Part shown: positions 1 to 64,000 of the stretch, one piece after another
How positions within the stretch are numbered: position 1 is the first letter of the stretch
How the letters are laid out: the number at the start of each line of letters is the position of its first letter
Origin: Halobacteriales archaeon QS_1_68_20
GTDB lineage: Archaea; Halobacteriota; Halobacteria; Halobacteriales; PXRE01
Assembly: GCA_003021085.1 (NCBI GenBank)
Contig: PXRE01000005.1
Span: 3,433-67,432, forward strand
Length of the DNA stretch: 64,000 bases
Direction of reading: 5' to 3'
The notes under the pieces: model-generated
The model's database searches: none
What the model saw: the letters and a program-made list of their open reading frames with translations, nothing else
Told to the model about the DNA's origin: nothing
Made by a program: the position numbers and the translations under genes

Positions 1-467
1 TCGACGGTACCGCCGTCGTGGACGCCGACGCCCTCCAGGTCGTCCCGGACGTCGACACCGACGCCACGCTGATCTGCACGCCCCACCAGGGCGAACTCGT
101 CGGGATGGGCGGGGAGACGGCCGACGACTGGCGCGAGCGGGCCGGCCTGGTCGAGGAGTTCGCCGCCGACCTCGGGGCGGTCCTGCTGGTGAAGGGCCGC
201 CACGACGTGATCAGCGACGGCGAGACCACACGGGTCAACCGGACCGGAAACCCAGGCATGACCGTCGGCGGGACCGGCGACGTGCTCGCCGGCGTGACGG
301 GAGCGCAGGCGAGCACGCTCGACCCGCTAGACGCCGCCGCGGTCGGCGCCTACGTCAACGGCCGCGCCGGCGATCTGGCCCGCGAGGAAGTCGGCGGCTT
401 CGGCCTGCTGGCGACCGACCTCCCGGAGTTCGTTCCCGCGGCGACGTGGGGTGGTGACGATGACTGA
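1..467 (+). CDS. ADP-dependent NAD(P)H-hydrate dehydratase (YjeF C-terminal / carbohydrate kinase family), 3' part; 5' end lies outside the window
   Basis: The frame is open from the window edge (track ORF 18..467). Motifs LLVKG, GNPGMTVGGTGDVLAG. Its stop overlaps the moaC start. Confidence 0.7.
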   Translation, partial: DGTAVVDADALQVVPDVDTDATLICTPHQGELVGMGGETADDWRERAGLVEEFAADLGAVLLVKGRHDVISDGETTRVNRTGNPGMTVGGTGDVLAGVTGAQASTLDPLDAAAVGAYVNGRAGDLAREEVGGFGLLATDLPEFVPAATWGGDDD

Positions 468-939
468 GGACGATCTGACCCACACCGACGAGTCCGGCGA
501 CGTGCAGATGGTCGACGTGGGCGACAAGCCCGACACCCGCCGGCGGGCGGTCGCCCGGGGGACCATCCGGTTGCGGCCCTCGACTGTCGAGGCGGTCCGG
601 GAAGACGGCGTCGATAAGGGCGACGTCCTCGCGACGGCCAGGGTCGGTGCCGTCCAGGCGGTCAAGCACACCTGGGAGACCATCCCGATGTGCCACCAGA
701 TCCCGATCACGAACGTCGACACGGACTTCGAGGTCGGCGACGACCGGATCACCCTGGAGGTGGCGGTCGAGACCACCGGCAAGACCGGGTGCGAGATGGA
801 GGCCCTGGAGGGGGTGACGACCGGCCTGAACGTCGTCTGGGACATGGTGAAAGCCGCCGAGAAGGACGACGACGGGCAGTACCCAGAGACACGGATCGAG
901 GACGTCGGGGTGGTCGAGAAGGAGAAACGCGAGGTGTAG
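451..939 (+). CDS. moaC: cyclic pyranopterin monophosphate synthase MoaC
   Basis: 162 aa ORF with typical MoaC sequence (VDVGDKPDTRRRAVA, IPMCHQIP, TGKTGCEMEALEG). Alternative ATG start at 460. Confidence 0.85.
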   Translation: MVTMTEDDLTHTDESGDVQMVDVGDKPDTRRRAVARGTIRLRPSTVEAVREDGVDKGDVLATARVGAVQAVKHTWETIPMCHQIPITNVDTDFEVGDDRITLEVAVETTGKTGCEMEALEGVTTGLNVVWDMVKAAEKDDDGQYPETRIEDVGVVEKEKREV

Positions 940-1029
940 ATTTCGAGGAGGGCGGCATCGACTTCCTCCGTCTCACTAACTGCTCAGTATTCTGCCCGGC
1001 GCGTCGGAGAGCCTCCTCTCACGTGCGGT

Positions 1030-1053
1030 GGCGCGCGCTGGCTCGCGCGCGCC
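1030..1053. repeat. 24-bp GC hairpin GGCGCGCGC-N6-GCGCGCGCC between convergent genes; equals the joined termini of the longer repeats at 6312..6623 and 14152..14361
   Basis: Read directly: ggcgcgcgc tggctc gcgcgcgcc. Lies between the moaC stop (939) and the rhodanese stop (1108). Confidence 0.6.
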
Positions 1054-1107
1054 GTGACGTCGAAGTCGCATCGCGAGAAACGGTGCCTCGACCGCCGTAC
1101 TCACCCG

Positions 1108-1464
1108 TCACCACGGAGCCTCGGAAGCGGACCCGGTGTCCGAGTCGCGCTGTTCCAGGTCGGCCTCCCAGGCGTCGTACCCTCCTTCCAGGTTGAGGAC
1201 GCGGGCGTCGTCGTCGACGCCCTCGTAGGACTGGATGAGCCTGGCGGCCTGCCTGGAACTCTGGCCCAGCGGGCAGGCGACCACGATCTCGTCCTCCCAG
1301 TCCACGTCGGCCATCTCCTGGGGCAGGTGGGCGAACGGCAGGTTGATCGCCCCCGGGATGTGGCCCCGATCGTACTTCCGGCGCCCGCGGATGTCGACCA
1401 CCTGGACCTCGTCGCCGTCTTCCAGCCGTTCCGCGAGTTCGGCCGGCGTGATCTCGTCGACCAT
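1108..1464 (-). CDS. rhodanese-like sulfurtransferase domain protein
   Basis: Within track ORF 1108..1617. Internal ATG at 1464 gives MVDEITPAELAERL...; rhodanese features DIRGRRKYDRGHIPGAINLP and active-site loop ACPLGQSS. The upstream part of the ORF is low-complexity. Confidence 0.75.
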   Translation of the reverse strand: MVDEITPAELAERLEDGDEVQVVDIRGRRKYDRGHIPGAINLPFAHLPQEMADVDWEDEIVVACPLGQSSRQAARLIQSYEGVDDDARVLNLEGGYDAWEADLEQRDSDTGSASEAPW

Positions 1465-1615
1465 GCTGGCCGGCAGTTGCCCCCGGAGTCGCTTAGTCCC
1501 ATCGCTGCCGCCCCCGTCGTCGCCCTCACTGCCGTCGGACCGGACGCCGACGGTGCATCCGGAATTCGGTACGAGAAACACAGCCGTTATAGGCGGTCGT
1601 GGCCTACTGGCGGCC

Positions 1616-2254
1616 ATGCAAGGTACCCCCAGCGTCGTCGGCGTCAGCGGCAGTCTCCGGGACGGGAGTTACACCCGGGCGGCGCTGACGCACGCGCTGG
1701 CGGCGGCCGAGGACGCGGGCGCCAGCGCGGAGTTGATCGACCTCCGGGAGTACGACCTCCCGCTGTTCGACCCGGACGTCGACGACGAGGACGCCGGTGA
1801 CGCCGTCGAACTCAAGCGGAAGGTCCGGGAGGCCGACGGCGTTCTCCTCGGGTCGCCGGTGTACCACGGGTCGTACTCCTCTGCGTTCCGGAACTTCCAC
1901 GACTACTGTAGCTTCGACGAGTACGAGGACACGGTCGTCGGCCTGCTCGTCGTCGCCGGCGGCGGCACCATCGCCAGCACGCTCGATCACATGCGGGTCA
2001 CGGTCCGCGGGGTCCACGGCTGGGTGCTGCCCCACCAGGTCGGCATCCGGAACGCCTACCAGCAGTTCGAGTCCGTGGACGAACCGCTGGCCACCCTCTC
2101 GGACGGGACGCCCGTCGACCGGCAGTTCGTCGACGACGACCTCCGGGAGCGCACGGAGAAACTCGGCCGGAAACTCGTCGAGAACCTCCGGACCGGCCCC
2201 CACCCCCCGGCCAGCGAGTGGACGGCCGGCGAGGACTCGGCCGCCGACGATTGA
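1616..2254 (+). CDS. NADPH-dependent FMN reductase family protein
   Basis: ATG at 1616 inside track ORF 1235..2254. Sequence MQGTPSVVGVSGSLRDGSYTR...LLGSPVYHGSYSSAFRNFHDY is typical of the FMN_red family. Confidence 0.8.
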   Translation: MQGTPSVVGVSGSLRDGSYTRAALTHALAAAEDAGASAELIDLREYDLPLFDPDVDDEDAGDAVELKRKVREADGVLLGSPVYHGSYSSAFRNFHDYCSFDEYEDTVVGLLVVAGGGTIASTLDHMRVTVRGVHGWVLPHQVGIRNAYQQFESVDEPLATLSDGTPVDRQFVDDDLRERTEKLGRKLVENLRTGPHPPASEWTAGEDSAADD

Positions 2255-2274
2255 GGCCGAGCGACGAGAGACGG

Positions 2275-2538
2275 CTATTCGAATTCGACCGGTTGGCCGG
2301 ACTCGACCAGACGCTCTTTCTGCCGGCGCGGTAGCTCCTTGATCTCGTACTCGCGGGACATCGCGGCGGACTTCGAGTCGAACCGCTCGACGTGGACGAC
2401 CTCCAGGGGCGTCCGTCCCCGGACGTACTTCGCACCGTCGCCCGCCTCGTGCTCGCGGACGCGCCGCTCTACGTCGGTGGTGTAGCCGGTGTAGTACGAG
2501 CCGTCGGCACACTCCAAAATGTACACGAAGTGTGTCAC
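2275..2538 (-). CDS. GIY-YIG nuclease family protein (UPF0213-like)
   Basis: 87 aa; starts FVYILECADGSYYTGYTTDVERRVREH, the GIY-YIG signature. Confidence 0.85.
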   Translation of the reverse strand: MTHFVYILECADGSYYTGYTTDVERRVREHEAGDGAKYVRGRTPLEVVHVERFDSKSAAMSREYEIKELPRRQKERLVESGQPVEFE

Positions 2539-2581
2539 GGAGGGCAGTTCGGCGGACGACCCGGTAGTGGTTTCGGTCGGC

Positions 2582-2731
2582 TCACGCCCGGCGGGCGCGG
2601 TCGCGATGTACCTCTGCGATACCGGCGTTCGCCGAACAGCTCGGACACGCGTGTAGCTCCCCGTCCGCGTCCGAGAAGACGCGGGCGAATCGGTCCGAAA
2701 CGTGCGAGCCGCAGTGATCGCAGGTTGGCAT
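2582..2731 (-). CDS. small zinc-ribbon protein (CxxC...CxxC)
   Basis: Internal ATG at 2731 gives MPTCDHCGSHVSDRFARVF...HACPSCS, a common small haloarchaeal Zn-finger architecture. Confidence 0.5.
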   Translation of the reverse strand: MPTCDHCGSHVSDRFARVFSDADGELHACPSCSANAGIAEVHRDRARRA

Positions 2732-3088
2732 TCGTTCCCATCTGGCAGGGTATCTGCCAGTGAACCGAATTAGGCGTCTAATACTTAAATACTCTTTCCG
2801 AATTCTCACCCAATTTCGTCATTCGAGAACTTTTCTTCGGCCATGGGACACTATTTTACAGAACACGGGGTGGAGAGCACGCGAACGACAAGAGAATTTT
2901 TTCACACCGCTCCCTTCCTGCGGCTTTCCGTGTTCGACCCCCGGATACGTCAGATTTCGTGGGTGTGAGTGGCTGTCGCCCGGATCGAAGTGACAGAGTG
3001 TCGAAATTCCCGCCGCCATGATCCGGCGAAACTCGCCGGTTGCCCGCCGCCAACCGGCGTCCTCAGGCCCCCTCGCGGGGAGATTTGG

Positions 3089-3101
3089 GAACGCTTATAA
3101 A
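3089..3101 (+). promoter_or_regulatory. BRE/TATA box (GAACGCTTATAAA) for the leaderless gene at 3126
   Basis: The AT-rich box starts about 31 nt upstream of the ATG. The same AACGCTTAT 9-mer recurs at 30706 and 37526 in the same position relative to gene starts. Confidence 0.55.
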
Positions 3102-3125
3102 TGGGGATAGCCAATTCCAGCGCGT

Positions 3126-3293
3126 ATGGCAGACCTCATCGTCAAAGCCGCCGTGAAGGAAGCGCTCGACGACAAGAACGTTGCTTCGGACTTCTACGAC
3201 GCTCTCGACGACCGCGTCGAGCAACTGCTCGATGACGCGGCACGGCGCGCCGAGGCCAACGACCGCAAGACCGTCCAGCCCCGCGACCTGTAA
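3126..3293 (+). CDS. small histone-fold-like protein (DUF1931-like), 55 aa
   Basis: Not in the ORF track (<60 aa). Hand translation: MADLIVKAAVKEALDDKNVASDFYDALDDRVEQLLDDAARRAEANDRKTVQPRDL. Good codon bias, TATA at -28. Confidence 0.6.
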   Translation: MADLIVKAAVKEALDDKNVASDFYDALDDRVEQLLDDAARRAEANDRKTVQPRDL

Positions 3294-3389
3294 GGGCCAA
3301 CCCCCTTTCTCCGTTCCCTTGCCGGACAGCCACGGGCATCTCGATCCCGGGCCGTCCGGCGGCGTTTTTCGGACCGGGAGCCGTCGGTG

Positions 3390-4073
3390 CTAGCACTCCC
3401 GGACCCGCGCACCGTCCCCGGTCCCGACCACGACGTCGTCGGCCAGTCCGACGAACAGGCCGTGCTCGACGACGCCCGGGACCGCAGAGAGGTCCGCGGC
3501 CAGTGCGGCCGGGTCCGGGATTGTACCGAACTCGCAGTCCAGCACCAGGTTCCCGTTGTCGGTCACGACGGGCCCGTCCTTGCGCTCGGCGGACCGGAGC
3601 GTCGGATCCCCGCCCAGGTCGCGTGCCCGGTCGGCAACCACCGTCCGGGCATCCGGTAGTACCTCGACCGGGACCGGGTGGTCCAGCGCGTCGGCCTCCT
3701 TCGAGGGGTCGACCACGACGACGAACCGGTCGGCCGCGGCGTCGACGTACTTCTCGCGGGCGTGGGCGGCGCCGCCGCCCTTGACGAGGTCGCCGTCGGC
3801 GACCTGGTCGGCCCCGTCGATGGCCACGTCCGGGGTCGCCTCGTCGAGGTCGGCCAGTGGAATCCCGGCCTCGCGGGCCAGTTCGCGCGACTGGAACGAG
3901 GTCGGAATCCCGCGGCAGTCCAGGCCCGAATCGACGTCCCGGCCCAGCGCCCTGATCGCGTGGGCGGCGGTGCTGCCCGTCCCGAGGCCGACGACGTCGC
4001 CGTCGTCGACGAACTCGGCCGCTCGCTCGCCCGCCGTTCGCTTCGCCGCTTCGCTACCCCCGCTGGCTTTCAT
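3390..4073 (-). CDS. rpiA: ribose-5-phosphate isomerase A
   Basis: Motifs [40 protein letters not shown] at 4073 (MKASGG) chosen; the track ORF extends to 4100. Confidence 0.85.
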
Positions 4074-4165
4074 GTCCGGACGAACCCGCTCGCGGGACAA
4101 AAAGCTACGTCGACCGTCCCGGCAGTTCCGACGGTCTTTTTGATCGGCCGTCGTACGGTTCGGTC

Positions 4166-4960
4166 ATGCAGGACAGTGACGTGGCCGTCTCGCTGACGGA
4201 CGTGCGGAAGACCTACCAGCTCGGCGAGCCGGTCCACGCGCTGGACGGCGTGAGCCTGGAGATTCCCCGGGGGAGCTACACCGCCGTCATGGGACCGAGC
4301 GGCTCCGGCAAGAGCACGCTGTTGAACCTCGTCGGGTGCCTGGACACCCCGACCGAGGGGACGGTGACCGTCGACGGCCGGGAGACCAGCGACCTCCGGG
4401 AGACGGAACTGGCCCGCATCCGCGGCGAGGAGGTCGGGTTCGTCTTCCAGACGTTCAACCTGATGCCGCGGCTGACGGCCCGCGAGAACGTCGCCCTCCC
4501 GCTGGTGTTCCAGGACGTGAGCAAGGACGAGCGCCACGAGCGCGCCGAGGCGATGCTGGAGCGGGTGGGACTGGGCGACCGCGTCGACCACCGGCCGAAC
4601 GAACTGTCCGGCGGCCAGCGCCAGCGCGTCGCCGTCGCGCGGGCGCTGATCGCCGACCCCGCGATCTTGCTGGCCGACGAACCGACTGGCAACCTCGACA
4701 CTGACACGGGCGCGAAGATCATGGCGCTGTTCGAGGAACTGTACGACGAAGGCAACACCATCCTCATGGTCACCCACGAGCGCCACGTCGCGGAACACGC
4801 CGAGCGCATCGTCCACCTGCTGGACGGCGAAGTCGAGGCGGTGGAGGAACTGTCCGGTGCCGGCCGGCCGACGGGCGCTGAAGTCGGTGACGGGAGCGGT
4901 GCTGGTGGTCCCGGCGACGACGGCCGCGGTGACGCCGAGGAGGGAGGTGAGCGGGCGTGA
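4166..4960 (+). CDS. ABC transporter ATP-binding protein (MacB/LolD-like)
   Basis: Walker [10 protein letters not shown], signature LSGGQRQR, Walker B LLADEPT. Confidence 0.9.
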
Positions 4961-6204
4961 AACTCGGCGCCGCGTTCGGGATGGCCTGGCGGGCGATCAA
5001 GGGCCACAAACTCCGGTCGACGCTGACCACGCTGGGCATCGTCATCGGCATCGCGGCGGTCATCACGTTCGTCACCCTGGGCGCGAGTCTGTCGGCGGCC
5101 ATCGTCGGCGACGTCGGCGCGGGCGAGGCCCAGACGATGAACGTGTGGGCCGGCCCCGAGGACACACAGGGTGGCGGCGGCCCCGGCTTCGGCGCGCAGC
5201 CGGTGTTCACCGAGCACGACCTCGACCGACTGCGGAACGTCGAGGGCGTCGAGTCGGTGATCCCCTACGGCCAGGTCGCCACGACCGCCGTCGGCCACGA
5301 CGGCGACCGCGTCGCCACCAGCGGCGTCGTCGCCACGACGCCCGCCTACTTCGACGACGCCGAGTTCCGCGAGGGCGGCTCCTTCGAGCCGGGAACCCGT
5401 CAGGTCGTGCTCAACCCGGCGGCCGCCGAGCAGTTCGAGCAGAACGCCACCGTCGGGAGCACGGTCACCATCACCCTTGCGAACGGGTCGACCGTCGACG
5501 CGGAGGTGGCCGGCGTCCTCGACAGTTCCGAGGGTCAGTCCGCCTTCGAGGGCTTCGGCGGGTCCCCGCGGATCTACGTCTCCACGGACCCGTTCTACTC
5601 GACCCAGGTCGAGAGTCCCTCCCAGAGTGAAACCCAGCGGGTGTACTCGCTGTTGCTCGTGCGGGCCAGCGACCCCGAGACGGTCGAGGCGACCCAGGAC
5701 CGCGTCCGGGGGTACCTCGAAGACGAATCCGACGCCGCGGACCTGGCGCCCGAGGACTACCAGTTCGAGGTCCAGACCAGCGAGGAGTTGCTGGAGCAGT
5801 TGCAGGACGTCCTCGACCGGTTGACCGCGTTCGTCACCGGCATCGCGGTGCTGTCGCTGATCGTCGGCGCCATCGGCATCGCCAACATCATGCTGGTCTC
5901 CGTGACCGAGCGGACCCGCGAGATCGGGATCATGAAGGCCGTCGGCGCGAAGAAACGCGACGTCCTCACGCTGTTCCTCGTGGAGGCGAGCGTCATCGGC
6001 ATCATCGGCGCCGTCATCGGGACGTTGCTGGGAATCGTCGGCGGGTGGGCGGTCACCACCCTGCTGGACTTCCCGCTGACGTTCCCCGTCGAGTGGTTCC
6101 CCATCGCCGTCGTGGTCGGCGTCGCCGTGGGCGTGCTCTCGGGACTCTACCCCGCCTGGAGCGGTGCCCGGACCGACCCCATCGAGGCGCTGCGGTACGA
6201 GTGA
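4957..6204 (+). CDS. ABC transporter permease, FtsX/MacB-type
   Basis: 415 aa. N-terminal TM, large periplasmic-type domain, C-terminal FtsX-like 3-TM bundle. 4-nt overlap with the ATPase gene. Confidence 0.85.
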
Positions 6205-6311
6205 TCGGGACGAGTGGCATCGTCGAACAAGGCGTTTCGGTGACTGTGGACGCATCGGCCGCTCAGCTTCTCGTACGTCCGCCGGGCCTGGCCTGGTCGG
6301 CCTACCCACGT

Positions 6312-6623
6312 GGCGCGCGCTGGTGAGCGTGCCGAGCACTGCGAGGCCGCGAACCAGAGCCGCGCGAGGTCCCCGCGAGCGTGCGAGCGGGGGCTCGTCA
6401 GAGCTCGCTCTGACGGTGGACGAGTAACGCAGTCGGCTGGGGAGGGTGTGGCCATCCCTAGGTCAAGTGGTCGCTAGTGTTCACGGTTCGAACGGGCAAC
6501 GCAAGCGGCATGCAAACCTAGGGATGTCCACGCCCTCCCCAACCGATTGCGGTGCTCGGGGCGCTCACGTCCGTTCGCGCCACCTGCGCTCCTCATCCCC
6601 CTCCCGCGTAGCTCGCGCGCGCC
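6312..6623. repeat. GC-rich MITE-like intergenic repeat, family A full copy, with GGCGCGCGC/GCGCGCGCC termini and an internal long palindrome
   Basis: Left part ggcgcgcgctggtgagcgtgccgagcactgcgaggccgcgaacc matches 14197..14228. The core ggctggggagggtgtggccatccctagg ... cctagggatgtccacgccctccccaacc is an inverted repeat. The core is also found at 14255.. and 57206... Confidence 0.7.
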
Positions 6624-6713
6624 AGGGAGCCAGATTCGGACTGCGAAAAACTCGTGTGTCGTTGACGGTGAGCGACCGGCGTTTCCTTAAGTAGTTTCGA
6701 GAACTAATAAGGG

Positions 6714-7148
6714 TCAGTCGTCTACGTCCTCGACGGGTTCCAGCCGCCTGCCGACACTCAGCAGTCGCCAGACCGCCGCCGCGAGCACCGCCCCGGTGGC
6801 GTTGGCGGTCGCGTCGACGAGGTCGAACGACCGGAAGGGGAGGCCGTACTGGACGGACTCCACGACCAGGCCGAACCCGACGGCGGCGCCCACCGCGATT
6901 ACGAGTCGCGTCCGCGAGCGTGCTGGGACGGCGTACGCGACGGTGACCGCCAGGCCGCCGTAGGCGACTGCGTGGACCCACTTGTCCATCCCGACGAGGC
7001 CCAGTGGACCGAGGACGGCGGCCGCTTCCGGGGGCCGCGTGACCGACACCGCGAAGATGGCGGCGGCGACGGCCACTGCGGCCGCCGCGCGGACGGGCCA
7101 GGGGAGCAGGGGAACGCGCACGACTCCGCGAACGCGGTCGACCGTCAA
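6714..7148 (-). CDS. VanZ family membrane protein
   Basis: 4 TM segments; motifs DKWVHAVAYGG and DLVDATANATG. Confidence 0.6.
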   Translation of the reverse strand: MTVDRVRGVVRVPLLPWPVRAAAAVAVAAAIFAVSVTRPPEAAAVLGPLGLVGMDKWVHAVAYGGLAVTVAYAVPARSRTRLVIAVGAAVGFGLVVESVQYGLPFRSFDLVDATANATGAVLAAAVWRLLSVGRRLEPVEDVDD

Positions 7149-7223
7149 AAGGGAGGTGGATCGTCAGGAGAAAGCGACGGAGGAAACGAGAAGCCGCCCA
7201 CAGAGGGGAGCGGACGTGACCGC

Positions 7224-7973
7224 CTAGTCGTCGTCCGAGGCGGCGTCGAAGGGGTCACGGGAGAACGCCTGGCCGAGGCCGGACTGTTCGAGCATGAACC
7301 CCTCCGACACCCGGCCGGCACCCGGCGCGAGCACGCGCTCGCCGTCCTCGTCGGACCCCGCGTCGGCCCCAGCGAGTTCCTCGGCACGGTCCAGCGCGGC
7401 GTCGACCACCTCGTCGTCGGGGACGACCGCGGCGAGCAGCCCCCAGTCGGCCATCTCCTCGGCGTCGTACTTCTCGCCGGTGAACATCATCTCGTAGGCG
7501 CGTCCCCGGCCGACGATGGCGGGGAGCCGCTGGGTCGCCCCGGCGCCGGGGATGAGGCCGTGAGTGATCTCCGGCAGGCCGTACTCGCTGGACTCGCCGC
7601 CGATGCGGACGTCGGCGGTCAGCGCCAGTTCGAGGCCGCCGCCGAGCGCGAGGCCGTCGACCGCAGCCATGACCGGCGCCGACAGCGACTCGATGGCGTC
7701 CATGACTTCCTGGGCCTGGCGGGCGACGGACTCGCCGGCGGTCTGGTCGTCCCGCCGGGCGATGGGCGCCCGCGTGTCCATCCCGATGGAGAACGAGCGG
7801 CTCCCGGCACCCGCCAGGACGACCGCGTCGGGGTCCTCGGCGGCCAGGCGGTCGGTCGCGGCCTGCAGGTCCTCGATCATCTGCTCGTTGATTGCGTTGA
7901 GCCGCGACCGCCGCTCTAGCCGCAGGCGGTAGACGTCGTTTCTGGGTTCGGACAGCGAGAGCGTCTCGAACAT
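7224..7973 (-). CDS. enoyl-CoA hydratase/isomerase (crotonase) family protein
   Basis: ATG at 7973 (MFETLSL...) inside track ORF 7224..8432. Motifs AAVDGLALGGGLELAL and LPEITHGLIPGAGATQRL (catalytic Glu retained). Confidence 0.85.
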   Translation of the reverse strand: MFETLSLSEPRNDVYRLRLERRSRLNAINEQMIEDLQAATDRLAAEDPDAVVLAGAGSRSFSIGMDTRAPIARRDDQTAGESVARQAQEVMDAIESLSAPVMAAVDGLALGGGLELALTADVRIGGESSEYGLPEITHGLIPGAGATQRLPAIVGRGRAYEMMFTGEKYDAEEMADWGLLAAVVPDDEVVDAALDRAEELAGADAGSDEDGERVLAPGAGRVSEGFMLEQSGLGQAFSRDPFDAASDDD

Positions 7974-7975
7974 GG

Positions 7976-8773
7976 TCAGGTGCGGTCGTCGACGCAGGCG
8001 GCCAGTGACCGGCCGGACCCGGCGCCGAGGTCGACGTCCGGGTCCGACACCGACGTCGCGGCGCGGACGGCGTGTTTCATGTGCTCGAAGGCGTCGGTCG
8101 GCCGCCCGGCGAACTCCGTCGCCAGCGCCAGCGCCCGGTCGAGGACGGCGTCGTCGTCGACGACGTAGTTCAGCAGTCCCCAGTCGGCCATCGTCTCGGC
8201 GTCGAAGGTCCGGTCGGAGTGGACGAACTCGCGGGTTCGGTCGCGGCCGACCGTTGCGACGAGCCGTTTCGTCACGCCGGTCGCCCGGAGACGCCGCGGC
8301 GGGACTCCGCCACAGCAGTACTCGCTGGACGCGCCGCCGATCCGGAGGTCGGTGCACAGCGCCAGCGCCATGCCGTAGCCCCGGACGTTGCCGCGGGGCG
8401 CGCCGATGACCGGCACGCCCAGGGTCGCGCACGCGTCACAGGTCGCCTGCAGTTCCTGCTCGGCGCCGTACCCGTCGTCGTCGCCGTCCGCGTCGTCCTC
8501 GGTGATCGCGAACGCTTCCGGTTCGCCGGTGACGACGATGGCGTTCGGCTCCACCTCGCTGGTCGCCCGGCAGGCCCGCCGGAGTTCCGACCGGAACTCC
8601 CAGTCGTACGTGCCCGCCGCGAGTTCGGTGACGGCGACGCCCTCGTCGGTCACGTCGACCGACACGCGCCGGCCGTCGTACACCGACGACCCGTCCGCGA
8701 ATGCCTGCCGTTCGATCTGTCGTTTGGAATCCGGTTCTCCCTCGTCCGTGGTTGGCTCCCGTCGATAGCTCAT
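7976..8773 (-). CDS. crotonase-fold protein, divergent paralog of 7224..7973 (catalytic Glu region not conserved)
   Basis: ATG at 8773 overlaps the fabG-like stop (ATGA). It aligns by eye to the downstream paralog (IGGASSEYCCGGVPPRRLRATGVTKRL vs IGGESSEYGLPEITHGLIPGAGATQRL). Confidence 0.65.
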   Translation of the reverse strand: MSYRREPTTDEGEPDSKRQIERQAFADGSSVYDGRRVSVDVTDEGVAVTELAAGTYDWEFRSELRRACRATSEVEPNAIVVTGEPEAFAITEDDADGDDDGYGAEQELQATCDACATLGVPVIGAPRGNVRGYGMALALCTDLRIGGASSEYCCGGVPPRRLRATGVTKRLVATVGRDRTREFVHSDRTFDAETMADWGLLNYVVDDDAVLDRALALATEFAGRPTDAFEHMKHAVRAATSVSDPDVDLGAGSGRSLAACVDDRT

Positions 8774-9531
8774 GCTAGCTGACCACCGTCGATCCTGAAC
8801 ACCTCTCCGTTGACGTACGATGCGCGCTCCGACGCGAGGAAGACGACGCACTCCGCGACTTCCTCGGGGTCGGCTTCCCGGCCCTGGGGAATCGACCCCT
8901 GGGACGCCTCGTCGAACCCGCCCTCCTGCAGGTCCTCGTAGGTCGCCGTCTGCACCAGCCCGGGTGCGACGGCGTTGATGCGGACGTCCCGGCCACCGAG
9001 TTCTCGGGCGGTCGAGCGTGTGAATCCTTCGATCCCGGCTTTGCTCGCTGCGTAGGCAGTCTGCCCCGGCCAGCTACTGCTTCCCGCGATGCTACTGATG
9101 TTGACGACGCTGCCTGCCTCGCCGCGTAGCATCGACCGGACGGCCCGCCGGGTGCAGTTGAACGTGCCGGTCAGGTTCGTCTCGATGGTCCTGGTCCACT
9201 CTTCGGGGTCCATCCGGACCACCAGTCCCATCGACATGACGCCGGCGTTGTTGACCAGCACCGTCACCTGGCCGTGGTCGTCCTCCACGGCGTCGAACGC
9301 CTCGTCGACGGCGCCGTAGTCCCTGACGTCGACCTGCCGGGTCGACACCTCGCCGGGGGCATCCGCGAACGCCGTCTCGGTCTCGGCCGCGGCCTCCTCG
9401 TTGCTGTAGTAACAGGCCACGACGGTCGCGCCGCGGGCCGCGAACGCCTCCGTGATCGCTCGGCCGATGCCGCGGGTGCCGCCCGTGACCAGGACCACCT
9501 CGTCGGCCATCCGGTCGGGCGCGTCAGTCAT
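8770..9531 (-). CDS. fabG: 3-oxoacyl-[ACP] reductase-like SDR
   Basis: TGGTRGIG, NNAG, YAASKAG motifs; 8-nt overlap with the fabD-like gene. Confidence 0.8.
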   Translation of the reverse strand: MTDAPDRMADEVVLVTGGTRGIGRAITEAFAARGATVVACYYSNEEAAAETETAFADAPGEVSTRQVDVRDYGAVDEAFDAVEDDHGQVTVLVNNAGVMSMGLVVRMDPEEWTRTIETNLTGTFNCTRRAVRSMLRGEAGSVVNISSIAGSSSWPGQTAYAASKAGIEGFTRSTARELGGRDVRINAVAPGLVQTATYEDLQEGGFDEASQGSIPQGREADPEEVAECVVFLASERASYVNGEVFRIDGGQLA

Positions 9532-10441
9532 CGCCGAACCCCGCCTCGGCGTCAGCCGGCGTCTCGATGGCGACCGCCTCCAGGTCCGAGTCGATCCTGG
9601 AGACGAGGTCGGCCAGCACGCCCGCAGGCGGCATCTCGACGACGCGTTCGACGCCCATCTCCCCGAGTCGCTCGACGGCCGCGACCCACTGGATCGGCGA
9701 GACGAGTTGCTCTGGCAGGTCCCGCTGGGGCACCTCGGCGCGCTCGTACGGTTCCGCGCGGGTGTCCGAGACCACCGGCACCGAGGGATCCGAGAACTCG
9801 AACCGCTCGACGATGTCCGCCAGCCGGTCGGCCGCCGGTTCCATGACCGGCGAGTGCGAGGCCGTCGCCACGTCGAGTTCGCTCAGGACGACCCGGCCGC
9901 CCGCCTCCTCGATCCGGTCGCAGACGGCGTCGACGGCGTCCTCGCGGCCGCTGACCAGCGTCTGCCGCGGGCCGTTGTACGCGCCCACGCTGACGCCGTC
10001 GACCTCGCTCGCCGCGTCCTCGACCGTCTCGGGATCCGCCAGCGACACCGCGACCATCTTCCCGGGCCCTGCAGTCTCCTCGGCGTCGGCCATGGCCTGG
10101 CCTCGCTCGGCGGCGAACTGTGCCGCGTCCGGGCGCGAGAGCACGTCGGCGACGCCCATGGCGGTGATCTGTCCGAGGCTGTGGCCGGTCACGACGTCCG
10201 GCGTGGCGCCGTACCGCTTCTGGACGGCGTCGGTCGCCACGATGCCTGTCGTCAGCACCGCCTGGAGCATGTTCGGCACCTCCAGCAACGTGTCCGTGTC
10301 GGCGTCGAGCAACAGCGACTCCAGGTCGTCGTCCTCGAAGCGGTCCAGGGCCGCCTCGACCTCCGGCCAGGCGTCGAGGAACGGCGCGAGCATTCCCGGT
10401 TGCTGGGTGCCGCCGCCCGGATAGACGAACGCCGTCTTCAC
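9524..10441 (-). CDS. fabD: malonyl-CoA:ACP transacylase-like acyltransferase
   Basis: GHSLGQITA nucleophile elbow, GPRQTLVSG, ASHSPVMEPA; 305 aa. Confidence 0.8.
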   Translation of the reverse strand: MKTAFVYPGGGTQQPGMLAPFLDAWPEVEAALDRFEDDDLESLLLDADTDTLLEVPNMLQAVLTTGIVATDAVQKRYGATPDVVTGHSLGQITAMGVADVLSRPDAAQFAAERGQAMADAEETAGPGKMVAVSLADPETVEDAASEVDGVSVGAYNGPRQTLVSGREDAVDAVCDRIEEAGGRVVLSELDVATASHSPVMEPAADRLADIVERFEFSDPSVPVVSDTRAEPYERAEVPQRDLPEQLVSPIQWVAAVERLGEMGVERVVEMPPAGVLADLVSRIDSDLEAVAIETPADAEAGFGDD

Positions 10442-10986
10442 GCCCGCTCACCTCCGTCGACCGCGACGACCTGCGCGACGGCGACGTCGGCCTCGCCGTC
10501 GTGGCTCAGGCTGACGTCCAGTTCCGGGACCGTCCCGCCGAACGACTCGGCCAGCGCCTCGCGCGCTGTCGCCCCGAGGTCGAAGCGGGGCCGGGGGTCG
10601 CCCCGGGCGACCTCGATGCTGGCGAACGGCACGGCGTCGTCGGTCGACAGCAGTTTGTAGAACGCCTCCTTCGCGGCCCACCGCGCGGCGTAGTGCTGGG
10701 CGGGGTCGCGGGTGCCCTCGCAGTAGGCACGCTCTGCCTCGGTGAACGCCCGCTCCTTGATCCCGGCGGCGACCGACTCGTCGAACCCCCGGAACGTGGC
10801 GACCGACTGCACGTCGACGCCGGTCCTGACCCGGGGGTCGGCGTCCCCGCCGACGTCCCTGGCGATTCGCTCGCGGACCCCGGCGGTCCGCTCGCGGTCG
10901 TCCGGCCGGTAGGCGTGCCCGTCGCCGGTTCGGCGGGCACCCTGGCTCCGCGCTGACTGACCGTCCTCGATTGGCTCCGACACCAT
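10438..10986 (-). CDS. acpS: 4'-phosphopantetheinyl transferase (AcpS-type holo-ACP synthase) with an N-terminal extension of about 60 aa
   Basis: GVDVQSV, FTEAERAYC, ARWAAKEAFYKLL, VSLSHDGEADVAVAQVV match the AcpS pattern. 4-nt overlap with the fabD-like gene. Confidence 0.7.
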   Translation of the reverse strand: MVSEPIEDGQSARSQGARRTGDGHAYRPDDRERTAGVRERIARDVGGDADPRVRTGVDVQSVATFRGFDESVAAGIKERAFTEAERAYCEGTRDPAQHYAARWAAKEAFYKLLSTDDAVPFASIEVARGDPRPRFDLGATAREALAESFGGTVPELDVSLSHDGEADVAVAQVVAVDGGERA

Positions 10987-10992
10987 GGTTCG

Positions 10993-12210
10993 TTACGTCG
11001 ACTCGAAGACGAGCGCCCCGTTGGTCCCGCCGAAACCGAAGGAGTTGCTCAGCGCGACGTCGACGTCGGCGTCGCGGGCTTCGGTCACGACCGGCACCGG
11101 GCAGTCGTCGTCCCTGTTCTCGCAGTTCTTCGTCGGGGGCATGACCCCCTCGTCGACGGCGTTGACGGTGAACGCCGCCTCGATGGCCCCGCTGGCTCCG
11201 TACGGGTGGCCGACGAGTGACTTCGTGCTGGTCACCGGCGGGCAGTCGTCGAACACCGCGTTCAGCCCCGTCGACTCGTGGACGTCGCCCGTCGGCGTCC
11301 CGGTCGCGTGGGCGTTCACGTGGTCCACGTCGGCGGGGTCGACGTCCGCGTCCGCCAGCGCGGCCTCGACCGCCTTCCGCATCCCGGCGGCGTCGTCCGG
11401 GGGCTTCGTCGGGTGGGAGGCGTCGGCGCTCAGGCCGGCCCCGCCCAGCGTCGCCAGGGGGGTCGCGCCTCGTTGCTCGGCGTGCTCGCGGGATTCGAGC
11501 ACGAGGACCGCCGCGCCCTCGCCGACGACCGTGCCGTCGCGGTCCTCGTCGAAGGGCCGGCAGGCCGCCTCGGGCTCGTCGTCGCGGGTGCTCAGCCCCC
11601 GCAGTGCGCCGAAGGTGCCGAGGATGGTCGGCGTGAACGTCTCGGCACCGCCTGCCAGCATGACGTCGGCCCGTCCCGTCCTGATGTCGCTGGCGGCGTC
11701 GCTGATGGCGTGCGCGCCGGCCGCACAGGCCGTCGTCGGCGTGCGGTTCGGCCCGTGGGCGTCGAACTCGATGCTGACGTGGCCTGCCGCCAGGTTCGGC
11801 AGGTACCGGATGATCGCGCGGGGGGAGACGCGGTCACCGGCGGCGACCTGCTCGGCGTACTCCTCGAACTCCAGGGCGCCACCCATCGCCGTCCCGATGC
11901 TGGTGCCGACCGTGGTCGACCCGCGGTCGTCGCCGGACCGGTCGAGGTCGGCGTCCGTCAGCGCCTCCTCGGCCGCGCGGACGGCGAACTGCGTGAACCG
12001 ACCCATCCGGCGGGAGTCGGCCAGCTCCCACTCGTCGGGGTCGGCGTCCACCTCGAACGCGACGTTCGGGATCTTGGGGTACTCCGAAGCGTCGAAGAGA
12101 GTAATCGGTCCGGCGCCGCTGTCGCCACGTTTCACCGCCGACCAGGTCTCGTCGAAGTCCTCGCCGGCCGCGGTGACGGCTCCCAGGCCCGTGACTACGA
12201 CGTCGGTCAT
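10993..12210 (-). CDS. fabF: beta-ketoacyl-[ACP] synthase II-like (Cys-His-His elongating KS)
   Basis: TTACAAG (active Cys), HATGTPTGD, KSLVGHPYGASG, NSFGFGGTNGALVF. Confidence 0.9.
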   Translation of the reverse strand: MTDVVVTGLGAVTAAGEDFDETWSAVKRGDSGAGPITLFDASEYPKIPNVAFEVDADPDEWELADSRRMGRFTQFAVRAAEEALTDADLDRSGDDRGSTTVGTSIGTAMGGALEFEEYAEQVAAGDRVSPRAIIRYLPNLAAGHVSIEFDAHGPNRTPTTACAAGAHAISDAASDIRTGRADVMLAGGAETFTPTILGTFGALRGLSTRDDEPEAACRPFDEDRDGTVVGEGAAVLVLESREHAEQRGATPLATLGGAGLSADASHPTKPPDDAAGMRKAVEAALADADVDPADVDHVNAHATGTPTGDVHESTGLNAVFDDCPPVTSTKSLVGHPYGASGAIEAAFTVNAVDEGVMPPTKNCENRDDDCPVPVVTEARDADVDVALSNSFGFGGTNGALVFEST

Positions 12211-12455
12211 GCCCGCAGCTTCTGCTGGACGAGCTCCTTGAGATCCCCGACCGTCTCGAGTTCTTCCAGTTTCTCGTCGGGAATGGAGATGTCGTGCTCC
12301 ATCTCGATGATCTCGACCACCTCGATCACCGCGATGGAGTCAAGATCCAGGCCCTCGGATCCGAGCGGCGTGTCGTCCTCGTACTCGCCTGCCTCGATCC
12401 CGGTCGCCGTGGCGATGACCTCTTCCACGGACGTGTCAGCCTCCGTTTGTGACAT
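12207..12455 (-). CDS. acyl carrier protein
   Basis: Contains LDLDSIAVIEVV (the DSx phosphopantetheine-attachment motif); acidic, about 82 aa from the ATG at 12455 (track ORF extends to 12479). 4-nt overlap with the KS gene. Confidence 0.8.
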   Translation of the reverse strand: MSQTEADTSVEEVIATATGIEAGEYEDDTPLGSEGLDLDSIAVIEVVEIIEMEHDISIPDEKLEELETVGDLKELVQQKLRA

Positions 12456-12785
12456 GGCTAACAGGAGGGGACTCTCCATTGCTACTTAATATTTGCGTCT
12501 AACGCCCGGTGAACACAATTAGGTCGTGGAAAACGAACGTTCTTAGTTCCTAGATTTTAAGCAACGGTTCCGGTTATATACGTTCGATTACCTAACGGTA
12601 ACCACCCCCGACGGACCCCCGGCCGAGGACGACGGTCACCCGCCGGCCCCGGTCGTCGGACGAAACGGCGGGACGGCGACGGGAAATCATGCTGATCTAC
12701 CTGCTCGGGCGCCCGGACCGTCGAGGTGACCACCGACTGCCGGTACGCCGAGCTGTGCGCTCTCGCCGGCGAATATTCTAGATGA

Positions 12786-13175
12786 TTAGTGCTCAACGAA
12801 CTCGATCAGGATGCCGCCCGTCGAGCGTGGGTGGAGGAAGGCGACGTCGTGGCCCCAGGCGCCCGGGCGGGGTTCCTCGTCCACCAGGCGGACGCCCGCC
12901 TCGCGCGCGGTGTCCAGGGCCGCCTCGATGTCGTCGGTCTCCAGCGCGAGGTGGTGGATGCCGGGGCCGTTCCGTTCGAGGTACCGCGGGATGGATCCGC
13001 CGGCGTCCTCGGTCGGTTCCAGCAGTTCGAAGTAGCCGTTGCCGAACTCGAGGAAGGTGATTCGCAGGTCGTCGAACACTTCCTCGTGGGCGACCGGGGC
13101 GTCGAACAGGTCGCTGTAGCGGTCGGCGAGTTCCGCGGCGTCGTCGGTGGCGATTCCAGCGTGATCGAAGCGCAT
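12786..13175 (-). CDS. methylmalonyl-CoA epimerase / VOC (glyoxalase) family protein
   Basis: 129 aa: MRFDHAGIATDD...GIHHLALETDDIEAAL...HPRSTGGILIEFVE. Confidence 0.8.
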   Translation of the reverse strand: MRFDHAGIATDDAAELADRYSDLFDAPVAHEEVFDDLRITFLEFGNGYFELLEPTEDAGGSIPRYLERNGPGIHHLALETDDIEAALDTAREAGVRLVDEEPRPGAWGHDVAFLHPRSTGGILIEFVEH

Positions 13176-13336
13176 ACCAACCCGTACGTTCGCTCACAAG
13201 AAAAACGTTGGAGGCTCGACGGGACGACCGAATTTTCCCCGGCGACAACGTTTTTGTACTGATAGGTCGGTGCAGAAAACGTGGCAGTTACGCGCGACCG
13301 AACGGAGGTCGCCGCTGGACGACGGTGAGCAACACG

Positions 13337-14113
13337 ATGTACGACTTCGAGGGCGAGACGGTGCTGGTCACGGGCGGAACGAGAGGTATCGGCAAGGAGG
13401 CCGGTCGCCTGTTCCTCGAACACGGCGCGACGGTCGTCCTGAACTACCACGACGACGACGAGGCCGCCGAGCAGGCCCGTTCGGACCTGTCCTCGACCGG
13501 TCCCGGCGAGGTTCACCTCGGCAAGTTCGATGTCGCCGACGAGGTGGCCGTCGACGAGGCCGTGGAAGCCATCTGGGAGGAGTACGGCCCTATCCGGCAT
13601 CTCGTGAACAACGCGGGCGTGCTGGCCAACGTCGGCCCCCTCGTGGGCATGGAAAGGGACGACTGGGACAGCGTCGTCGACGTGAACCTCGGCGGCGCGT
13701 TCAACGTCGTCCGCGCCGTCGGCAAGCGGATGGTGCTGGCGGGCATCGACGGGAGCATCGTCAACGTCTCCAGCATCACCGCCAGGCGCGGATTCCCCGG
13801 CGAGATCCACTACGGTGCCAGCAAGGGCGGCCTGGTTTCGATGACCCGCGCGCTCGCCCGCGAACTCGGTCGCCGGAACATCCGCGTCAACGTCGTCCTC
13901 CCCGGGTACACGAAGACGTCGATGGCCGACACCGGCCACTTCCCCGGGGCGGACTTCGAGGACTTCCGCGAGAAGGAACTCTCCCGGGTTCCCCTGGAGC
14001 GGCGGATGGCCGACCCCGAAGAGGTGGCGGAGGTCATCGTCTTCGTCGCCAGCGACCGCGCGAGCTACATGACCGGGTCCGAGATCCGGGTCGACGGCGG
14101 ACGACTCGCTTGA
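13337..14113 (+). CDS. SDR family oxidoreductase (FabG-like)
   Basis: ATG at 13337 (MYDFEGETVLVTGGTRGIG); NNAG, YGASKGG motifs. Confidence 0.85.
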   Translation: MYDFEGETVLVTGGTRGIGKEAGRLFLEHGATVVLNYHDDDEAAEQARSDLSSTGPGEVHLGKFDVADEVAVDEAVEAIWEEYGPIRHLVNNAGVLANVGPLVGMERDDWDSVVDVNLGGAFNVVRAVGKRMVLAGIDGSIVNVSSITARRGFPGEIHYGASKGGLVSMTRALARELGRRNIRVNVVLPGYTKTSMADTGHFPGADFEDFREKELSRVPLERRMADPEEVAEVIVFVASDRASYMTGSEIRVDGGRLA

Positions 14114-14151
14114 TCGGTCGTGGGTCGAGTAGCAGATTGACCTGGGCTCCC

Positions 14152-14361
14152 GGCGCGCGCGAGCAACGTGCGCGAGGGACGAGTTGAGCGTCCGGGTGCG
14201 CGTGCCGAGCACCGCGAGGCCGCGAACCCCGGCCGAACGAGGAGGCTGGGGAGGGTGTGGCCATCCCCAACCGATTGCGCTCCTCACTTCGTTCCGGTGC
14301 TCATCCCTCGCGCAGTGTTTGTTCGCGGTCGCCGAGGGCGACACGCTCACCAGCGCGCGCC
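14152..14361. repeat. GC-rich MITE-like intergenic repeat, family A, internally collapsed copy
   Basis: Same termini (ggcgcgcgc ... gcgcgcgcc) as 6312..6623. Shares gtgccgagcaccgcgaggccgcgaacc and ggctggggagggtgtggccatcc-ccaaccgattgcg. The two halves are mutually inverted. Confidence 0.7.
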
Positions 14362-14458
14362 GGGGCGGTTGGACGTGCTGGCCGTATCACTGGCCGGTAT
14401 CCGGACCTGGCACGTTCACGTCCCGTAGCGATTTGGTCGCGGCGTGCGATGAGTAGGT

Positions 14459-15190
14459 ATGCCACGGACAGCGGTGATCGCCGGGGTCGGCCCCGGCCTG
14501 GGCGAGTCGATAGCGCGCAAGTTCGCGGACGAGGGGTGCTCGGTCGGCCTGTTCGCGCGCTCGGAAGACTACCTCGACGAACTCGCCGCGGACCTGCCGG
14601 GCGAGGCCCTGGCGGTTCCGACCGACCTCACCGACCCCGACGCGATCAGGGCGGGGTTCGACGCGGTGCGCGAGGATCTCGGCCCCGTGGACGTGCTGGT
14701 CAACCACGCCAGCGCAGGGTCCTGGAAGGGCCTGCTGGACGCCAGCGTCGAGGAGTTCGAGCGCGCGTTCCACGTCAACGGCCGGGGCGCGTTCGTCTGC
14801 TCGCAGGAAGCCGTCTCCGACATGCTCGGCCAGGAGGGACGCGGGGCAGAAGCCGACCAGGACGACGAAGCCGGCGGGACGATTATCTTCACTGGCGCGA
14901 CGTCGGCGGTCCGCGGGCGGGAAGGCGCTATCGGCTTCTCCGCCGCCAAGTTCGCCGCCCGGGGGATGGCCGAGTCCATGGCCCGGGAGTTCGGCCCCGA
15001 GGGCGTCCACGTCGCCCACGTCGTCGTCGACGGCCAGATCCGCACGCCGCAGGCCCGCGAGTCCGACCGCCCCGCACACGAGTTCTTCGACCCCGACGAG
15101 ATCGCGGAGACCTACTGGCACCTCGTGGAACAGGACCGCTCGGCGTGGACGCTGGAACTGGACCTCCGGCCCCACGTCGAGGAGTTCTGA
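14459..15190 (+). CDS. SDR family oxidoreductase
   Basis: AGVGPGLGESIA glycine-rich loop, FSAAKFAARG (YxxxK-like region); 243 aa. Confidence 0.75.
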   Translation: MPRTAVIAGVGPGLGESIARKFADEGCSVGLFARSEDYLDELAADLPGEALAVPTDLTDPDAIRAGFDAVREDLGPVDVLVNHASAGSWKGLLDASVEEFERAFHVNGRGAFVCSQEAVSDMLGQEGRGAEADQDDEAGGTIIFTGATSAVRGREGAIGFSAAKFAARGMAESMAREFGPEGVHVAHVVVDGQIRTPQARESDRPAHEFFDPDEIAETYWHLVEQDRSAWTLELDLRPHVEEF

Positions 15191-15299
15191 GCGGCCGGAC
15201 CCCCGGTACCATCGCCCGACGGCGGCCGGTCACCCCAGGGTTTTAAAAAGGCAGGCGGACAGACAGTTAACGAGTACGGCTGGTCGGTGGAGTAATACG

Positions 15300-16328
15300 A
15301 TGTCTGGATACGATTCCTCATCCGCGGACGGGGGACGGACGGCCGAGGAGGCGTTCCTCTTGATCGCGCCGGTCCCGTCGCTGATGCTGTACGAGGACGG
15401 GCGGGTCAGCGCCTGGAACGAGGCCGCCGAGGACCTGTTCGGCTGGAGCGAACCGGAAGTGCTCGGGCGCATTCCGCCGTTCGTGCAGGCGTCCGAGCGC
15501 GGGCGCTGGCGCGAGCACATGGAGCGCGCCCTGGACGGCGAGCGCGTCCAGGGCGCGGAGTTCTCCCTGCGGACCATCCGGGGCGGCAAGATCCGGGCGA
15601 CTGTCTCGATGGCCGCCTTCTCGGGCGACGTTGGATCGGTGCTGGTGGTCATCCAGGACCGGACGCGGCTGGTCGAACTGACCCACGAGGTCCGGCTGTT
15701 CAACCGCGTCCTGCGGCACAACCTCCGCAACGACCTCAACCTCGTCACCGGCTACGCCGAGATGCTGGCGGGGGAACTGGACGACGACCGCCTGCGCTCG
15801 ATGGCCATCGAGATCAGGGAGAACGCCGACGAGGTGCTGGCCATCGGCGACACCGCCCGCGAACTGGACGCCGTCGTCGGCGGCATCCAGGACCTCAAGG
15901 TCGTCCAGCTAGACGAGATCGTCCGGACGCTGGTGGCTGACTACCGGTCCGTGGCGACCGTCGACTGTGATCTGTCGCCGGTGCGCGCCCGGGCCATCCC
16001 GGGCGTGGACATGGCCATCGACCACCTGCTGGAGAACGCCCTCCAGCACAACGACGCCGACGACCCCCACGTCGAGGTCACCGTCCGGACGACCGTCGAG
16101 GACGACGAGCGCTGGGCGGAGGTGGTCGTCGCGGACAACGGCCCCGGCATCCCCGAGGCCGAACGCGAGGTGCTGACCGAGGGCGCGGAGACGGCCCTCC
16201 ACCACGGGAGCGGCCTCGGCCTGTGGCTGGTGTATTGGATCGTCCAGAAGACGAACGGCGAACTGGCGTACGAACCGAACGACCCAAAGGGGAGCGTCGT
16301 CACGCTCCGACTGCTCGCGGACCGATGA
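15300..16328 (+). CDS. PAS domain sensor histidine kinase
   Basis: N-terminal PAS-like region, H-box VLRHNLRNDLN, HATPase_c motifs ENALQHN, DNGPGIP, GSGLGLWLV. Confidence 0.85.
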   Translation: MSGYDSSSADGGRTAEEAFLLIAPVPSLMLYEDGRVSAWNEAAEDLFGWSEPEVLGRIPPFVQASERGRWREHMERALDGERVQGAEFSLRTIRGGKIRATVSMAAFSGDVGSVLVVIQDRTRLVELTHEVRLFNRVLRHNLRNDLNLVTGYAEMLAGELDDDRLRSMAIEIRENADEVLAIGDTARELDAVVGGIQDLKVVQLDEIVRTLVADYRSVATVDCDLSPVRARAIPGVDMAIDHLLENALQHNDADDPHVEVTVRTTVEDDERWAEVVVADNGPGIPEAEREVLTEGAETALHHGSGLGLWLVYWIVQKTNGELAYEPNDPKGSVVTLRLLADR

Positions 16329-16374
16329 TCGGCCGGAAACGTAATGACCGAGCAGGTCGTGTTTTAGTATTGTC

Positions 16375-18987
16375 ATGACGGCGGAGGGTGACCTCGGCCC
16401 GTTCGACCGGGTCGGCGACCGACTCGCCGACGCGTCACTGGAGGATCCGGGGACCTACTGGCGGACGGGGTTCACGCTCGCCGCCGTCGACGCCGGGTAC
16501 GCCTTCGAGCGGACGGCCGACGTCACGTCCGTCCTCGCTGAACTCCGGGAGGGCGACGTGGCGGTCGTCGGCGCCCCCGGCGTCGGCAAGAGCACCGCCT
16601 GCAAGCAGGTCGCCTGCCGGTGGCGCGAGGACGACGGCCCGGTCTACTACGCCGAGGCCCCCGACGCGGACGCCGACCTCTCCCGACTGGTCGACCGCAT
16701 CCACGACGCCGAGGGCCACGCGCTCGTCGTCCTCGAAACCGCCGTCGGGGACGACGGGACGCTGGCGTCGGCGCTGCTGGACCGCTCGTCTGCCCGCGAG
16801 GACGTGAGCGTCCTCCTGGAGGTCCACCGCCCGGCGGTCGACGAACCGGGCGGCGACGAGGCCACCGTGGCACGGGAACTGCTCGCCGCGACGTCGACCC
16901 ACGAACTGCCGGCGCTGGACCGCGAGGCGTTCGAGGCCGCCGTCGAGCACTTCGAGACGGTCACCGGGGACGCGGTCGTCCAGCCGGCGGGAACCATCTT
17001 CGACGACATCCGCCAGCGCGGCGTCGAGGGGAACGAACTCCTGCACCTGGCCCACCGGGTGAGCGCCGACGGCGAGAGCAGTTTCCACCGGGCCGTCCAG
17101 CACGAGTACGAACGGTGTGCGGCCGCACCGGATCCGGTGGGCGACATCGCGTTGCTGGTCAACCTCCTCAACGCGGCGGACCTCCCGCTGTACTCGGAGT
17201 TGCTGTTCGCCGTGGACGCACCCAACGAGGCCGTCGACGAGGCCATCGACCGACTCCTGGACGACGTCCTCTTCCGGCAGGTGGGCCGGCCCGCCTTCGC
17301 CTCCTACCACCGCCTGTGGTCGGCGCTGTACCTCGAACAGTTCCTCGAACGCGCCGAGGACCCCCACGAGCGGTTCGCGGAGGCCGTCGGCGCCATCCTG
17401 CGGGCGATGGATCCCGACGAGCGCGACCGGTTGTGGTCGTGGGTGCTCGAACACGCGACCCACGGACCGGCCGACGAATCGCCGGCAGACGACGGCGACG
17501 GCGACGACATCCTCACGTCCGACGCCCGGACGAAGACGACGGCCGTGGGGACGACCGCCCGCGTCGTCGAGCAACTGTTCGCCGTCGGGACCCGGTGGCC
17601 GGACCTGGCGCCGCTGTTCGGGACCAGCGAACGCGACGCGCTCCCGCTGGCAGAGCACTGCTCGACGGTCACCCGGACCCGGGCCGTCTCGACCCACGGG
17701 CGGATGTACTTCGACCGCGGCGACTTCGAGGCGGCCCTCCAGGAGTTCGAGCACGCCCAGCAGTTGCTGGAGGCTGCCACCGACGTCTCCCCGCGACTGG
17801 CCGACCGGTTCCGGATCGACTACTTCGTCGACCGCGGGCGGGTCGCCGTCCGGCGGGGCAAGTTCGACCGCGCGGACTCGTGCTACCGGGCGGCTCACGA
17901 GATGGCGACCGACCTCGGGGACCGCCGGGGCCGCGCCCGGGCGCACATGCACCTCGGGGTCACGGCCGTCAAGTCCGGTGACCTGTCGGCGGCGGTGGCC
18001 CACCTCACCGCCGGCGAGCGCCTGTTCCGGGACTGCGACGACGCCTTCGGCGTGGCGAAGTCGCTCGGCCGACTCGGGGTCGCCCGCCTGCACCGGGGCG
18101 AACTCGACGCGGCGACGGACGCCCTCGAACGGGCCATCGAGCAGTTCCAGCGACTCGGCGACCGGATGAACGTCGCCCGCTACCGGAACAACCTCGGCAT
18201 CGTGGCGATGTCCAGGGGCGACTACGAGACGGCGGCCGCCCACTACCGCCAGAGCCTCCGGATGAACCGCGAGAGCGGCAACCGCGCCGGCGTCGCCAAG
18301 AACAACCTCAACCTCGGGAACCTCTCGATGAAGCGCGACGACGACGAGGCGGCGAGGCGACACTTCCAGGAGGCCCTGTCGGTCGCCCGGTCGCTCGGCG
18401 ACCGCGACACCGAGTCGACCGCGCGCAACAACCTCGGCGTGCTGGCGGCCGACCGCGGGGACCTGGACGCCGCAGTCAGTTACTTCCGCCAGAGCCTGGA
18501 CATCTGCCGCACCACGGGCAACCGCCGGGGCGAGGCCCGCGCGCTGAACAACCTCGGCGACGTCGCCCGCGAGCGCGGCGACCTCGACGAGGCCGAATCC
18601 TACCACCGCGAGAGCCTCGAGATCCGCCGGGAGACCGGCGAGGCCGAGGGGCGGGCGAACTGCCACCGGATGCTCGGCCGCTGTGCGCTCGCCCGTGAGG
18701 ACCTGGACGCGGCCGAAGACCAGTTGCGGACCGCCCTCGACCGGTACGCCGAACTCGGCGACGACGTCGAGCGTGCCCAGACGCTCCGCCTGCTCGCCCG
18801 GGTCGCCCGCGAGCGCGGCGACGTCGACGCGGCGCTGGACCGCCTGGTCGAGAGCGTCGAACTGTTCGGTCGCACGGCCTCGGACCGCCGCGAGGAGACC
18901 GTCGAGGAACTGGAGGCGCTGGCCGCCGAGCACGACCGCGAGGTGCCGGTGGGTCCGCTTGCTGACGCGGGCGAGTCGCCGTCCTGA
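16375..18987 (+). CDS. STAND-like P-loop NTPase with a C-terminal array of about 9 tetratricopeptide repeats
   Basis: Walker A GAPGVGKST at about aa 67, hydrophobic-acidic Walker B-like ALVVLE. The C-terminal 400 aa consist of 40-aa repeats of type ARxxNNLGxVAxxRGDLDEAxxYxxxSLxI. Confidence 0.8.
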   Translation: MTAEGDLGPFDRVGDRLADASLEDPGTYWRTGFTLAAVDAGYAFERTADVTSVLAELREGDVAVVGAPGVGKSTACKQVACRWREDDGPVYYAEAPDADADLSRLVDRIHDAEGHALVVLETAVGDDGTLASALLDRSSAREDVSVLLEVHRPAVDEPGGDEATVARELLAATSTHELPALDREAFEAAVEHFETVTGDAVVQPAGTIFDDIRQRGVEGNELLHLAHRVSADGESSFHRAVQHEYERCAAAPDPVGDIALLVNLLNAADLPLYSELLFAVDAPNEAVDEAIDRLLDDVLFRQVGRPAFASYHRLWSALYLEQFLERAEDPHERFAEAVGAILRAMDPDERDRLWSWVLEHATHGPADESPADDGDGDDILTSDARTKTTAVGTTARVVEQLFAVGTRWPDLAPLFGTSERDALPLAEHCSTVTRTRAVSTHGRMYFDRGDFEAALQEFEHAQQLLEAATDVSPRLADRFRIDYFVDRGRVAVRRGKFDRADSCYRAAHEMATDLGDRRGRARAHMHLGVTAVKSGDLSAAVAHLTAGERLFRDCDDAFGVAKSLGRLGVARLHRGELDAATDALERAIEQFQRLGDRMNVARYRNNLGIVAMSRGDYETAAAHYRQSLRMNRESGNRAGVAKNNLNLGNLSMKRDDDEAARRHFQEALSVARSLGDRDTESTARNNLGVLAADRGDLDAAVSYFRQSLDICRTTGNRRGEARALNNLGDVARERGDLDEAESYHRESLEIRRETGEAEGRANCHRMLGRCALAREDLDAAEDQLRTALDRYAELGDDVERAQTLRLLARVARERGDVDAALDRLVESVELFGRTASDRREETVEELEALAAEHDREVPVGPLADAGESPS

Positions 18988-18993
18988 ACCGGC

Positions 18994-19746
18994 TCAGACC
19001 GGTGCGAGCAGTTCCAGGGTCAGGTCGCTCGTGAGGTAGACGTACAGCAGGAGGATCTGGATGGCGTTGAACAGGCCGTGAACCACGGTCGGGACGACCA
19101 GGTTCTCGGTGCGGGCGTACACCCACCCGAACACCAGCGACCCGGCGAAGATCAGCGCCACCATGACCCCGGTCGCCCGGAGGTCGGGGTTGTAGTACAC
19201 CGGCAGGTGGACGACGGCGAAGACGAGACTGGCGAGAACGACCGCTGCCCCTTTGCCGTAGGCGCCGTAGAGGCGCTTCTGGACGACGTTGCGGAACACC
19301 AGTTCCTCGACGGGCGCGTTGACGAACAGCACCAGCGGTACCAGCACCAGCAAGAAGGAGGGGCCGCCGGAGAACGCCGGTTCCAGCGCCGCGTTCGGCG
19401 TCGTCGGCAGGCCGAGCAGTTCGACGACGGCGCCGAGTCCGGTCAGCGCGGCGAACCCGCCGACGGTCCCGCCCACGACGTACAGCAGGTCCCGGCGCGT
19501 CGGCGTCCGGACGTCGAGGTACGACCACCCTCTCCCCGACCACCTGAGGTACCCCCAGACCGCCAGCACCATCCCCGCGTAGGAGGCGACGAACAGCACG
19601 ACGACGTTCTCGGGCGCCGCCGTCTCGCCCGGTTCGATCCCGAACGCCAGGACCGCCGGGACCGCCGCGACGACCTGCATGACCATCGCGGCGACCGCGA
19701 CCCCGAGGGCCACGGCGGCGGCGCGGAGTTTCCCCGGTCCGTTCAT
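18994..19746 (-). CDS. CPBP family intramembrane glutamic endopeptidase (CAAX protease/Abi-like)
   Basis: EELVFRN, FAVVH, VHGLFNA motifs. ATG at 19746 chosen inside track ORF 18994..19803. Confidence 0.75.
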   Translation of the reverse strand: MNGPGKLRAAAVALGVAVAAMVMQVVAAVPAVLAFGIEPGETAAPENVVVLFVASYAGMVLAVWGYLRWSGRGWSYLDVRTPTRRDLLYVVGGTVGGFAALTGLGAVVELLGLPTTPNAALEPAFSGGPSFLLVLVPLVLFVNAPVEELVFRNVVQKRLYGAYGKGAAVVLASLVFAVVHLPVYYNPDLRATGVMVALIFAGSLVFGWVYARTENLVVPTVVHGLFNAIQILLLYVYLTSDLTLELLAPV

Positions 19747-19849
19747 GTCCGGGAGTTGGGGGCACCGACTGATAAAGGTCAACCTACTCGCCGACGCTCT
19801 CACCGGCGCGCTAAAACGTTTTCAGTGTCCGTGCCCTCCCTAGCTTCTG

Positions 19850-21118
19850 ATGCCGAGGTTCCGGGCGTTCGCCGACAGCAGACGCGTCAACGCCGTCACC
19901 AACTGGCTGGCGACGGTGGTGCTACTCGTCGCGGCGGCCGCGCTCGCGGTCGCCGGCCAGCGCCTCTGGCCGCTGTTCGCCCTCGTCGCCGTGGGCGTCG
20001 TCGCCGTGCCACCGGCCCGCACGCGGGACCCGTGGGTCACCCTGCCGGCCGAACTGGTCGTGCTGGTCGCGGCACCCGTCGTGACCCGCGCCGCGGGGGT
20101 CACGACCAGCGTGACGCCGTTCGTCGCAGTGGCGGCGCTGGCCCTGCTGGTCGTGATCGACCTCGACGCGTTCACCTCCCTGGAGATGACCCCCGGGTTC
20201 GCCGTCGCGTTCGTCGTGGTCACGACGATGGCCTTCGCCGGCACCTGGGCCATCGCGGAGTTCGCCGCCGACGCGCTGCTGGGCACCTCCTACGTCGGGG
20301 GCCAGCGCGAGACGAACCTCGACCTGCTCACCGCGACGCTCGTTGGCGTGCTCGCGGGCGTCGCCTTCACGGCGTACTTCCGGGAGGCCGGCCGGGTCGG
20401 CTACCTCCGGGAGGCGTCGGCCACCCGTCGGGTCGACGGAGTGGAGGACGCCACCGGAACCACGGGGACCGACGGTGCCGACGAGGAGGACGGCGTCGAA
20501 CACTCGCCGGCCTACCGCACGGCCATCCGGGCGTTGCAACTCCTGCTTGTGGGCATCGTCGGCTACTCGGTGGTGGTCCTGAACGGGGGCCTGTTCGTCA
20601 ACAGCGCCGTCCCCCTGGCGCTGACGCTGCTGCCGTCTGCCGTTCGGCGCCGGTACGGCTACCCGATGTACGCCGGCCTGGCGCTGTTGATCTCGCTGGC
20701 CGCCACGCTGCACGCCGTCGGCGCGCTCGGCCCCTACAGCACCGTCGGGTGGTACGACAGCGTCACGCACGCGCTGTCCTCGACGCTGGTCGCCGGCGTC
20801 GGCTACGCCCTCGCCCACGCCCTCGAACTCCACACCGACGAGGTGTCCTTCTCCCCGCGGTTCCGGGCGGCGTTCGTCGTACTGTTCGTCCTCGCAGTCG
20901 GGGTGCTCTGGGAACTGCTGGAGTTCGGCACCGGTGTCCTCTCGGCGGTCGTCGGGGCCGGCGACGTGCTGGCGCAGTACGGCGTCGAGGACATCGTCTA
21001 CGACCTGGTGTACAACACCGTCGGCGCGCTGCTGGTCGCGCTGTGGGGAACGGGGCTCTTCCGGCAACCGGCCCGGGTGCTGTCCGCGGGGGTCGGCGGC
21101 CTGTTCCAGCGGGAGTGA
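19850..21118 (+). CDS. multi-pass membrane protein, function unknown
   Basis: 422 aa, about 10 hydrophobic segments, haloarchaeal codon bias. No motif recognised with confidence. Confidence 0.5.
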   Translation: MPRFRAFADSRRVNAVTNWLATVVLLVAAAALAVAGQRLWPLFALVAVGVVAVPPARTRDPWVTLPAELVVLVAAPVVTRAAGVTTSVTPFVAVAALALLVVIDLDAFTSLEMTPGFAVAFVVVTTMAFAGTWAIAEFAADALLGTSYVGGQRETNLDLLTATLVGVLAGVAFTAYFREAGRVGYLREASATRRVDGVEDATGTTGTDGADEEDGVEHSPAYRTAIRALQLLLVGIVGYSVVVLNGGLFVNSAVPLALTLLPSAVRRRYGYPMYAGLALLISLAATLHAVGALGPYSTVGWYDSVTHALSSTLVAGVGYALAHALELHTDEVSFSPRFRAAFVVLFVLAVGVLWELLEFGTGVLSAVVGAGDVLAQYGVEDIVYDLVYNTVGALLVALWGTGLFRQPARVLSAGVGGLFQRE

Positions 21119-21195
21119 GACGGCGGCCGAGGACCGCGACGGCCCCCTGCGGGCGGGTGCGTCCGTGCCTGTTCGTGACACCGGGAACGCCCGAC

Positions 21196-22323
21196 TTACT
21201 CCAGGCGCTCGTTGACGGCGTCGGCGTCGTACGCCAGCGCCAGTTCCCGCGAGCGGCCGCGCCCGTCGACGTCGGCGTACTCCGTCTCGACGATGCCCAG
21301 CTGTTCGAGTTTGTTGATGATCTCGGAGTAGCGAGTGTACCCGAGGCCGGTCTCGTCGTGGAACGCCTCGTAGACGTCGCCGGCTTGCCCGCCGTCGTGG
21401 TCCGCGATGACCCGGACGAGCGACCGTTCGCTGTCCGACAGCGCCTGCAGGCTGTGGCTGAGGTGGACGTACTTCGACTGCTCGTAGGCCTCCTCGACGT
21501 CCTCGATGCTGACGGTCCGGGAGGCGCGCATCTCGGCGTTTAGCCCGGCCCGCCGCAGCAGGTCGATGCCGACCCGGAGGTCGCCGCTCTCGGCGGTCAA
21601 CTCGGCGACCCGGTCGAGCACCTCGGGGCCGATAACGTCCTCGTGGAAGCCCCGCTCGACCCGCTCGCCCAGGATGTCGACGATCTCGCCCTCGCCGTAC
21701 ACGGGGAAGTACACCTCCTCCGGGCGGAACACGGACTGGACGCGGCCGTCCAGTTCCTCGATGACCTCCAGCGACAGGTCCGAGGAGACGACGATGACGC
21801 CGATCCGGGCGCCGCCCTGGGTCTCGTGGGCCCGCAGGAGCGAGTACAGGGTGTCGGAGGCCTCGCTCTCGTAGAACAGGTAGTTCACGTCGTCCAGCGC
21901 CACCACCAGCACCTCGTCGTCCTCGACGAGTTTGTCGGTGACCTGGCCGAACAGTTTCTTGAACGAGACGCCCGAGGAGGGCGGTTCGTAGTCGAAGATG
22001 CCCTCGAACACCCGCGAGAAGACCGAGTACCGCGTCGAGTCGACCTGGCAGTTGACCCGGACCGTCCGTACCCCCGACTGGGTGGCGAGTTCGTCGAATA
22101 CCTTGTAGACGGCCGTTGTCTTGCCCGTGCCGGGCGGCCCCTGGACCAGGCAGTTCAGCGGCCGCGACCCCCGGACGGCCGGCCGCAGCGCGTACTTCAG
22201 GCTCTCCATCTGGCTCTCCCGGTGCTTGAACGTCTCCGGGACGTAGTCGATCTCGAAGACGTGCTCGTTGCGGAACACGGACTCGTCCCACGACAGCATG
22301 TCGTCGCCAGGGTCGCCGCCCAT
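21196..22323 (-). CDS. Orc1/Cdc6 family replication initiation protein
   Basis: Walker A GPPGTGKT, Walker B VVALDDVN, C-terminal winged helix. Typical N-terminus VFRNEHVFEIDYVPETFKHRESQ. Confidence 0.9.
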   Translation of the reverse strand: MGGDPGDDMLSWDESVFRNEHVFEIDYVPETFKHRESQMESLKYALRPAVRGSRPLNCLVQGPPGTGKTTAVYKVFDELATQSGVRTVRVNCQVDSTRYSVFSRVFEGIFDYEPPSSGVSFKKLFGQVTDKLVEDDEVLVVALDDVNYLFYESEASDTLYSLLRAHETQGGARIGVIVVSSDLSLEVIEELDGRVQSVFRPEEVYFPVYGEGEIVDILGERVERGFHEDVIGPEVLDRVAELTAESGDLRVGIDLLRRAGLNAEMRASRTVSIEDVEEAYEQSKYVHLSHSLQALSDSERSLVRVIADHDGGQAGDVYEAFHDETGLGYTRYSEIINKLEQLGIVETEYADVDGRGRSRELALAYDADAVNERLE

Positions 22324-22459
22324 ATCACTTCCACCTAGCTCGCGGGGTCACTTAATGATTCGGCAGTCGGCTTCGTCGGCGGCCAGCGAGCGGAATTCGG
22401 GAGACACGACGGACTTCGTTTGCGTCCGGACGACTCGAAAATGGTGCTGGCACCCCGGA

Positions 22460-22753
22460 TTACTCGTCGTCGCTCGACTCGTCCGTCCGCGTTCGCTCGT
22501 CGTCCCCCGGCCCGTCGGACCGCGCCTCCTCCTCCTCGTCCAGTAGTGGTGACTCCCGGAGCTCCCTGGGGTCGGGCCGTTCGTCCTCGTGGTGGCGCGC
22601 GGCTTCCAGCTGGCTGTTCACGAGTCGGTTGACCTGTTCGCCCCAGACCTCGTCGGGATGGGTTCGGACGTACTCCGCCCACCGGAGTACTTGCTGGATG
22701 CGCTGCTCGCGGTTGCGAGCGTGTTTCTCAGCGAGTTCGTCGGAGTTCGTCAT
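22460..22753 (-). CDS. hypothetical acidic protein, 97 aa
   Basis: ATG at 22753 (MTNSDELAEKHARNREQ...). Overlaps the upstream nucleotidyltransferase-fold gene by 26 nt, implying one operon. Confidence 0.4.
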   Translation of the reverse strand: MTNSDELAEKHARNREQRIQQVLRWAEYVRTHPDEVWGEQVNRLVNSQLEAARHHEDERPDPRELRESPLLDEEEEARSDGPGDDERTRTDESSDDE

Positions 22754-23324
22754 AGTCGTCCTCGACGCCGAGTCGTTCGACGTACCGTTCGAGCGTGCTG
22801 GTGTCGAGATTCCCTTCGGCCGTGCGGTAGAGGTGGATGGCGTCCTCGACGTCCTTCTGTGCACCCATGCCGAGTTTGTAGGCGATCTGGAGTTCCAGTT
22901 CGCCGATCCGGATCTCCTCGCCCGCGAGTCGAACGGTCGTCGTCTCTCGCAACGACGTCCGGTCGTACTCGTCGGTCGAGAACTTCAGTTCGACGTTCGG
23001 GACGAGGTGGCCGTCCTCCGCGACGCGAAACGGTAGTTCGTCCGCGAGGGTCCCGTGTAACCGGTCGAGCGGCATCGCGGATCCCCAGAACCCGGCGTCC
23101 TGGAGTTTGCTGGCGAGTTCGTCGGCGGTCGTTTCGTCGAACCGCTCGACCAGCACGTCGATGTCCTCGGTCGCGCGTGCCCGGCCGAACAGGACCGCCA
23201 CGTAGCCGCTGACGGCCGCGTACTCGATACCGACGTCGTCCAGGACGGCTACCACGTCCAGCAGCAACCGGTCGAGGTCGCTCGGCTCCCTCGAAATGAC
23301 GACCTCGTCACCGGTGAACTCCAT
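22728..23324 (-). CDS. nucleotidyltransferase-fold protein (MNT/AbiEii-like)
   Basis: SGYVAVLFGRARATEDIDVLV fits the G[SG]-x9-12-DxD minimal nucleotidyltransferase signature; 198 aa. Confidence 0.5.
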   Translation of the reverse strand: MEFTGDEVVISREPSDLDRLLLDVVAVLDDVGIEYAAVSGYVAVLFGRARATEDIDVLVERFDETTADELASKLQDAGFWGSAMPLDRLHGTLADELPFRVAEDGHLVPNVELKFSTDEYDRTSLRETTTVRLAGEEIRIGELELQIAYKLGMGAQKDVEDAIHLYRTAEGNLDTSTLERYVERLGVEDDYDELRRTR

Positions 23325-23399
23325 GCCCGGGATAGCGACCGGGAGCTACTTGAATCCGGGGATGGATCGCACCCTGGCCGGACGTTCCCGACGTTCGTC

Positions 23400-24276
23400 C
23401 TAGCAGTCGTACCAGCCCACGTGGTTCATGTGGTACACCATCTCGTCGCCGAGGGTGTCGAGGTAGCAGGAGTGGCAGTCGCCCACCTGCGAGGTCGCGT
23501 CGTAGTCGTGGTAGTTACAGGGCGTGTCGTTGCCGGACTCGGCGCCCGTCGCGCCCAGCGCCTGGTCGAACTCGTAGGTGTTGTAGATCCACTCCAGGGT
23601 GTCGTCCTCCTCGCTGACGTAGTTGAACGTCGCCGTCGTCTCCTCCCGGATGGCGTAGGCCGTCTCGGGCCACTCGAAGGTCGGTGCCTCGTTGTCCTGG
23701 GCGGCGCCGAGGAAGTGCGTCGAGGTCACCTCGAATCCGGGGTCCTCCCACCGACTCCAGCCGTCGACCTCCCGCAGGGCCTTCAACAGCACTTGCGCGC
23801 CCAGCGAGTGGATGACGACGCGAACCGGGTAACTGGGGCAACTCCCTTTGATCTGGACCAGGGCGTGGGCGAGCGCGTGGCCGTTGCCCTGTGCGATGGA
23901 CTCGCCGGCCTCCCAGTCGTTGCCGGTGTCGGAGTCCCAGGTGTACCCGACCACCGTCCCGGAGACCCGGCACCGACGAGGGAGTCCTCGGCCTCGTGCC
24001 GCTTGTCGTGCGCGTCGCTCTCGTCGTTGCGTCACCCGTGGACGAAGATGGTCACGTCGCTGGCGCAGGCGGTGTCGATGCCCGGAACGGCGCCGTTGGT
24101 CTCGAACTCCCACTTGGTGTACCCGGATTTCAGTTCCCCGGAGTCGGTATCGTAGTGGCCACGCGTCGAGATGACGGGCATCCCGGTGGCCGAGGCGGGC
24201 GAGGAGAGCGCGCCCACCGTCGCTACCCTGTAGTCGCCGTACCTGTACGCTTCAGGAACTGCCGTCTGTCGATCAT
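23400..24276 (-). pseudogene. Tat-signal alpha/beta hydrolase (DUF900-like), disrupted by frame changes and an in-frame TGA
   Basis: ATG at 24276 gives MIDRRQFLKRTG (twin-Arg signal), which then stops. The sequence continues in a second frame (24032..24325, ...TIFVHG then TGA) and a third (23400..24113, ...GTVVGYTWDSD...VIHSLGAQV, the GxSxG nucleophile). Confidence 0.6.
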
Positions 24277-24774
24277 GGTCTGGCTCCCTGGGGCCGCTCA
24301 CAGTTGGGCACCACTGGACGCCCACGGCCCACGTGCAGTGGCGACCTGGCCTGTGTGGCTTGCTGGCACGGCCCCCGAGAGTAATTTACGAACTAATAGC
24401 TTATAAAAATTCACGAAAATAAGGTGAACTTGGCTGTGGTTGGTTAGTCACTGAACTGGAGGTGTCGGCTTCTTGCTCTTATATTGGTCTCGACCGAATA
24501 TAATATATTTAAAGAAACAGGGGGGAAGCGGCCGATCCTGGCTTATAAGCCGAGCGAGTGGACGGTCCGGTGGAGTTCGCCGTCAGAGGTATCCGACGAG
24601 GGTCTCGACGGCCTGATCGAGCACGCCGTCTCGAATTCGGCACACGTAGTCGGTCATCAGGTTCGGTTTGAGCGACGCCACCGCATTCGCCTGGTGGAAC
24701 GTGACGATGCTGGGTGGTGATACGTTACCCGTCGAACTGCCCTGTAACGGACTCGAAACGAACAATCGTCGGCC

Positions 24775-26754
24775 TCACTCCTCGAACTTCTCCAGCAGTC
24801 CCTCGTAGAACGCCGCCTCCTCGTCGCCGTCCTCGGCCAGTTTCTCGACGATCAACTCCGGCGTCGAGCGCGCGAGGTGGTCCTTGACGGGCGAGCGGTT
24901 CACCACGAGGTCGCCGTCCGCCAGGCCCTTCGCCTCGATGCCGTCGACCTGGACGTCGAAGTCCGCGACCTCCCGGATCTCGCCGGCGAGGTGGGAGACG
25001 AACACCGCCGTCGCCTCGCCGCGCAACGCCTCCAGGATGCCCGCCATGATGATGGCGCTGGCGCCGGGTTCGGTGATCGACTCCAGTTCGTCCACCAGCA
25101 CGAGGCGGCCGTCCGCGCCCTCGACGAGGTCGCCGAACTGCCGCAGGGTCGACTCGAAGGCCCCGGCGTCCAGCGTCCCCTGGGTCGCGGCGTGGTAGTG
25201 CAACTCCTCGAACCGCTCGACGCGGGCGGATTCGACCGGGACGGGCATCCCCATGTGGGCCAGCACGACCACCGCCGCCACGAGGTCCAGAAGCGAGGTC
25301 TTGCCACCGCTGTTGACCCCCGAGAGCAGGGTGACGCCGTCGACGTCGTAGTCGACGGGGTCGACCGCCTCGAACGGTTCGTCCAGCAGCGGCGACCGGC
25401 CGCCCGCGATGGCGACGCCGCGGCCGCCGAACTTCGGCAAGGTAGCGTCGAAGTCACGTGCGAACCGCGCGACCGCCAGTTCCACGTCCAGTTCCAGTGC
25501 CCGCCGGACCAGCGACTCGGCGGCCTCGCGCTCGTCGGCCAGCGTCGCGGCGAGTTCGCGCTTCAACTCCGTGGCCCGGCGGTCCCGGGCGCCGGTCAAC
25601 TCCTCGCGCAGGCGGTTGACGGCCGCGCCGTCGTGCCCGACCGGGAACGTCGGTTGCTCGGGGAACGCCCGGCGGGCGATGTCGGCCTCCGCGCCCTCCA
25701 GGTCCAGGGCGTCCACGAGGTGGTCCCGGGCAGCCTGGATGGCACCCTCGAACTCCTCGGTGAGTTCCCGCGACAGTAGCGAGTCGACGCCGGCGCCCTG
25801 CTCGACCAGCGAGAGGAGGTCCGCCCCTTCGACGGTGACGTCGCGCTCGCGGATCGCACCGCGCAACCGGTCGTTGGCGACGGTCTCGGCGGCGTCGACG
25901 GCGGCGTCCAGGTCGTCGATGGCGGCCGTCAGGCGGTCGAGTTCGTCGTCGCCCTCGACGGTCCCGTCGGTGCCGACCCGTTCGAGGGCGTCCTCCAGGG
26001 CGTCGAGGTCGGTCGGCGGGTCGAGGTCGGCCGCGCGGTGGACGCCGATGGCGGCCTGCAGTCGGTCGCGGTTGTCCGCGAAGAACGCGAGGGTCCGCTC
26101 GGGAACGATCTCCTCGGGGTTCTGGAGCGCCGTGGGTTCGACCCGGACGTCGCCTTCCACGTCGACGCCGGCGAACGCCTCGTCCAGCGCGATTACCGTC
26201 GCGTATCCACGGGCGAGTTCCGCGAGGTCGCGGGCGTCCTCGACGACTTCGACGCTGACCTCCGGGAGCGCCTCGCGGGCCTCGGCGTAGCGCTCGGCGT
26301 CGGTCGTCGCCAGACAGCGGTCCCGGACGCGGACGTCCCCCGCCGAGGACAGGGGTGCGACGCCGGACAGCGCCTCCAGCACCCCGGAGTCGGGGTCGCG
26401 CTCGACCGCATCGCGGGCGAACGCCCGCACCTCCTCGATGCGGGACTCGCTGGCGCTGGGGTAGAACGTCTCCAGGCGCTTCTCGGCGTAGGTCGTCACC
26501 GTCCGGTCTTTCAGGAGCGTCAGCACCTCCCGGTACACCTCCCGCGCGCGGTCGGTCGCCAGTAACCGTCCGTCGTCGCCGTGGCGTTCGCGGTTGGCCG
26601 CGCGGGCGATCTGGGCCGCCCGGCCCTCCGTGACGCCGGGCGCCCGCGCGAGCGCCGCCACGTCGCCCTCCTGTAGCGCGCGCTCGGGGTCGTCGAGGTC
26701 CGCCAGCGCCTCGGCCGTCTTCTCGCCCACGCCGGAGATGTCCGTCAGGTCCAT
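24775..26754 (-). CDS. archaeal MutS-like ATPase (MutS domain V protein with N-terminal helix-hairpin-helix)
   Basis: ATG at 26754 (MDLTDISGVGEKTAEAL). Walker A GVNSGGKTSLLD, Walker B LVLVDELESITEPG. Confidence 0.85.
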   Translation of the reverse strand: MDLTDISGVGEKTAEALADLDDPERALQEGDVAALARAPGVTEGRAAQIARAANRERHGDDGRLLATDRAREVYREVLTLLKDRTVTTYAEKRLETFYPSASESRIEEVRAFARDAVERDPDSGVLEALSGVAPLSSAGDVRVRDRCLATTDAERYAEAREALPEVSVEVVEDARDLAELARGYATVIALDEAFAGVDVEGDVRVEPTALQNPEEIVPERTLAFFADNRDRLQAAIGVHRAADLDPPTDLDALEDALERVGTDGTVEGDDELDRLTAAIDDLDAAVDAAETVANDRLRGAIRERDVTVEGADLLSLVEQGAGVDSLLSRELTEEFEGAIQAARDHLVDALDLEGAEADIARRAFPEQPTFPVGHDGAAVNRLREELTGARDRRATELKRELAATLADEREAAESLVRRALELDVELAVARFARDFDATLPKFGGRGVAIAGGRSPLLDEPFEAVDPVDYDVDGVTLLSGVNSGGKTSLLDLVAAVVVLAHMGMPVPVESARVERFEELHYHAATQGTLDAGAFESTLRQFGDLVEGADGRLVLVDELESITEPGASAIIMAGILEALRGEATAVFVSHLAGEIREVADFDVQVDGIEAKGLADGDLVVNRSPVKDHLARSTPELIVEKLAEDGDEEAAFYEGLLEKFEE

Positions 26755-26971
26755 TCGGGCCGCCCATACGCAGGCCGGCCACATTAGCCGTTGTGGGTCC
26801 GGAGTGAAAGTGAAAATCCGCCGACAGTACCGGAGAGTACCCGGGAACACGAACGGTCGCAAACCGGCCGCGGTGACGATGATGCTGGCATGGACGCAAC
26901 TTCATTCCACCGTTTCGTAACCGACGACGGACGCTCGCGTGGCGGTTACTTCCGATGAATACCTGCAGAAA

Positions 26972-26980
26972 GCATTTATC
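26972..26980 (+). promoter_or_regulatory. TATA-like box (GCATTTATC) about 25 nt upstream of the GTG at 27002
   Basis: Only AT-rich element in the spacer; the spacing fits a leaderless transcript. Confidence 0.35.
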
Positions 26981-27001
26981 GTCACCCCGAAAACGCCCGT
27001 C

Positions 27002-28224
27002 GTGCGTCTCCGATACGTCCTCCTTTCGGTCCTTGCCTGTACCGCCCTTTTGGCACCCGTCGCGGGCGGAAGTCCCCAGCCGAAGTACGTTTGTGGCGTC
27101 TGTAGCGACCACCTTGAACACACCGCCGAGGATCACGGTGTCGCCCTCACGGTCGCCAGCGGGGAACTCGACGTCCGCGTCTACGAGGACGGCGACGCCC
27201 ACTGGACGGCCGGGTCGAACTCCGATCAGGCGCCGACGCGCTTCGGTCGGAGCCGTCACTTCGCGCCGCAACCGTCCGCGACGTGCTCGACAGTTACGTC
27301 ACGGTCGTGGACGACTACCGGAACCTCGACAGCAGCGTGGAGGGCGACGTGCTCGTCGCCACGTTCGACGTCCCCGACGTGGCCAGTCGCGGGGTCGGCG
27401 GCGTCCTGCTCGTCGACTACTTCCACGCCGAGGGGGACGGCGGGTACTATCTCGTCCACGACGTTCCGATGACACTCCGGGGGCCGGACGGAACGGTGAT
27501 CAGCAACCAGCCGCCCGGCGCGACGGTCGACGGCAACGCCGCCACCTGGAGCAACGAGGAGACACTCACCGACGAGACCTACGTCGCGTTCGCACCGGGC
27601 CGGGGACCGATTCCATGGCTAACTACCCGGGCCACCATCGCGGTCGACCCCGCCCTTCGTCCTGAGCGACCTCGTTACCGTGTCGTTGTTGCCCGTCATG
27701 ATCCTGGCGGTGACGGTCGGCCTGCTCGCGGCCGTTCCCAGTCGATTCGACGGTCGCAGTATCCGTCGGCCTCTCTCGATGGGCGTGATCGGGGTCGGAT
27801 TAGCCACAATTTCGCTGCTGGCGACCCAGGGGTTGCTCGTCAGCCCGTCCGCGCTCGGCCAGCTGCCGGCCCTGGCGGCGCTGGCCTACCTCGGTGCCGG
27901 GGTGGCAGTGTTCCTGGATGTGGACGACGTCGGCCCTCGCCGCGCAACGGCCATCGCCCTGGCGTCGACGGTCGGCAGTGCAACGTTCGTTTTCGGCGTC
28001 GTACACCGGCCGCCGCCGGGACGCTCGTGCCGGTGACGCCGACGTTTCTCGTGTTGCCGCTGTTGCTGTTCCTTCCGTTCGGCGCCGGGACCCGGCGGAG
28101 CCGACGAACCTTCGCAACCGTGGCTTACGTCCTGCTCGGGTCGATCCCGGTCGCGATGCTCCCCGTGGTTCCAATCCTCGGACGGCAGGCCGCTCCCGGC
28201 GACGAGGAAGGGTCGCGTGCGTGA
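27002..28224 (+). pseudogene. secreted/membrane-anchored protein of unknown function, split over three frame changes
   Basis: Signal-peptide start (M)RLRYVLLSVLACTALLAPVAGG in frame 2. Continues as GRVELRSGADALRS...VLDSYVTVVDDY in frame 1 (break near 27205). Then back to frame 2 for the TM region SLLPVMILAVTVGLL (break near 27650), and to frame 1 for the final TMs (break near 28010). Confidence 0.5.
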
Positions 28225-28430
28225 GGGGACAACCCGGTGGAGTGGGCGGGTACCGCCCAGTCTGTCCGAAACCGACGCGGCCGGGCGACCTCACGACCGC
28301 GGTCTGTTGACGGACTTCGTGGCGAACAGACGGCACTCTCCCTCGCGCGGCGGCGTGCCGTGCTATCGCGGACGCCGCGCGGTGACTCGTCAGCGCACGG
28401 CGGCCGTGGTCCCGGGATGGTACTTGAAAT

Positions 28431-29075
28431 TCAGTACGTCCCCCGCCCCTCGCGCTCGGCCCGCGGGGCCTCCCGGACGACCGAACAGTCCTCGATTATC
28501 TCGACTTCGTCGCCGTCGGCCCTGAATTCGGTGATCGAGCAGTTCTCGACGTCCAGGCCGTGGACGGCTTCGACCACGTCCAGGTCGCGGAGGTGCCCCA
28601 GCACGATCCGGATTGGACCGCCGTGGGTGACCACGGCGGCGGTCCCCTCCGTCTCGCCGAGCAGTCGGTCGAAGGCGTCGAGGACCCGCTCGCGGGCGCC
28701 CAGGAGGCTCTCCCCGGACTCGGGTTCGACCTCTGCGGCAACGTAGCCCACCTGCCCGAGCGCGAACTCGGGGTGGCCGTCGAACAGATCCTCGTAGGAC
28801 AGGCCCTGGTAGACGCCGAAACTCCGCTCGCGCCACCCGCCGTCGAACGTCGTCGTCGCGCCCGTCTCGCGGGCGACCACACGGGCGGTCTCTTTCGTCC
28901 GCCTGAGGTCGGAGGCGACCACGCGGTCGACGTCGTACTCCGTCGCGAGGTGGGCCGCGACCGCGGCGGCCTGCTCGCGGCCCCGTTCGGACAGCGAGAC
29001 CGGCGCCCACCCCTGGATGCGTTTCTCTCGGTTCCAGGGCGTCTCCCCGTGGCGGACCAGCAGGACCGTCGTCAT
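28431..29075 (-). CDS. histidine phosphatase family protein (phosphoglycerate mutase-like)
   Basis: LVRHGETPWN catalytic RHG motif; 214 aa. Confidence 0.85.
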   Translation of the reverse strand: MTTVLLVRHGETPWNREKRIQGWAPVSLSERGREQAAAVAAHLATEYDVDRVVASDLRRTKETARVVARETGATTTFDGGWRERSFGVYQGLSYEDLFDGHPEFALGQVGYVAAEVEPESGESLLGARERVLDAFDRLLGETEGTAAVVTHGGPIRIVLGHLRDLDVVEAVHGLDVENCSITEFRADGDEVEIIEDCSVVREAPRAEREGRGTY

Positions 29076-29181
29076 CGTCTCCGGATTTCGGTCCCGGCCG
29101 AATCAACCTGTCCGTTGCGGCCGGTCGCTCCCCGGCGGCGCAGTCGCAGTCACTTTCACGCAGGCGCGCCAACGGGGAGAC

Positions 29182-29304
29182 ATGGCGTCTACCTGGCTCG
29201 TGGGGAATCTCGAGCGTGCGGTCGTCTGGCTGGTCACGCTGGCGCTGGCCGCCGTCGCCGTCTCGCTGGTCCAGTACGGCGGCGTTCCAGGCTGGGCACT
29301 CTAG
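29182..29304 (+). CDS. possible 40-aa single-TM peptide
   Basis: ATG at 29182: MASTWLVGNLERAVVWLVTLALAAVAVSLVQYGGVPGWAL. Supported only by hydrophobicity and position. Confidence 0.25.
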   Translation: MASTWLVGNLERAVVWLVTLALAAVAVSLVQYGGVPGWAL

Positions 29305-29308
29305 GACG

Positions 29309-30568
29309 CTACTCGTCGCGGTCCACGTCGTCCCAGCGAACGTCGTCGTACGACCGGTGGCGCTCGCTGTCGAACTGCCGCTCCAGCGTGGTCCGCAGTG
29401 ACTCCTTCTCGTCACGGCTGATCCGCGCGAGGTCGTCGGCCTTCCGGACGGCCAGCGGCGGCCCACGCTCGGCGGCGATCTCGGTGAGCGCCTGCCGGAC
29501 CAGCGCCTCGCGGCGGTCCTCGTCGCGGGTGAACGCGTACGGCGCTTCGAGCCTGAAGACGACGTCCTCCCGGGGGTCGTAGATCACGCAGAAGGTCACC
29601 TCGTAGGCCTCCGGGTCCAGTTCCCGGTCGACGTCCAGATCCTCGCCGTCCTGGCTGAAAACCCGGTCGGTGCCGCCCCGGGACCGGAACCAGCTGGTGA
29701 ACGTCAACTGGTCGGTCCGGCGCTGTAGTTCGCCGCCGACCTCCTCGTGGCGTTCGAGGATCTGCCGGAACAGGGCGGCGTCGTCCACCCACGGCGCCGT
29801 CGTCTTCTTCCGCAACGTCCGCGTGATGGCCTTCGCGCCGGGGTTCTTGACGAAGCCGACCAGCGGGACGTCACGGCCGACGAACCGCTCGACCAGGCGG
29901 ACGTAGTTGCGGACGACGTCTCGGGGCAGGTCCTCGTCGACGAGCAACTGCCTGAGTTCCGGGTCCCGGTCCAGCCAGTTGAGCATCCCCGTCGGGTACA
30001 GCGGGCCGTCGAGGTACAGCAGGTCCTCGACCTCGTCGGCGTTCCCCAGGGCGTGTTTGCTCTCGGCGAGGTACAGTGCCAGCGCGTGGACGACCGCCTC
30101 CTCGTAGCGGTTCACCCGGGGCACTTGGATGAACCGCTGGCGGCAGTACCCCTCGTCTTCGTTCTGCCAGTCGGTGTCGAGGTCGCTGGCGGGGTCGCCC
30201 GTGTGGGCGGTCATCACGATGGTCCGCTCGCGGTGCAGTTCGAGGTCCGACGGGCAGGCGGCCATCGCCGCCTGGGCGACGTCCAGCACCAGGCCGTTCT
30301 TGAACGTCGTCGGGTTGATCGTCCCCGAGTCGAGGCCGTGGGTCGTCTCGAACTCCCCGCCCCGGAGCGCCACGTCGTCGATCTCCGTCGAGCGCCGCCG
30401 GAGGTCCCCGAGCGGTTCCAGAACGACCCGGCCGTCGTCCCAGAGGGGGTCGAGGAGCTCCGCCCAGACGGTCGCCGCCACCTCCCGGTGCTCGGACTCG
30501 TCGACGTCGTGGCTGACGTTGCGAGCGAGGCGCGCGATGCCGTCGAAGTGCACCGGGTCCAGCGTCAC
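29309..30568 (-). CDS. NurA-domain nuclease-like protein
   Basis: 419 aa. Overall resemblance to haloarchaeal NurA (MTLDPVHF..., HGLDSGTINP, LYLDGPLYPTG). Assignment is from memory of the family, not a search. Confidence 0.55.
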   Translation of the reverse strand: MTLDPVHFDGIARLARNVSHDVDESEHREVAATVWAELLDPLWDDGRVVLEPLGDLRRRSTEIDDVALRGGEFETTHGLDSGTINPTTFKNGLVLDVAQAAMAACPSDLELHRERTIVMTAHTGDPASDLDTDWQNEDEGYCRQRFIQVPRVNRYEEAVVHALALYLAESKHALGNADEVEDLLYLDGPLYPTGMLNWLDRDPELRQLLVDEDLPRDVVRNYVRLVERFVGRDVPLVGFVKNPGAKAITRTLRKKTTAPWVDDAALFRQILERHEEVGGELQRRTDQLTFTSWFRSRGGTDRVFSQDGEDLDVDRELDPEAYEVTFCVIYDPREDVVFRLEAPYAFTRDEDRREALVRQALTEIAAERGPPLAVRKADDLARISRDEKESLRTTLERQFDSERHRSYDDVRWDDVDRDE

Positions 30569-30704
30569 GTTACCCCCATCTCACCCGGGGGCGAAAAACG
30601 GTTCGGGCGAGGACGCCGTCGCGCTCGCCGCGTCGGCGGTCCCCGTCGTTTCGGCCGTCTGGCGCCTTCGCGCCGTTGACTCGGGGCCGAGTAAATAATT
30701 ATAA

Positions 30705-30715
30705 GAACGCTTATG
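30705..30715 (+). promoter_or_regulatory. BRE/TATA box (GAACGCTTATG) for the leaderless gene at 30741
   Basis: Same AACGCTTAT motif as at 3090 and 37526, about 30 nt upstream of the ATG. Confidence 0.5.
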
Positions 30716-30740
30716 TTTCGTGGCGGTCCAGCCGCGAGCG

Positions 30741-30992
30741 ATGAACGAGCGGCCCCGCGGGGACGGGCGGGCGGAACGCATCGTCGACTGGCGGACCACC
30801 GAGGACGGCGTCGAACTGTTCGACGCGGAGGAGCCAGGCGCCTGGATCGCCATGGAGTTCCGCGCCGGCATCTCGCCCGAGCACCGACTGTTCGCCGTCT
30901 GCACGGAGTGCGGGTTCACCGCGCCCCAGCGCGTCCCGCCGGGCACGCGGATGGTCTGTGGCTCCTGCGACGCGGAAATTGGCGACGACTGA
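30741..30992 (+). CDS. small zinc-ribbon protein
   Basis: MNERPRGDG...FAVCTECGF...MVCGSCDAEI (CxxC...CxxC). The ATG at 30741 is preferred over the GTG at 30720 because of TATA spacing. Confidence 0.5.
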   Translation: MNERPRGDGRAERIVDWRTTEDGVELFDAEEPGAWIAMEFRAGISPEHRLFAVCTECGFTAPQRVPPGTRMVCGSCDAEIGDD

Positions 30993-31035
30993 GCGGGTCG
31001 GAAGCCTCTTGCCAGCACCGGTCCAGCGACGGGGT

Positions 31036-32220
31036 ATGGACCGGGAACTCGTCGCTGAGAAGACCGAACAGGCCCGCGAGGCGGTCGCGGAGAGCGACGC
31101 CGACGCCTGGCTGACGTTCGCCCGCGAGACGACCGAGATCGCCGAACCCTGTCTGCCCTACCTCCTGGGGTTCGACGTCGTCTGGCCGACGGTCGTGCTG
31201 GTGATCCCGGACCGATCGGCGGTGGTGCTGGGCCGCCACGACGCCCCCAACGCGGAGCGACTCGACGTCCACGACGTCTCCCCCTACGACGAGTCGATGG
31301 CCGACCCCGTGGCGGACCTGCTCGCCGCGACCGACCCCGACCGGATCGCCGTCAACTACTCCGAGGACGACGTGGTCGCCGACGGTCTCACCCACGGGAT
31401 GTACCGTCGGCTGGAGGGGCTTCTCGACGACGCCGGCTTCGACGGCGAGTTGACCAGCGCCGAGTCTATCGTCGGGGCGGTCAGGGGCCGGAAGTCCCCG
31501 ACCGAGCGCGGGCGAGTCCGGGAGGCCGCCGAACGCACCGAAGGGCTGTTCGCGGAGATGGCCGACGAGTGGAACCCGGACTGGACCGAGGCCGACGTCT
31601 CCGAGTTCCTCCACGACCGGATGCGCGAGGAAGGCTACGGGTCGGCGTGGTCGTGGGACTACTGCCCGACGGTCCACGCGGGCGGCGACGTCGAGGTGGG
31701 CCACACGCTACCCGGCGACCGGACCGTTCCGCAGGGCGAACTCCTGCACGTCGACTTCGGCGTCACCCACGATGGGTACGCTGCCGACGTACAGCGCGTC
31801 TATTTCCGGCCCGAGGAACCGGACGGGGAGGCGCCCGACGACCTCCAGGCCGCCTTCGCGGACGTGCGCGCGGCCATCGACGCCGGGCGCGAACTGCTCG
31901 AACCGGGCGTCCAGGGCCACGAAGTCGACGCCGCCGCCCGCGAGGAACTGACCGACCGCGGGTGGCCAGCGTTCCAGCACGCCTTCGGCCACCAGGTCGG
32001 GCGCAACGCCCACGACGGCGGGACGCTTCTCGGCCCGCTCTGGGACCGCTACGGCGACCAGCCCCGCGGCGAGGTCCGGGCGGGCGAGATTTACACCGTC
32101 GAGCTGGGCGTCGACACCGAGTTCGGCTACGTCGGCCAGGAGGAGATGGTGCGGGTGATCGATGGGGGCCACGAGTTCGTGGTGGGGCCCCAGACCGAGT
32201 TGCGGCGGCTATCGCCGTGA
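31036..32220 (+). CDS. M24 family metallopeptidase (Xaa-Pro aminopeptidase-like)
   Basis: ATG at 31036 (MDRELVAEK). Metal-ligand regions HVDFGVTHDGYAADV, FGHQVGRNAHDG, YTVELG. Confidence 0.85.
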   Translation: MDRELVAEKTEQAREAVAESDADAWLTFARETTEIAEPCLPYLLGFDVVWPTVVLVIPDRSAVVLGRHDAPNAERLDVHDVSPYDESMADPVADLLAATDPDRIAVNYSEDDVVADGLTHGMYRRLEGLLDDAGFDGELTSAESIVGAVRGRKSPTERGRVREAAERTEGLFAEMADEWNPDWTEADVSEFLHDRMREEGYGSAWSWDYCPTVHAGGDVEVGHTLPGDRTVPQGELLHVDFGVTHDGYAADVQRVYFRPEEPDGEAPDDLQAAFADVRAAIDAGRELLEPGVQGHEVDAAAREELTDRGWPAFQHAFGHQVGRNAHDGGTLLGPLWDRYGDQPRGEVRAGEIYTVELGVDTEFGYVGQEEMVRVIDGGHEFVVGPQTELRRLSP

Positions 32221-32240
32221 ATTGCCAGAGGTCGATGCCC

Positions 32241-32558
32241 CTACTCCCCCCGTAGCTGTCTCACGAGGTTGAGGTGCATGAGGTGGAGGTGCATCCCGAT
32301 CCCGAACAGCAACAGCCCCGTCCCGACGAAGATCAGCGGGAGGAGGATCGCGTCGACCGCGCTCTCGACGCTTCCGAGGTTGGCTGGCAGCCGCCCGACG
32401 ACCGAGAGGACGAGCGCGCCGACGACGCCGAGCCCGAGTTTGAGGAGCCGGGAGTACTGCTCGACCTGCTCGATGCGGTCCTCGATGTCGGCAGTACCGG
32501 GAGTTCCGTCACGAGCCACAACGAGACAGGGGGACTCGCCGTATTTACGCCGTTTCAC
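32241..32558 (-). CDS. hypothetical 2-TM membrane protein
   Basis: 105 aa ORF with two hydrophobic helices; no family recognised. Confidence 0.4.
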   Translation of the reverse strand: MKRRKYGESPCLVVARDGTPGTADIEDRIEQVEQYSRLLKLGLGVVGALVLSVVGRLPANLGSVESAVDAILLPLIFVGTGLLLFGIGMHLHLMHLNLVRQLRGE

Positions 32559-32688
32559 CGCCCTGGAGTGTGTTCGCCGGCCGCCGGGGCGGCGACCATG
32601 CTACCCGCTCGTCCGATTACCTGGCTCCGTCGAAGCCGTTCAGGATCGAACGGACACCTAATTACGACTGGCGACCGACCCTCCCGAC

Positions 32689-34332
32689 ATGGACGTAGCC
32701 CTGGTGATCCTCGACGGCTGGGGCCTCGGACCGACGGACGATCCGGACCACCGCAACGCCGTCGAGACGGCCGAGACGCCGAACTTCGACCGCTACGCCG
32801 ACGCCGGCGCCTACGGGACCCTGGAGGTCTCCGGGCGCGCGGTCGGGCTGCCGGACGCCCAGATGGGCAACAGCGAGGTCGGTCACCTCAACGTCGGCGC
32901 GGGCCGGGTGGTCTACCAGGAGTACACCCGGATCAACGATTCCATCACCGCCTCCGACCTCGACACCCTGGGCGACCTGGAGGCCTCCGGCGCCGGGAAC
33001 GTGCCCGACGAACCGTTCGACGAGAACCCCGCCCTGCTCGCGGCGTTCGAGCACGCCCGCGAGCACGACGGCCGGGTCCACTTCATGGGGCTGGTCAGCG
33101 ACGGCGGCGTCCACTCGGACTACGAGCACCTGTTCGCGCTGATCGAGATGGCAGACGACCTCGGCGTCGACGCGGTCACTCACGCGTTCACCGACGGCCG
33201 GGACACCGACCCCGAGAGCGGCGCCGGCTACCTCCGGGACCTCGAAGCCGTCGTCGACCGCTACGGGACCGGCGAGGTCGCCACCGTCTCCGGGCGCTAC
33301 TACGCGATGGACCGCGACCGCAACTGGGACCGGACGAGACGCGCCTACGACGTCATCACGCGACGCGTGGTGAGCAATCAGAACCCGGAGAATTCTGATG
33401 ACGCCATGGTGAACCGCCAGGCCGAGTTCGAGGCGCCCTCGGCGGTCGAATCGTCCTACGACCGCGGGACGACCGACGAGTTCGCCGAACCCACCCTCGT
33501 CAGCGGCGAACCGGCCCTGGAGGACGGCGACGGGGTAGTATTCTTCAACTTCCGGGCCGACCGCGCCCGCCAGTTGACCCGGATGCTCGCGGACCTGCCG
33601 CCCGAGGACGACTCGGTGGCCGAATCGGGGACCACCTGGCCGGATCCGCCCGAGGTGACGGTGACGACGATGACCGAGTACGACCGGACGTTCGACCTCC
33701 CGGTGGCGTTCGAACCGCACCAGCCCGGGGACGTGCTGGGCGAGGTGCTGGCCGACGTCGGCTACAGTCAGTTGCGCATCGCCGAGTCCGAGAAGTACGC
33801 CCACGTCACCTACTTCCTCAACGGCGGCCGCGAGGTGGAGTTCGACGGCGAAATTCGCCGCATCGTCGAGAGCCCCGACGTGCCGACCTACGACCAGCAG
33901 CCCGAGATGAGCGCCCCGGAGGTCACCGACACCGCCATCGAGTGCATCGAGGATCGGGACCCGGACGTGATGGTCCTGAACTACGCGAACCCGGACATGG
34001 TCGGCCACACCGGCGACTACGAGGCGGCGACCACCGCCGTCGAAGCCGTCGACGAGCAACTGGGCCGACTCGTGGACGCCTGCCAGGAGGCGGGCGCCCA
34101 CGTCCTGCTCACCGCCGACCACGGCAACGCCGACGACATGGGCACCGAGGAGGACCCACACACTGCCCACACCTACAACGACGTGCCGCTCGTGTACCTC
34201 GCGCCCGACGGGACCGACGGCGGGAACCGAATCCGGGGCGGTGGCCGACTGGCGGACGTCGCGCCGACGATGCTGGCGTTGCTGGGGATCGACGAGCCCG
34301 AGGCGATGACCGGGGAGGAGTTGTTGACCTAG
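32689..34332 (+). CDS. gpmI: 2,3-bisphosphoglycerate-independent phosphoglycerate mutase
   Basis: ILDGWG, MGNSEVGHLNVGAGR, TADHGNAD motifs; 547 aa. Confidence 0.9.
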   Translation: MDVALVILDGWGLGPTDDPDHRNAVETAETPNFDRYADAGAYGTLEVSGRAVGLPDAQMGNSEVGHLNVGAGRVVYQEYTRINDSITASDLDTLGDLEASGAGNVPDEPFDENPALLAAFEHAREHDGRVHFMGLVSDGGVHSDYEHLFALIEMADDLGVDAVTHAFTDGRDTDPESGAGYLRDLEAVVDRYGTGEVATVSGRYYAMDRDRNWDRTRRAYDVITRRVVSNQNPENSDDAMVNRQAEFEAPSAVESSYDRGTTDEFAEPTLVSGEPALEDGDGVVFFNFRADRARQLTRMLADLPPEDDSVAESGTTWPDPPEVTVTTMTEYDRTFDLPVAFEPHQPGDVLGEVLADVGYSQLRIAESEKYAHVTYFLNGGREVEFDGEIRRIVESPDVPTYDQQPEMSAPEVTDTAIECIEDRDPDVMVLNYANPDMVGHTGDYEAATTAVEAVDEQLGRLVDACQEAGAHVLLTADHGNADDMGTEEDPHTAHTYNDVPLVYLAPDGTDGGNRIRGGGRLADVAPTMLALLGIDEPEAMTGEELLT

Positions 34333-34410
34333 TAGCCGGTCTCGTTCGGTTCGGAGTGAACGTGGCGCCAACGACGACGTTACCGGCAACGAGGGCGTCC
34401 GCTGGAACGG

Positions 34411-34662
34411 TCACTTGCTGGCGATCCACTCCCGGGCCTCCGTCACGTCGTCGGTGACCCGCATCTCACCGTCGAAGTCCGCCGCACCGTCGACGATCAG
34501 TTTCGAGGCGGTCTTCGACTGGAAGTACCCCAGAAGGTCGTTGGCCCCCTGGCGGAACTGCTCGCCTGCGGCGACGTCGTTCCACGTGAAGACGACCGCC
34601 CGGAGGCCGTCGCCGAACTCGACCGTGGACAGTTCGGTCTCGGTGTCCACCGTCCGAGACAC
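34411..34662 (-). CDS. small conserved-domain protein, shortened paralog of 34775..35203
   Basis: GTG at 34662 gives (M)SRTVDTETELSTVEFGDGLRAVVFTWNDVAAGEQFRQGANDLL, parallel to MPRTVENETELYTVEWDDDLDAVLFTWEEFASGERFREGANDLL of the neighbour. Confidence 0.45.
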   Translation of the reverse strand: MSRTVDTETELSTVEFGDGLRAVVFTWNDVAAGEQFRQGANDLLGYFQSKTASKLIVDGAADFDGEMRVTDDVTEAREWIASK

Positions 34663-34774
34663 GTCACGCTGACGACGAACGTCACGAACGAGCGTAGTGG
34701 CCGATCCGGGGGAACTCGGCCGGCCGGGAGAATGACGAACCAGCCCCGGCGGCATGCCACCGTCGAGTGGCCGG

Positions 34775-35203
34775 CTACCCCATCTCAGCCGGCTTCGGCT
34801 GGTAGGGATCCGCGAGCCACTCGCGGGCAGTCTCGACGCCGGGGGCGACGTACATCGTGTGCGGGAAATCCGAGACCGTCTCGGCGAACCGCTCCATGTC
34901 CATCTCGGCGATGACGCTATCCTTGTGGACCATGGCGGCGTACTCAAGGCCGGCGTCGAGCGCCTCCGGAATCCACTCCCGCATGAGTCACTGCGTGTCC
35001 TCCTCGCGGTGGCCCCGGATGCCGCTCGTATCGACGAGCATCTTCGAACTGTCCCGGTCCTGGAAGCACTCCAGGAGGTCGTTGGCGCCCTCGCGGAACC
35101 GCTCGCCGGAGGCGAACTCCTCCCACGTGAAGAGGACCGCGTCGAGGTCGTCGTCCCACTCGACCGTGTACAGTTCGGTCTCGTTCTCCACCGTCCGAGG
35201 CAT
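34775..35203 (-). pseudogene. 143-codon reading frame interrupted by one in-frame TGA (34988..34990); otherwise two adjacent ORFs
   Basis: Minus strand reads ...REEDTQ TGA L M R E W I P E..., all in one frame. Track ORFs 34988..35503 and 34775..34984 are the two halves. Confidence 0.5.
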
Positions 35204-35541
35204 ACTGGTACAACGACGAACGAACAAGCGTACTGGCCGACCTGCCGCCGACGATGTTGGCCCAGCAGGTCGTCGAGAACCCGGCGACGACCGTCGGGGA
35301 GCGCCTGCCAGCGTAGCCCGCGCCCACCGTCGCCGGGAGCGAAGCAGCCGCCGGCGGTGAGACACCAGCGATTTGCGGCAGGCGTTCCAAGCGCCCCGGG
35401 CTGTCACTCGCCGAGGAGTTCGAACTCCAGGGCGACCGCACGTCCGTCTATCGGTTCGTCGAGGGCCACGGCCCGGTCGACCCGTCGCTGGTCGCCAAGG
35501 CAACCGACGTCGATCCCGAGTCGTTCCACCACCTCGTCGCC

Positions 35542-36135
35542 ATGCTGCAACGCGACGACTTGCTCGAAGCGACCGAGGACGGACGGCTCGTGGTGGCCGT
35601 CCACCCCGGCGAGGCAGAGTCGTTCTCGGAGGGGGGCGTCGACTACGAGATTCGGCCGGCCCGCAAGTCGGACCTCTCGGGGCTGGTCGGGGTCATCCGG
35701 CAGGTGTGCGAGGACGGGGCGTCCGTCGTCGCCCGGGAGCTGGCCGACCGGCTCGTCTACGAGGACATCGTCGTCCGGCGAACCCCGACCCGCTCGCGGG
35801 TGGTCTTCGTCGGGACGGTGTCGGACGAGGTCGTCGGCTGGAGTGACGTCGAACTCGCGGACCACCCGCGGCTGTCCGGGACCGCCGAACTGACCGTCGG
35901 GGTCATCGACGCGTACCGCCGCCACGGAATCGGGAGCCACCTGGTCCAGCGCGGGGTCACGTGGGCGGGCACCGAGGGATGCCGGAAGATCTACCAGAGC
36001 GTCCCGGCCCCGAACGAGACCGGGATCGCGTTCCTGGAGACCAACGGCTGGGAGGTCGAAGCCGTCCGCGAGGACCACTACCAGCTCGACGGGGAGCTCG
36101 CCGACGAGGTGATGCTCGCCCGGAGGATCGAGTGA
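35542..36135 (+). CDS. GNAT family N-acetyltransferase
   Basis: Acetyl-CoA motif VIDAYRRHGIGSHLV. The in-frame upstream stretch 35317..35541 encodes a winged-helix-like segment but has no ATG/GTG/TTG. Confidence 0.7.
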   Translation: MLQRDDLLEATEDGRLVVAVHPGEAESFSEGGVDYEIRPARKSDLSGLVGVIRQVCEDGASVVARELADRLVYEDIVVRRTPTRSRVVFVGTVSDEVVGWSDVELADHPRLSGTAELTVGVIDAYRRHGIGSHLVQRGVTWAGTEGCRKIYQSVPAPNETGIAFLETNGWEVEAVREDHYQLDGELADEVMLARRIE

Positions 36136-36209
36136 CGTCGTCGGCTCCACGGCGATTCGACGGTCGGTTCGCCGGAACGCACATCTCCCTGGCGACCGCA
36201 GTGACGGGC

Positions 36210-36953
36210 ATGTCCGACGACCGGCCGCTGACCGGCGACGCGGCGATCGTGACCGGCGCGAGTTCCGGCGTCGGCGCGGCCACGGCGCGGGCGCTGGCGG
36301 CCGACGGCGCCCACGTGGCGCTGGCCGCCCGCCGCCAGCAGCGCCTCGACGAACTGGCAAACGAACTGGAAGCCGACCACGGCGTCGACGCCCTGGCGGT
36401 GCCAACGGACGTCCGCGACGAGGACGCGGTCGAGGCGCTGGTGGAAGCGACCGTCGAGGAGTTCGGCGCCCTGGACGTGCTGGTGAACAACGCCGGCCTC
36501 GCCAGGGGCCGGGACGTCGAGACGATGGCCACCGAGGACTACCGGGCGATGCTAGACACGAACGTCGACGGCGTCTTCTACGCGACGCGGGCGGCACTGC
36601 CGCACCTCCGGGAGCGCGAGGGGAACCTGATCTTCGTCGGGAGTTTCGCCGGCCAGTACCCCCGGCCGTTCAACCCGGTCTACGCGGCGACGAAGTGGTG
36701 GGTCCGGGGGTTCGCGCTGAGCGTCGAGGCCAGCGTCGGCGACGAGGGCGTAGCCGTCACGGTGGTCAACCCCTCGGAAGTACGCACGGAGTTCGGCAGC
36801 GACTACGGCGACCCCTTCGCCGAGCGGTTCGACCCCGGCGAGGTCACCGAACCCGAGGAGGTTGCCGCCGCCATCGCGTTCGCTGCCCGGCAGGACGGGT
36901 CGACCGTCAGCGAACTCGACCGCTACCGCCGGGACAAGCTATCGTTCTTCTGA
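36210..36953 (+). CDS. SDR family oxidoreductase
   Basis: ATG at 36210 (MSDDRPLTGDAAIVTGASSGVG); NNAG, YAATKWW motifs. Confidence 0.85.
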   Translation: MSDDRPLTGDAAIVTGASSGVGAATARALAADGAHVALAARRQQRLDELANELEADHGVDALAVPTDVRDEDAVEALVEATVEEFGALDVLVNNAGLARGRDVETMATEDYRAMLDTNVDGVFYATRAALPHLREREGNLIFVGSFAGQYPRPFNPVYAATKWWVRGFALSVEASVGDEGVAVTVVNPSEVRTEFGSDYGDPFAERFDPGEVTEPEEVAAAIAFAARQDGSTVSELDRYRRDKLSFF

Positions 36954-36961
36954 GCGGGGGC

Positions 36962-37210
36962 TCAGCGGTCGTCGCCGATCCGCTTGCCCGCCTCGAAGAC
37001 CGCCACGGTGGTCACGGCGAACCCCACGGCCGCGACCATCCCGACGGCCGCGGCGGCCGACCCTGCGGCGAGCGCTGCGGCGACGCCGACGAGGACGCCG
37101 CCGACGAGGCCGAACCCGGCGGCGACCAGCAGGGCCAGCGTGGCGGAGTCACCGACGGCCGCCAGTCGTTCCACCGGGCGTTCCACGGCGTCGTCTTGAG
37201 CTACCGTCAT
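36962..37210 (-). CDS. small Gly/Ala-rich 2-TM membrane protein
   Basis: ATG at 37210 (MTVAQDDAVERPV...) followed by two hydrophobic helices. Confidence 0.4.
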   Translation of the reverse strand: MTVAQDDAVERPVERLAAVGDSATLALLVAAGFGLVGGVLVGVAAALAAGSAAAAVGMVAAVGFAVTTVAVFEAGKRIGDDR

Positions 37211-37524
37211 GGTCCCCTCATTTCTGTTGGAGGACTTAAACCCGGGACACGATTGCCTGCCGTCCACCACGGTTTAATTCAGTTTAAATTAGAAGTAAAC
37301 TGACTCTCGACGGATTAGATGGCGTGATTTGCGATCTACGGACGGGCCGGACGAGTCGAGCGAACCGGGCGTCCGTCGCGTCGTCGACCCCCGTGGCATT
37401 CCGGTGTTCGTTCGGCCGGATCGGATCGGTGGTTTGAACCGGCGTCGTTCCGAAAGAATCGACGAGGGGACGCGTCGTCGCCGCTCGCGCGTTCGGGGCG
37501 CGGTCGCAGCATTTGAGCCGAAGC

Positions 37525-37535
37525 AAACGCTTATG
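37525..37535 (+). promoter_or_regulatory. BRE/TATA box (AAACGCTTATG) for the leaderless gene at 37559
   Basis: Third copy of the AACGCTTAT motif, about 28 nt upstream of the ATG. Confidence 0.5.
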
Positions 37536-37558
37536 TGCGGCGATGGATACCGAGACAC

Positions 37559-37963
37559 ATGGACGACATTTTCGTCGCACGGTTGATGACGCCCGATCCG
37601 TACACGGTCGACCCGGATACGCTGGTCGAGGACGCCGCGGAGGCGATGCTCGAGCGGGGAATCGGTTCGGTGCTGGTCGCCGACGAGGACAACCGACTGG
37701 AGGGGATCCTGACGAACACGGACTTCGTGCAGATCGTCGCGGAGCGCAAACCCAAAGACCAGACGGCCGTGTCGGCGTACATGACCACCGACGTCGTGAC
37801 CGCGGGTGCACAGGACCCGATCACGGAGGCGGCGGACGCGATGATCGAACGCGGGTTCCACCACCTGCCGGTCGTCGACGAGGAGGAGGGCGTCATCGGC
37901 ATCGTCTCGACGACGGACCTGACGGCCTACCTGTCGGAAGTCCAGTCGCCCAGTCCGGCCTGA
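37559..37963 (+). CDS. CBS domain pair protein
   Basis: Two CBS repeats (MTPDPYTVDPDT...GIGSVLVADE; MTTDVVTAGAQD...HHLPVVDEEEGVIGIVSTTD). Confidence 0.85.
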   Translation: MDDIFVARLMTPDPYTVDPDTLVEDAAEAMLERGIGSVLVADEDNRLEGILTNTDFVQIVAERKPKDQTAVSAYMTTDVVTAGAQDPITEAADAMIERGFHHLPVVDEEEGVIGIVSTTDLTAYLSEVQSPSPA

Positions 37964-38139
37964 CCCGAACCGCACCGACTAGAACCGCCGCCTCCCGACC
38001 TTTTATCATCTTCTCGAAAACCAATTAGAACGTAATATATCGACCATTGGATAATACCTGGCTAGTAATATTGGAAAACTCCGGTTATATTCTTAAAGTA
38101 CACGCGAATTCTCGCTGGGGTGTCACGGGAGGGACGAGG

Positions 38140-40097
38140 ATGGGATGTCCATTTCACGAATCCGACGGCGAGGCGGACGAGGATCGACCGGCGGCGGTGC
38201 GCGGCCCGGACGAGCAGGGGGTCGACCGCCGCGAGTTCACGAAGTCGGCGCTGGTGATCGGTGGCACCAACGCGCTGGCGACGGCGGTGGGCCTGTACGG
38301 GATGCCGGACACTGCGGCGGCAGAACCGGTCGGCGTGGCCCAGCGTAACGACCGCCAGCACGCCTGGGACGCCTTCGAAGCCGAGACGCGGGGCACCACC
38401 GTCCCGCCGGCCCACCACCTGATCCTGCTGGCCGACTACGGGGGGTCGGGCGAACCCTCACCCGGCCACCGCAAGCAGGCGACGGGCGCTTTCCGGCACC
38501 TGGAGGAGGCCTTCGAGTGGAGTCACCGGGGCCTGCTGTTCACCGTAGGGTACTCCCCGGCGTACTTCGACAGGTTCGACGAGGACCTGCCGTACGGTCC
38601 GGACCCCGACGGCGGCGCGGGCCTCCAGCGTCCCGAGACGACCATCGAGACGACCGCGATGGCCCACGAGGACCCCACGGCCGCACCTACGACGTCGTCG
38701 TCCACATGGCGAGCGACCACGTCCAGAACCTGCTGGCCGGGGAGGCGGCGCTGGGGGGCGAGAAACGCGAGGTCAACTGCGTCCGCTTCCGGGACACCCT
38801 CGGGGGCGTGTTCACCAGGCCGGAGTCGTACCCCGAGCGGCACACCGGGTTCGCGGGCCGCGAGAACCTTCGTGAGCAGCTGGACTCGACCGACTTCGAC
38901 GCCGACCGCGTCCCCGACGAGTCCGACCGCTCCATGGGGTTCGACCCGCTGTACGAGAACAGCGTCCCCCGCGAGACCAACGCGACCATCGTCGGGAACC
39001 AGAAACTCGTCGAACCCGCCCAGAAACTCGCACGCGCACGGTTCGACCTGGAGAACCGCCTGACCGACGACGCCGAGGGCCTGCCGACCGAGGAGCGCGA
39101 CGACGACCTGCGGGGCCACGACGGCGACCAGGAACTGGAGACGGTGATGCTCCGGCGGGACATCGACACCACCGACGGGAACCGGCCGGGCGTCCACTTC
39201 GTCGGCCTGATGCGGTTCAACGGCTACATGACCTACATGCGCCAGGCGATGAACGGCGTGGGGTTCGACACTGCGGCCTTCGGTCCGGACGACGACCGCC
39301 GCATCCAGCACGACGACGTCGAGGTCGACCAGCAGGACAACGGCATCGCCAACTACCTCACCACCCGGCGGCGGGGCAACTTCCCCGTGCCGCCGATCTC
39401 GCTCCGTGCGTTGCCCCATCCCCGGGCGCACGAGGCTACCGTCGACGTCCGGCGGGACGGCGACGCCTACGTCGTCACCGTCGACGCGGTGGAGGGCGGC
39501 GGCCGTCTCGACTCCGAGACCGTCAGGTTCGGCCACTACCGCGCCGTCAACCGCGGCGGCACGGCCCCGGCGACCGTCTCCCGCAAGCGTGGCACGCTCA
39601 CGTTCGAGTTTCCCGCGGACGGGACGGGGCTGGACGACGGCGGCCGGGCGAGACTGTTCGGGAACGAGCAGGGCACCCGCCGACCGGTCACCGGGACCGC
39701 AGACCTGTCGCGTCAGGACGAAAACGGGAAGGGGGAGGAGCCCGACCGCCCCCGCATGGAACCCGGCCGCGTCGTCGAGGACGCCGAACTCCGCAGCGCC
39801 GTGGTGGTGACGCCGCTGTTGCTCGTACTCCTCCTGACCTCCGGGTTCGGAACCGCTCCGGTCGCCGCGGCCGTCGGCCTCGTCTTCGGGCCGGTCGTCA
39901 CCTCCGTCAAGAACGTCCTCATCCGCGACGAGTTCCGGCAGGGCGCGTTCGTCCTGCTGGTCGTGGGCCTCGTCGGCGGACTGGCGTTCGTCGGCTACCT
40001 AGTCGAACTGCTGTGGCTACTCGTGGGGTACAACGTGGGGACTGCGGCGGTCGGCCTCTACGAGCGGCGTGTGCGGCCGCTGGTCGGTTCGGGGTAA
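38140..40097 (+). pseudogene. Tat-signal protein, possibly Dyp-peroxidase-related, with C-terminal TM helices; one frameshift near 38675
   Basis: ATG at 38140, twin-Arg VDRREFTKSAL. Frame 38047..39063 is sensible up to ...TAMAHEDP. Frame 38517..40097 is sensible from ...TYDVVVHMASDHVQNLL onward. The break is at a cccc run. The family call is weak (MLRRDIDTTDG...VHFVGLMRF resembles the Dyp C-terminal region). Confidence 0.5.
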
Positions 40098-40388
40098 CCG
40101 CCAGGCGGAAAATCAAACGTGACGGTCGGAAACGCTCAGTCGGAGTCTCGTTCGTCCCGGTCGGAACGCTGCCGGCCCTTCGCAACCCGCTCTCCCCCTC
40201 TCAGGAGGCTTTCCTCCGCTCGCTGGCGGTCGGACTGACCTCGGCCGGGATCGTCATCGGTCATTGTAGTGATCAGTTGCCGGGTTTAGCATCATAGTCC
40301 TTCGTACCGCCCCGGAACATCTCACGGGTTCTTGACTCGTACGCCGCCCGTCCATGTTCGTCGACGAGACGTGGTTCCGCTATCCGCC

Positions 40389-41952
40389 TTAAGTGTTCGT
40401 CCCGTCGAGCGTATCGTACACCACGTCGCCGTCCACGACCGTCGCCGCGACGTCGATGTCACGAATCTCGTGGTCGTCCTCCCAGGGCGACCGCTCCAGC
40501 ACCACCAGGTCCGCCCGTTTGCCTTCCTCGACGGTCCCGAGGCGGTCCTCGTCGAAGCCAGCGTACGCACCCCCGAGGGTGTACGCGCGCAGGGCCTCGG
40601 TCACCGTGAGACGCTGGCGCTCGTCGGGCGCGTGGACGGCGTGGTGGACGCCCGCCAGCGGCCCCAGCGGCATGGAGTCGCTACCGAACGCCAGCGGGAC
40701 GCCGGCGTCCAGCAGGTCGCGGTAGCGGTTCGAACGCCGCCGGCGAGTCTCGCCGAGGCGCTGGTCGTAGAGGCCGCCCTCGCCGGCCCACTGCAGGAAG
40801 TTCGGCTGGCAGGAGGCGACCATCCCCGCGTCGGCCATCCGCTCTGCGTGCTCGTCGTCGAACAGTTCGACGTGCTCGATCCGGTGGCGGGCCGCGCCGG
40901 GGTCGTCGGTGGCCGCGTAGCACTCGACCACGAGGTCGACGGCCTCGTCCCCGATGGCGTGGGTGACCATCTGGAGGCCGGCGTCGTCGACCCGCTCGAC
41001 CAGTTCGCTGAAGTCGTCGGGGTCGACGACCCACTGGCCGCGGCCGTCGTCGTCGCGGTCGGCCGGGTCGGCGCCGGCGTAGGGTTCGGTGACCTTCGCC
41101 GTCCGTCCGCCGAAACTGCCGTCGGTGAAGCTCTTGATCCCGCCGACGTCGACGAGGCCCCCGCCGTAGTTCGTGCGGAGGCCGGTCTCCAGCACCGCGT
41201 CGAGGTGGTCGCTCCAGTAGTCGATGCGGACCCGGAGGTCCAGCTCCCCGGCGCGGTCGAGTTCGCGGTAGACCCGCGGGGCGTACGAGTCCCGGACCTT
41301 CTCGTGGACGCAGGTGACCCCGAGTTCGAGCGCTCGGTCCCGGGCCGCGGTCACGAGGTCCCGAGTTTCGGCGACGTCGTCGCCGACGGCTTCTCGGACG
41401 ACGCCGACCGCGTCCTCGACGACGACGCCGGTGGGGTCGCCATCCTCGAACTCGACGTCGTCCTCCGGGAGGGCCTCGCGGAGTCGGTCGAGGCCGACCG
41501 AGTTCAGCGTCGCCGTGTGCATGTCCACGCGATAGGCGACGACGGGTCGCTCGTCGCTGACGCGGTCGAGGTCGCCCTTCCGGAGGTACCGGCCCTCTGG
41601 CCAGTCGCTCTCGTCCCAGCCGAACCCCTGGAGCCACTCGCGGTCGTCGGGGGCGTCCTCGCGGAGCGTCTCGACGGCGTCGTCGACCGAGTCGGCGGCC
41701 GAGAGGTCCGCGTGGACGACGTACTGGCCGGTCGACTCCATGTGCGTGTGGGCGTCCACGAAGCCCGGGAGGACGACGCGGCCGTCGAGGTCGATCACGT
41801 CCGTCTCGACGCCGGCGAGGAAGTCGACCTCGTAGGCTGACCCCACCCGGACGATCTCGCCGTCACGGACGGTCGCCCCACGGACTCCCCGGCGGCGGTG
41901 CGAGCGTGTGGACCTCGGCGTTCGTGAGGACGAGGTCCGCTTGCTGGGTCAT
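40389..41952 (-). pseudogene. amidohydrolase family (Amidohydro_3-like) metal-dependent hydrolase with an N-terminal frameshift near 41850-41880
   Basis: ATG at 41952 gives MTQQADLVLTNAEVHTLAPPPG..., then stops. The main frame (40389..41846) continues ...VRDGEIVRVGSAYEVDF...PGFVDAHTH. Confidence 0.65.
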
Positions 41953-42092
41953 ACCCGTGAGGCCGGGAGCGAGCGAGAAAGACGTTTGGGAACCGGGCGT
42001 TCGATACGCTGCTTCCTTCGTCTTTTCGTCTCTTCGTCGGCGACGCCAGAATGCCTCGCTCTCTTTGCGACCTACAGCTTGGACGATACCGC

Positions 42093-42215
42093 CCAGAAAG
42101 CCCCCGCCCGCTCGACCCGTCGGGTCTCGCTGCGCTCCTCGGTCGCTTCGCTCCCTGCGGTGCTTGCGTCGTCCGGGCGGGGTCGAGCGCACGGCCCCTT
42201 TCAGTCCCACCCGAC
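42093..42215. repeat. GC-rich intergenic repeat, family B module
   Basis: ccagaaagcccccgcccgctcgac...tcgctgcgctcctcggtcgc...gcggtgctt...cggcccctttcagtcccacccgac aligns with 56871..57033 in the same orientation. Internal inverted repeat gcccgctcgaccc / ggggtcgagcgc. Confidence 0.6.
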
Positions 42216-42304
42216 GTGGATCGTGCCGGACACCATCGCCTGTGTGAACGGTTCCTCTCGACTCCGCCAGAAGGCTTATCCTCGGTACGTGACGCCTGGA
42301 AGAC

Positions 42305-43585
42305 ATGTCTCCGGCCGGTGGCCGTCCTGGTGTAGGCTCCGAACTCGGTCGGCGGGAGTTCCTCGCGGCGACGGGCCTGGCGGTCGGCGCGTCGCTCGGC
42401 GGGTGTTCGGAGAACCGGGAGACGCCCGAACCCTTGCCGGAAGTCACGGACGGCGACTGGCCGATGGTCCACCGCTCGCGGACCCACCGGCGAACGCTGC
42501 CGGACGCCTCGGCGCCCTCGTCGTCGCCCAGCGAGGTCTGGCGCCGGGAGTTCGACCCGATTGTGAACCGCGTCCTGTCCGTCGGCGACCGCCTGCTGGT
42601 CGGCGTCGGGGCGAGTCTGTCGACCTACGAGACCCGGACCGTCGCGCTGGACCCCGAAACGGGGGAGACCCTGTGGGACCGCCCGGAGCGACTGGGCAAC
42701 GCCGTCGTCGACGGGACGATGGTTCGCGGCGGGTCGGCGGTCGTCGCACGGGATTTAGAGGACGGGGCAGTCCGCTGGCGCCACGAGACGCCGACCGTCC
42801 GGGGTGGCGTCCACGGCGACGTCACGAAGAGCGCCGTCGCCTATCCGCCCGCGGTCCACGACGGGACCGTGTACGTCGCCGTCGGCGCCCCGACGGACAT
42901 CCGGCCGTCTGTCCGGCGCGGGGGGTTGCCGAGGGTCCTCGCCCTCGACCTGGCCACCGGCGAACGCCGCTGGACGTACCGCTTCGAGGAGGGAACGGAG
43001 GGCGTCCTGCCGACGGCCGTGACCGTCGACGCCGACCGCATCTACGTCGCGGACCGGGCACTCGACCCGGCGAGCGGCGAACCCGTCTGGCGCTACCGGG
43101 CGGACGCCGACCGACCGGAGTACGCACCCCCGACGGTCGGGCGGGACGTGGCGTACCTCTACGCCACGGCGAGTCCGTTCGTGGCGGCCGTCGACGCCGA
43201 GACCGGCGAGACGGAGTGGCGGACGGACGCGGTTCCCGCTGGCGCTGACGCGGACTGTCCGGTCACGCTCGCGGACGGCCGGGTGTACTGCGGCGGGGTG
43301 GCGCTGGACGCTGGGACCGGGGACCGCGAATGGAGCCAGTGGGAGCACGCTGGCGTCCACGCGCCCGTGGGCGAACGGACGTACACGGTCAGGCGGACCG
43401 ACGGACTGGACCCGGTGGCGGTCGCGGTGGACGCGGCGACCGGCGAACCGGCCTGGAAGGAGCAGTTGCTCCCGGAGTTCGACCACTCGCGGTTCCTGGA
43501 ACCGCCCGTGGTCGGGGACGGACGGGTGTACGTCGCCGGCAGCGAGGCGAACCAGGTCAGCGGGGCCGTCGCCGCCTTCGAGTAG
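42305..43585 (+). CDS. PQQ-like beta-propeller repeat lipoprotein with Tat signal
   Basis: RREFLAATGLAVGASLGGCS (twin-Arg plus lipobox), then repeated ...D.ETGE..W... blades. Confidence 0.8.
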   Translation: MSPAGGRPGVGSELGRREFLAATGLAVGASLGGCSENRETPEPLPEVTDGDWPMVHRSRTHRRTLPDASAPSSSPSEVWRREFDPIVNRVLSVGDRLLVGVGASLSTYETRTVALDPETGETLWDRPERLGNAVVDGTMVRGGSAVVARDLEDGAVRWRHETPTVRGGVHGDVTKSAVAYPPAVHDGTVYVAVGAPTDIRPSVRRGGLPRVLALDLATGERRWTYRFEEGTEGVLPTAVTVDADRIYVADRALDPASGEPVWRYRADADRPEYAPPTVGRDVAYLYATASPFVAAVDAETGETEWRTDAVPAGADADCPVTLADGRVYCGGVALDAGTGDREWSQWEHAGVHAPVGERTYTVRRTDGLDPVAVAVDAATGEPAWKEQLLPEFDHSRFLEPPVVGDGRVYVAGSEANQVSGAVAAFE

Positions 43586-43685
43586 GAACCGCTCGCACAC
43601 CCGCCGCAAACCGCGTGTCCGGGTCGGTCGCGGTGGCCGTCGCCCGCGACTGTCACCGTCTCCGCGTCGGCAGGTCCCGGCTCGG

Positions 43686-44855
43686 CTACGCTTCCTGCGC
43701 GGACCCGACAGATCGGAGGTCGACGGGGTCGTCCTGCAGGTCGATCACGTGATCCGGCTTCGGTCCGGTCTTGAACAGGCCCAGCTCCGCGTCGGTGTTA
43801 GCGACCACCTCGTCGACCGATCGGAGCCACTCGCGGGTCTCAGGCGTTAGCTCTGCAAACGTGCCGACCCCGTAGTTGTCCACGTCCAGGTAATCGAGGA
43901 ACGTGATGGCGATCTTGTCGGGGTCGTTGAGTTCGATCGCCTCCCGGAACTGCTGCCAGGACCACTCGAAGACGCGCCGGTTGCGTTCGGTCACGCTCGC
44001 GAGCTCGGTCGGCGGCTCGTCGTGGCCGGCACGCTCGGCGATGGTCTCGAAGTCGATCTCCTCGGTGTCCATCGGCCCCGAGTTCTCTCCGGCGCGGATC
44101 GGGTACGTCCGGAAGACGACCCAGACGTCCCGGACCGCAGATGGCGGGAGCCCCGCCGACGAGAGGAACGACGACGCGGTGCAGTCCCGGGAGGTCGTGA
44201 ACGGGTAGTGGTTGCTCTGGTTCATCGAGAGCTGGGTCCCCTGGGTCCCCTCCACGATGACCGACTCGCCCCTGCGGCCGTACTCCAGGAGCCGGCTGGC
44301 GACCCGGCTGTCGACGTACGGCTGTAGTTCCGGACGGTCCTCGGCGAGGTCGGCGCTGCCTGCGCTCCGCCAGATCTTCTCGCTCCGGACCGCCCCACAG
44401 CCGTGAACCGTGGAGCCGATCTCCTCACCGAGACTCCGGTCGCGCTCGAGCTCGCGGTGGCCCTCGTCGATGATCGCCGCCTTCGGGTCGACGTAGATCC
44501 GGTCGCGAGTCCCCTCGCCGTGGAGGTCCACGAGGCGCTCGATCTCGTCCTGGATCTCCCCGAGTCCGAACGAGGATTCGGCGGCCATCAGCAGATCGAC
44601 CTCCGGGTCGACGATGCCGGGCGACGGGATGACCTGCTGGATGTGCGGCGACTCGTCGGCGTCGTAGACGGTGTGACCGGCGTTCGACGAACCGGGGCGA
44701 ACCGCGCCACCGTACTGGTTCCGTCTCGCGAGATGGCCCGCCACTGCACCCTTCCCCTCGCTCCCTGCCTGGCCGCCGACGACGACGTCTGCGAATCCCT
44801 GGGGGGGTTCCGCGATGTTCACGTTCGCTCGAGATTCTGTCCTATCAATTGACAT
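43686..44855 (-). CDS. divergent adenylosuccinate synthetase (PurA) family ligase
   Basis: PurA landmarks are present but altered: P-loop GGQAGSEGKG (canonical GxQWGDEGKG), SNAGHTV, IGSTVHGCGA, EGTQGTQLS, YPFTTSRD, VTERNRRVFEW (canonical TTGRxRRxGW). Confidence 0.75.
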   Translation of the reverse strand: MSIDRTESRANVNIAEPPQGFADVVVGGQAGSEGKGAVAGHLARRNQYGGAVRPGSSNAGHTVYDADESPHIQQVIPSPGIVDPEVDLLMAAESSFGLGEIQDEIERLVDLHGEGTRDRIYVDPKAAIIDEGHRELERDRSLGEEIGSTVHGCGAVRSEKIWRSAGSADLAEDRPELQPYVDSRVASRLLEYGRRGESVIVEGTQGTQLSMNQSNHYPFTTSRDCTASSFLSSAGLPPSAVRDVWVVFRTYPIRAGENSGPMDTEEIDFETIAERAGHDEPPTELASVTERNRRVFEWSWQQFREAIELNDPDKIAITFLDYLDVDNYGVGTFAELTPETREWLRSVDEVVANTDAELGLFKTGPKPDHVIDLQDDPVDLRSVGSAQEA

Positions 44856-44994
44856 TATACCTGACCGTATCCCGCTAATGTCGCGAAGCTATTAATTTTA
44901 ACTAATCTCAAATAGTATTAGGAAGAAAAAATTATTGGCATGGATACACTCGGCGGAACGATACGTGCCGGCCGCGAGCAGGGCCGTTGCGGCC

Positions 44995-45022
44995 GTCCAG
45001 GCCTTCAGGCCCCGGCCTGGAC
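44995..45022 (-). terminator. perfect 9-bp stem hairpin (GTCCAGGCC-N10-GGCCTGGAC) just downstream of the UbiA gene
   Basis: Read directly; located 24-51 nt past the stop at 45046. Function as a terminator is inferred. Confidence 0.35.
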
Positions 45023-45045
45023 GACGAGCTCGGGCCGGACCGTCC

Positions 45046-46086
45046 TCACACGTACACGCCAGCGTACGCCCCCATGAGCGCCAGGAGGTAGACCGCGTTG
45101 ACGATGTCGATCCGGTACAGCGTCGAGACGGTGCTCGTGTCGAAGACGTACAGGACGCCCGACGCGACGATGCCGAGCACGAGGAACCCGGCCAGCGCCA
45201 GCGGGTCCGCAACGCCGAGCAGCACCCCGCCGGCCACGTACGACACCGGGAAGCTCACCATGAGGTACTTGGTCGCGCGCTCGCGGCCCACCTTGACGAC
45301 GAAGTTCTCGACGCCGGACTTGGCGTCGTGTTCGGCGTCCTTGAGGTCCTTGTAGGACATGTTCAGCGCCATGAACAGGAACACGACGGCGGCGAGCCGC
45401 GTCGACTCCGTGGTCGGGGCATCGACGACCGCCGCGCTCCCCAGCAGCACGCCCGCGACGCCCATCAGGCCCGCGGAGACCATGCTGGTGACCACGCCTC
45501 CTTTGAGCCTGATCGGCGGAACCGAGTAGAGGACGTTGATGACGATCATCCAGATGGCACCGGCGACGGCGTACAGGTTGATGGCTGCCGCGAACCCGCC
45601 CCCGGCGATCCAGAGGACGACCGCGGCCACGAACGCCTCCCGGTCGGTCAGCTCGCCCTGGGCGGTCGCCCGGTGGGGGCTGGCGTGTTCGTCGGTCTCC
45701 CTGTCGAAGACGTCGTTCATGAACCACGAACCACACCACGTCAGCGCCAGCGCCCCGGCACCGGCCACGATGGTCGTCGCCGACGGGACCGCGTTCCCGG
45801 TCCCAACCATCTCGAAGACGATGCTGACCGCGAACAGCGCCCAGAATGCGATCACTGCCGACATCATCTTGGCCGTGCGCCTGCCGAGGAGCTTCGCCTT
45901 CCGGGGCTGGGTCACCGCGTACGCTGCGTAGGAGACGCCCAGCACTCCGGTGATCGCACCTACGAGAACCGTCGACGAGATCGGAACGACCGCACTCACG
46001 GCCGGGACACCTCCCACGGCTGATCGACGAGCGCGTCCGAGTCCTCCGGTACCTTCGACATGTCTCCCGATAGCAGCCCTTTCCAT
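45046..46086 (-). CDS. UbiA family membrane prenyltransferase
   Basis: First Asp-rich motif NDVFDRETDEH followed by HRATAQGELT; second motif YKDLKDAEHDAKSG; 8-9 TM helices. Confidence 0.85.
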   Translation of the reverse strand: MERAAIGRHVEGTGGLGRARRSAVGGVPAVSAVVPISSTVLVGAITGVLGVSYAAYAVTQPRKAKLLGRRTAKMMSAVIAFWALFAVSIVFEMVGTGNAVPSATTIVAGAGALALTWCGSWFMNDVFDRETDEHASPHRATAQGELTDREAFVAAVVLWIAGGGFAAAINLYAVAGAIWMIVINVLYSVPPIRLKGGVVTSMVSAGLMGVAGVLLGSAAVVDAPTTESTRLAAVVFLFMALNMSYKDLKDAEHDAKSGVENFVVKVGRERATKYLMVSFPVSYVAGGVLLGVADPLALAGFLVLGIVASGVLYVFDTSTVSTLYRIDIVNAVYLLALMGAYAGVYV

Positions 46087-46127
46087 TTATTGCTTTTCTA
46101 AAATAAATTACCTGTCGTGTTCCCAAA

Positions 46128-46136
46128 CTTTATATT
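46128..46136 (+). promoter_or_regulatory. TATA box (CTTTATATT) about 26 nt upstream of the ATG at 46158, within a 70-bp AT-rich divergent promoter region
   Basis: Spacer 46087..46157 is strongly AT-rich. A mirror box ATTTATTTTA on the minus strand lies about 20-25 nt from the UbiA start. Confidence 0.5.
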
Positions 46137-46157
46137 GTTTGTTGTCACTTCCTCTCC

Positions 46158-47132
46158 ATGGTGTACGTAGGAGTTGATCACTCGACGACTGGCGTGAAAG
46201 TAGGGATACTGGACGGCGACGAGGAGCAAACGGCGTTCACGCTCGACCGGGCCCGCCTCGGGGACGGGAGCGTCACCCTCCTCGACGCGCTCTCCGAGCG
46301 CGTGACCACTGACGCCATCGACCGGGCGGCGATCACCTACAGCTGGGGCAACGGCATCGCGTCCATCCAGGACATCGAGCGGACCGACAATCGGGGGATC
46401 AAGGATCACATCGGCGCGGGGTACGAACTCGGCGGGGGCACTGCCGCCTACGACGAGCTCGAAGCGTCGTCCGTGCCGGCCGTGGTGATCCCGGGGGTCC
46501 ACAGGGAACTCCCACCGCTGCACCCGTACTTCAGCCACTACTCGGCGCTGGCCGGCGGCGACAAGGTGGCCGCGATCCGGTACGCCCAGCACCGACTGGC
46601 CGACGAGACCGACGGCGAGGAGTTCATCTGGGCGTGCGCGAGCTCCTCCTGCATGGCCGGACTCGTCTCCGACGGTGCGCTCCGTGGCTTCTTCCACTGG
46701 ATGGGGCTGATGCATGGGTGGCCCGACCCGGAGGCGTTGCGGGAGATGGACGAGGACCGGGTCGAGGACGTCCTGATGCGGTGTGGCGTTCTCCACCGCT
46801 CGGGCCTGGAGTTCGACGAGATCAGGGAGACGCCCGACGAGCAAGCGATGGAGATGTGCTACTGGGCGACGGTCCACAACATCTACTCCCTGGTGCCGTT
46901 CGCCCACGAGACCGGCGGCGGGCCGCCGGAGGCGATCGCCCTCACCGGACGGTTGACCCGGGTCGACGAGCCGGACCTGTCCGGCCGGGTCGCCGAGACC
47001 TGCTCGGACGTGGCTCCCACCTACCGGTGTGGCGAGTACAGCTCGGCGTACGGAGCCGCCCACGTTGCCCGCGACGTCGACCGCGGCGAACCGGACGTCC
47101 TCGGCATCCCCGTCGCGGAGGGTCTGGCATGA
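46158..47132 (+). CDS. ASKHA-fold (sugar kinase/Hsp70/actin-like) protein, DUF1464/UPF0285-like
   Basis: N-terminal phosphate-1 motif VYVGVDHSTTGVKVGI; 324 aa. Family name recalled, not searched. Confidence 0.55.
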   Translation: MVYVGVDHSTTGVKVGILDGDEEQTAFTLDRARLGDGSVTLLDALSERVTTDAIDRAAITYSWGNGIASIQDIERTDNRGIKDHIGAGYELGGGTAAYDELEASSVPAVVIPGVHRELPPLHPYFSHYSALAGGDKVAAIRYAQHRLADETDGEEFIWACASSSCMAGLVSDGALRGFFHWMGLMHGWPDPEALREMDEDRVEDVLMRCGVLHRSGLEFDEIRETPDEQAMEMCYWATVHNIYSLVPFAHETGGGPPEAIALTGRLTRVDEPDLSGRVAETCSDVAPTYRCGEYSSAYGAAHVARDVDRGEPDVLGIPVAEGLA

Positions 47133-47674
47133 GCCGGATCTTCGTCGCCGGGCCGATCGACTACCGACCGCTGAACGAGGTCGTCGACTACCGGCTGCGG
47201 CTCGCCGACTTGGTGCGGGAGGAGGGGCACTCGCTCGTCGACCAGTACTCCGGCGCCCTCGAACGGGTGGCCGACATCGACTTCGGCGGCGGACCCGTCG
47301 ACCTCGACGAGATCCGGGACGTCATCGCCTCGCTCCCGGACGAGCCGTACGTGGAGGCGCTCAGACACGCCATCGACGAGCACTCGCTGCTCGCAGTGGT
47401 CCAGTCGCCGGGCCTCGTTCCCGAGGAGATGCCGCCAGAGATCGTCGAGGCGCTCGTCCACCGTGACCTCGAGCTGGTCGAGGAGGCCGACGCCGTCCTG
47501 GCGTACCTCCCGCGGCCGTCCTGTGGGACGACGGCCGAGATCGTCCACGCCCACGACCTCGGGCTCCCCATCGTCGTCGTCAGCGAGGAACCGCCCACGT
47601 TCATCCGGTACTACGCCGACGAGGTGCTGACCGACGAGGCCGACGCGATCGCCGCGCTGGAGGACTACGTCTAG
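47129..47674 (+). CDS. nucleoside 2-deoxyribosyltransferase-like (Rossmann-like N-glycosidase/transferase fold) protein
   Basis: ATGA overlap with the upstream gene. MSRIFVAGPI start and LPRPSCGTTAEIVHAHDLGLPIVVV match the family pattern xxGTxxExGxA with the catalytic Glu. Confidence 0.5.
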   Translation: MSRIFVAGPIDYRPLNEVVDYRLRLADLVREEGHSLVDQYSGALERVADIDFGGGPVDLDEIRDVIASLPDEPYVEALRHAIDEHSLLAVVQSPGLVPEEMPPEIVEALVHRDLELVEEADAVLAYLPRPSCGTTAEIVHAHDLGLPIVVVSEEPPTFIRYYADEVLTDEADAIAALEDYV

Positions 47675-47709
47675 GGGCCGGTTCGCACTCGTACACGGGA
47701 ACGTGACCC

Positions 47710-48585
47710 CTAGGGGGTCCTGACGGTGAACGAGAGGCCGCCCCGCTGGTCGCCCGGGAAGTCCCCGTGGTCGTACGCCGCCGCGATCGCGTCGCCGAGC
47801 TCCCGACACCGCTGCTCGGTCTCCGGCGACAGTCCGGCACAGAGGAGGTGTGACCCGACCAGCCCCGGGTCCGTGGAGAGTCCGTGGTTCGCGGGGGCCT
47901 CCAGCGCGAGCTCGCCACACCAGGCCGAACTCGCGTCGTCGAGCTGCTCGCGGACCTCCTCGCGGACGTGCTCCCACCGTCGCTCGATGGCCTCGGCGGA
48001 CTCGAAGCCGTACCACAGCAACGCCACGTCGCCGCGGGCGGCAACGTCGGCGAACAGTTCGATGGGGGTCAGGCCGGCTGGATCCGTCGCCGCGAACGTC
48101 TCGAACGGGTCGACGTGGACGACGTCGGTCCCGTCACCGTCGGCAGCGATGCCAGCAGCCACCCCGGAGAGGCCGTCGGCGGGGACGGCGTTCACCGCCG
48201 ACGAGCAGTCCCGTCTCGACGCTTCCTCGCGGATGGAGTCGAGACACCCGGGGTCGACGTCGAAGAAGTAGTAGTCGGCGGCGTCACCCAGGACGCCCAT
48301 CGCGAGCGCGGGCGACCCCAGGTACGTCTCCGGGTCAGTCCGACTGTCGTTCGCCTCGCTGAACAGCGTCGTGTACGTCGCCGAGTCCAGCGCGGGGACG
48401 TCGCGGCTGCGTGCGAGGTACCGGCCGGCGCCGAACTGGCGCTCGTCGGCTTCGTCCATCGCGTATCTCGCCGCCCCGGCGTGGGTCTCCCAGAACCGGT
48501 CGGGCCGCTCTTCGTCGAGGATCGCACACGTCAGCAGGTGCTTCCAGACGTCTCCGACGTTGCCGAAGTGGTGGTTTCCGATCAT
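47710..48585 (-). CDS. RlmJ-like (DUF519) SAM-dependent methyltransferase-fold protein with altered motif IV
   Basis: ATG at 48585 inside track ORF 47710..49158. HHFGNVGDVWKH, ETHAGAARY, YLGSPAL and LLWYGF parallel E. coli RlmJ. The DPPY position reads DPFE. Confidence 0.6.
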   Translation of the reverse strand: MIGNHHFGNVGDVWKHLLTCAILDEERPDRFWETHAGAARYAMDEADERQFGAGRYLARSRDVPALDSATYTTLFSEANDSRTDPETYLGSPALAMGVLGDAADYYFFDVDPGCLDSIREEASRRDCSSAVNAVPADGLSGVAAGIAADGDGTDVVHVDPFETFAATDPAGLTPIELFADVAARGDVALLWYGFESAEAIERRWEHVREEVREQLDDASSAWCGELALEAPANHGLSTDPGLVGSHLLCAGLSPETEQRCRELGDAIAAAYDHGDFPGDQRGGLSFTVRTP

Positions 48586-50687
48586 GGTTGCTCTCGCAAT
48601 CGAACGACGATGGCGACTGCAACGGCCAGCACCAGAAGGTTGGCGACGAGCCAGGGCGGCACCGGCAGCGACTCGTCCGCCGGCCCGGGACGGTCCGGGG
48701 ACGTGTCCACGCCGGCCGCGTCCGCGTACGCCGACAGCGCCAGCAGCGCTGCCGCCTGGGTCCACGCCTCGTCGACGTACGTTGGCGGAGCGCCCTGGTA
48801 CATGACGGGCGAGGCCGCCCACGAGCCGTCGGGGCGCTGGGTGTCCAGCAGGTACTGGACGCCGGCGCGGACCGCGGGGTGGTCCGGCGAGTACCCCGCC
48901 GCGAGCAACGCCTGCAGCGCCCACGCGGTCTGCTCTGGCGTGGACGGCGCCGACAGGTACTGGGCGTCGTCCCACCCCGGGAAAGTGCCGCCTTCGAGGA
49001 TCCCCTCGCCCCACCCGCCGTCGGGGTTCTGGCGCTCGACGAGCGCGGCGGCGGCCTCCTGGATCTCGGGGCGGTTCGGGTCGACGCCGACGCCGACCAG
49101 TCCCTGGATCACCCTGCTCGTCCCGTAGGTGTACCGCACGCCCCACTTCGCCGGCCACATCTCGGTCCGGTCACGTGCGCCGAGCAGGTAGTCGACGGCC
49201 GCCCTGACGGAGGCGTTGTTCTCGACGGTGTACCCGTGGGCCCCCAGCGACATGAGGACGTGCCCGTTCGTCCCTGGGACCGGCTCGTCGCCGAACAGCG
49301 TGCGGTAGAGGCCTCGGTCCAGCTCCTCACGGAGGTCCGATTGCTCGCTCTCGTTCAGCGGATCGAAGTCGGTCGACCACGTCGACCAGGTTCCGTCCTC
49401 GTTCTGGACGTCGAAGAGGAACGTCACCGAGTCCGCCACGACCATCTCGTCGTACGGCGCGAGGGTCCTGGTCACGACCGCCGTCTCTCCCCAGTTGCTC
49501 TGCAGTTCGGGTTTGTACGACCAGCCGTGGCCGTAGTGGCTGCGGAACGGCAGCGGCGGTCGATCCAGCGTCAGGTTCCTGCGCGTCCGGTAGACGTTCG
49601 TGGTCGTCCTGGCGTCGACCAGCCACTGGGCGGCGTCCTTGACGGTCTCGTTGTCGGGGGACAGTCCCGAGCTCGTCAGCGCCTGCACCGTCCAGGCGGT
49701 GTCCCAGACGGGGGTCCGGAAAGCGACGAACCGGCCGCTCGGGGCCTGCCTGTTCTCCTCCAGCCACCGGGTGGCGATCCGGATCGGGTCGTCGTCGACC
49801 TCGTAGCCCGCCTCGTGGAGCGCCAGTACGGCGTACATCGTGTCGAACGCGGTCGCCCAGGCGCCGCTGGTCTGGCGGCGCTTCAGGAGGACCTCGGTGA
49901 GGGCTTCCTTGGCGTCCTCTTCGTCCGTGGAGACGTTCGAGCGCACCTCCAGCGACAGGACGTTCAGACTGATCATCGTGTCCAGCGCGTTGTGGTTGAC
50001 GGCGTGGTCGGTCGGGGAGAACTCACCCTCGAAGGCAGGCGTCAACAGCAACAGCCCCGGCAGCTCCTTGAGGGTCTCGTTCGGGAACAGCTCCCCGGCC
50101 GAGCGGCGCTCGTCCATCAGCGTGTAGAACAGCCGCGTCCGGTAGAGGAAGATCTCGTCCCTCGGGGTCTCGGCCTCCACGTCGACGAGGCTCGCGTTCG
50201 CCCGGTCGAGTTCGCTGCGGATCGCCCGCCGCTCGGCCTGGTACTCGCCGTCGAGTTCGGACAGCAACAGCAGTCCGGCGTAGTTGGCGATGGTGTCGTT
50301 CCACCCGCCGTCCGGTTGCCGTCGCTGCAGCACGTACTCCACCGCGCGCCGCTTGCTCTCGGAGTCGATGCCCAGTCGCTCGAGTACGAGTGCGTACTCG
50401 ATCGTGTACCTGAGGTCCCAGGGACGCAGCCCGCCCATGGAGATGTTCGACGCCCAGTGGTCGCCGGTCCTGTTGGGGCTGTCGAGGATGTACGACCGGG
50501 AGTCATCGACCGCCTGGGCCACCGCGGTGTCCGTCGGTGAAGCCGCGTCTGCCGGCGAACGAGCCGACGCCTGCGCGATCGGACCGAACTGCGCAGTCAG
50601 AAACAGAACGCAGACGGCGAGTACCTTGACGGTCCCCGTGACTGCGGCCAGCCGGTTCCGTCGCCCGGCCGCTCGCGTACCCTTCAT
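48582..50687 (-). CDS. squalene-hopene cyclase family protein A, membrane-anchored, DxDD motif degenerate (SNWGETA)
   Basis: QW repeats (RRQPDGGWND, VQNEDGTWS, RQNPDGGWGE, TQRPDGSW). C-terminal STPEQTAWALQAL...RAGVQYLLDTQRPDGSW closely parallels bacterial SHC. N-terminal signal/anchor and C-terminal TM. ATGA overlaps on both sides. Confidence 0.8.
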   Translation of the reverse strand: MKGTRAAGRRNRLAAVTGTVKVLAVCVLFLTAQFGPIAQASARSPADAASPTDTAVAQAVDDSRSYILDSPNRTGDHWASNISMGGLRPWDLRYTIEYALVLERLGIDSESKRRAVEYVLQRRQPDGGWNDTIANYAGLLLLSELDGEYQAERRAIRSELDRANASLVDVEAETPRDEIFLYRTRLFYTLMDERRSAGELFPNETLKELPGLLLLTPAFEGEFSPTDHAVNHNALDTMISLNVLSLEVRSNVSTDEEDAKEALTEVLLKRRQTSGAWATAFDTMYAVLALHEAGYEVDDDPIRIATRWLEENRQAPSGRFVAFRTPVWDTAWTVQALTSSGLSPDNETVKDAAQWLVDARTTTNVYRTRRNLTLDRPPLPFRSHYGHGWSYKPELQSNWGETAVVTRTLAPYDEMVVADSVTFLFDVQNEDGTWSTWSTDFDPLNESEQSDLREELDRGLYRTLFGDEPVPGTNGHVLMSLGAHGYTVENNASVRAAVDYLLGARDRTEMWPAKWGVRYTYGTSRVIQGLVGVGVDPNRPEIQEAAAALVERQNPDGGWGEGILEGGTFPGWDDAQYLSAPSTPEQTAWALQALLAAGYSPDHPAVRAGVQYLLDTQRPDGSWAASPVMYQGAPPTYVDEAWTQAAALLALSAYADAAGVDTSPDRPGPADESLPVPPWLVANLLVLAVAVAIVVRLREQP

Positions 50688-50935
50688 ATCCGGGTGACGA
50701 CCAGGTTGTAGACGAACGCGATCACACCTCCCGTGATGGCTCCGTCTACGAACCCGGCGACTGCGCCTGCTACTCCACCCACCAGCGACGGCGCGAAGCC
50801 GGGGTAGTGCGAGGAGAACAGGTCGACGAACGCCTCACCGTGACCGAACATCGCCGCCCAGCCCATGAACAGCATGTAGATCGCCCACATGATGCCGAAC
50901 CCGACGGCGAATCCCTTGATGCTGAGTTTCGACAT
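50684..50935 (-). CDS. small 2-TM membrane protein (83 aa), paralog of 51043..51300
   Basis: Shared pattern YPGFxPxxxGxVAGAxxGFxDGAIxGxxxAxVYN with the neighbour. ATGA overlap with the cyclase-like gene. Confidence 0.6.
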   Translation of the reverse strand: MSKLSIKGFAVGFGIMWAIYMLFMGWAAMFGHGEAFVDLFSSHYPGFAPSLVGGVAGAVAGFVDGAITGGVIAFVYNLVVTRI

Positions 50936-51042
50936 CGGTTACACTCCCGGGCGTCCTGCCCTGTTCGTCGGATCGTTCGAACACCTGCACTGTCGACCGT
51001 TCTGCGTGTTCCGTGCTTCGTGCATCGTATCGTTCCCTCGAT

Positions 51043-51300
51043 CTAGTCGTCCAGGTCCGCTATGCCGTTGTACACAACTGCGAGGATCGCCCCTTTGATC
51101 GCTCCGTCGAGGAATCCCCAGGCTGCACCTGCGACGCTGCCGATCATGGTCGGTCCGAACCCTGGATAGACCGGAGCGATGGCCTCGACGACGAAACTGG
51201 TCCCGGCGTCGGCCGTCGCTGCCAGTCCAGCATACAGCATGAACACCGACCACATGGCACCGAACGCCGCCGCGAAGGACGGTACGTTCAGCCGAATCAT
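51043..51300 (-). CDS. small 2-TM membrane protein (85 aa), paralog of 50684..50935
   Basis: ATG at 51300 (MIRLNVPSFAAAFGAMW) chosen by alignment to the paralog and by a TTTAATAAAT box about 30 nt upstream. The track ORF extends to 51345. Confidence 0.55.
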   Translation of the reverse strand: MIRLNVPSFAAAFGAMWSVFMLYAGLAATADAGTSFVVEAIAPVYPGFGPTMIGSVAGAAWGFLDGAIKGAILAVVYNGIADLDD

Positions 51301-51545
51301 CGATGAGCTAACCAATCTTCCGTGATTTATTAAAACCTTCGACATTTATACGGGCCTCCGCTGAAAAACCCTTCCCCGCGGCCGAGGCGGGGCCTGGGCC
51401 CGCGCTCGTGGTGTCAGAACCGGGATCCCCGGTTCCGTCAGACGGCGTTCTGGCCGTTGTATCCACGACGAACTGCGTTTATTGTACTATCTATTTATTA
51501 GATTAGTAAGGCTTATTGACTTCTGATCGACAACTAGTGAGGGAA

Positions 51546-53576
51546 ATGCTGATCGGCGGAAAGAGAGTGAGCGCAATTGCGTTTGCATTGTTGCTGGTCA
51601 CGTCGATGGTTGGTACGGCGATCACGCTCGGCGTCACCGCGGCGGCGGACTCGGACGCGGCCGGACCATCCGAGGCCGAGGTCCAGCAAGCCGTCGACGA
51701 CTCTCGCCAGCACCTCCTGAACTCGATGGAGGACGACCACTGGGCATCTGCCGTCCGATCGGGCCGAAACGGTATCTGGGACGTCAGGTGGTCGATCTAC
51801 TACGCGGTGATGCTCGAACGCCTGGACGCGAAGCCGAAGAGCCAGCAGGCGGCGATCGACTGGGTGCTCTCGAAACGGAACTCGAACGGTGGGTGGAACG
51901 ACACCGTCGCCAACTACGGTGCGTTGCTACTGTTCGAGGAGATGAACACCGACCAGTACGACGACGTCGTCGCGGACGTCAGGGCAGAGAACCAGCGCAA
52001 CGACATCTCGCTGGTCTCGGGGAACGCCAGTCAGGGCCAGTCGTTCGTGGAGGACAACCTCCGCCTGAAACTCCTGTACGGCCTGATGAGCGACAGATAC
52101 ACCAACGAACAGCTGTTCCAGGACGGCAATCCCGGCGGGTTCGGCGAACTCGGTGGGATGACCCCCGCGTTCGAGAACGGCTTCCACCCGAACAAGTCCT
52201 TCGTCATGCCGGACACGGTCGACCTGACGCTGAGCATGACCACGATCGGTCTGGCCATCGAGCGCGACAACGGGTGGGAGCGAGGCAACAGGAGCGAGGA
52301 GCTGAACCGGACCGCGGAGCTGCTGCTCGCCCGCCGGCTACCCAGCGGCGTCTGGGCGACGTCGATCGACAACATCTTCGCCGTGCTGGCGCTCAACGAG
52401 GCGGGCTACGACGCCGACGACCCCGAGATCTCCCGGGCGCTGGATATGATGGCGGAAACCCGGCAAGCGTCCAACGGCAGGATCATCGGGTTCAAGCTGT
52501 CGGTCTGGGACACCGCCTGGTCCATGCACGCCCTCGTGGAGAGCGGCGTGTCGCCGAAGCACGAGAAGCTCCAGTCCGCGGCGCAGTGGCTCTACGACGC
52601 TCGCGCGTCTCCCCCGTCCCAGAAGCGCGCGGACGTCCCCCTCAAGCGGCCCCCGATCCCGTTCCGCCCGAACTTCGGGAAGGGCTGGGGGTACAAGCCG
52701 CACATGTACAGCGACTGGGACGACACGGCGGTCGCCGTCGTCGCGCTCGAACCCTACGACGACCGCATCGTCGAGGAGCACATCCAGTACCTCTTCGACG
52801 TGCAGAACTCCGACGGTAGCTGGGCCGCGTTCGTGACGGACTTCGAGCCGCTCAACGAGTCCGAGCGCGAGGATGTCATCGAACGAGGCGGCGAGGACCT
52901 GTACGTGCAGCTGTTCACGACCCACCAGTCGCCGGACGTGACCGGCCACGTCCTCAAGGCCCTCGGGTCACACGGGTACACCGTCGAGAACAACGCCTCC
53001 GTCAGGGCGGCCGTCGACTTCCTGATGAACGCCCGCGACGACACCGGCATGTGGCGGGCCGTCTGGGGCAAGGGCTACGTCTACGGGACCAGCCGCGTCC
53101 TCATGGGCATGAAAGCCGTCGGCGTCGACATGAACCAGGCGGCGATCCAGGAAGCTGCGGGGGCGCTCGCTGCTCGCCAGAACCCCGACGGCGGCTGGGG
53201 CTACCGCAACGGTCCCTCGGAGCCGACCTACACCGCCTGGGTCGTCGAGGGGCTGCTCGCGGCGGGGTACTCGCCGGACCACCCCGCGGTCCGCGCCGGC
53301 GTCCAGTACCTGCTGGACACCCAGCGCCCCGACGGCTCCTGGAAAACCACGAAGATGATGCACAACCTGGAGCGGCTGGAGTACAGCCTCTCCGTGTTCA
53401 CGCAAGCCAGCGTCCTGTCGGCGCTGTCAGCGTACGCCGACGCGCGTGGCGTCCCCATCGACCCCGACCACGAATCCAGCCCGCTGGACGACCTCGCGTT
53501 TCCCCTCGCCGTGATCGGCGCCCAGGTCGCGTTCGTCGCGGTCGGGGTGCTGGTCGCCCGTCGGCGTTCGCCCTGA
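51546..53576 (+). CDS. squalene-hopene cyclase family protein B, membrane-anchored, intact DxDDTA motif
   Basis: SDWDDTAVAVVAL at nt 52713..52730 matches the class II terpene cyclase proton-donor motif. QW repeats (KRNSNGGWND, VQNSDGSWA, RQNPDGGWG, TQRPDGSW). N-terminal TM and C-terminal TM plus RRRSP. ATG at 51546 preferred over the TTG at 51516. Confidence 0.8.
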   Translation: MLIGGKRVSAIAFALLLVTSMVGTAITLGVTAAADSDAAGPSEAEVQQAVDDSRQHLLNSMEDDHWASAVRSGRNGIWDVRWSIYYAVMLERLDAKPKSQQAAIDWVLSKRNSNGGWNDTVANYGALLLFEEMNTDQYDDVVADVRAENQRNDISLVSGNASQGQSFVEDNLRLKLLYGLMSDRYTNEQLFQDGNPGGFGELGGMTPAFENGFHPNKSFVMPDTVDLTLSMTTIGLAIERDNGWERGNRSEELNRTAELLLARRLPSGVWATSIDNIFAVLALNEAGYDADDPEISRALDMMAETRQASNGRIIGFKLSVWDTAWSMHALVESGVSPKHEKLQSAAQWLYDARASPPSQKRADVPLKRPPIPFRPNFGKGWGYKPHMYSDWDDTAVAVVALEPYDDRIVEEHIQYLFDVQNSDGSWAAFVTDFEPLNESEREDVIERGGEDLYVQLFTTHQSPDVTGHVLKALGSHGYTVENNASVRAAVDFLMNARDDTGMWRAVWGKGYVYGTSRVLMGMKAVGVDMNQAAIQEAAGALAARQNPDGGWGYRNGPSEPTYTAWVVEGLLAAGYSPDHPAVRAGVQYLLDTQRPDGSWKTTKMMHNLERLEYSLSVFTQASVLSALSAYADARGVPIDPDHESSPLDDLAFPLAVIGAQVAFVAVGVLVARRRSP

Positions 53577-53619
53577 GGTCGCGGTGACCCACCGGGATCG
53601 GCGACAGTAACGCACCGCC

Positions 53620-53900
53620 GTCTTCGCTCGTCGCGCACCGTCTTTTCGTCACTGTTCCATCTCGTCGCACACCGTTCTCCGGCTACCGTCTCTCTCGTCG
53701 CATACCCGCCTCCGATCACCGTCCCTCTCGTCGCGCACCGCTTCTCGTCGTCCTCCCATCTCGTCGTGTCCCGTCTTCTCGTCGCTATTCCGGCTCGCTT
53801 TGCGCCGGCCCCGCCTCGCTATTCCATCCCGTCGTGCCCTGTCCTCTGGTCGCCATTCCATCCCGTCGCGCACCGGCCCCTCCTCGCTGTCCTATCTCTC
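53620..53900. repeat. degenerate tandem array, about 8-9 units of 33-34 bp built on the motif CTCGTCGC(G/A)CACCG
   Basis: CTCGTCG(C/T) occurs at 53627, 53661, 53694, 53727, 53744, 53760 and 53778, with weaker copies to about 53890. Units are contiguous (no spacers). Confidence 0.7.
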
Positions 53901-54003
53901 GACGGGACGCTGTTGACCGCTCCGGAGGAGCTGTTCGTCGGTCGGGGCCTCCGGCCGGTAGAGGACCAGGGGGCAGGGACTTCCGGGACGGCGGTCCAGG
54001 CGG

Positions 54004-54762
54004 TTACTGGTGAACCCGGGTCTTGTGGTGGAACGCCAGCGTCGCGAGGATGGTGGTCGCGCCGAGGTACGCGACGGCCCAGCCGACGTCGGCGGCGGCG
54101 ATCTGCTCGGTGTACGTCGCGTCGAAGGCGATCTGGAGCGGGTAGTACCCAGGGAGGAACGTCATCCAGGCGTCGGGGTTGCCGCGGGTGATCATCGGGT
54201 TCTGGAAGATGAGAATGTCGAGCATCGGTGCGAACAGCATCGCGTACATGCCACCGAGGGTGTTCAGGACCGACCCGACCAGGACGCCGATCATGCCGTA
54301 GGTGAGACCGGCCACGAGCATCGCGACGACGAACCAACCCACGAGCGACGGCGTCAGGAAGAACATCATGACGACCAGCGAGGTCACGATGACCGCCAGC
54401 GAGATGACGCCGAGCAGGACGAGCCGCGAGGTGATGACCTCCCACGATCGGTAGCCGACCAGCACGAGGCGTCCGTCGTTCTCCTCGCCGCTTTGCATCA
54501 TGAACATCCCGGCGATCCCGGCGACCAGCGCACACACCATCGGCGTCATCAGCACGGTGTAGATCTCCGGCATGGGCTTGGAGATCGAGATGACGAGTCC
54601 GTCGACTTTCACCCACAGCGGAATCTCGTCGCCCGGAGCGACGAAGTTGATGAGCGCGATGAAGTAGATGGGAAGGTAGAGTACGAGCGACATGAGGACG
54701 TGGTTGCGGAGGCGTTCCTTGACGCCGACGACGAAGGCGGTGGTGACCCGGTGGTTGCTCAT
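54004..54762 (-). CDS. ABC-2 type transporter permease
   Basis: 252 aa, 6 TM; 4-nt overlap with the upstream permease gene. Confidence 0.75.
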   Translation of the reverse strand: MSNHRVTTAFVVGVKERLRNHVLMSLVLYLPIYFIALINFVAPGDEIPLWVKVDGLVISISKPMPEIYTVLMTPMVCALVAGIAGMFMMQSGEENDGRLVLVGYRSWEVITSRLVLLGVISLAVIVTSLVVMMFFLTPSLVGWFVVAMLVAGLTYGMIGVLVGSVLNTLGGMYAMLFAPMLDILIFQNPMITRGNPDAWMTFLPGYYPLQIAFDATYTEQIAAADVGWAVAYLGATTILATLAFHHKTRVHQ

Positions 54763-55496
54763 TGCAGGACACCTCCGCTACCCTCGCTCATCGCCCGGGA
54801 GAAGACCACGGTAGCGGCCACGAGCAGGACGAGGACGTACAGGACCGCCATCAGCAGGTGGTCGGACTCGACGGTGCCGTCGAACGCGGCAGCTTCGAGG
54901 ACGTGGTGGGAGTGGTACAGCGGGAAGAACTGCGGGAGGATCGATCCCCAGTCGACCAGCCCGCTGGCGAAGATGGTGTCGGAGTCGGCGACGAACACGA
55001 GCGCCAGCGACCCCTCGAGTTCACCCGGGAGGATCGAGCCGATGAGTACGCCGATGAGGCCGTACGTGAACCCGGCCAGCACGAGGCCCCCGAAGGTCAA
55101 CAGCGTAGACTCCGGCGGGTTGAACTGACTGAACACGACGAACGAGACCGTCGCGATGAACGCGCTGACGCCGATGACCGTCGCCAGCCGCGTCGCGAGC
55201 AGGTCCAGCTTCGGGAACCCGGCGATGACGAGTCGCCGGTCGGCGTCGTACGCACCGATGACCTGGAACAGGCCGAACAGGCCGGTCAGGAACGCGGTTG
55301 CGAACATCGCTCCGTTCACCTGGCCGAGTTGCACCGGCGACCGGTCGTCCAGCAGCGAGGCCGGCACCGCTTCCATGGCGATCCCGTACCCCTGGATCAC
55401 CAGCGGCGGGATGACCACGAGCAGCACGACGTTCATCGGGTTCCTGTAGAACGACCGGACGAACACGCGGATTCCCAACGTCCGGTTACTCGTCAT
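54759..55496 (-). CDS. ABC-2 type transporter permease
   Basis: 245 aa, 6 TM; overlaps the ATPase gene by 11 nt. Confidence 0.75.
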   Translation of the reverse strand: MTSNRTLGIRVFVRSFYRNPMNVVLLVVIPPLVIQGYGIAMEAVPASLLDDRSPVQLGQVNGAMFATAFLTGLFGLFQVIGAYDADRRLVIAGFPKLDLLATRLATVIGVSAFIATVSFVVFSQFNPPESTLLTFGGLVLAGFTYGLIGVLIGSILPGELEGSLALVFVADSDTIFASGLVDWGSILPQFFPLYHSHHVLEAAAFDGTVESDHLLMAVLYVLVLLVAATVVFSRAMSEGSGGVLQ

Positions 55497-56163
55497 CAGT
55501 CCCCTCCTCGTGCAGGACTCCCTCCCGGAGCTTGTAGATGCGGTCGAACCGGTCCTGCTCGTTGACGAAGTGCGAGATGATGACGATCCCGGTGCCGCTG
55601 TCGACCAGTTCCTCGGTCAGCTCCCAGAAGGCGAGGTACGTCTCCCAGTCGAACCCGGTGTACGGCTCGTCCAGCAGCAGGACATCGGGGTCGTGCATGA
55701 GCGCGATCCCCAGGTTGACCTTCTGGCGATTCCCACCGCTGAGGTTCTCGACGCGGTAGTCGACGTACTCCTCGAAGTCGAGGCGCTCGGCCATCCGCGA
55801 GACGGCGTCGTCGACCTCCGACTCGGACATCCCGTAGCCCCTGCCGAACAGGTCGAACGTCTCCCGAACCGTCAGTCGGTCGTACAGCAGCGTCTCCTGG
55901 GGGCACCACCCGATCCGCCCGTTACGGTCGACGTTCCCGGCGTCGTGGTTGAGGGTTCCGACGAGGATCTTCATCAGGGTCGACTTCCCGCTCCCGTTCT
56001 CGCCGACGACGCCGACGATCTCGCCGGGATACAGGTCGAAGTCGGTACCGGTCAGCACCTCGACGGTCTGGCCGTAGTGCGGTATCGTCGAACTGTAACT
56101 TTTTTCGATGCCACGCGCTCGAATCACCGGGTTGGTTCCTTCGCTGTTCGTTTTATTCGGCAT
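55486..56163 (-). CDS. ABC transporter ATP-binding protein
   Basis: Walker A GENGSGKST, signature LSGGNRQK, Walker B LLLDEP. ATG at 56163; alternative at 56190. Confidence 0.85.
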   Translation of the reverse strand: MPNKTNSEGTNPVIRARGIEKSYSSTIPHYGQTVEVLTGTDFDLYPGEIVGVVGENGSGKSTLMKILVGTLNHDAGNVDRNGRIGWCPQETLLYDRLTVRETFDLFGRGYGMSESEVDDAVSRMAERLDFEEYVDYRVENLSGGNRQKVNLGIALMHDPDVLLLDEPYTGFDWETYLAFWELTEELVDSGTGIVIISHFVNEQDRFDRIYKLREGVLHEEGTDDE

Positions 56164-56218
56164 TGACCGAATATTTCGAACAAAGCACATTAGGCGTTTC
56201 GGGACGTACTAACGGTTA

Positions 56219-56806
56219 ATGAGCAACGGTGCGGAGACGAACGACACCGGCGCGGTCGACGAGGACAGTTCCGGTGCTGCAGACGACCGTCAACCGGAGG
56301 TCGAAGCAGCCCGCCAGAAAGTAATCGGTGCGATGGAGCGGTCCGCGGAGGTGTACGGCCTCAACCGGAGTTACGGGCGGCTGTACGGGATCCTCTACTT
56401 CCAGGACGACCCCGTGTCGCTGGACGAGTTGACCGACCGCAGCGGCTACGCGAAGTCGACGGTGTCGACGGCGATGAAGAAACTCGAACGGCTCCACCTG
56501 GTCCACCGCAGATCCGTGCCTGGCGAGGGCAAGAAGGCGTTCTTCGAGGCCGAACGGGAGTTCTGGCAGGTCATCCAGGAGTTGCTCCGCCACGAGGTGA
56601 AACGCGAGATCGACATCATGACCCGCGCGCTGGACGAGGCCGAACAGCGACTGGAGGCGGCCGAGGACGAGCGGGCCGAGCAGGACCTGGAGAAGGTCCG
56701 GCACCTCGAACGGATGTTCGGCCGGGGCGAACGCCTGGTGAACGTGCTGACCGGGTCGTCGGTCGAGCGGTTGACTTCGTTGCTGGAGCGGTTGCGGCGG
56801 GAGTAG
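56219..56806 (+). CDS. winged-helix transcriptional regulator (GbsR/MarR-like), divergent from the ABC-2 operon
   Basis: YGLNRSYGRLYGILYFQDDPVSLDELTDRSGYAKSTVSTAMKKLERLHLV is the wHTH core; C-terminal coiled-coil-like region. Confidence 0.7.
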   Translation: MSNGAETNDTGAVDEDSSGAADDRQPEVEAARQKVIGAMERSAEVYGLNRSYGRLYGILYFQDDPVSLDELTDRSGYAKSTVSTAMKKLERLHLVHRRSVPGEGKKAFFEAEREFWQVIQELLRHEVKREIDIMTRALDEAEQRLEAAEDERAEQDLEKVRHLERMFGRGERLVNVLTGSSVERLTSLLERLRRE

Positions 56807-56870
56807 GCGGTCGGATTTCTGTGGTGGAATTCGTTCGGGCGCTCCGTTGGGGTAGCTTTGCCGCCGACAG

Positions 56871-57262
56871 CCAGAAAGCCCCCCGCGCTCGACTCGCGCG
56901 GCTCGCTGCGGTCCTCGCTCCTTCCGGTGCTTCCCCCGCGAGAGCGACGCTTTCGCTGGCTCCCGCTCACGTTCGTTCGCGGGAACGTCGCCGGGCGTCG
57001 TCGACCCCGCGGCCCCCTTCAGCCCCACCCGACAGCTCGGGCAAACCACCAGCCTCCCCAGCCGACTGCGCTCCTCACTCCGTTGCGGTGCTCGTCCACC
57101 GGGAGAACGAGTTCTCCCGAGCCTCCGGCTCGCACGGCTCGCCGGAGACACCGTCAGAGCAAGCTCTCCCGGTGGTCCGGCGGCGGGGCTTGGCCCGCCC
57201 CCTACGGCTGGGGAGGCGTGAGGTTGACCCCTAGGTCCAGTGGTCGCTAGCGTTCCCGGTCT
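56871..57262. repeat. composite GC-rich intergenic repeat: family B module (56871..57033) followed by family A core segments
   Basis: 56871..57033 aligns with 42093..42215. cctccccagccgactgcgctcctcactccgttgcggtgctcg matches 14264..14305. ggctggggaggcgtgaggttgacccctaggtccagtggtcgctagcgttcccggt matches 6435..6487. Confidence 0.65.
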
Positions 57263-57346
57263 GACGTACCACAATTACCGATAGGGAATCACTCCCCCCA
57301 ATCGAGAGTGAAAAGGTTCCTGACGCCAGGCCCCGAACCCAGGAAC

Positions 57347-57991
57347 ATGACCACGTCCCCGGAGGACCACGGCGCCCGGTTCGACGAGAAGGCCGACGAG
57401 TACGACGACGACCACCCGCCGGAGTACGAGAACTGCCTGTCGCTCGTGCTCGACCACGCCCGCGCGCGACTCGAGGAAGGCGACGTCGTGCTGGACCTCG
57501 GCGCCGGCACGGGCGCGGTGGCGCTGGCGCTGGCGACGGGCGACCCCCGGCCCGGCCGCGCCGTCGGCAGGGACGTCAGCGAGGGGATGCTCGACCGCGC
57601 CCGCGAGAAGGCCACCGAGCGGGGCGTCGAAAACGTCGAGTTCGGTGAGGGCCGTTTCCGGGAACCGAACTACGACGACCGGGTCGACCTCGTGGTCTCG
57701 AACTTCGCCATGCACCACCTGAGCGACGACGAGAAGCGCGAGGCCCTGCGGGAAATCGCGGACCTCGGCGCGCGGACGGTCGTCCTCGGGGACGTGATGC
57801 TGTTCGGGGAAGCCGACCCGAGCGAACCGTTTTACGACCCCGCGGTGGACGACCCCGCGACCGTGGGCGTGCTGGCGGACGCGTTCACCGACGCCGGGTT
57901 CCCGCTGACGGCCGTCGCCCCCGTCCACGACCAGGTCGGCGTGCTCGTGGGCGAGCGGGTTCCCGACGGCGAGATGCCGGGTGATCGCTGA
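57347..57991 (+). CDS. class I SAM-dependent methyltransferase
   Basis: VLDLGAGTGAV motif I. ATG at 57347 (GTG at 57308 is possible). Its stop overlaps the next start (TGATG). Confidence 0.8.
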   Translation: MTTSPEDHGARFDEKADEYDDDHPPEYENCLSLVLDHARARLEEGDVVLDLGAGTGAVALALATGDPRPGRAVGRDVSEGMLDRAREKATERGVENVEFGEGRFREPNYDDRVDLVVSNFAMHHLSDDEKREALREIADLGARTVVLGDVMLFGEADPSEPFYDPAVDDPATVGVLADAFTDAGFPLTAVAPVHDQVGVLVGERVPDGEMPGDR

Positions 57992-58470
57992 TGCCGACGC
58001 TCCCGAAGCACCTCCGGCCGCGGTGGCGGTACCTGGGGGTCGGCATCGAGGCGTGGCCGGACGCCGACCTCTCGCAGCGGGCGTTCCAGCGGCACCTCTG
58101 GTACGAAGCCCAGAACTTGCTGGGCGACGTCGGCAGCGCCGGGGCGGACCTGCGGGTGCTGACGTTCCGGTACGAGCGCGGTGGCGGCGAAGCGGTGATC
58201 CGGACGCGTCGCGGGCAGGTCGAGCAGGCGCGAGCGGCGCTTGCCTGCCTGGACGAAGTGGACGGCGACCCGGTCGGCCTCCGAGTCCGGGGCGTCAGCG
58301 GGACGGTCCGTGGCTGTGAAGAAAAGTATTTAGGACGCGGACGGGAATCTCCGCAGGAGAGAACAGTCGCGTACCGCGGCGCCGAACGGGACGCCGTCGT
58401 CCGGGGCGACCGGACCGACGTGCGACTCGACGGGCGGTTCGTGGGCGCGACGCATCTCGACCTCGAGTGA
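57991..58470 (+). CDS. RNase P protein component 2 (Pop5/Rpp14 family)
   Basis: LPKHLRPRWRYLGV N-terminus is typical of archaeal Pop5. Conserved position upstream of psmA. Confidence 0.8.
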   Translation: MPTLPKHLRPRWRYLGVGIEAWPDADLSQRAFQRHLWYEAQNLLGDVGSAGADLRVLTFRYERGGGEAVIRTRRGQVEQARAALACLDEVDGDPVGLRVRGVSGTVRGCEEKYLGRGRESPQERTVAYRGAERDAVVRGDRTDVRLDGRFVGATHLDLE

Positions 58471-58474
58471 TACT

Positions 58475-59227
58475 ATGCAGGGACAAGCCCAACAGCAGGC
58501 CTACGACCGCGGGATCACGATCTTCTCGCCGGACGGTCGCCTCTACCAGGTCGAGTACGCCCGCGAAGCGGTCAAGCGCGGCACCGCGAGCATCGGCGTC
58601 CGAACCGAGGAGGGCGTCGTACTGGCGGTGGACAAACGCATCCGTTCGCCGCTCCTGGAAGGCGAGAGCGTCGAGAAGTTGCACAAGGCCGACGACCACG
58701 TCGGCATCGCCTCGGCGGGCCACGTCGCCGACGCCCGCCAGTTGATCGACTTCGCGCGGCGTCAGTCACAGGTCAACCGCCTGCGCTACGACGAACCCAT
58801 CGGCATCGAGACGCTGACCAAGGAAGTCACCGACCACATCCAGCAGTACACCCAGGTCGGCGGCGCCCGTCCGTTCGGCGTGGCGCTGATCGTCGGCGGC
58901 GTCGAGGACGGCCAGCCGCGCCTGTTCGAGACCGACCCCTCCGGCACCCCCTACGAGTGGAAGGCGCTGGCCGTCGGTGCCGACCGCGGCGAGATCGAGG
59001 ACTACCTCGAAGAGCACTACGACGAGGGCATGGAACTGGCCGACGGCATCGCGCTGGCGCTGGAGGCGCTGGCCTCGGTCAACGACGACGGCCTCACCGC
59101 CGAGGGCATCGGCATGGCCACCGTGGCCGTCGACGAGCAGTACCGCGAACTGCCCGAGGACGAGATCAGGGACTACCTCGCTGAACTCGAACTGCTGGCC
59201 GAAGAGGAAGAGGGAGAAGAGGAGTAG
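58475..59227 (+). CDS. psmA: proteasome subunit alpha
   Basis: YDRGITIFSPDGRLYQVEYAREAVKRG signature; 250 aa with an acidic tail. Confidence 0.95.
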   Translation: MQGQAQQQAYDRGITIFSPDGRLYQVEYAREAVKRGTASIGVRTEEGVVLAVDKRIRSPLLEGESVEKLHKADDHVGIASAGHVADARQLIDFARRQSQVNRLRYDEPIGIETLTKEVTDHIQQYTQVGGARPFGVALIVGGVEDGQPRLFETDPSGTPYEWKALAVGADRGEIEDYLEEHYDEGMELADGIALALEALASVNDDGLTAEGIGMATVAVDEQYRELPEDEIRDYLAELELLAEEEEGEEE

Positions 59228-59354
59228 TCCCGCCCAGGGACCCGTTTCTCCGACTTCGACCCGGTAGCCACGGGACCGATAGCTACTCGCGTCAGGTGCG
59301 ACGGCGTCGAGGTGCTGGAACGCCGCCAGCACGGTCGCTCGTCGGCCGTGGGAT

Positions 59355-59386
59355 GTATATGAAAATATGCACATATGTTCATATAC
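59355..59386. promoter_or_regulatory. 32-bp AT-rich nested palindrome GTATATGAA-A-ATATG-CA-CATAT-G-TTCATATAC
   Basis: Read directly. 9-bp outer arms and 5-bp inner arms are perfect complements. Lies in the psmA/DUF1684 spacer, 70-90 nt upstream of the next start. Confidence 0.5.
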
Positions 59387-59456
59387 TCATCGACGGTGAT
59401 CCGGGAGTCCCGCACGAAGCCCTGCGCCGCCAGCAATCGGCAAAACGTTCACGCTG

Positions 59457-60038
59457 GTGGCAGACGAACGGCCGGGTATGGACACCGAGGACTGGCGCCG
59501 CGAACTGGCGGCCGAACGCGAACAGAAAGACGAGTTCCTGGGCGAACACCAGCAGTCACCGCTGCCCGGTGACGCCCGGGCGGCGTTCGAGGGCCTGCCG
59601 TACTACGACCCCGACCCGGACCTGCGGTTCGAACCCTCCCTGGAGGAGCACGAGGACAAGGCCCCGGTGACCGTGGCGACCACTGCCGACAACGACCAGG
59701 AGTACCTCCGGTGGGGGGAGTTCGTCTTCGAAGTCGACGGCGAGCAGCAGTCCCTGGAGGCGTACAGGTCCGACCCGGAGGAGGAGCGGCTCTGGGTGCC
59801 GTTCCGCGACGAGACCAACGGCGAGGAGACCTACGGCGGCGGCCGGTACCTCGACCTGGTCGACCCCGAGGACCGCGCCGGCGACGAGTGGGTGCTGGAT
59901 TTCAACCGCGCGTACACCCCCTTCTGCGTCTACTCGGACCTCTACGAGTGCCCGATGGTCCCCGGCGAGAACTGGCTCGAAGTGGCCATCGAGGCTGGCG
60001 AGAAGGTCCCGTACCTCGACGTCGGCGAGGGCCACTGA
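59457..60038 (+). CDS. DUF1684 domain protein
   Basis: LPYYDPDPDLRF, GGGRYLD, NRAYTPFCVYSDLYECP are characteristic. Alternative ATG at 59478. Confidence 0.75.
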   Translation: MADERPGMDTEDWRRELAAEREQKDEFLGEHQQSPLPGDARAAFEGLPYYDPDPDLRFEPSLEEHEDKAPVTVATTADNDQEYLRWGEFVFEVDGEQQSLEAYRSDPEEERLWVPFRDETNGEETYGGGRYLDLVDPEDRAGDEWVLDFNRAYTPFCVYSDLYECPMVPGENWLEVAIEAGEKVPYLDVGEGH

Positions 60039-60852
60039 CGGCCCGGCCGACCGGTGCCCGGTGGGTCGGGTCGCCCGTCACCGCTCCAGGAACCCCCTGG
60101 CGAGTCGCTGTTCGGCCCGCCGGAGGCGGTAGGACCGAATCACTCATCGATCCGAGTGCCACGGACGACAAGGCGAGTCGCTGTTCGGCCCGCCGGAGGC
60201 GGTAGGACAGCGTCGACCGCGGCACGTCCAGGCGCGCGGCGAGGTCGTCCACGTCGATCTGCCGGGGAATCTCGTAGTAGCCGTGGTCGATGGCGGCCTC
60301 CAGCGCCGCGCGCTGTTCGGGCGACACCTCCGCCGAGGGGGCGGCGAACGGCCGCCAGTCGGTCGCCTGGCCGACGTGGTCGAAGTGGAAGGAGACGTCG
60401 TCGCCGAGGAGTTCGCTCGCCGCCCGGCAGAACGCTCCGGTCCCCGCACCGTTGGGCATGAGGACGCCCCAGCGCGCGCGGTCGCCGGCCCGCTCGTTCT
60501 CGAACACGAGGCCGCCGTCGAAGTGCCGGGCCGCCAGCGCCGGGACCGAGCGCGGCGGGTCGCCGTCGCGGTACCGGGAGTAGATCACTCGCCGACCGTC
60601 CTCGCTGGCGAGCACCTCGGCGTCGTGATCGCCCCCGTCGGCTTCTGGCCGCAACTGCCAGCATCCCCACTCCGCGATGGTCGCTTCGAGGTCCGACACC
60701 CCCGCCGGCGGCCCGTCGACGCGGCGCCAGACCCTGTCGCCGGCCGCGAAACAGACCAGCGACCGCAACGCCAGGTTTGGGTGGTCGATCAGGCAGTCCG
60801 CGAGACGGTCGGCCCCACGTTCGTAGGTCAACTCGAACGTGAGTTCTCGCAT
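59902..60852 (-). CDS. Bat-type (HTH_10) transcriptional regulator with its 3' end altered by a 73-bp duplication
   Basis: C-terminal HTH LEAAIDHGYYEIPRQIDVDDLAARLDVPRSTLSYRLRRAEQRLA. The present frame runs on to 59902 and overlaps the convergent DUF1684 gene by 137 nt. An ancestral stop is inferred at 60078..60080. Confidence 0.7.
   Translation of the reverse strand: MRELTFELTYERGADRLADCLIDHPNLALRSLVCFAAGDRVWRRVDGPPAGVSDLEATIAEWGCWQLRPEADGGDHDAEVLASEDGRRVIYSRYRDGDPPRSVPALAARHFDGGLVFENERAGDRARWGVLMPNGAGTGAFCRAASELLGDDVSFHFDHVGQATDWRPFAAPSAEVSPEQRAALEAAIDHGYYEIPRQIDVDDLAARLDVPRSTLSYRLRRAEQRLALSSVALGSMSDSVLPPPAGRTATRQGVPGAVTGDPTHRAPVGRAVSGPRRRRGTGPSRQPRWPLRASSRRGPSGTRRGPSRRRRGCTRG
60099..60208. 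repeat. 37-bp perfect direct repeat (60099..60135 and 60172..60208) separated by a 36-bp spacer
   Basis: ggcgagtcgctgttcggcccgccggaggcggtaggac is read twice. On the minus strand it encodes SYRLRRAEQRLA in one copy and a shifted frame in the other. Confidence 0.8.
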
Positions 60853-61127
60853 CGCCGTCCCGTACGGTCCCTACGGTAGTAAGCACGAGTGTCGGGCGGC
60901 TGAACGGACGGATTGTCGCACGCCAATCGAAGGCTCATGACCGTCCGCCGGCTAGGTGCGCCGATGGCGAGTGACCACGACCGCGACGGGGGACCCGAGG
61001 TCGGCCCCGATGGCGGGACCGAGGTCGACGGGGGGACGGAGGTGGCCCACGGCGGAGAGACCGACGTCGCCCACGAGGGGTACCCCCGGCATCCGGCGGT
61101 GGCCTCCTCCTGGCGACGGTCGCCGGG

Positions 61128-61770
61128 ATGGCCCGGGAGACGTTCGTCGTCGAGGACTCGCTGTTGCACAACACCTGGCCGTTCCAGGGCGTCGAGCGGA
61201 CGAAACTCGGCGTCTGGATCTTCCTGGCGTCGGACGTGGTGGTGTTCGGCGCGCTCATCGGCTCGTACGTCTTCACCCGGGTCGCCTACGGCTGGCAGAA
61301 CTGGCACCACTTCCTCCCCGCCGAACACGTCGTCCTGCCGGGGCTGATCAACACCTACCTGCTGTTGGCCAGTTCGTTCTCGGTCGTGCTGGCGCTGGTC
61401 GCCGCCGAGAAGCGGAGTCGCGCCGGGGTCGTCACCGGCCTGGTGACGACGCTGGTGTTCGGTATCGGCTTCCTGATCAACAAGGGCATCGAGTGGAGTC
61501 ACTTCCAGCACATCCACACCGAGACGTTCCCCAACGGCTGGTGGGTCGGCACGAACCCCCGCGTCGTCGACGTTCTACCTGACGACGGGCATGCACGCCC
61601 TCCACGTCATCCTGGGCCTGCTGATGTTGCTCTGGATGATCCCGCGCGCGTGGCGTGGCGCGTACACCCGCGGCCACGACGGCGACAAGCCCATCGAGTA
61701 CTTCGGGCTGTACTGGCACTTCGTCGACATCGTGTGGCTGTTCCTGTTCCCGCTGTTCTACATCCTGTAG
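61128..61770 (+). pseudogene. heme-copper oxidase subunit III-like protein with a frameshift near 61560
   Basis: Frame 61128.. is sensible up to ...[12 protein letters not shown] second frame then gives [19 protein letters not shown]...[23 protein letters not shown], stopping at 61768..61770. The break is at a ccccc run. Confidence 0.6.
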
Positions 61771-61988
61771 CGGGTTCTCGGTGAATTCGGATTTCGATGG
61801 TGTTTCTGCCAGTCGAACTGGGATCGACGGCGCGCGTGAGGAACGCGCGCGCCGACCGCACGATCACGATCCCGCAAACTGGACGACCACAGTCGACCAC
61901 AGGGCAGACGGTCGATTCCAGCTTTCGGCCGCCCAAAAACAGTACGCGCGGCGATAATTCTTATTGGGCCGACCCCGCTACACCGCCC

Positions 61989-62804
61989 ATGGGGCTGCTC
62001 GTGGAACTGTCGCTCGTCTTCGTCGCCGGCCTGGTAACTGCGCTGGCGACGGGCCTGGGCGCGATTCCGTTCTTCTTCGCCGAGGAGATCAGCGACCGCT
62101 GGAACGTCGTGCTGTGGGGCCTGGCGTCCGGGATCATGGTGTCGGCATCGCTGTTCGGCCTGGTGCTGGAGGGCCTGGCAGCGTCCAGCGGCCTCCCCGT
62201 CGGGATGCTCATCGGCCTCGGCGCGGGCGTCCTGCTCGTGGTCGTCAGCCACGACGTGCTAGAGGCCACGGACGTCGACCCGCGGGCCTACGAGGAGGCG
62301 GACTTCCGGAAACTCGTGTTGATCCTGGGCATCCTCACCGTCCACAGTTTCCCGGAGGGGGTGGCCATCGGCGTCTCCTTCGCGGACCTGGCGTTCGACG
62401 TCGAGAACGCCGTCCGGATCGGCGGGTTCGCCGTGCCGTTGCTGGCGGTGTTCATGACCGTCGCCATCTCGATCCACAACGTCCCGGAGGGGACGGCCAT
62501 CTCCATCCCGCTCCGGACGATGGGGGTGAGCGAACCGAAGATGGTCTGGTGGGCGGTGTTCTCCTCGCTCCCGCAACCGATCGGGGCCGTCCTCGCGTAC
62601 TACTTCGTCAGTCTCGCCCGGGCGTTGCTGCCGTTCGGCTTCGGGTTCGCCGCCGGGGCGATGGTCTACCTCGTGCTGACCGAGTTCGTCCCGGAGGCAC
62701 TGGACCTCGGGACGGGGCTCCCGGGTGGCGGCCGGCGCGAGTTGTTCGCGGGACTGGCCGTCGGCGTGGCGGTGATGGTGCCGCTGGTGCTCGTGCAGGT
62801 TTGA
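61989..62804 (+). CDS. ZIP family metal transporter
   Basis: ATG at 61989 (MGLLVELSLVF). HSFPEGVAIG and IHNVPEGTAISIP motifs. Confidence 0.85.
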   Translation: MGLLVELSLVFVAGLVTALATGLGAIPFFFAEEISDRWNVVLWGLASGIMVSASLFGLVLEGLAASSGLPVGMLIGLGAGVLLVVVSHDVLEATDVDPRAYEEADFRKLVLILGILTVHSFPEGVAIGVSFADLAFDVENAVRIGGFAVPLLAVFMTVAISIHNVPEGTAISIPLRTMGVSEPKMVWWAVFSSLPQPIGAVLAYYFVSLARALLPFGFGFAAGAMVYLVLTEFVPEALDLGTGLPGGGRRELFAGLAVGVAVMVPLVLVQV

Positions 62805-62894
62805 CGAGTCCGCCAGCCAATTCGCGAGGGATGTCGTACGCCGTCGACCACCCCCGGCCACAGCGTTATCCGGTTCGACGGCCTAGTCTCGAAC

Positions 62895-63491
62895 GTGGCT
62901 GACGACAAGCGAGGGAGACAAGCAAGCGCGTGACGCCCAACGACGCCAGCGGGAGCGCGAGGTGCAGGAGGAACTGCGGCGGCGGGACGAACCGGAACCG
63001 ACGGCCAACGCGGCCGAACTCACCGCACTGGAGGAAGAACTCGACGGCCTGGACTTCCCAGCGACGGGGCCGAGGTCGTTTCGGCGGCCGGGGACCGCGA
63101 AGTCGAGTCGGCCGAGGGAACATACACGGTCGCCGAGTTGGTCCCGGAGACCGACGCGGAGACGTTCGACTCCCCTTCGGCCGTCCGGGTGCAGGTCCCG
63201 CGGCCGACGGTCGCCGGAGCGATGAAGCGGGTCCTGGAAGCCGCCGCGTCGCTCCAGGACGCTGATTTGGGTGGCTCCCGGCGGAAGGCCTACGAGAAGA
63301 CCTTCCGGGAACTCGCGGCGGTCGACGCCGTCGACGAGGACGAGGGAATCGAGGCCGTCGCCGACTGGATCGTCGAGCAGATGCAGGAGGACGGGAACCT
63401 CCCCGGCTCACGAGCGGTGCGCCGCCGGGCGGTGAAGTTCTGCCGGGAGAACGGCTACCGGGTCCGCAACGACGAGTGGCTGGGCATCTAG
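62895..63491 (+). pseudogene. DUF5789-like conserved haloarchaeal protein split by two frame changes (near 62915 and 63068)
   Basis: GTG at 62895 gives (M)ADDKRGRQASA then a stop. The next frame gives DKQARDAQRRQREREVQEELRRRDEPEP...LDFPATG. The third gives AEVVSAAGDREVESAEGTYTVAELVPETDAETFDSP... to 63491. Confidence 0.5.
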
Positions 63492-63576
63492 ACCGGTACC
63501 GACGCCGACCCGTACCCGGCCGGGGCGTTCGGCCGCGCCGGTCACCTATTTCCACCACCCGGTCCAATCACCGGCC

Positions 63577-64000
63577 ATGCGCGACGAACTGCGGGCGGGC
63601 GTCGCAATCTACAACGCCGGGGAGTACCACGCCGCCCACGACGCCTGGGAGGACTACTGGCTGGACCTCGATGCCGGCACCGACGACGAGCGCCTGCTCC
63701 ACGGCCTGATCCAGTTCACGGCCGCCATGCACCACGCCCGCAACTGCAACTGGACGGGGCTGTCCGGCCTCGTCGAGTGCGCCCGCGAGTACCTCGACGG
63801 CCTGCCGGCGGACTACCGGGGGATCGACCTCGCCACGGTCCGGGCGTACCTCGACGCGCTCCACGAGGACCCCGAGTACGTCGAGCGGGTCGCCCCGCCG
63901 GCGCTGACCCACGAGGGGGAAGCGCTGGCGCTCTCGGATCTGGACTTCCCCGCGGCGGCAATCGCCGCGGCGGTGTTCGCGGAGGAGAAACCTGGCTTCG
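63577..64000 (+). CDS. DUF309 domain protein, 3' end outside the window
   Basis: ATG at 63577: MRDELRAGVAIYNAGEYHAAHDAWEDYWL...LLHGLIQFTAAMHH. The frame is open to the window edge. Confidence 0.7.
   Translation, partial: MRDELRAGVAIYNAGEYHAAHDAWEDYWLDLDAGTDDERLLHGLIQFTAAMHHARNCNWTGLSGLVECAREYLDGLPADYRGIDLATVRAYLDALHEDPEYVERVAPPALTHEGEALALSDLDFPAAAIAAAVFAEEKPGF

What the first reader, a model, noticed from the sequence alone, without database searches (positions are those of the whole stretch)
7224..12455. Compact bacterial-type ACP-dependent condensing module (ACP, KAS II, AcpS, FabD, FabG, two crotonases) in an archaeon, lacking FabZ/FabI/FabH
Seven minus-strand genes are almost all joined by 4-8 nt overlaps. 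They are: an ACP with the DSI phosphopantetheine site; a Cys-His-His ketosynthase; an AcpS-type phosphopantetheinyl transferase; a GHSLG acyltransferase; an SDR ketoreductase; and two crotonase-fold proteins. Comparative genomics of archaeal fatty-acid metabolism holds that ACP and its activating enzyme are absent from most archaea, and that the rare cases are horizontal acquisitions. There is no hot-dog dehydratase, enoyl reductase or FabH. The product is therefore unlikely to be a normal saturated fatty acid. A short 3-hydroxy or enoyl acyl chain, a polyene, or a small type II PKS-like product is more consistent, with a crotonase acting as dehydratase. A methylmalonyl-CoA epimerase and two further SDR genes flank the cluster. 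The whole block 6.7-14.1 kb is bracketed by family A repeats (6312..6623 and 14152..14361).
Basis: partly seen in the sequence, partly recalled or inferred. Interest (0 to 1): 0.8.

Follow-up and report, generated by a model that had tools for sequence, protein, structure and literature searches.

The report
Haloarchaeal ACP-dependent mini fatty-acid synthase operon
A salt-loving archaeon carries a complete, intact operon for building acyl chains on an acyl carrier protein, machinery that archaea are generally said to lack, here joined to an unusual pair of crotonase enzymes; the operon is real and its product is unknown.

Summary
Window 7224-12455 (minus strand) holds seven tightly packed genes: ACP, a FabF-type ketosynthase (Cys-His-His), AcpS, a FabD-like acyltransferase, a FabG-like ketoreductase and two crotonases. 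All catalytic residues are intact and all proteins are strongly acidic. The contig is archaeal (Orc1/Cdc6, NurA; Halobacteriales MAG QS_1_68_20).

It is not a one-off. ACP-KS-AcpS-AT-KR is a conserved five-gene core in a monophyletic halophile KS clade (81 sequence clusters, NJ bootstrap 100/100). That clade spans Haloarcula, Natrinema, Natronorubrum, Natronobiforma, Haloferax and others, partly on plasmids.

12 of 16 related loci add a quinone-oxidoreductase-type MDR, a putative enoyl reductase. None lies in this 64-kb window. The crotonase pair marks the window's subclade. ECHb always keeps both catalytic Glu. ECHa always lacks them, is extremely rare, and is fused to ECHb in three of five family representatives.

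Relatives sit beside LanM/precursor peptides, GNATs, MMPL/ABC/MFS exporters or R2lox. This points to a specialised lipid or lipopeptide rather than bulk membrane lipid.

Best reading: a long-resident, mosaic, ACP-dependent FAS-like module. The product is unknown. I found no publication on this operon.

The parts
12207..12455 (-). Acyl carrier protein, 82 aa from the ATG at 12455 (the ORF can extend to 12479). The phosphopantetheine-attachment Ser lies in LDLDSIAV.
   Evidence: Pfam PP-binding 5.2e-10. Best NCBIfam ACP models reach 9e-12 but fall below their cutoffs. The Ser is invariant in 7 orthologues and the 8-aa N-terminal extension is not conserved. pI 4.05.
10993..12210 (-). FabF-type beta-ketoacyl-ACP synthase, 405 aa, with a Cys-His-His triad, the Lys and the gatekeeper Phe.
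   Evidence: NF005589 421 bits against cutoff 387; TIGR03150 431 against 494. Best PDB match is T. thermophilus FabF 1j3n, 6.5e-94. Similarity ranks FabF, then mitochondrial KAS, then KasA, then PKS II KS. Motifs TACAAG, NAHATGTP, STKSLVGH and FGFGG align to the FabF active site.
10438..10986 (-). AcpS-type 4'-phosphopantetheinyl transferase, 182 aa including an N-terminal extension of about 50 aa.
   Evidence: Pfam ACPS 2.6e-13; TIGR00556 51.1 against 45.35. D58, E107, K111 and H162 are invariant in 7 orthologues.
9524..10441 (-). FabD-like acyl-CoA:ACP transacylase, 305 aa, GHSLG. The specificity motif is TASHS rather than the xAFHS of the main clade.
   Evidence: Pfam Acyl_transf_1 2.4e-36. 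TIGR00128 175 against 261, below the equivalog cutoff. Best PDB matches are FabD proteins. Motif comparison across 11 orthologues is.
8770..9531 (-). FabG-like 3-oxoacyl-ACP reductase, 253 aa, a classical SDR with Ser and YxxxK.
   Evidence: NF009466 251.5 against 222; TIGR01830 261.7 against 297.75. Pfam adh_short_C2 7.6e-67 and KR 4.8e-20.
7976..8773 (-). ECHa: a divergent crotonase-fold protein, 265 aa, lacking both catalytic Glu (GYGMALAL; EYCCGG). It is the non-hydratase partner of ECHb.
   Evidence: Pfam ECH_1 1.2e-18. Both Glu are absent in all 8 family members. Only 6 close homologues turned up among 5.8e9 proteins. Only 8 representatives reach E<=1e-30 among 1.84e9, and 5 of them are true ECHa, of which 3 are fused to ECHb. 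NCBI names it 'hypothetical protein'.
7224..7973 (-). ECHb: a crotonase, 249 aa, with both catalytic Glu (GGGLELAL; LPEITHG). It is the candidate 3-hydroxyacyl-thioester dehydratase.
   Evidence: Pfam ECH_1 1.6e-45. Best PDB match is 5zai, 3-hydroxypropionyl-CoA dehydratase, 1.6e-37. Both Glu are invariant in 6 orthologues, including L010 and L091. There are 8 close family members, then identity drops to <=44%.
12456..12600 (-). AT-rich upstream region with TATA-like elements, the putative operon promoter.
   Evidence: Read directly from the sequence: TATATAA, TTAAAAT and AATATTAAG, the last about 30-40 nt upstream of the ATG at 12455. This is inference only.
12786..13175 (-). Methylmalonyl-CoA epimerase, possibly functionally linked to the operon.
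   Evidence: TIGR03081 141 against 115. An orthologue lies next to the module in L088 (91% identity) and in the distant L090 (65%).
6714..7148 (-). VanZ-like membrane protein 75 nt downstream on the same strand. Its association with the operon is uncertain.
   Evidence: Pfam VanZ 8.7e-08. Conserved only in the close relative L088.
13340..14113 (+). Divergently oriented FabG-like SDR (YxxxK). It is a flank and was not shown to belong to the system.
   Evidence: adh_short_C2 3.3e-63. Present next to MCE only in L088.
6290..6633 (.). Left copy of a dispersed, hairpin-forming intergenic repeat.
   Evidence: The 6415-6565 segment folds at -49.9 kcal/mol, z = -8.15.
14142..14383 (.). Right copy of the same repeat family. 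A third copy lies at 57055-57260.

Best explanation
This is a self-contained, ACP-dependent, type-II-FAS-like acyl-chain-building operon that has lived in haloarchaea for a long time. The proposed steps are below, each marked as shown or inferred.

1. AcpS converts apo-ACP to holo-ACP. This is inferred from conserved catalytic residues.
2. The FabD-like AT loads a malonyl-type extender from CoA onto ACP. This is inferred, and the extender identity is uncertain in this subclade.
3. The single FabF-type KS both primes and elongates, giving 3-oxoacyl-ACP. Priming would be by decarboxylating the loaded extender, as the lone mitochondrial KAS does, or by taking an acyl-CoA. The fold and active site are shown; the priming route is inferred.
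4. The FabG-like KR gives 3-hydroxyacyl-ACP.
5. ECHb, which keeps both catalytic Glu, dehydrates it. ECHb works in a physical complex with the Glu-less ECHa. ECHa could be a scaffold or ACP-docking subunit, an isomerase or a decarboxylase. Coupling is supported by gene fusion in relatives; the activity is inferred.

The bacterial-type loading and condensing half has thus been combined with non-FabZ, non-FabI processing enzymes: a crotonase here, and an MDR reductase in most relatives. No reductase lies in this window. In this organism the chain is therefore either reduced by an enzyme encoded elsewhere or stays hydroxy/enoyl.

The product is most likely a specialised, probably exported, acyl compound or an acyl donor for lipidation. 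It is unlikely to be bulk membrane lipid.
For: - Domain and active-site evidence exists for all seven proteins.
- The genes are packed like an operon and the proteins have pI 4.0-4.8.
- The contig is archaeal and the KS is 100% identical to that of Halobacteriales archaeon QS_1_68_20.
- The 5-gene core is conserved in 16 further loci from at least 8 named haloarchaea and several metagenomes.
- The halophile KS clade is monophyletic with NJ bootstrap 100/100. The window's 14-tip subclade also gets 100/100.
- The nearest bacterial AcpS relatives are not in similar operons.
- An MDR (PIG3/QOR-type, also matching PKS/FAS ER domains) lies next to the core in 12 of 16 loci.
- ECHa and ECHb are fused in L090, read through in L007, and fused in representatives P0253-P0255.
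- A crotonase acting on 3-hydroxyacyl-ACP has a precedent in RpfF (PMC5011732).
- Relatives' neighbourhoods point to a specialised product. LanM with Cys-rich peptides, LLM and ABC occur in L002 and L090. Eis-like GNAT occurs in L001, L002 and L091. MMPL occurs in L090 and L095. R2lox-MDR occurs in 5 loci. Some copies are on plasmids.
- GNATs are known to transfer fatty acyl or ACP-bound chains to LanM-type RiPPs (PMC8784127).
Against: - There is no biochemical evidence at all.
- The ACP and AT score below NCBIfam equivalog cutoffs.
- No thioesterase, acyltransferase or other release enzyme is in the window cluster.
- No enoyl reductase lies within 64 kb.
- FabG-type KRs normally give (3R)-hydroxyacyl, whereas canonical Glu-Glu crotonases act on (3S). 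ECHb is more similar to ordinary CoA hydratases than to RpfF, FabM or PKS ECH1.
- No RiPP or GNAT genes are adjacent in this window, so the lipidation idea is borrowed from relatives.
- ECHb could act on CoA esters and not on ACP esters.
Confidence: 0.6

Rival explanations
1. It is a complete saturated fatty-acid synthase of the mitochondrial type: one FabF-like KS, MCAT, an SDR KR and an MDR enoyl reductase. In this genome the reductase would be encoded outside the window. It would make octanoyl-ACP for LipB/LipA lipoylation, or palmitate for protein acylation.
For: An MDR lies next to the core in 12 of 16 relatives, and next to a crotonase pair in L007. The KS is close to mitochondrial KAS structures. 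Archaea encode LipB/LipA or LipM/LipA despite lacking ACP, an unexplained puzzle (PMC10332631). H. volcanii makes C16:0 by an unknown route (bioRxiv 10.1101/2024.07.05.601840).
Against: The module is patchy among Halobacteria. It is sometimes plasmid-borne, duplicated in one strain and split by an IS element in another. This is atypical for a housekeeping cofactor pathway. No MDR or hot-dog dehydratase was seen in the window. No lipoylation genes lie nearby in any locus.
Confidence: 0.2
2. The window's subclade builds methyl-branched chains. The adjacent methylmalonyl-CoA epimerase supplies (2S)-methylmalonyl-CoA, and the AT has switched its extender specificity. ECHa could then be a methylmalonyl-thioester decarboxylase that makes the propionyl starter.
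For: MCE is adjacent in the window, in L088 and in the distant L090, which are all the two-crotonase loci whose flanks are visible. ATs of this subclade carry TASHS, AAHS or GAHS in place of the main clade's xAFHS. They have also lost the TQP motif. In PKS ATs, HAFH marks malonyl and YASH marks methylmalonyl specificity (from memory of the PKS literature). ECHa keeps oxyanion-hole-like motifs but has no Glu, as crotonase-fold decarboxylases do (knowledge of MMCD, ECH2 and CarB).
Against: Bacterial FabD itself has VPSH and is malonyl-specific, so Ser at this position is not diagnostic. The active-site motif is GHSLG, not GHSQG. ECHa shows no specific similarity to MMCD or ECH2 structures. MCE adjacency amounts to only two independent events, and MCE may simply be the housekeeping gene.
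Confidence: 0.2
3. It is a signal or short-acid synthase. ECHb acts like the DSF synthase RpfF, dehydrating 3-hydroxyacyl-ACP and then hydrolysing the thioester. This would release a cis-2-enoic or 3-hydroxy acid as a diffusible molecule.
For: No other release enzyme is encoded. ECHb keeps the Glu pair that RpfF uses. RpfF acts on FabG-derived 3-hydroxyacyl-ACP (PMC5011732). No reductase lies in the window.
Against: RpfF-type structures are not among the 60 best PDB matches of ECHb. Without a reductase, elongation beyond C4 would give polyenes and not DSF-like chains. No sensor of the RpfC/RpfR type was identified. The role of ECHa remains unexplained.
Confidence: 0.1
4. It is a polyketide beta-branching (HMG-CoA-synthase cassette) remnant or a type II PKS. 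The two crotonases would be ECH1/ECH2, and the KS would be a decarboxylase or KS-alpha.
For: An adjacent crotonase pair together with ACP, KS and AT resembles pksF-I/curC-F cassettes. Both ECHs weakly hit NF005496.
Against: No HMG-CoA synthase is present in any of the annotated loci and none was seen in the others. The KS keeps its active-site Cys, whereas cassette KS proteins carry Ser. There is no chain-length factor. The KS is closest to FabF, not to PKS KS. ECHa and ECHb are not close to solved ECH1/ECH2 structures.
Confidence: 0.03
5. It is a bacterial contaminant in the MAG, or a decaying, non-functional acquisition.
For: The source is a metagenome-assembled genome. The system is bacterial in type.
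Against: The genes lie on one 67.6-kb contig together with Orc1/Cdc6 and NurA. GC content matches the surrounding sequence. All proteins have pI 4.0-4.8. All catalytic residues are intact. The same operon occurs in complete genomes of cultured haloarchaea.
Confidence: 0.02

Closest known systems
Bacterial type II fatty acid synthase (AcpP, AcpS, FabD, FabF, FabG, FabZ, FabI, FabH)
   Same: It has discrete ACP, AcpS, FabD-like AT, FabF-type KS with Cys-His-His, and FabG-like KR. The KS aligns end to end with solved FabF structures.
   Different: It has no FabH, no hot-dog FabZ/FabA and no SDR/flavin enoyl reductase. It has a crotonase pair instead, and relatives have an MDR. The host is an archaeon. 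The operon order ACP-KS-AcpS-AT-KR was not seen at the closest bacterial AcpS loci sampled.
Mitochondrial FAS II (ACP, PPTase, MCAT, OXSM/CEM1, KR, HTD2, MECR/Etr1)
   Same: A single FabF-like KS does priming and elongation with no FabH. Relatives use an MDR-family enoyl reductase. It is a minimal self-contained set inside a host whose main lipids are made otherwise.
   Different: The dehydratase is a crotonase and not a hot-dog HTD2. The MDR is absent from this window. The relatives' MDR is closest to the QOR/PIG3/2-haloacrylate reductase type. No link to lipoylation genes was seen.
DSF synthase RpfF / Bcam0581 and FabM: crotonase-fold enzymes that act on acyl-ACP
   Same: A Glu-Glu crotonase is encoded with an ACP-dependent pathway, so a crotonase working on FAS intermediates has a precedent (PMC5011732).
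   Different: ECHb is not specifically similar to these enzymes. ECHb is also paired or fused with a Glu-less partner, ECHa, which those systems do not have.
Mycobacterial EchA6: a non-catalytic crotonase that feeds acyl-CoA to FAS II
   Same: ECHa, like EchA6, is a crotonase lacking the catalytic acids. EchA6 structures are among its PDB matches.
   Different: The similarity is generic to the fold. A shuttle function for ECHa is speculation. The description of EchA6's role comes from memory, not from a paper read here.
PK/FA-RiPP hybrid lipopeptide clusters (lipolanthines, goadvionins, selidamides)
   Same: In relatives L002 and L090 the module sits with LanM, Cys-rich precursor peptides, GNATs and exporters. 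GNATs are known to attach fatty acyl or ACP-bound chains to such peptides (PMC8784127).
   Different: No RiPP genes or GNAT lie next to the window's cluster. No archaeal lipidated lanthipeptide is described in the two archaeal lanthipeptide papers checked.

Membership tests
Bacterial type II FAS | Small ACP with a conserved Ser for phosphopantetheine | tested here: met
   PP-binding 5e-10. The Ser is invariant in 7 orthologues. Scores fall below the NCBIfam ACP equivalog cutoffs.
Bacterial type II FAS | AcpS-type PPTase | tested here: met
   Pfam ACPS 2.6e-13; TIGR00556 above its cutoff. The Asp, Glu, Lys and His residues are conserved.
Bacterial type II FAS | Malonyl-CoA:ACP transacylase (FabD) | tested here: inconclusive
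   The fold, GHSLG, and the Gln, Arg and His are present, and the best PDB matches are FabD. However, TIGR00128 scores 175 against a cutoff of 261, and the specificity motifs differ from the main clade.
Bacterial type II FAS | Elongating KS (FabF/FabB) with Cys-His-His | tested here: met
   NF005589 421 against 387.
Bacterial type II FAS | Initiating KS III (FabH) | tested here: not met
   None in the cluster or in the scanned window ORFs. None in the related loci.
Bacterial type II FAS | 3-oxoacyl-ACP reductase FabG | tested here: met
   NF009466 251.5 against 222.
Bacterial type II FAS | Hot-dog dehydratase FabZ/FabA | tested here: not met
   No hot-dog domain in the cluster, in the scanned window ORFs, or in small unassigned ORFs of related loci.
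Bacterial type II FAS | Enoyl-ACP reductase FabI/K/L/V | tested here: not met
   None found. The flanking SDRs have YxxxK or FxxxK, not the FabI-type Yx6K (read directly).
Mitochondrial-type FAS II | MDR-family enoyl thioester reductase | tested here: not met
   tblastn with the relatives' MDR finds nothing in the 64-kb window. The MDR is present in 12 of 16 related loci. The rest of this genome could not be searched.
Type II polyketide synthase | KS-alpha/KS-beta (chain-length factor) heterodimer | tested here: not met
   There is only one KS gene. It is closer to FabF than to actinorhodin KS.
HMG-CoA-synthase beta-branching cassette | HMGS plus a Cys-to-Ser decarboxylating KS plus an ECH1/ECH2 pair | tested here: not met
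   No HMGS in any locus, and the KS keeps its Cys. A crotonase pair is present but is not specifically similar to ECH1/ECH2 structures.
RpfF-type DSF synthase | A crotonase with two catalytic Glu that dehydrates 3-hydroxyacyl-ACP and hydrolyses the thioester | tested here: inconclusive
   The Glu pair is invariant in ECHb. There is no specific sequence affinity. Activity cannot be tested with these tools.
PK/FA-RiPP hybrid lipopeptide cluster | Precursor peptide, RiPP maturase and acyltransferase co-located with the acyl-chain genes | tested here: not met
   Absent around the window cluster. Present in relatives L002, L090 and L091.

The most novel reading that the evidence does not exclude
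Haloarchaea have domesticated a bacterial ACP/KS/AT/KR loading-and-condensing unit and completed it with non-canonical processing enzymes. These are a heteromeric or fused Glu-less/Glu-Glu crotonase pair as the dehydratase and an MDR as the enoyl reductase. The result would be a previously undescribed mosaic ACP-dependent fatty-acid or polyketide synthase. Its chains would be used for specialised archaeal products: lipidated lanthipeptides in some lineages, R2lox-modified lipids in others, and possibly methyl-branched or unsaturated acids in this one.
Probability: 0.3. Interest if true: 0.8.

Novelty: new variant of a known kind. Interest (0 to 1): 0.6.

Why it matters
Textbook and recent primary literature state that archaea lack ACP and ACP synthase and make any fatty acids by ACP-independent routes. 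Here, a coherent, conserved, clearly functional-looking ACP-dependent operon family is spread through several haloarchaeal genera, including cultured strains with complete genomes.

This gives a directly testable case of ACP-based acyl chemistry in archaea. It offers a possible source for unexplained fatty acyl groups in haloarchaea. Its relatives provide a candidate route to archaeal lipopeptides and a genomic clue to the unknown substrate of R2lox proteins.

The Glu-less/Glu-Glu crotonase pair, often fused and extremely rare in sequence space, may be a new solution for the dehydration step of a type II synthase.

Tried and rejected
- **Genome-collection scan with the AcpS alignment.** Only 5 new haloarchaeal loci came out, so the number of Halobacteria species carrying the operon could not be counted.
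- **Metagenome scan with the ECHa alignment.** The single usable pattern was too generic. It returned 3 distant crotonases and nothing useful.
- **AlphaFold2 model of ECHa from a 6-row alignment.** Mean pLDDT was 46.5, too poor for a fold search, which was therefore not run.
- **Dibrova et al. 2014** could not be read. **Lombard et al. 2012 (MBE)** is not held. Which archaea those authors listed as ACP carriers is therefore unknown to me.
- **Search for a hidden hot-dog dehydratase** among small unassigned ORFs of related loci: none found.
- **Rfam scan of the region**: only one sub-threshold chance match.
- **Plasmid collection**: only the Haloarcula sp. JP-L23 535-kb replicon.
- **Rejected readings:** type II PKS (no CLF), HMGS cassette (no HMGS, KS keeps its Cys), contamination (archaeal markers on the contig, acidic proteome), and a mobile island bounded by the repeats (third copy elsewhere, no mobility genes, no tRNA).

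Full report
**What is there**

The window is high-GC (about 69%) and comes from a haloarchaeon. The KS protein is 100% identical to a protein of 'Halobacteriales archaeon QS_1_68_20', on a 67.6-kb contig. The window also encodes Orc1/Cdc6 and NurA.

- ACP, 12207-12455
- KS, 10993-12210
- AcpS, 10438-10986
- AT, 9524-10441
- KR, 8770-9531
- ECHa, 7976-8773
- ECHb, 7224-7973

The gene junctions are -4, +6, -4, -8, -4 and +2 nt. An AT-rich stretch with TATA-like elements precedes the ACP gene. A VanZ-like membrane protein follows after 75 nt. All seven proteins have pI 4.0-4.8, which is the signature of a salt-in proteome.

**Gene-by-gene check**

- **ACP.** PP-binding 5e-10. The Ser of D-S-I is invariant in seven orthologues. 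Scores are below NCBIfam ACP cutoffs, so this is a divergent ACP.
- **KS.** It passes the FabF subfamily model (421 against 387). It aligns end to end with solved FabF structures (best 1j3n, 6.5e-94). Similarity ranks FabF, then mitochondrial KAS, then KasA, then PKS II KS. The active-site Cys, both His, the Lys and the FGFGG Phe are in place.
- **AcpS.** It passes TIGR00556 and keeps the Asp, Glu, Lys and His residues.
- **AT.** It is FabD-like (best PDB matches are FabD proteins) and has GHSLG, Gln, Arg and His. It scores below the FabD equivalog cutoff.
- **KR.** It passes the FabG subfamily model.
- **ECHb.** It is an ordinary-looking crotonase with both catalytic Glu. Its best PDB match is 3-hydroxypropionyl-CoA dehydratase 5zai.
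- **ECHa.** It is a divergent crotonase in which both Glu are replaced.

No FabH, hot-dog dehydratase or FabI/K/L/V was found in the cluster. None was found among 46 other window ORFs/start variants scanned.

**It belongs to a family**

The top 80 KS homologues (49-78% identity) plus one more are all strongly acidic and Lys-poor. Every one that carries a name is from Halobacteria. Below about 49% identity the hits become ordinary bacterial FabF proteins from diverse phyla.

In an NJ tree the 81 halophile sequences form one clade. A 70-taxon bootstrap gives 100/100 for that clade and 100/100 for the 14-tip subclade containing the window.

I inspected sixteen further loci:
- Haloarcula sp. JP-L23, on both the chromosome and a 535-kb replicon
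- Natronobiforma cellulositropha
- Natrialbaceae archaeon A-gly3
- Natrinema sp. HArc-T2
- Natronorubrum bangense
- Haloferax sp. S1W plasmid pHFX2
- Halomontanus rarus plasmid
- several MAGs and metagenome contigs

Wherever the contig allows, they all carry the same five-gene core, ACP-KS-AcpS-AT-KR. The closest bacterial AcpS relatives (Gaiellales/Thermoleophilia and others) are not embedded in such an operon.

Taken together, this points to one old acquisition followed by spread within Halobacteria. Acidic proteins and host-like GC content fit that picture. It does not look like a recent transfer.

**What travels with the core**

1. **MDR.** A roughly 320-aa MDR protein lies next to the core in 12 of 16 loci. 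It is of the PIG3/quinone-oxidoreductase type. It also matches the ER domains of CurF/CurK/JamJ, mammalian FAS and mycocerosic acid synthase. It is the obvious candidate enoyl reductase. tblastn finds none in the 64-kb window.
2. **R2lox.** In five loci an R2-like ligand-binding oxidase sits directly upstream of the MDR.
3. **Lanthipeptide genes.** In L002 (Natronobiforma) and the distant L090, the module lies beside a LanM lanthipeptide synthetase and 37-41-aa Cys/Ser-rich peptides. A luciferase-like monooxygenase and an ABC transporter are also there.
4. **Other accessory genes.** Eis-like GNATs occur in L001, L002 and L091. MMPL exporters occur in L090 and L095. A radical-SAM enzyme with a small peptide and an MFS transporter occurs in L091.
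5. **Crotonases.** An ECHb-type enzyme follows the KR in seven loci. The ECHa+ECHb pair is confined to the window's subclade: the window, L088, L089, L007 and L090.

**The crotonase pair**

ECHb keeps GGGxE and PE in all six orthologues aligned. ECHa lacks both Glu in all eight members aligned.

ECHa is very rare. The word-indexed search of 5.8e9 proteins found only six close homologues. An exhaustive HMMER scan of 1.84e9 representatives found eight at E<=1e-30. Five of these are true ECHa. Three of those five are single polypeptides of 494-546 aa, with a Glu-less N-terminal half and a Glu-Glu C-terminal half. L090 is such a fusion, and the L007 reading frame runs through both halves.

This Rosetta-stone pattern is good evidence that ECHa and ECHb act as one unit. 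ECHa shows no specific affinity to solved decarboxylase-type crotonases (MMCD, ECH2), to RpfF or to FabM. EchA6, CarB and many hydratases all appear at similar, generic scores.

**Mechanism**

The following steps are supported by sequence features:
- phosphopantetheinylation by AcpS
- loading by AT
- decarboxylative Claisen condensation by a FabF-type KS
- ketoreduction by KR

The following steps are inferred:
- self-priming of the lone KS, as in mitochondria
- dehydration by ECHb in complex with ECHa
- enoyl reduction by an MDR, where one is present

Four caveats apply. FabG-type reductases give (3R)-alcohols, while canonical crotonases handle (3S). RpfF shows that a Glu-Glu crotonase can act on FabG-derived 3-hydroxyacyl-ACP (PMC5011732), but ECHb is not RpfF-like in sequence. 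No release enzyme is encoded in the window cluster. The window has no reductase, so I cannot tell whether this organism makes saturated, enoyl or hydroxy chains.

**A lead on the extender unit**

A methylmalonyl-CoA epimerase lies next to the module in the window and L088 (TIGR03081 above its cutoff for the window copy). One also lies next to it in the distant L090.

The ATs of this subclade carry TASHS, AAHS or GAHS and lack the TQP motif. The main clade has xAFHS and TQP. In modular PKS ATs, HAFH marks malonyl and YASH marks methylmalonyl specificity (from memory of the PKS literature). This is suggestive of methylmalonyl use. It is not diagnostic, because FabD itself has VPSH.

**The repeats**

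The two flanking elements are real and share exact 24-nt and near-exact 27-nt cores, against 0 expected. The left one contains a long hairpin (z = -8.15). A third copy lies at 57055-57260.

Short matches occur at the syntenic intergenic positions of the relative L088. No tRNA, integrase or transposase is nearby. GC content is not deviant. I read these as a dispersed intergenic repeat family, not as the ends of a mobile element.

**Literature**

Reviews state that only a few unrelated archaea have ACP, AcpS and MCAT, by HGT (PMC3533463). [quoted passage not shown]

The same preprint found C16:0 in H. volcanii, but found no homologues of the Sulfolobus ACP-independent pathway in Halobacteriales. 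PMC10332631 notes the unexplained presence of LipB/LipA or LipM/LipA in archaea that lack ACP.

Searches for this operon, for archaeal KS gene clusters and for lipidated archaeal lanthipeptides found nothing. NCBI annotates ECHa and ECHb as hypothetical proteins.

**Verdict**

The object is a member of an uncharacterised haloarchaeal family of ACP-dependent FAS-like operons. The window carries a rare sub-variant with a coupled crotonase pair and no nearby reductase. I rate it as a new variant of a known kind, with interest 0.6.

Noticed in passing
window 48582-50687 (-) and 51516-53576 (+); also 45046-46086 (-): Two genes of about 700 aa encode squalene-hopene-cyclase-like proteins (SQHop_cyclase_C 1e-50 and 1e-54, plus the N domain). 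A UbiA prenyltransferase lies nearby. Class II terpene cyclases are unusual in Archaea.
   Followed up: no
L004 7195-8058, L005 7654-8514, L009 about 6505-7395, L011 about 6500-7300, L096 7880-8728: An R2-like ligand-binding oxidase sits immediately upstream of MDR-ACP-KS-AcpS-AT-KR in five haloarchaeal loci (NCBIfam NF006200 1e-37, below its cutoff; PDB 4hr0/3ee4 family). From memory, R2lox proteins co-purify with fatty acids and have no known physiological substrate. This linkage may be a clue to that substrate.
   Followed up: partly
L002 1-9556 (Natronobiforma cellulositropha) and L090 1-9502: The FAS-like module lies beside a LanM lanthipeptide synthetase, 37-41-aa precursor-like peptides ending in motifs such as DSCWSSSCN or SCDACSCT, a luciferase-like monooxygenase, GNATs and an ABC transporter. 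This is a candidate archaeal lipidated-lanthipeptide cluster. The two archaeal lanthipeptide papers checked do not mention it.
   Followed up: partly
window 6290-6633, 14142-14383, 57055-57260: These are three copies of a structured intergenic repeat. The left copy forms a hairpin of about 140 nt (z = -8.15). There was no Rfam match in the one region scanned (5800-15300). Short matches lie at syntenic positions in the relative L088.
   Followed up: partly
alignment A5 (AT orthologues), window 9524-10441: The AT specificity-region motif splits by clade. The main clade has xAFHS plus TQP. The crotonase/MCE subclade has TASHS, AAHS or GAHS, with M[LH][QR] in place of TQP. This may reflect a change of extender unit.
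   Followed up: partly
L004 11660-19937 (Natrialbaceae archaeon A-gly3): The operon is split here. ACP-KS-AcpS is separated from AT-KR by about 8 kb. The intervening stretch includes an IS605 OrfB/TnpB-type gene, a primase-like gene and a transporter.
   Followed up: no
window 14459-15190 (+): The second flanking SDR has FSAAK where classical SDRs have the catalytic YxxxK. The catalytic Tyr is therefore replaced by Phe (read; Pfam).
   Followed up: no
window 4166-6204 (+): A MacB-type ABC exporter (ABC_tran, then MacB_PCD plus FtsX) lies about 0.5 kb beyond the VanZ-like gene, on the opposite strand. Whether it exports the cluster's product is unknown.
   Followed up: no

Follow-up and report, generated by a model that had tools for sequence, protein, structure and literature searches.

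As far as we know, Archaea have long been said to be without enzymes of the squalene-hopene cyclase (SHC) type. Haloarchaea make squalene, via an acquired Sqs (PMC7306690, PMC8237579), and the known pairings of a UbiA-family prenyltransferase with a class II cyclase have aromatic acceptors (MstE, PDB 6sbb family; ebo/thallusin preprint). The locus described here lies at positions 43686-56806 of the window (the whole 64,000-nucleotide stretch that we analysed), on a contig of the MAG Halobacteriales archaeon QS_1_68_20, and comprises the nine genes listed in a first-pass annotation together with an ABC-2 exporter and a MarR-family regulator. It is a rare cluster around two SHC-like cyclases in a domain said to have none, and the cyclase family itself is very rare, with about 16 clusters in a set of 1.84 billion representative proteins. 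The cluster suggests an as yet undescribed route to cyclic terpenoids in haloarchaea; our literature search found no paper describing it.

Gene organization and extent of the cluster

All nine open reading frames of the first-pass annotation were found at the coordinates and on the strands that it had given, and the ATGA overlaps proposed between neighbouring genes were borne out at 47129-47132 (g3/g4), 48582-48585 (cycA/g5), and 50684-50687 (g7/cycA). However, the repeat block that had been taken as the end of the island does not bound it, since a cluster-specific ABC-2 exporter and MarR gene continue at 54004-56806. The three spacers described as extremely AT-rich are so in two cases, with GC contents of 27% (44881-44940) and 32% (46087-46157) compared with 68.8% for the window, whereas the third (51301-51545) averages 52% GC, being AT-rich at its ends and GC-rich in between. 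Similarly, TATA-like hexamers fall within the proposed 20-31 nt of the start for g3 (-29) and g2 (-21), but lie farther away for g8 (-33/-34), g1 (-40/-46), and cycB (-52, or -22 from an alternative TTG start).

Two SHC-like proteins with predicted export signals

cycA (48582..50687, minus strand) and cycB (51546..53576, plus strand; 100% identical to NCBI BRC81_02090) encode paralogs that share 46% identity. Their proposed membership of the SHC/OSC class II cyclase family is upheld by profile and PDB sequence searches as well as by the predicted fold. Both match Pfam SQHop_cyclase_C (E 1e-49 for cycA and 1.5e-53 for cycB; 169-182 bits), and the family profile matches SHC (E 5e-67) better than OSC (8e-28) or ent-CPP synthase (3e-16). 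In the sequence search, cycB matches SHC in the PDB at E 6e-36, and its AF2 model (pLDDT 85.6) matches A. acidocaldarius SHC (3sqc) over both domains in Foldseek, with TM 0.70/0.76. The DWDD motif of cycB aligns with the DVDD of SHC, D374-D377; 21 of the 23 aligned family members have exactly DWDDT, and counterparts of the SHC residues H451, W489, Y495, and W312 are present in cycB and conserved, or nearly so, across the family.

The two proteins reach only 157-176 bits against the NCBIfam hopene-cyclase equivalog, whose cutoff is 431, and by inspection of the alignments the C-terminal segment equivalent to what we take to be SHC F601, F605, Y609, and Y612 is not conserved. Weak secondary Pfam matches to the TED_complement and Pec_lyase toroid families were also found. 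In cycA, the acid motif is degenerate (NWGE, in NWGET) and is missing the catalytic Asp; an ortholog with 62% identity (P0171) has NWGDT.

A hydrophobic N-terminus is clear in 20 of the 23 family members (mean Kyte-Doolittle at least 1.3), and a motif search flagged RR in 11 members, about eight of them Tat-like in look (e.g., SRRGLL, RRDFLGG). A C-terminal hydrophobic helix followed by an Arg-rich tail occurs in 21/23. Both termini of cycA are hydrophobic, with a signal-like N-terminus and a C-terminal anchor, and cycB combines a signal-like N-terminus with a C-terminal transmembrane helix and an RRRSP tail. Given these Sec/Tat-like signals and the anchor at the C-terminus, the cyclases of the family are predicted from their sequences to be exported and membrane-anchored, with the cyclase domain outside the cell. 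The mechanism that we propose therefore differs from that of the first-pass annotation.

Prenyltransferase, small membrane proteins, and transporter

The prenyltransferase gene g2 (45046..46086, minus strand) encodes a UbiA-superfamily membrane protein (Pfam UbiA, E 1e-25, 90.6 bits; AfUbiA 4tq3 in the PDB, E 4e-6) that has, as claimed, two Asp-rich motifs: NDVFDRETD (residue 124) and DLKDAEHD (residue 247). It reaches no NCBIfam equivalog, the best being archaeal prenyltransferase, ChlG, and DGGGP synthase, and we leave its subfamily unassigned. Two small membrane proteins belong to the minus-strand operon of cycA: g8 (51043..51300, 85 aa) is encoded first, and its two-helix paralog g7 (50684..50935, 83 aa; 47% identity) overlaps cycA. 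Against NCBIfam NF037947 'holin_4' (cutoff 70), g7 scores 72.5 bits and g8 67.3 bits; g7 has no Pfam match, and neither has a PHROG match.

Beyond the repeat block, the minus strand encodes ABC-2 permease subunits M2 (54004..54762; Pfam ABC2_membrane_3, weak) and M1 (54759..55496) and an ABC transporter ATPase (55486..56190; Pfam ABC_tran, E 7e-29), from which the MarR-family gene (56219..56806, plus strand; Pfam MarR_2) diverges.

Purine- and nucleotide-type genes

The PurA-like ligase g1 (43686..44855, minus strand) matches Pfam Adenylsucc_synt at E 9e-38 but falls under both curated NCBIfam cutoffs, for archaeal PurA (251.5 bits, cutoff 368) and PurZ (230.9 bits, cutoff 300). Its best PDB match is P. 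horikoshii PurA (E 7e-48), with GDEGKG in place of the GSEGKG of g1; this Ser-type P-loop (GGQAGSEGKG in g1) occurs as G-S-E-G-K-G in 114 of the 120 homologs listed. The plus-strand gene g3 (46158..47132) encodes an ASKHA-fold ATPase or kinase-like protein related to methanogenesis marker 12 (TIGR03281, 167.4 bits, cutoff 180.85). It has no Pfam match, and the top Foldseek matches of its AF2 model (pLDDT 85.8) are butyrate and acetate kinases, with TM 0.55-0.62.

Translationally coupled to g3 by an ATGA, g4 (47129..47674, plus strand) resembles nucleoside 2-deoxyribosyltransferase (NDT)/Rcl, with 24.5 bits against Pfam Nuc_deoxyrib_tr (cutoff 28.8) and E 5e-6 against PHROG 355. The GTxxE glutamate attributed to it is present, the Glu of SCGTTAEI aligning with the SLGVGYEL segment of Rcl. 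The last gene of the cycA operon, g5 (47710..48585, minus strand), is weakly RlmJ-like and may have an N6-adenine methyltransferase fold: it matches RlmJ in the PDB over residues 5-160 (E 2e-5), with HxGNxxDVxKH conserved and DPFE present, and has no match in Pfam or NCBIfam. The NDT-like and RlmJ-like assignments are weak, both falling under curated thresholds.

The gene set recurs near cyclase homologs

The first-pass annotation would have been undermined had the genes been co-localised in no related genome. Instead, Halocatena marina, Halorussus caseinilyticus, and one metagenome contig all have the cyclase gene in synteny with UbiA, ASKHA, and NDT-like genes. Since the same gene families recur near cyclase homologs in other genera, the clustering goes beyond chance.

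The transporter recurs most widely, standing beside the cyclase in the window and six other distinct haloarchaeal loci (L081, L082, L085, L086, L087, and L089 for both permeases), with identities of 55-68% for the ATPase, 41-46% for M1, and 30-41% for M2. Among about 160 bacterial SHC loci fetched, no comparably similar transporter was found, the best ATPase matches being 29-32% identical. Orthologs of g2 (37-49% identity) adjoin the cyclase in L081, L082, L085, and L086; in L088, the only UbiA is of another subfamily. In L081, L082, and L086, the ABC-cyclase operon also takes in the ASKHA/NDT-like pair, with g4 orthologs (45-49% identity) following those of g3, and the Halorussus cluster has a MarR ortholog (64% identical). 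Certain relatives carry genes that are absent from the window, namely a short-chain-type polyprenyl synthase in which Tyr occupies position -5 relative to the first Asp-rich motif (L081, L082) and an MMPL/Patched/sterol-sensing transporter adjoining the cyclase (L081, L082, L088, L091). A P450 is found in L087, L088, and L089, and some cyclase loci have an SDR with weak similarity to HpnA and 3-beta-HSD.

Across these loci, the purine theme appears in three guises. A g1 ortholog (68% identical) directly follows the cyclase in L171; some versions have a TRZ/ATZ-type nucleoside-deaminase-like amidohydrolase, related to 5'-deoxyadenosine and MTA deaminases; and another has an APRT-like gene (185 bits, cutoff 188) with a PurF-like gene, the latter separated by 25 nt from the downstream cyclase gene in L085. 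Given these versions, the nucleotide theme is stronger than the first-pass annotation could know. The genes are not exclusive to the cluster: in L172, a member of the PurA-like family stands among nucleoside-metabolism genes with no cyclase, and the ASKHA gene is solitary in Halosimplex. In L087, L089, and L090, neither a UbiA ortholog nor a purine-type gene lies within reach of the cyclase. Counterparts of the RlmJ-like g5 and of the small membrane proteins g7 and g8 were found beside no other cyclase homolog in the loci examined.

Discussion

The island had been read as a candidate terpenoid or terpene-nucleoside pathway. The SHC-family identity, the synteny, and the nucleotide theme speak for that reading, whereas the RlmJ-like and small membrane genes, the acid motif of cycA, the end of the island, and the topology depart from it. 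The reading we prefer, in which we place about as much belief as doubt, is a gene cluster of secondary-metabolite type that makes a cyclised isoprenoid, with cyclisation on the external side of the cytoplasmic membrane. The acceptor could plausibly be a purine, which would make a terpene nucleoside a candidate product.

From the genes present, we infer the following route. A short polyprenyl diphosphate, probably C15-C20 and supplied in some relatives by the cluster's own polyprenyl synthase, would be attached by the UbiA-family enzyme, on the inner membrane face, to an acceptor that is small and polar. Purine or 5-phosphoribosyl-type enzymes of the cluster would make or trim this acceptor: here the PurA-like ligase g1 with its Ser-type P-loop, the ASKHA ATPase g3, the NDT/Rcl-like g4 as an N-glycosyl enzyme, and possibly the RlmJ-like g5 as a methyltransferase, and elsewhere the amidohydrolase or the APRT-like and PurF-like proteins. 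The amphipathic conjugate would then be flipped or exported by the dedicated ABC-2 transporter, perhaps assisted in relatives by the MMPL/HpnN-like pump, and the DWDD acid of the anchored cycB would protonate the terminal double bond and cyclise the chain. As cyclisation needs no cofactor, it can proceed outside the cell. cycA, whose lineage lost the central Asp, may be a non-canonical or non-catalytic partner, and MarR would control the gene set.

Several points count against this route. In structure, the cyclases come closest to a squalene cyclase, so that a triterpene would be the favoured substrate, and a P450, being cytoplasmic, beside an extracellular cyclase needs an assumption about the order of steps. 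The weak NDT-like and RlmJ-like assignments, the occurrence of PurA-like and ASKHA genes away from the cluster, the cyclase loci with neither a UbiA ortholog nor a purine-type gene, and the window's want of a polyprenyl synthase and an MMPL gene also weigh against it. In the foremost alternative, which we consider unlikely, the enzymes could cyclise squalene or another bulk membrane isoprenoid (a menaquinone tail or polyprenol) straight from the bilayer to hopanoid-like or tricyclic lipids, with the UbiA and purine-type genes as unrelated neighbours or serving another step. Bacterial SHC being the closest match in both sequence and structure, the squalene made by haloarchaea, the HpnN-resembling transporter in four loci, the P450 and SDR, and the loci without a UbiA ortholog all fit this. 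Yet the scores lie far under the hopene-cyclase cutoff, the C-terminal segment is not conserved, no squalene synthase lies within the window, and an orthologous UbiA recurs in five loci, with a dedicated polyprenyl synthase in two.

It is also unlikely, and in our ranking comes second among the alternatives, that a genuine terpenoid cluster of cyclase, ABC transporter, UbiA, and MarR lies by coincidence next to unrelated purine-salvage-type genes, the acceptor being non-nucleotide, for instance an aromatic acid or a quinone like those of bacterial meroterpenoids. The aromatic acceptors of the known pairings, the weak NDT-like and RlmJ-like assignments, and the occurrences in L172 and Halosimplex agree with this. 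Nevertheless, three purine/phosphoribosyl enzyme sets lie inside three cluster architectures, often in the cyclase operon itself (PurF-like in L085, ASKHA/NDT-like in L081, L082, and L086, PurA-like adjacent in L171), and all are divergent paralogs under housekeeping cutoffs. That the two large proteins are no cyclases at all, sharing only the SHC fold as exported alpha/alpha-toroid binding or structural proteins or as enzymes acting on a non-terpenoid, seems very improbable to us. The toroid-family matches and the lost acid of cycA would suit such a role, and the representative library commonly contains exported SHC-fold proteins without a known role, some of them fusions with FtsX-like permease ends; but the near-invariant DWDDT, the SHC helper residues, and the terpenoid neighbours (UbiA, polyprenyl synthase, P450, MMPL) argue for a cyclase.

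Compared with known systems, the preferred reading shares only its logic with the M. tuberculosis Rv3377c/Rv3378c pair cited as precedent in the first-pass annotation. No island gene has a Pfam or NCBIfam match to the cis-prenyltransferase fold of Rv3378c, and the island cyclases are SHC-like rather than Rv3377c-like, with Rv3377c at Foldseek rank 16. The MMPL/Patched protein of the related loci, in turn, resembles the hopanoid exporter HpnN.

Two large proteins in the SHC/OSC family

The two large proteins of the island, cycA (48582..50687, minus strand) and cycB (51546..53576, plus strand), both match the Pfam family SQHop_cyclase_C (E = 1e-49 and 1.5e-53, respectively), with scores of 169-182 bits against a cutoff of 26.1. 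Their scores for the NCBIfam subfamily squalene_cyclas (155-171 bits) are below its cutoff of 322.7, and those for the hopene_cyclase equivalog (157-176 bits) are far below its cutoff of 431. When a profile was built from 23 haloarchaeal homologs, it retrieved the squalene-hopene cyclase (SHC) of A. acidocaldarius at E = 5e-67, far ahead of OSC (8e-28), drimenyl-PP synthase (6e-21), ent-CPP synthase (3e-16), and MstE (7e-11). The AF2 model of cycB (pLDDT 85.6, pTM 0.84) aligns with SHC (3sqc) by Foldseek over 672 columns covering both domains (TM 0.70/0.76, E = 4e-24), and cycB is thus predicted to have the two-domain (beta-gamma) double alpha/alpha-barrel fold of SHC/OSC class II cyclases. 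Inspection of the alignments shows that the C-terminal active-site segment of the family departs from that of SHC. Altogether, the profiles and the model place cycA and cycB in the SHC/OSC class II cyclase family, not as squalene-hopene cyclases. At NCBI, cycB is 100% identical to BRC81_02090 of the metagenome-assembled genome Halobacteriales archaeon QS_1_68_20, of which the window is a part, and the cyclase proteins are named either “hypothetical” or [quoted passage not shown].

In the alignment, the DWDDTA motif of cycB pairs with D374-VDDTA of SHC (D374-D377), and DWDDT is invariant in 21 of the 23 aligned family members. The columns corresponding to SHC H451, W489, Y495, and W312 (VTGHVL, VWGKGYVYGT, SVWDTAW) are kept in cycB, cycA, and most members. 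The acid motif reads NWGET in cycA and NWGDT in P0171, an ortholog of 62% identity. Since this ortholog carries NWGD, loss of the central Asp is a conserved trait of the cycA lineage and not a sequencing accident, and the sequences suggest either a retained pseudo-enzyme or an altered chemistry. The acid motif of this lineage is degenerate, yet its His, Trp, and Tyr helper residues are retained.

Predicted location at the cell surface

A clearly hydrophobic N-terminal segment is present in 20 of the 23 family members. The motif search flagged a twin arginine in 11 of the 23, about 8 of which are Tat-like in appearance (SRRGLL, RRDFLGG, RRQVLAA). At the other end, 21 members have a C-terminal hydrophobic helix followed by an Arg-rich tail (ARRRSP at the C-terminus of cycB). 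By the positive-inside rule, these signals predict that the catalytic domain should be tethered outside the cytoplasmic membrane. Because SHCs are cytoplasmic monotopic membrane enzymes that carry no signal peptide, the predicted surface location is a clear departure from SHC.

The family itself is rare. Among 1.84 billion representative proteins, about 16 clusters match at full length (>660 bits), and the next scores are ≤361 bits. The scan of GTDB species representatives returned only 4 haloarchaeal loci in 3 genomes, and the JGI metagenome scan a single further locus (L091). Since these scans yielded so few loci, our co-occurrence statistics rest on about 11 of them. Megablast of the island against the PLSDB plasmids gave no match, and the protein-mode plasmid search matched only a Halorussus plasmid and bacterial shc genes.

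The next relatives (P0181-P0183, P0189, P0190, P0202, P0208, P0209) include proteins from non-halophiles that also combine a signal peptide with a C-terminal anchor, and several of these exported SHC-like proteins keep DxDDT intact. Three relatives of about 1170 aa have C-termini resembling the ends of FtsX/MacB-type permeases, and one relative has a PGF-CTERM-like sequence at its end. Judging from these sequences, SHC-fold proteins that are exported and linked with ABC transport may represent a wider uncharacterised theme.

Structure and extent of the island

All nine ORFs of the island lie where the first-pass annotation had placed them (43686-53576), and its ATGA overlaps were confirmed at three junctions: g3/g4 at 47129, cycA/g5 at 48582, and g7/cycA at 50684. 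Its description of the spacers as extremely AT-rich holds for 44881-44940 (27% GC) and 46087-46157 (32%), compared with 68.8% for the window, and fails for 51301-51545 (52%), which is AT-rich at its ends and GC-rich at its centre. Similarly, TATA-like boxes do stand near the starts of g3 (-29), g2 (-21), and g8 (-33/-34), but those of g1 (-40/-46) and cycB (-52) are farther away. The proposed end of the island at a repeat block had to be given up, as the cluster runs on beyond it to 56806, with genes for an ABC ATPase and a pair of ABC-2-type permeases in one minus-strand operon (54004-56190) convergent with cycB, and a MarR gene divergent from that operon (56219-56806).

The block is a C/T-rich degenerate tandem repeat (53627-53888) with a period of about 33 nt (4.7 copies) and also a period of 68 nt (2 copies), at 72-76% matches. 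It occupies the 427-nt interval left between cycB and the ABC operon, which converge there, and GC skew in this interval falls to about -0.4. The repeat has no Rfam match and may be a terminator or spacer region. The spacer between the divergent g8 and cycB genes has, in its GC-rich centre, a palindrome with perfect 8-bp arms (51417-51435, GAACCGGG-ATC-CCCGGTTC). At ≤3 mismatches, the window contains this single occurrence, where 0.08 would be expected, and the palindrome is a candidate operator (e.g., for the MarR protein) or hairpin.

No RNA family was detected by Rfam in 40000-58000, and no tRNA by ARAGORN anywhere in the window; the island therefore lacks a tRNA-flanked signature. The remaining window looks like ordinary chromosome, with genes for Orc1/Cdc6, iPGM, SDRs, and a PAS histidine kinase, and no integrase flanks the island. 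The surroundings examined included 16375-18987 and 21196-22323, with an 870-aa STAND-NTPase/TPR protein among the genes. Two ORFs of 342 and 870 aa (15300-18987), considered as a polyprenyl synthase and an MMPL protein, proved to be the PAS histidine kinase and the TPR/STAND protein. A 485-aa amidohydrolase (40389-41846) was likewise rejected as the counterpart of the 486-aa amidohydrolase of the Halocatena cluster: it belongs to Amidohydro_3, and the match is weak and spans only 60 aa.

Recurrence of the cluster in other haloarchaea

Six further distinct haloarchaeal loci have orthologs of the ABC transporter next to a cyclase homolog, with ATPases 55-68% identical, compared with only 29-32% for the best ATPase matches in the approximately 160 bacterial SHC loci that we fetched. 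The Halorussus cluster also contains a MarR ortholog of 64% identity. In Halocatena marina (L081) and Halorussus caseinilyticus (L082), the cluster comprises an amidohydrolase, ASKHA and NDT-like proteins, the ABC ATPase, two permeases, the cyclase, an MMPL/Patched protein, a polyprenyl synthase, and UbiA; the same core recurs in a third locus (L086) with UbiA upstream. In locus L085, a PurF-like gene lies 25 nt upstream of the cyclase and the ABC transporter downstream of it, and the locus also has a methyltransferase, an APRT-like gene, and two UbiA genes. In L171, a PurA-like gene orthologous to g1 (68% identity) comes immediately after a cyclase that is 59% identical to cycB (BLASTP). In Halorubellus (L088) and in the metagenomic locus L091, the cyclase has an MMPL gene as its neighbour; L088 contains, in addition, a P450, an SDR, and a UbiA from a different subfamily. 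Two further loci (L087, L089) have a P450 and the orthologous ABC transporter.

The Halocatena cluster amidohydrolase is of the TRZ/ATZ group, among whose members are deaminases of 5'-deoxyadenosine, MTA/SAH, and guanine. In the polyprenyl synthase of the cluster, DDLAD is preceded by Tyr at -5 and Ala at -4; by the chain-length rules for trans-prenyl synthases, this suggests a C15-C20 product. None of the other cyclase loci examined has a counterpart of g5, g7, or g8. In Halosimplex, the ASKHA gene stands alone, and a search for conserved context there found none.

In Halorussus caseinilyticus, the entire cluster lies on a 185-kb plasmid (NZ_CP119811.1, 70437-92518). In a second assembly of this species (L083), the amidohydrolase, ASKHA, MarR, and TrmB genes are split, which suggests frameshifts or assembly errors.

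Companion genes of the cyclases

The g2 product is a multi-pass membrane prenyltransferase of the UbiA superfamily (Pfam, 90.6 bits; cutoff, 34.2) with both Asp-rich motifs, NDVFDRETD at residue 124 and DLKDAEHD at residue 247. It reaches no NCBIfam equivalog cutoff and fits no named subfamily; AfUbiA, DGGGP synthase, and chlorophyll synthase are the proteins closest to it.

The g1 product (43686-44855) has the PurA fold (Pfam E = 9e-38), and its best PDB match is a short archaeal PurA. Its P-loop, GGQAGSEGKG, corresponds to GDEGKG in PurA of P. horikoshii and to GSTGKG in PurZ of cyanophage S-2L; the Asp replaced by Ser is the catalytic Asp13 of PurA (E. coli numbering). With this P-loop and 251.5 bits against the archaeal PurA cutoff of 368, g1 was rejected as PurA. 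It was rejected as PurZ on 230.9 bits against a cutoff of 300, its cellular cluster neighbours, and the ordinary chromosome that makes up the rest of the window. The Ser-type P-loop is the only feature that g1 shares with phage PurZ, and g1 has neither phage nor datZ/mazZ context. Instead, it belongs to a large cross-domain cellular family: 114 of the 120 listed homologs (P0024-P0143) carry GSEGKG, and about 47 members are close haloarchaeal metagenomic proteins. Distant bacterial homologs (Sorangium, Agrobacterium) are fused to AAA-type kinase domains (AAA_33/AAA_18), and in a locus that contains no cyclase (L172), the PurA-like gene stands in a nucleoside-metabolism setting with PNP_UDP_1, IU_nuc_hydro, and an AAA kinase.

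The g3 product, 100% identical to BRC81_02060, reaches 167 bits against the “methanogenesis marker 12” profile. The AF2 prediction for g3 is confident and similar to butyrate and acetate kinases, a fold that bears out the earlier ASKHA assignment. The NDT/Rcl likeness of g4 is weak (Pfam, 24.5 bits; cutoff, 28.8; PHROG 355, E = 5e-6), with E values of only 0.3-0.4 against Rcl and NDT in the PDB, although the Glu-containing motifs align. Also weak is the RlmJ likeness of g5, which matches solved RlmJ structures at E = 2e-5 over residues 5-160 and has the N-terminal HxGNxxDVxKH motif. N6-adenine methyltransferases of the RlmJ type have the catalytic tetrad DPPY; g5 reads DPFE at this position. 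Both g7 and g8 score close to the cutoff of the NCBIfam model “holin_4”; neither matches PHROGs, so that a role as phage holins is not supported. The Pfam search of g3, g5, g7, and g8 gave no match even at E = 5, and no island gene has a cis-prenyltransferase (Rv3378c-type) domain by Pfam or NCBIfam.

Proposed pathway and alternatives

Judged from its sequences, the locus is a rare haloarchaeal cluster of predicted cell-surface SHC-type cyclases, a dedicated exporter, and a UbiA prenyltransferase, with a recurrent link to purine chemistry that is unproven. The candidate terpenoid or terpene-nucleoside pathway of the first-pass annotation is partly supported, as a cyclase/UbiA cluster, and needs reshaping toward predicted surface cyclases and an exporter. 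From fold, motifs, signals, and synteny, we infer the following substrate, order of steps, and direction of transport. Purine or phosphoribosyl-type enzymes would prepare a polar acceptor, onto which the UbiA enzyme would move a short polyprenyl diphosphate chain. The conjugate would be flipped or exported by the ABC-2 transporter, with MMPL adding to this in relatives. At the outer face, cycB would cyclise the prenyl tail by cofactor-free protonation from DWDD, with cycA as a non-canonical partner and MarR as the regulator of the set. The boldest version of this reading is that some haloarchaea export a prenylated purine or other prenyl conjugate and cyclise it at the cell surface by a Tat/Sec-secreted, membrane-anchored SHC-type cyclase, yielding extracellular polycyclic terpenoid-purine lipids or signals; we consider this version unlikely.

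The purine part of this scheme is itself doubtful, if perhaps a little less so. The idea arises because three different sets of such enzymes occur in three cluster architectures. These purine-type enzymes are all divergent paralogs, and the deaminase type and the PurA type among them act on purine C6 in opposite directions. A rival reading is a genuine terpenoid cluster that happens to lie beside unrelated purine genes. Alternatively, the cyclases could act directly on squalene or another bulk membrane isoprenoid, as their similarity to SHC and the HpnN-like MMPL would suggest; the recurrent UbiA ortholog and the dedicated synthase of short-chain type speak against this. That cycA and cycB are non-catalytic toroid proteins is disfavoured by the conservation of the acid machinery.

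Significance

A 2020 survey of triterpene cyclases found none in Archaea (Santana-Molina et al., PMC7306690), and the precedent for functional archaeal class II cyclases has only just been set by Asgard diterpene enzymes (bioRxiv 10.1101/2025.02.07.637177). That preprint reports archaeal class II diterpene cyclases in several groups, and its main text does not include Halobacteria. Our literature searches on haloarchaeal cyclases and hopanoids returned nothing on this cyclase family, and those on methanogenesis marker 12/DUF1464 no functional account. Within the literature searched, the haloarchaeal cyclase cluster is therefore undescribed.

If the exported-conjugate scheme is true, Archaea would gain their first SHC-type cyclase chemistry, and class II terpene cyclisation its first extracytoplasmic example. 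The outside of the membrane would be a new place for class II cyclisation, and a cofactor-free protonation cascade is among the few biosynthetic reactions workable there. Since the cluster is present in two organisms available in culture, Halocatena marina and Halorussus caseinilyticus, product and role are directly testable. Should cyclic isoprenoids be made, this would bear on the biology of archaeal membranes, on the search for natural products in halophiles, and on the reading of cyclic terpane biomarkers in evaporites. Such cyclases, acting on regular polyprenyl chains, would then be candidates for the biological source of the tricyclic and other cyclic terpanes commonly met as biomarkers in hypersaline deposits.

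Comparison with known systems

Bacterial SHC (A. acidocaldarius, PDB 1sqc/2sqc/3sqc) is the best match of the family in both sequence and structure. The two have in common the two-domain beta-gamma alpha/alpha-barrel architecture, the DxDD general acid with its His/Tyr/Trp helpers, and QW-type repeats. However, identity is only 21% in the Foldseek structural alignment and approximately 30-34% over the C-terminal half against bacterial SHCs, the haloarchaeal family carries a predicted export signal and, as a predicted anchor, a C-terminal TM helix, its gene neighbours are unlike those of hpn clusters, and cycA lacks the acid. With HpnN (MMPL/RND) hopanoid export, the cluster shares an MMPL/Patched/sterol-sensing protein that adjoins the cyclase in Halocatena, Halorussus, Halorubellus, and L091. 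In contrast to HpnN systems, the window has the ABC-2 transporter alone and no MMPL, and archaea have no outer membrane to supply.

The 1-tuberculosinyladenosine (1-TbAd) system of M. tuberculosis (Rv3377c/Rv3378c) and the Asgard halimadienyl-diphosphate synthases also link, or possibly link, a class II cyclase to a purine nucleoside. These systems are analogies only. Their cyclases are of another type, and Pfam and NCBIfam show no transferase resembling Rv3378c among the island genes. The cluster cyclases are SHC-like, and the Rv3377c structure 6vpt ranks only 16 in the Foldseek search with cycB (TM 0.46/0.62). Moreover, prenyl transfer in the haloarchaeal cluster would fall to UbiA, not to an Rv3378c-type enzyme, and cyclisation is predicted to come last and outside the cell, whereas in the 1-TbAd and Asgard systems, GGPP is first cyclised in the cytoplasm and transfer follows.

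In their logic, the nearest known systems are bacterial meroterpenoid pathways in which UbiA works together with a class II cyclase (MstE, PDB 6sbb; ebo/thallusin, bioRxiv 10.64898/2026.05.21.724671). In these pathways, as in our proposal, a membrane UbiA joins a prenyl diphosphate to a polar acceptor, and protonation-initiated cyclisation of the tail follows. The companions of MstE and ebo/thallusin are aromatic-acid or cyclitol genes, whereas those of the haloarchaeal cluster are of purine type and in an archaeal host. MstE, from the merosterolic acid pathway, is a cytoplasmic, single-domain protein of about 365 aa, and the haloarchaeal cyclase differs from it in being two-domain, SHC-like, and predicted to be exported.

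Follow-up and report, generated by a model that had tools for sequence, protein, structure and literature searches.

To our knowledge, the PurZ chemistry in which 2-aminoadenine replaces adenine is known only from bacteriophages, and the origin of PurZ has been loosely traced to archaeal PurA. Asp13, which is described as essential and is conserved to 99% within the PurA clade, gives way to Ser in every one of 147 phage PurZ sequences (PMC12884076). The part played by this Ser in the recognition of the 2-amino group is debated; in S-2L PurZ it lies 3.7 Å from N2, beyond hydrogen-bond distance (PMC8342488). According to the same study, V241 of S-2L PurZ sterically excludes the ribose 2′-OH, R303 of PurA contacts both the ribose O2′ and the aspartate, and the ATP-using PurZ enzymes carry Asn or Gln (N297, Q308) at the D333 position (PMC8342488). 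A further enzyme, PurZ0, is presented as a GTP-dependent N6-succino-2-amino-2′-deoxyadenylate synthase in the account that PMC12884076 gives of Tong et al. 2023, and the same account places four archaeal sequences with Ser or Gly basal to PurZ plus PurZ0.

The window, that is, the whole 64-kb stretch of Halobacteriales archaeon QS_1_68_20 DNA that we analysed, contains a single PurA-family gene (Table 1), an intact minus-strand ORF of 389 aa. If translation began instead at a GTG at 44822, the product would have 378 aa, the form called in metagenomes. Its GC content (0.67; GC3 0.86) is similar to that of the neighbouring genes, and its dN/dS is 0.2-0.36 against five homologues that are 64-76% identical and come from at least five distinct chromosomal settings. 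The gene is genuine and undamaged, and purifying selection acts on it. Its product is a PurA-fold ligase: it matches PF00709 (Pfam, E 8.6e-38) and PHROG 1211 (4e-66), and the AF2 model is of high quality (pLDDT 91, pTM 0.91). P. horikoshii PurA, phiVC8 PurZ and PurZ0 are the best matches both in a PDB sequence search and in Foldseek, the best single match by sequence and by structure being the true PurA of P. horikoshii (TM 0.94). All three NCBIfam models score below their cut-offs, with archaeal PurA at the top (NF003295, 251.5 bits, cut-off 368), followed by PurZ (NF038379, 230.9 bits, cut-off 300) and PurA (TIGR00184, 153.5 bits, cut-off 395.55).

Table 1. Features of the ligase locus (window positions)
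Feature	Position	Strand	Basis or remark
PurZ-like (Ser-type) PurA-family ligase gene	43686..44855	-	ORF; PF00709; NCBIfam scores; PHROG 1211; AF2; Foldseek
P-loop GGQAGSEGKG, residues 27-36	44748..44777	-	Ser32 codon 44760-44762 in place of PurA catalytic Asp13
Ala255 = E. coli V273 / S-2L PurZ V241 position	44091..44093	-	alignment
Arg291-Asn292-Arg293 = E. coli R303-R304-R305	43977..43985	-	R303 retained, R304 lost (alignment)
Asp321 = E. coli D333, guanine-specificity residue	43893..43895	-	alignment
AT-rich intergenic region 5′ of ligase gene	44856..44975	-	GC 0.42 overall, 80-bp minimum 0.31
UbiA-family prenyltransferase	45046..46086	-	directly upstream of ligase gene
Methanogenesis-marker-12-like protein	46158..47132	+	TIGR03281 167 bits, cut-off 181; 3 bp upstream of NDT-like gene
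NDT/DNPH1-family (nucleoside 2-deoxyribosyltransferase-like) protein, possible partner	47135..47674	+	GxxxE catalytic-Glu motif kept
RlmJ-like methyltransferase	47710..48585	-	PDB RlmJ E 1.8e-5
Squalene-hopene-cyclase-like protein (SHC2)	51510..53576	+	Pfam

The original prediction had described the landmark blocks GGQAGSEGKG, SNAGHTV, IGSTVHGCGA, EGTQGTQLS, YPFTTSRD and VTERNRRVFEW as altered PurA motifs. Each of them is found in the translation, and the P-loop Ser32 does align with E. coli Asp13. However, these alterations are not idiosyncratic. Indeed, the alignment reveals in the ligase the complete signature of the PurZ/PurZ0 group, D13S, T128S, T271I, A275S with a 2-residue insertion, and loss of R304 (here S32, S148, I253, S259 with the insertion, and N292), which is common to phiVC8 PurZ, S-2L PurZ and PurZ0. 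Hence the comparison with PurZ, offered at first as an analogy, was relevant for a stronger reason: with the signature of their group in its blocks, the ligase is their kin. Ser occupies the Asp13 position in 39 of the 39 sequences of our alignment A1, in at least 129 of the 146 representatives (50% clusters) that an exhaustive search ranked nearest, and in all 114 readable P-loops among the nearest 120 word-index matches.

Apart from these changes, the PurA positions K16, N38, H41, T129, R143, Q224, T301, R303, R305 and D333 are all kept in the alignment, and of the 14 residues that PMC8342488 lists for the dGMP pocket of S-2L PurZ, the ligase has 11 unchanged. In the aspartate loop, conservation extends to V288, T289, R291 and R293. 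The donor pocket, D321 together with K362-T-G-P365, reads as in archaeal PurA and PurZ0 and, judged by its residues, is of the GTP type; as it holds Asp rather than Asn or Gln, GTP rather than ATP is the expected donor.

The phylogeny, a neighbour-joining (NJ) tree with bootstrap rather than a maximum-likelihood one, puts the ligase inside a Ser-type clade (97% bootstrap) and in a hypersaline clade (100%). The orthodox short archaeal PurA form a separate clade (100%), and the PurZ0 clade (100%) excludes the ligase. Nesting within orthodox archaeal PurA, which the original prediction had itself named as an outcome that would speak against it, is thus not seen, and its doubt about an adenylosuccinate synthetase stands: it is very improbable that the ligase serves the cell as its housekeeping enzyme for turning IMP into adenylosuccinate. 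Its closest relatives, 51-76% identical and known from metagenomes only, fall into two subclades, one of virus context and one chromosomal, which includes the ligase gene. One scan of 185,579 GTDB species genomes returned no close relative. In the sister subclade, the genes on virus contigs adjoin replication genes; these contigs include ones whose PolB finds its closest counterparts in haloarchaeal tailed viruses, and a T4-like jumbo phage. On halovirus contigs, the DUF6378 protein encoded near the purZ-like gene has no PDB match and does not resemble the protein whose gene follows PurZ0 in phage Pumancara, and neither a Dut nor an HD-domain gene lies within the fetched flanks of that purZ-like gene.

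The two subclades also part at the nucleotide pocket. Position 273 is Ala or Ser in 8 of the 9 members of the window's subclade and Val in the 21 other members of the clade; Val is found, furthermore, in every aligned PurA, PurZ and PurZ0, and in all but two of the other aligned sequences (L066 Ile, L011 Ser). This position co-varies with position 303. Every virus-context Ser-type sequence aligned combines V273 with K or L303, every PurA combines V273 with R303, and 8 of the 9 members of the window's subclade combine A or S273 with R303. Since Ala or Ser takes the place of the Val that blocks the 2′-OH, and the Arg that contacts O2′ is kept, acceptance of ribo-GMP becomes possible. More speculatively, the chromosomal subclade may use ribo-GMP, either alone or alongside dGMP, unlike its strictly dGMP-specific viral relatives.

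We hold, somewhat more firmly than we doubt it, that the ligase, encoded by an uncultured haloarchaeon, is a functional chromosomal enzyme of the Ser-type PurZ/PurZ0 branch, predicted to act as a GTP-dependent guanine-nucleotide:aspartate ligase. As in PurZ0, GTP would phosphorylate the O6 of a guanine (2-amino-6-oxopurine) nucleoside monophosphate, with His61 serving as the acid and Lys35 and the P-loop gripping the phosphates. L-aspartate would then displace the phosphate to yield N6-succino-2-aminoadenylate, from which the host adenylosuccinate lyase could release the 2,6-diaminopurine nucleotide; the ligase would be the first step towards such nucleotides.

As the original prediction had it, the gene does not sit among purine genes: none for purine biosynthesis was found in the approximately 45 window ORFs scanned. 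Nor did the window ORFs scanned against Pfam include any dATP- or dGTP-hydrolysing Z-cluster gene (datZ, mazZ/DUF550, dut) or dpoZ; DUF5664 was not found beside the ligase in the window, and PADLOC matched neither the ligase nor its neighbours to a known defence system. The literature searched gave nothing useful on a PurA-like/adenylosuccinate-synthetase defence system, DUF7002 or a haloarchaeal-virus AdSS. The flanks consist of housekeeping genes (proteasome alpha, iPGM, Orc1/Cdc6, NurA, ribose-5-P isomerase). A provirus or island was rejected for the window copy, as the ORFs scanned contain no integrase or viral genes, tRNA genes are lacking and the composition is ameliorated. The region upstream is indeed AT-rich, its poorest 80 bp standing far below the window mean GC of 0.69, and is probably the gene's own promoter, but it is in no way peculiar: with about ten comparable intergenic stretches in the window, it resembles the usual promoter region of a haloarchaeal gene, and the idea of a special promoter was dropped.

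The prenyltransferase that had been remarked upon is truly adjacent; this adjacency is not conserved, however, as the gene is missing beside the homologues in L144, L145, L148, L156 and L157. A terpene-nucleoside cluster made up of UbiA, two SHC-like genes and the ligase was considered and retained only within an alternative discussed below. The proximity of SHC2 to the ligase recurs once, in L156, where a likely orthologue (L156:3764-5848, 59% identity) lies directly upstream of the PurZ-like gene, but UbiA does not recur. The SHC-like proteins appear to be membrane-anchored and extracytoplasmic. Similarly, a homologue of the RlmJ-like protein (L145:4555-5406, 55-58% identity) is encoded directly downstream of the L145 PurZ-like gene. 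The NDT-like gene lies 2.3 kb from the ligase; its product scores 24.6 bits against PF05014, below the cut-off of 28.8, and matches PHROG 355 (1.4e-5) and the DmtZ domain of the Pumancara DmtZ-DutZ fusion (BLASTP E 1e-4). A functional link between this gene and the ligase is one that we only infer. It probably forms an operon with the methanogenesis-marker-12-like gene, whose product has no sequence match in Pfam or the PDB.

Six cellular contexts of the ligase clade were available, several on short contigs; their neighbourhoods are heterogeneous and no neighbour gene is conserved across all of them. Nucleoside kinases and N-glycosidases are present in three of the six. The neighbours that act on nucleosides are PNP_UDP_1, IU_nuc_hydro and an AAA kinase in L144, PNP_UDP_1, an APH kinase and NUDIX in L148, and the NDT-like gene in the window. 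Together with nucleoside kinases and N-glycosidases, the ligase may yield diaminopurine in the form of nucleotides, nucleosides or the base. The broader proposal, that the chromosome of an uncultured haloarchaeal lineage encodes a pathway leading to 2,6-diaminopurine (Z) ribonucleotides or nucleosides by means of a ribo-tolerant PurZ-type ligase, nucleoside kinases and N-glycosidases, is a tentative one that we regard as rather doubtful.

Could the ligase still be an adenylosuccinate synthetase using IMP, Asp and GTP, either as a second isozyme or as the only PurA of its lineage, with Ser32 or another residue in the role of Asp13? It has the full PurA fold, with P. horikoshii PurA as the best match and NF003295 as the top-scoring model, and it conserves K16, N38, H41, T129, R143, Q224, R303, R305 and the GTP pocket. 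Moreover, sampling of the host lineage is sparse (its iPGM reaches at most 68% identity to that of any named haloarchaeon), so that the clade's absence among GTDB representatives counts for less than one would at first suppose. Nevertheless, the replaced Asp13 is nearly invariant in PurA, at least five signature changes are common with enzymes shown to use dGMP, the ligase lies outside orthodox archaeal PurA with scores well below the PurA equivalog cut-offs, and its sister subclade is viral. We consider this explanation improbable. The viral sister subclade would also suit a captured viral gene, decaying as a relic without current cellular function, as would a monocistronic gene with changing neighbourhoods. 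This is hardly credible for an intact ORF with all catalytic residues present and an ameliorated base composition, which lies between housekeeping genes without integrase, tRNA or viral genes and shows the low dN/dS given above across chromosomal homologues.

The original prediction had held a novel substrate, a non-aspartate amine donor included, to be plausible though unproven. In that line, a PurZ-group ligase could have moved to another 6-oxopurine nucleotide or to a non-aspartate amine and feed a specialised metabolite together with its neighbours; XMP, 7-deazaguanine, N2-modified guanine or a sugar-modified nucleotide can be named as substrates, and the UbiA, SHC-like, RlmJ-like and NDT-like genes as partners. 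The subclade-specific exchange of a near-universal Val for A255 or Ser would fit, as would E290 and N292 in the aspartate loop and the SHC-like and RlmJ-like proximities, each of which recurs in two taxa. Ala30, which takes the place of a Trp in PurA and, in PurZ, of a Tyr or Phe that neighbours the 2-amino group, points the same way, but it is common to the viral subclade and thus not specific to the cellular genes. Furthermore, the four conserved residues of the aspartate loop argue for the usual donor, the UbiA adjacency is not conserved and no neighbour is kept in all contexts, and the apparent location of the SHC-like proteins is outside the cytoplasm. We judge such a shift unlikely; guanine nucleotide and aspartate are the most likely substrates.

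If the ligase is, as we favour, of the PurZ/PurZ0 branch, a PurZ relative encoded by a cell hints at 2-aminoadenine chemistry outside viruses. Should the diaminopurine route be real, Z-base metabolism outside viruses might provide, for example, an antiviral or antimetabolite product, Z-salvage or interconversion, or nucleic-acid modification. The hypersaline Ser-type clade, with its apparent GTP pocket and its split between virus contigs and archaeal chromosomes, raises two questions: is there Z-DNA in archaeal viruses, and do cells make diaminopurine nucleotides? The co-varying change of Val to Ala or Ser and of Lys/Arg303 offers a determinant of specificity for ribo or deoxy substrates that lends itself to direct testing. 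Finally, thousands of database entries that carry a GSEGKG P-loop under the name 'adenylosuccinate synthetase' are probably mis-named.

Compared with known systems, the ligase shares with PurZ0 of Gordonia and Arthrobacter phages (PDB 7VF6) the short PurA fold, Ser at Asp13, T128S, T271I, A275S with the 2-residue insertion, the loss of R304 and Asp at the D333 position, a GTP-type pocket. The two are approximately 30-33% identical; PurZ0 has V273 and K303 where the ligase has A255 and R291, and it resides in phages, whereas the ligase is chromosomal and cellular, without adjacent PolA, DutZ or DUF5664. PurZ of phiVC8 and S-2L (PDB 6FM1, 7ODX), an ATP/dATP-dependent dGMP:aspartate ligase, resembles it in the Ser signature, the fold (Foldseek TM 0.87), the V-T and two Arg of the aspartate loop and most of the dGMP pocket. 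Unlike PurZ, the ligase has Asp in the donor pocket and Ala in place of the Val gate, keeps Arg291 and has no datZ or mazZ neighbours. In PurZ, 2′-deoxy specificity goes with the Val gate and with a residue at the R303 position that is distant or not Arg. With P. horikoshii PurA (PDB 5K7X; 34% identity) it has in common the length class, the GTP pocket and R303, and it departs from the orthodox short archaeal PurA in the change of Asp13 to Ser, the other PurZ-group changes and its separate clade.

The four archaeal sequences mentioned above are, as far as PMC12884076 describes them, likewise PurA-family proteins without Asp13 that group with PurZ. On the virus contigs of the sister subclade, the position of the gene beside replication genes parallels the purZ-polymerase adjacency of phiVC8 and Pumancara. 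Bacterial Ser-type PurA-like proteins (37-41% identity) are similar to the ligase in their GSEGKG P-loop, signature, GTP pocket and cellular location, but belong to a different clade and often carry an N-terminal AAA kinase fusion, followed by a DUF7002 gene. Their genes are annotated 'adenylosuccinate synthetase', and they lie in surroundings reminiscent of plasmid defence or mobile islands. These kinase-fusion/DUF7002 modules in defence-island-like contexts could represent a parallel case in bacteria.

The window has no PurA-family gene besides the ligase, and every motif quoted in the original prediction was recovered from its translation; a start at an in-frame GTG (44822) would give a 378-aa form, which is how the gene was called on two metagenome contigs that share 99.5% identity with the window. 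The protein is assigned to Pfam PF00709 (8.6e-38) and fails both the NCBIfam short archaeal PurA equivalog (251.5 bits, cut-off 368) and the NCBIfam PurZ model (230.9 bits, cut-off 300). Its best sequence matches among solved structures are P. horikoshii PurA (6e-48), phiVC8 PurZ (3.5e-39) and PurZ0 (1.6e-34), which are also the top families when its confident AlphaFold2 model (pLDDT 91, pTM 0.91) is searched with Foldseek (target-normalised TM 0.94, 0.87 and 0.82, respectively). With a dN/dS of 0.2-0.36, indicating purifying selection, our analysis shows an intact PurA-fold enzyme under such selection, with the active-site changes of the PurZ group and a GTP pocket.

We mapped these changes on E. 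coli PurA numbering, residue roles being carried over through the alignment. Ser32 (codon 44760-44762) aligns with Asp13, a residue with 99% conservation in the PurA clade; all 147 phage PurZ sequences (100%) have Ser there, and PurZ and PurZ0 have four archaeal Ser/Gly sequences basal to them (PMC12884076). K16, N38, H41, T129, R143, Q224, T301, R303, R305 and D333 are retained. The changes are D13S, T128S, T271I, A275S after a 2-residue insertion, and loss of R304, and this exact set is common to phiVC8 PurZ, S-2L PurZ and PurZ0 and absent from orthodox PurA. Eleven of the 14 residues of the S-2L PurZ dGMP pocket (PMC8342488) are identical in the ligase, and its donor site retains K-T-G-P and, at the D333 position, Asp321.

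Among the nearest 120 matches of a word-index search the P-loop was readable in 114, all of them GSEGKG. An exhaustive search of 1.84 billion representatives returned 3,923 matches (501 below 1e-30); in the nearest 146, the Asp13 position is Ser in at least 129, Asp in 2 and Gly in 2. In a tree of 73 sequences and 340 columns, built by neighbour joining rather than maximum likelihood (100 bootstraps), orthodox short archaeal PurA forms a monophyletic group (100%) and the Ser-type proteins, with Ser at the Asp13 position, all fall in one clade (97%). Because these clades separate, the ligase is not nested within orthodox archaeal PurA, a placement that the original prediction had named as counting against it. 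With 29 close relatives (51-76% identity) it forms one clade (100%), split into window (87%), virus-context (86%) and low-GC (87%) subclades, the first two being sisters (jointly 92%). No close relative was found among 185,579 GTDB species genomes or in GenBank phage and archaeal-virus records, where PurZ0 phages are best (33% identity); IMG/VR holds one, and the remainder lie on metagenome contigs. Within the Ser-type group, the ligase belongs to a branch from hypersaline environments. One low-GC member (GC 0.28) has a cellular-looking setting on a 28%-GC contig, near metallophosphoesterase, Fe-S assembly and RNR-small-like genes.

In S-2L PurZ, Val241 is positioned to clash with the ribose 2'-OH, and PurZ has no functional counterpart of the O2'-contacting Arg303 of PurA (PMC8342488). 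All aligned virus-context Ser-type sequences (14 of 14 from the sister subclade, the aligned IMG/VR PurZ-like sequences, phiVC8, S-2L and Pumancara) have Val273 with Lys or Leu at 303, and all PurA sequences Val273 with Arg303. In the window subclade, Ala or Ser at 273 accompanies Arg303 in 8 of 9 members, the remaining one having both viral states; among the nearest 146 representatives, 124 of 133 readable sequences have Val273. At the sequence level, this co-variation suggests that the deoxy preference may be relaxed or reversed in the chromosomal enzymes. A distant homologue from an Oscillospiraceae MAG independently carries Ala11, Ser13, Ser273 and Arg303, as in the window subclade.

The window is chromosomal, with housekeeping genes (ribose-5-P isomerase, iPGM, Orc1/Cdc6, NurA, proteasome alpha), no tRNA gene and, among the ORFs scanned, no integrase or virus gene. 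Because its iPGM reaches no more than 68% identity with the iPGM of any named haloarchaeon (75-78% with metagenomic proteins), the host is a deep, uncultured lineage of Halobacteria, and absence from reference genomes is therefore a weaker argument. A UbiA prenyltransferase gene does adjoin the ligase, as had been proposed, and lies directly upstream across a 190-bp spacer. The AT-rich stretch credited to the ligase as its promoter is present in this spacer and is not distinctive; since the window, at 69% GC, has about ten similar intergenic stretches, this one has the look of an ordinary promoter. Marker-12-like and NDT/DNPH1-like genes (probably one operon), an RlmJ-like gene and two SHC-like paralogues complete the setting, and the NDT-like protein matches the DmtZ domain of a PurZ0 phage (BLASTP E 1e-4). 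The marker-12-like gene, here in a non-methanogen, scores 167 bits with TIGR03281, just below cut-off, and lies 3 bp upstream of its partner; these two genes and UbiA diverge from a common AT-rich promoter region of 72 bp. The RlmJ-like start overlaps an SHC-like stop by 4 bp, and the SHC-like paralogues are 45% identical, with hydrophobic segments at both termini. Elsewhere, the window of this haloarchaeon holds a bacterial-type fatty-acid or polyketide set (9524-15190) and a large TPR-rich protein, possibly an NTPase with a role in signalling or defence.

Coordinates of the ligase gene, other window features and related loci
Feature	Position	Strand	Remarks
PurZ-like PurA-family ligase gene	43686-44855	-	ORF, 389 aa
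Methanogenesis-marker-12-like + NDT/DNPH1-like pair	46158-47674	+	
RlmJ-like methyltransferase	47710-48585	-	PDB RlmJ E 1.8e-5, no Pfam match
SHC-like (squalene-hopene-cyclase-like, alpha/alpha-toroid)	48582-50687	-	
SHC-like paralogue (SHC2)	51510-53576	+	
iPGM	32662-34332	+	
Acyltransferase	9524-10447		
4'-phosphopantetheinyl transferase	10438-10992		
Beta-ketoacyl synthase	10993-12339		
SDR	14453-15190		
Large TPR-rich protein	16348-18987	+	weak, sub-cut-off nSTAND_NTPase5 (STAND NTPase) match
Virus-contig PurZ-like genes	L005:10001-11152, L007:10001-11365, L003:10001-11101		hypersaline metagenomes
Low-GC subclade member	L009:1172-2233		
Oscillospiraceae homologue	L011:10001-10990		
Kinase-PurA-like fusions	L149:6470-8813, L150:6452-8744, L151:6452-8744		Burkholderia, Agrobacterium, Rhizobium plasmids

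The window-subclade ligases have cellular genes around them; only six such contexts are available including the window, several on short contigs, one of which (L157) is too short for judgement. No neighbour is conserved in all six; a kinase together with an enzyme cutting or transferring an N-glycosidic bond recurs in three. At L144 the order is PNP_UDP_1 phosphorylase, an uncharacterised gene, ligase, inosine-uridine nucleoside hydrolase (4 bp downstream) and AAA-type kinase; at L148, PNP_UDP_1 lies 25 bp upstream of the ligase, with an APH-type kinase and a NUDIX gene. L145 has sugar-nucleotide genes, a ParB_N gene and, immediately downstream of the ligase, an RlmJ-like methyltransferase 55-58% identical to that of the window, and at L156 the likely orthologue of window SHC2 (59% identical) is directly upstream.

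Two virus-context relatives (P0016, P0028) come from contigs of 60-68 kb and 70% GC made up of small ORFs that run in the same direction. A family-B DNA polymerase is encoded 2-5 kb away, and among isolates its best matches are from HCTV-5, HVTV-1 and HSTV-2, tailed viruses of haloarchaea (~26% identity). A third (P0024) may come from a jumbo bacteriophage; its 263-kb contig encodes a T4-type major capsid protein and thymidylate synthase, and immediately downstream there is a polymerase-like gene. Adjacency to replication genes is likewise seen for purZ in phiVC8 and purZ0 in Pumancara. The PurZ-like genes of hypersaline-metagenome virus contigs have a DUF6378 gene as well as replication genes beside them, and their fetched flanks contained no datZ, mazZ or dut. 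The virus-context members suggest that halophile viruses, possibly archaeal ones, have 2-aminoadenine genomes.

On Burkholderia, Agrobacterium and Rhizobium plasmids, Ser-type (GSEGKG) PurA-like proteins have an AAA-type kinase fused to their N terminus. A DUF7002 gene (2e-63) comes next and overlaps each fusion gene; UvrD-helicase/PD-(D/E)XK, AbiJ-NTD4, RelA/SpoT, transposase and integrase genes are nearby. PADLOC gave no match to the PurA-like part and a literature search for DUF7002 found nothing; the pair looks like an uncharacterised two-gene module of defence or mobile islands.

We infer that the ligase would phosphorylate the O6 of a guanine nucleotide with GTP, that L-aspartate would then displace the phosphate to give N6-succino-2-aminoadenylate, and that host adenylosuccinate lyase would yield a 2,6-diaminopurine nucleotide. 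More speculatively, the ligase could act on ribo-GMP or on GMP and dGMP alike, and kinases and glycosidases encoded nearby could supply or process the pathway. Less likely readings make the ligase a residual IMP-specific isozyme, for which its Arg303 speaks and against which its PurZ-type substitutions stand, or give it a different substrate, for which its altered position 273 speaks. That the gene is a decaying viral relic is very unlikely; its sister subclade is viral, and against this reading stands the purifying selection.

Compared with known systems, the ligase is not a member of orthodox PurA and misses the PurZ cut-off. By sequence, its working most resembles that of PurZ0, and it lies outside both the PurZ0 and PurZ clades. 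Its Asp321 and K-T-G-P are like those of archaeal PurA and GTP-using PurZ0, whereas the D333 position is Asn or Gln in ATP-using PurZ. Genomic setting and the two sugar-reading positions set the chromosomal members apart from all characterised relatives.
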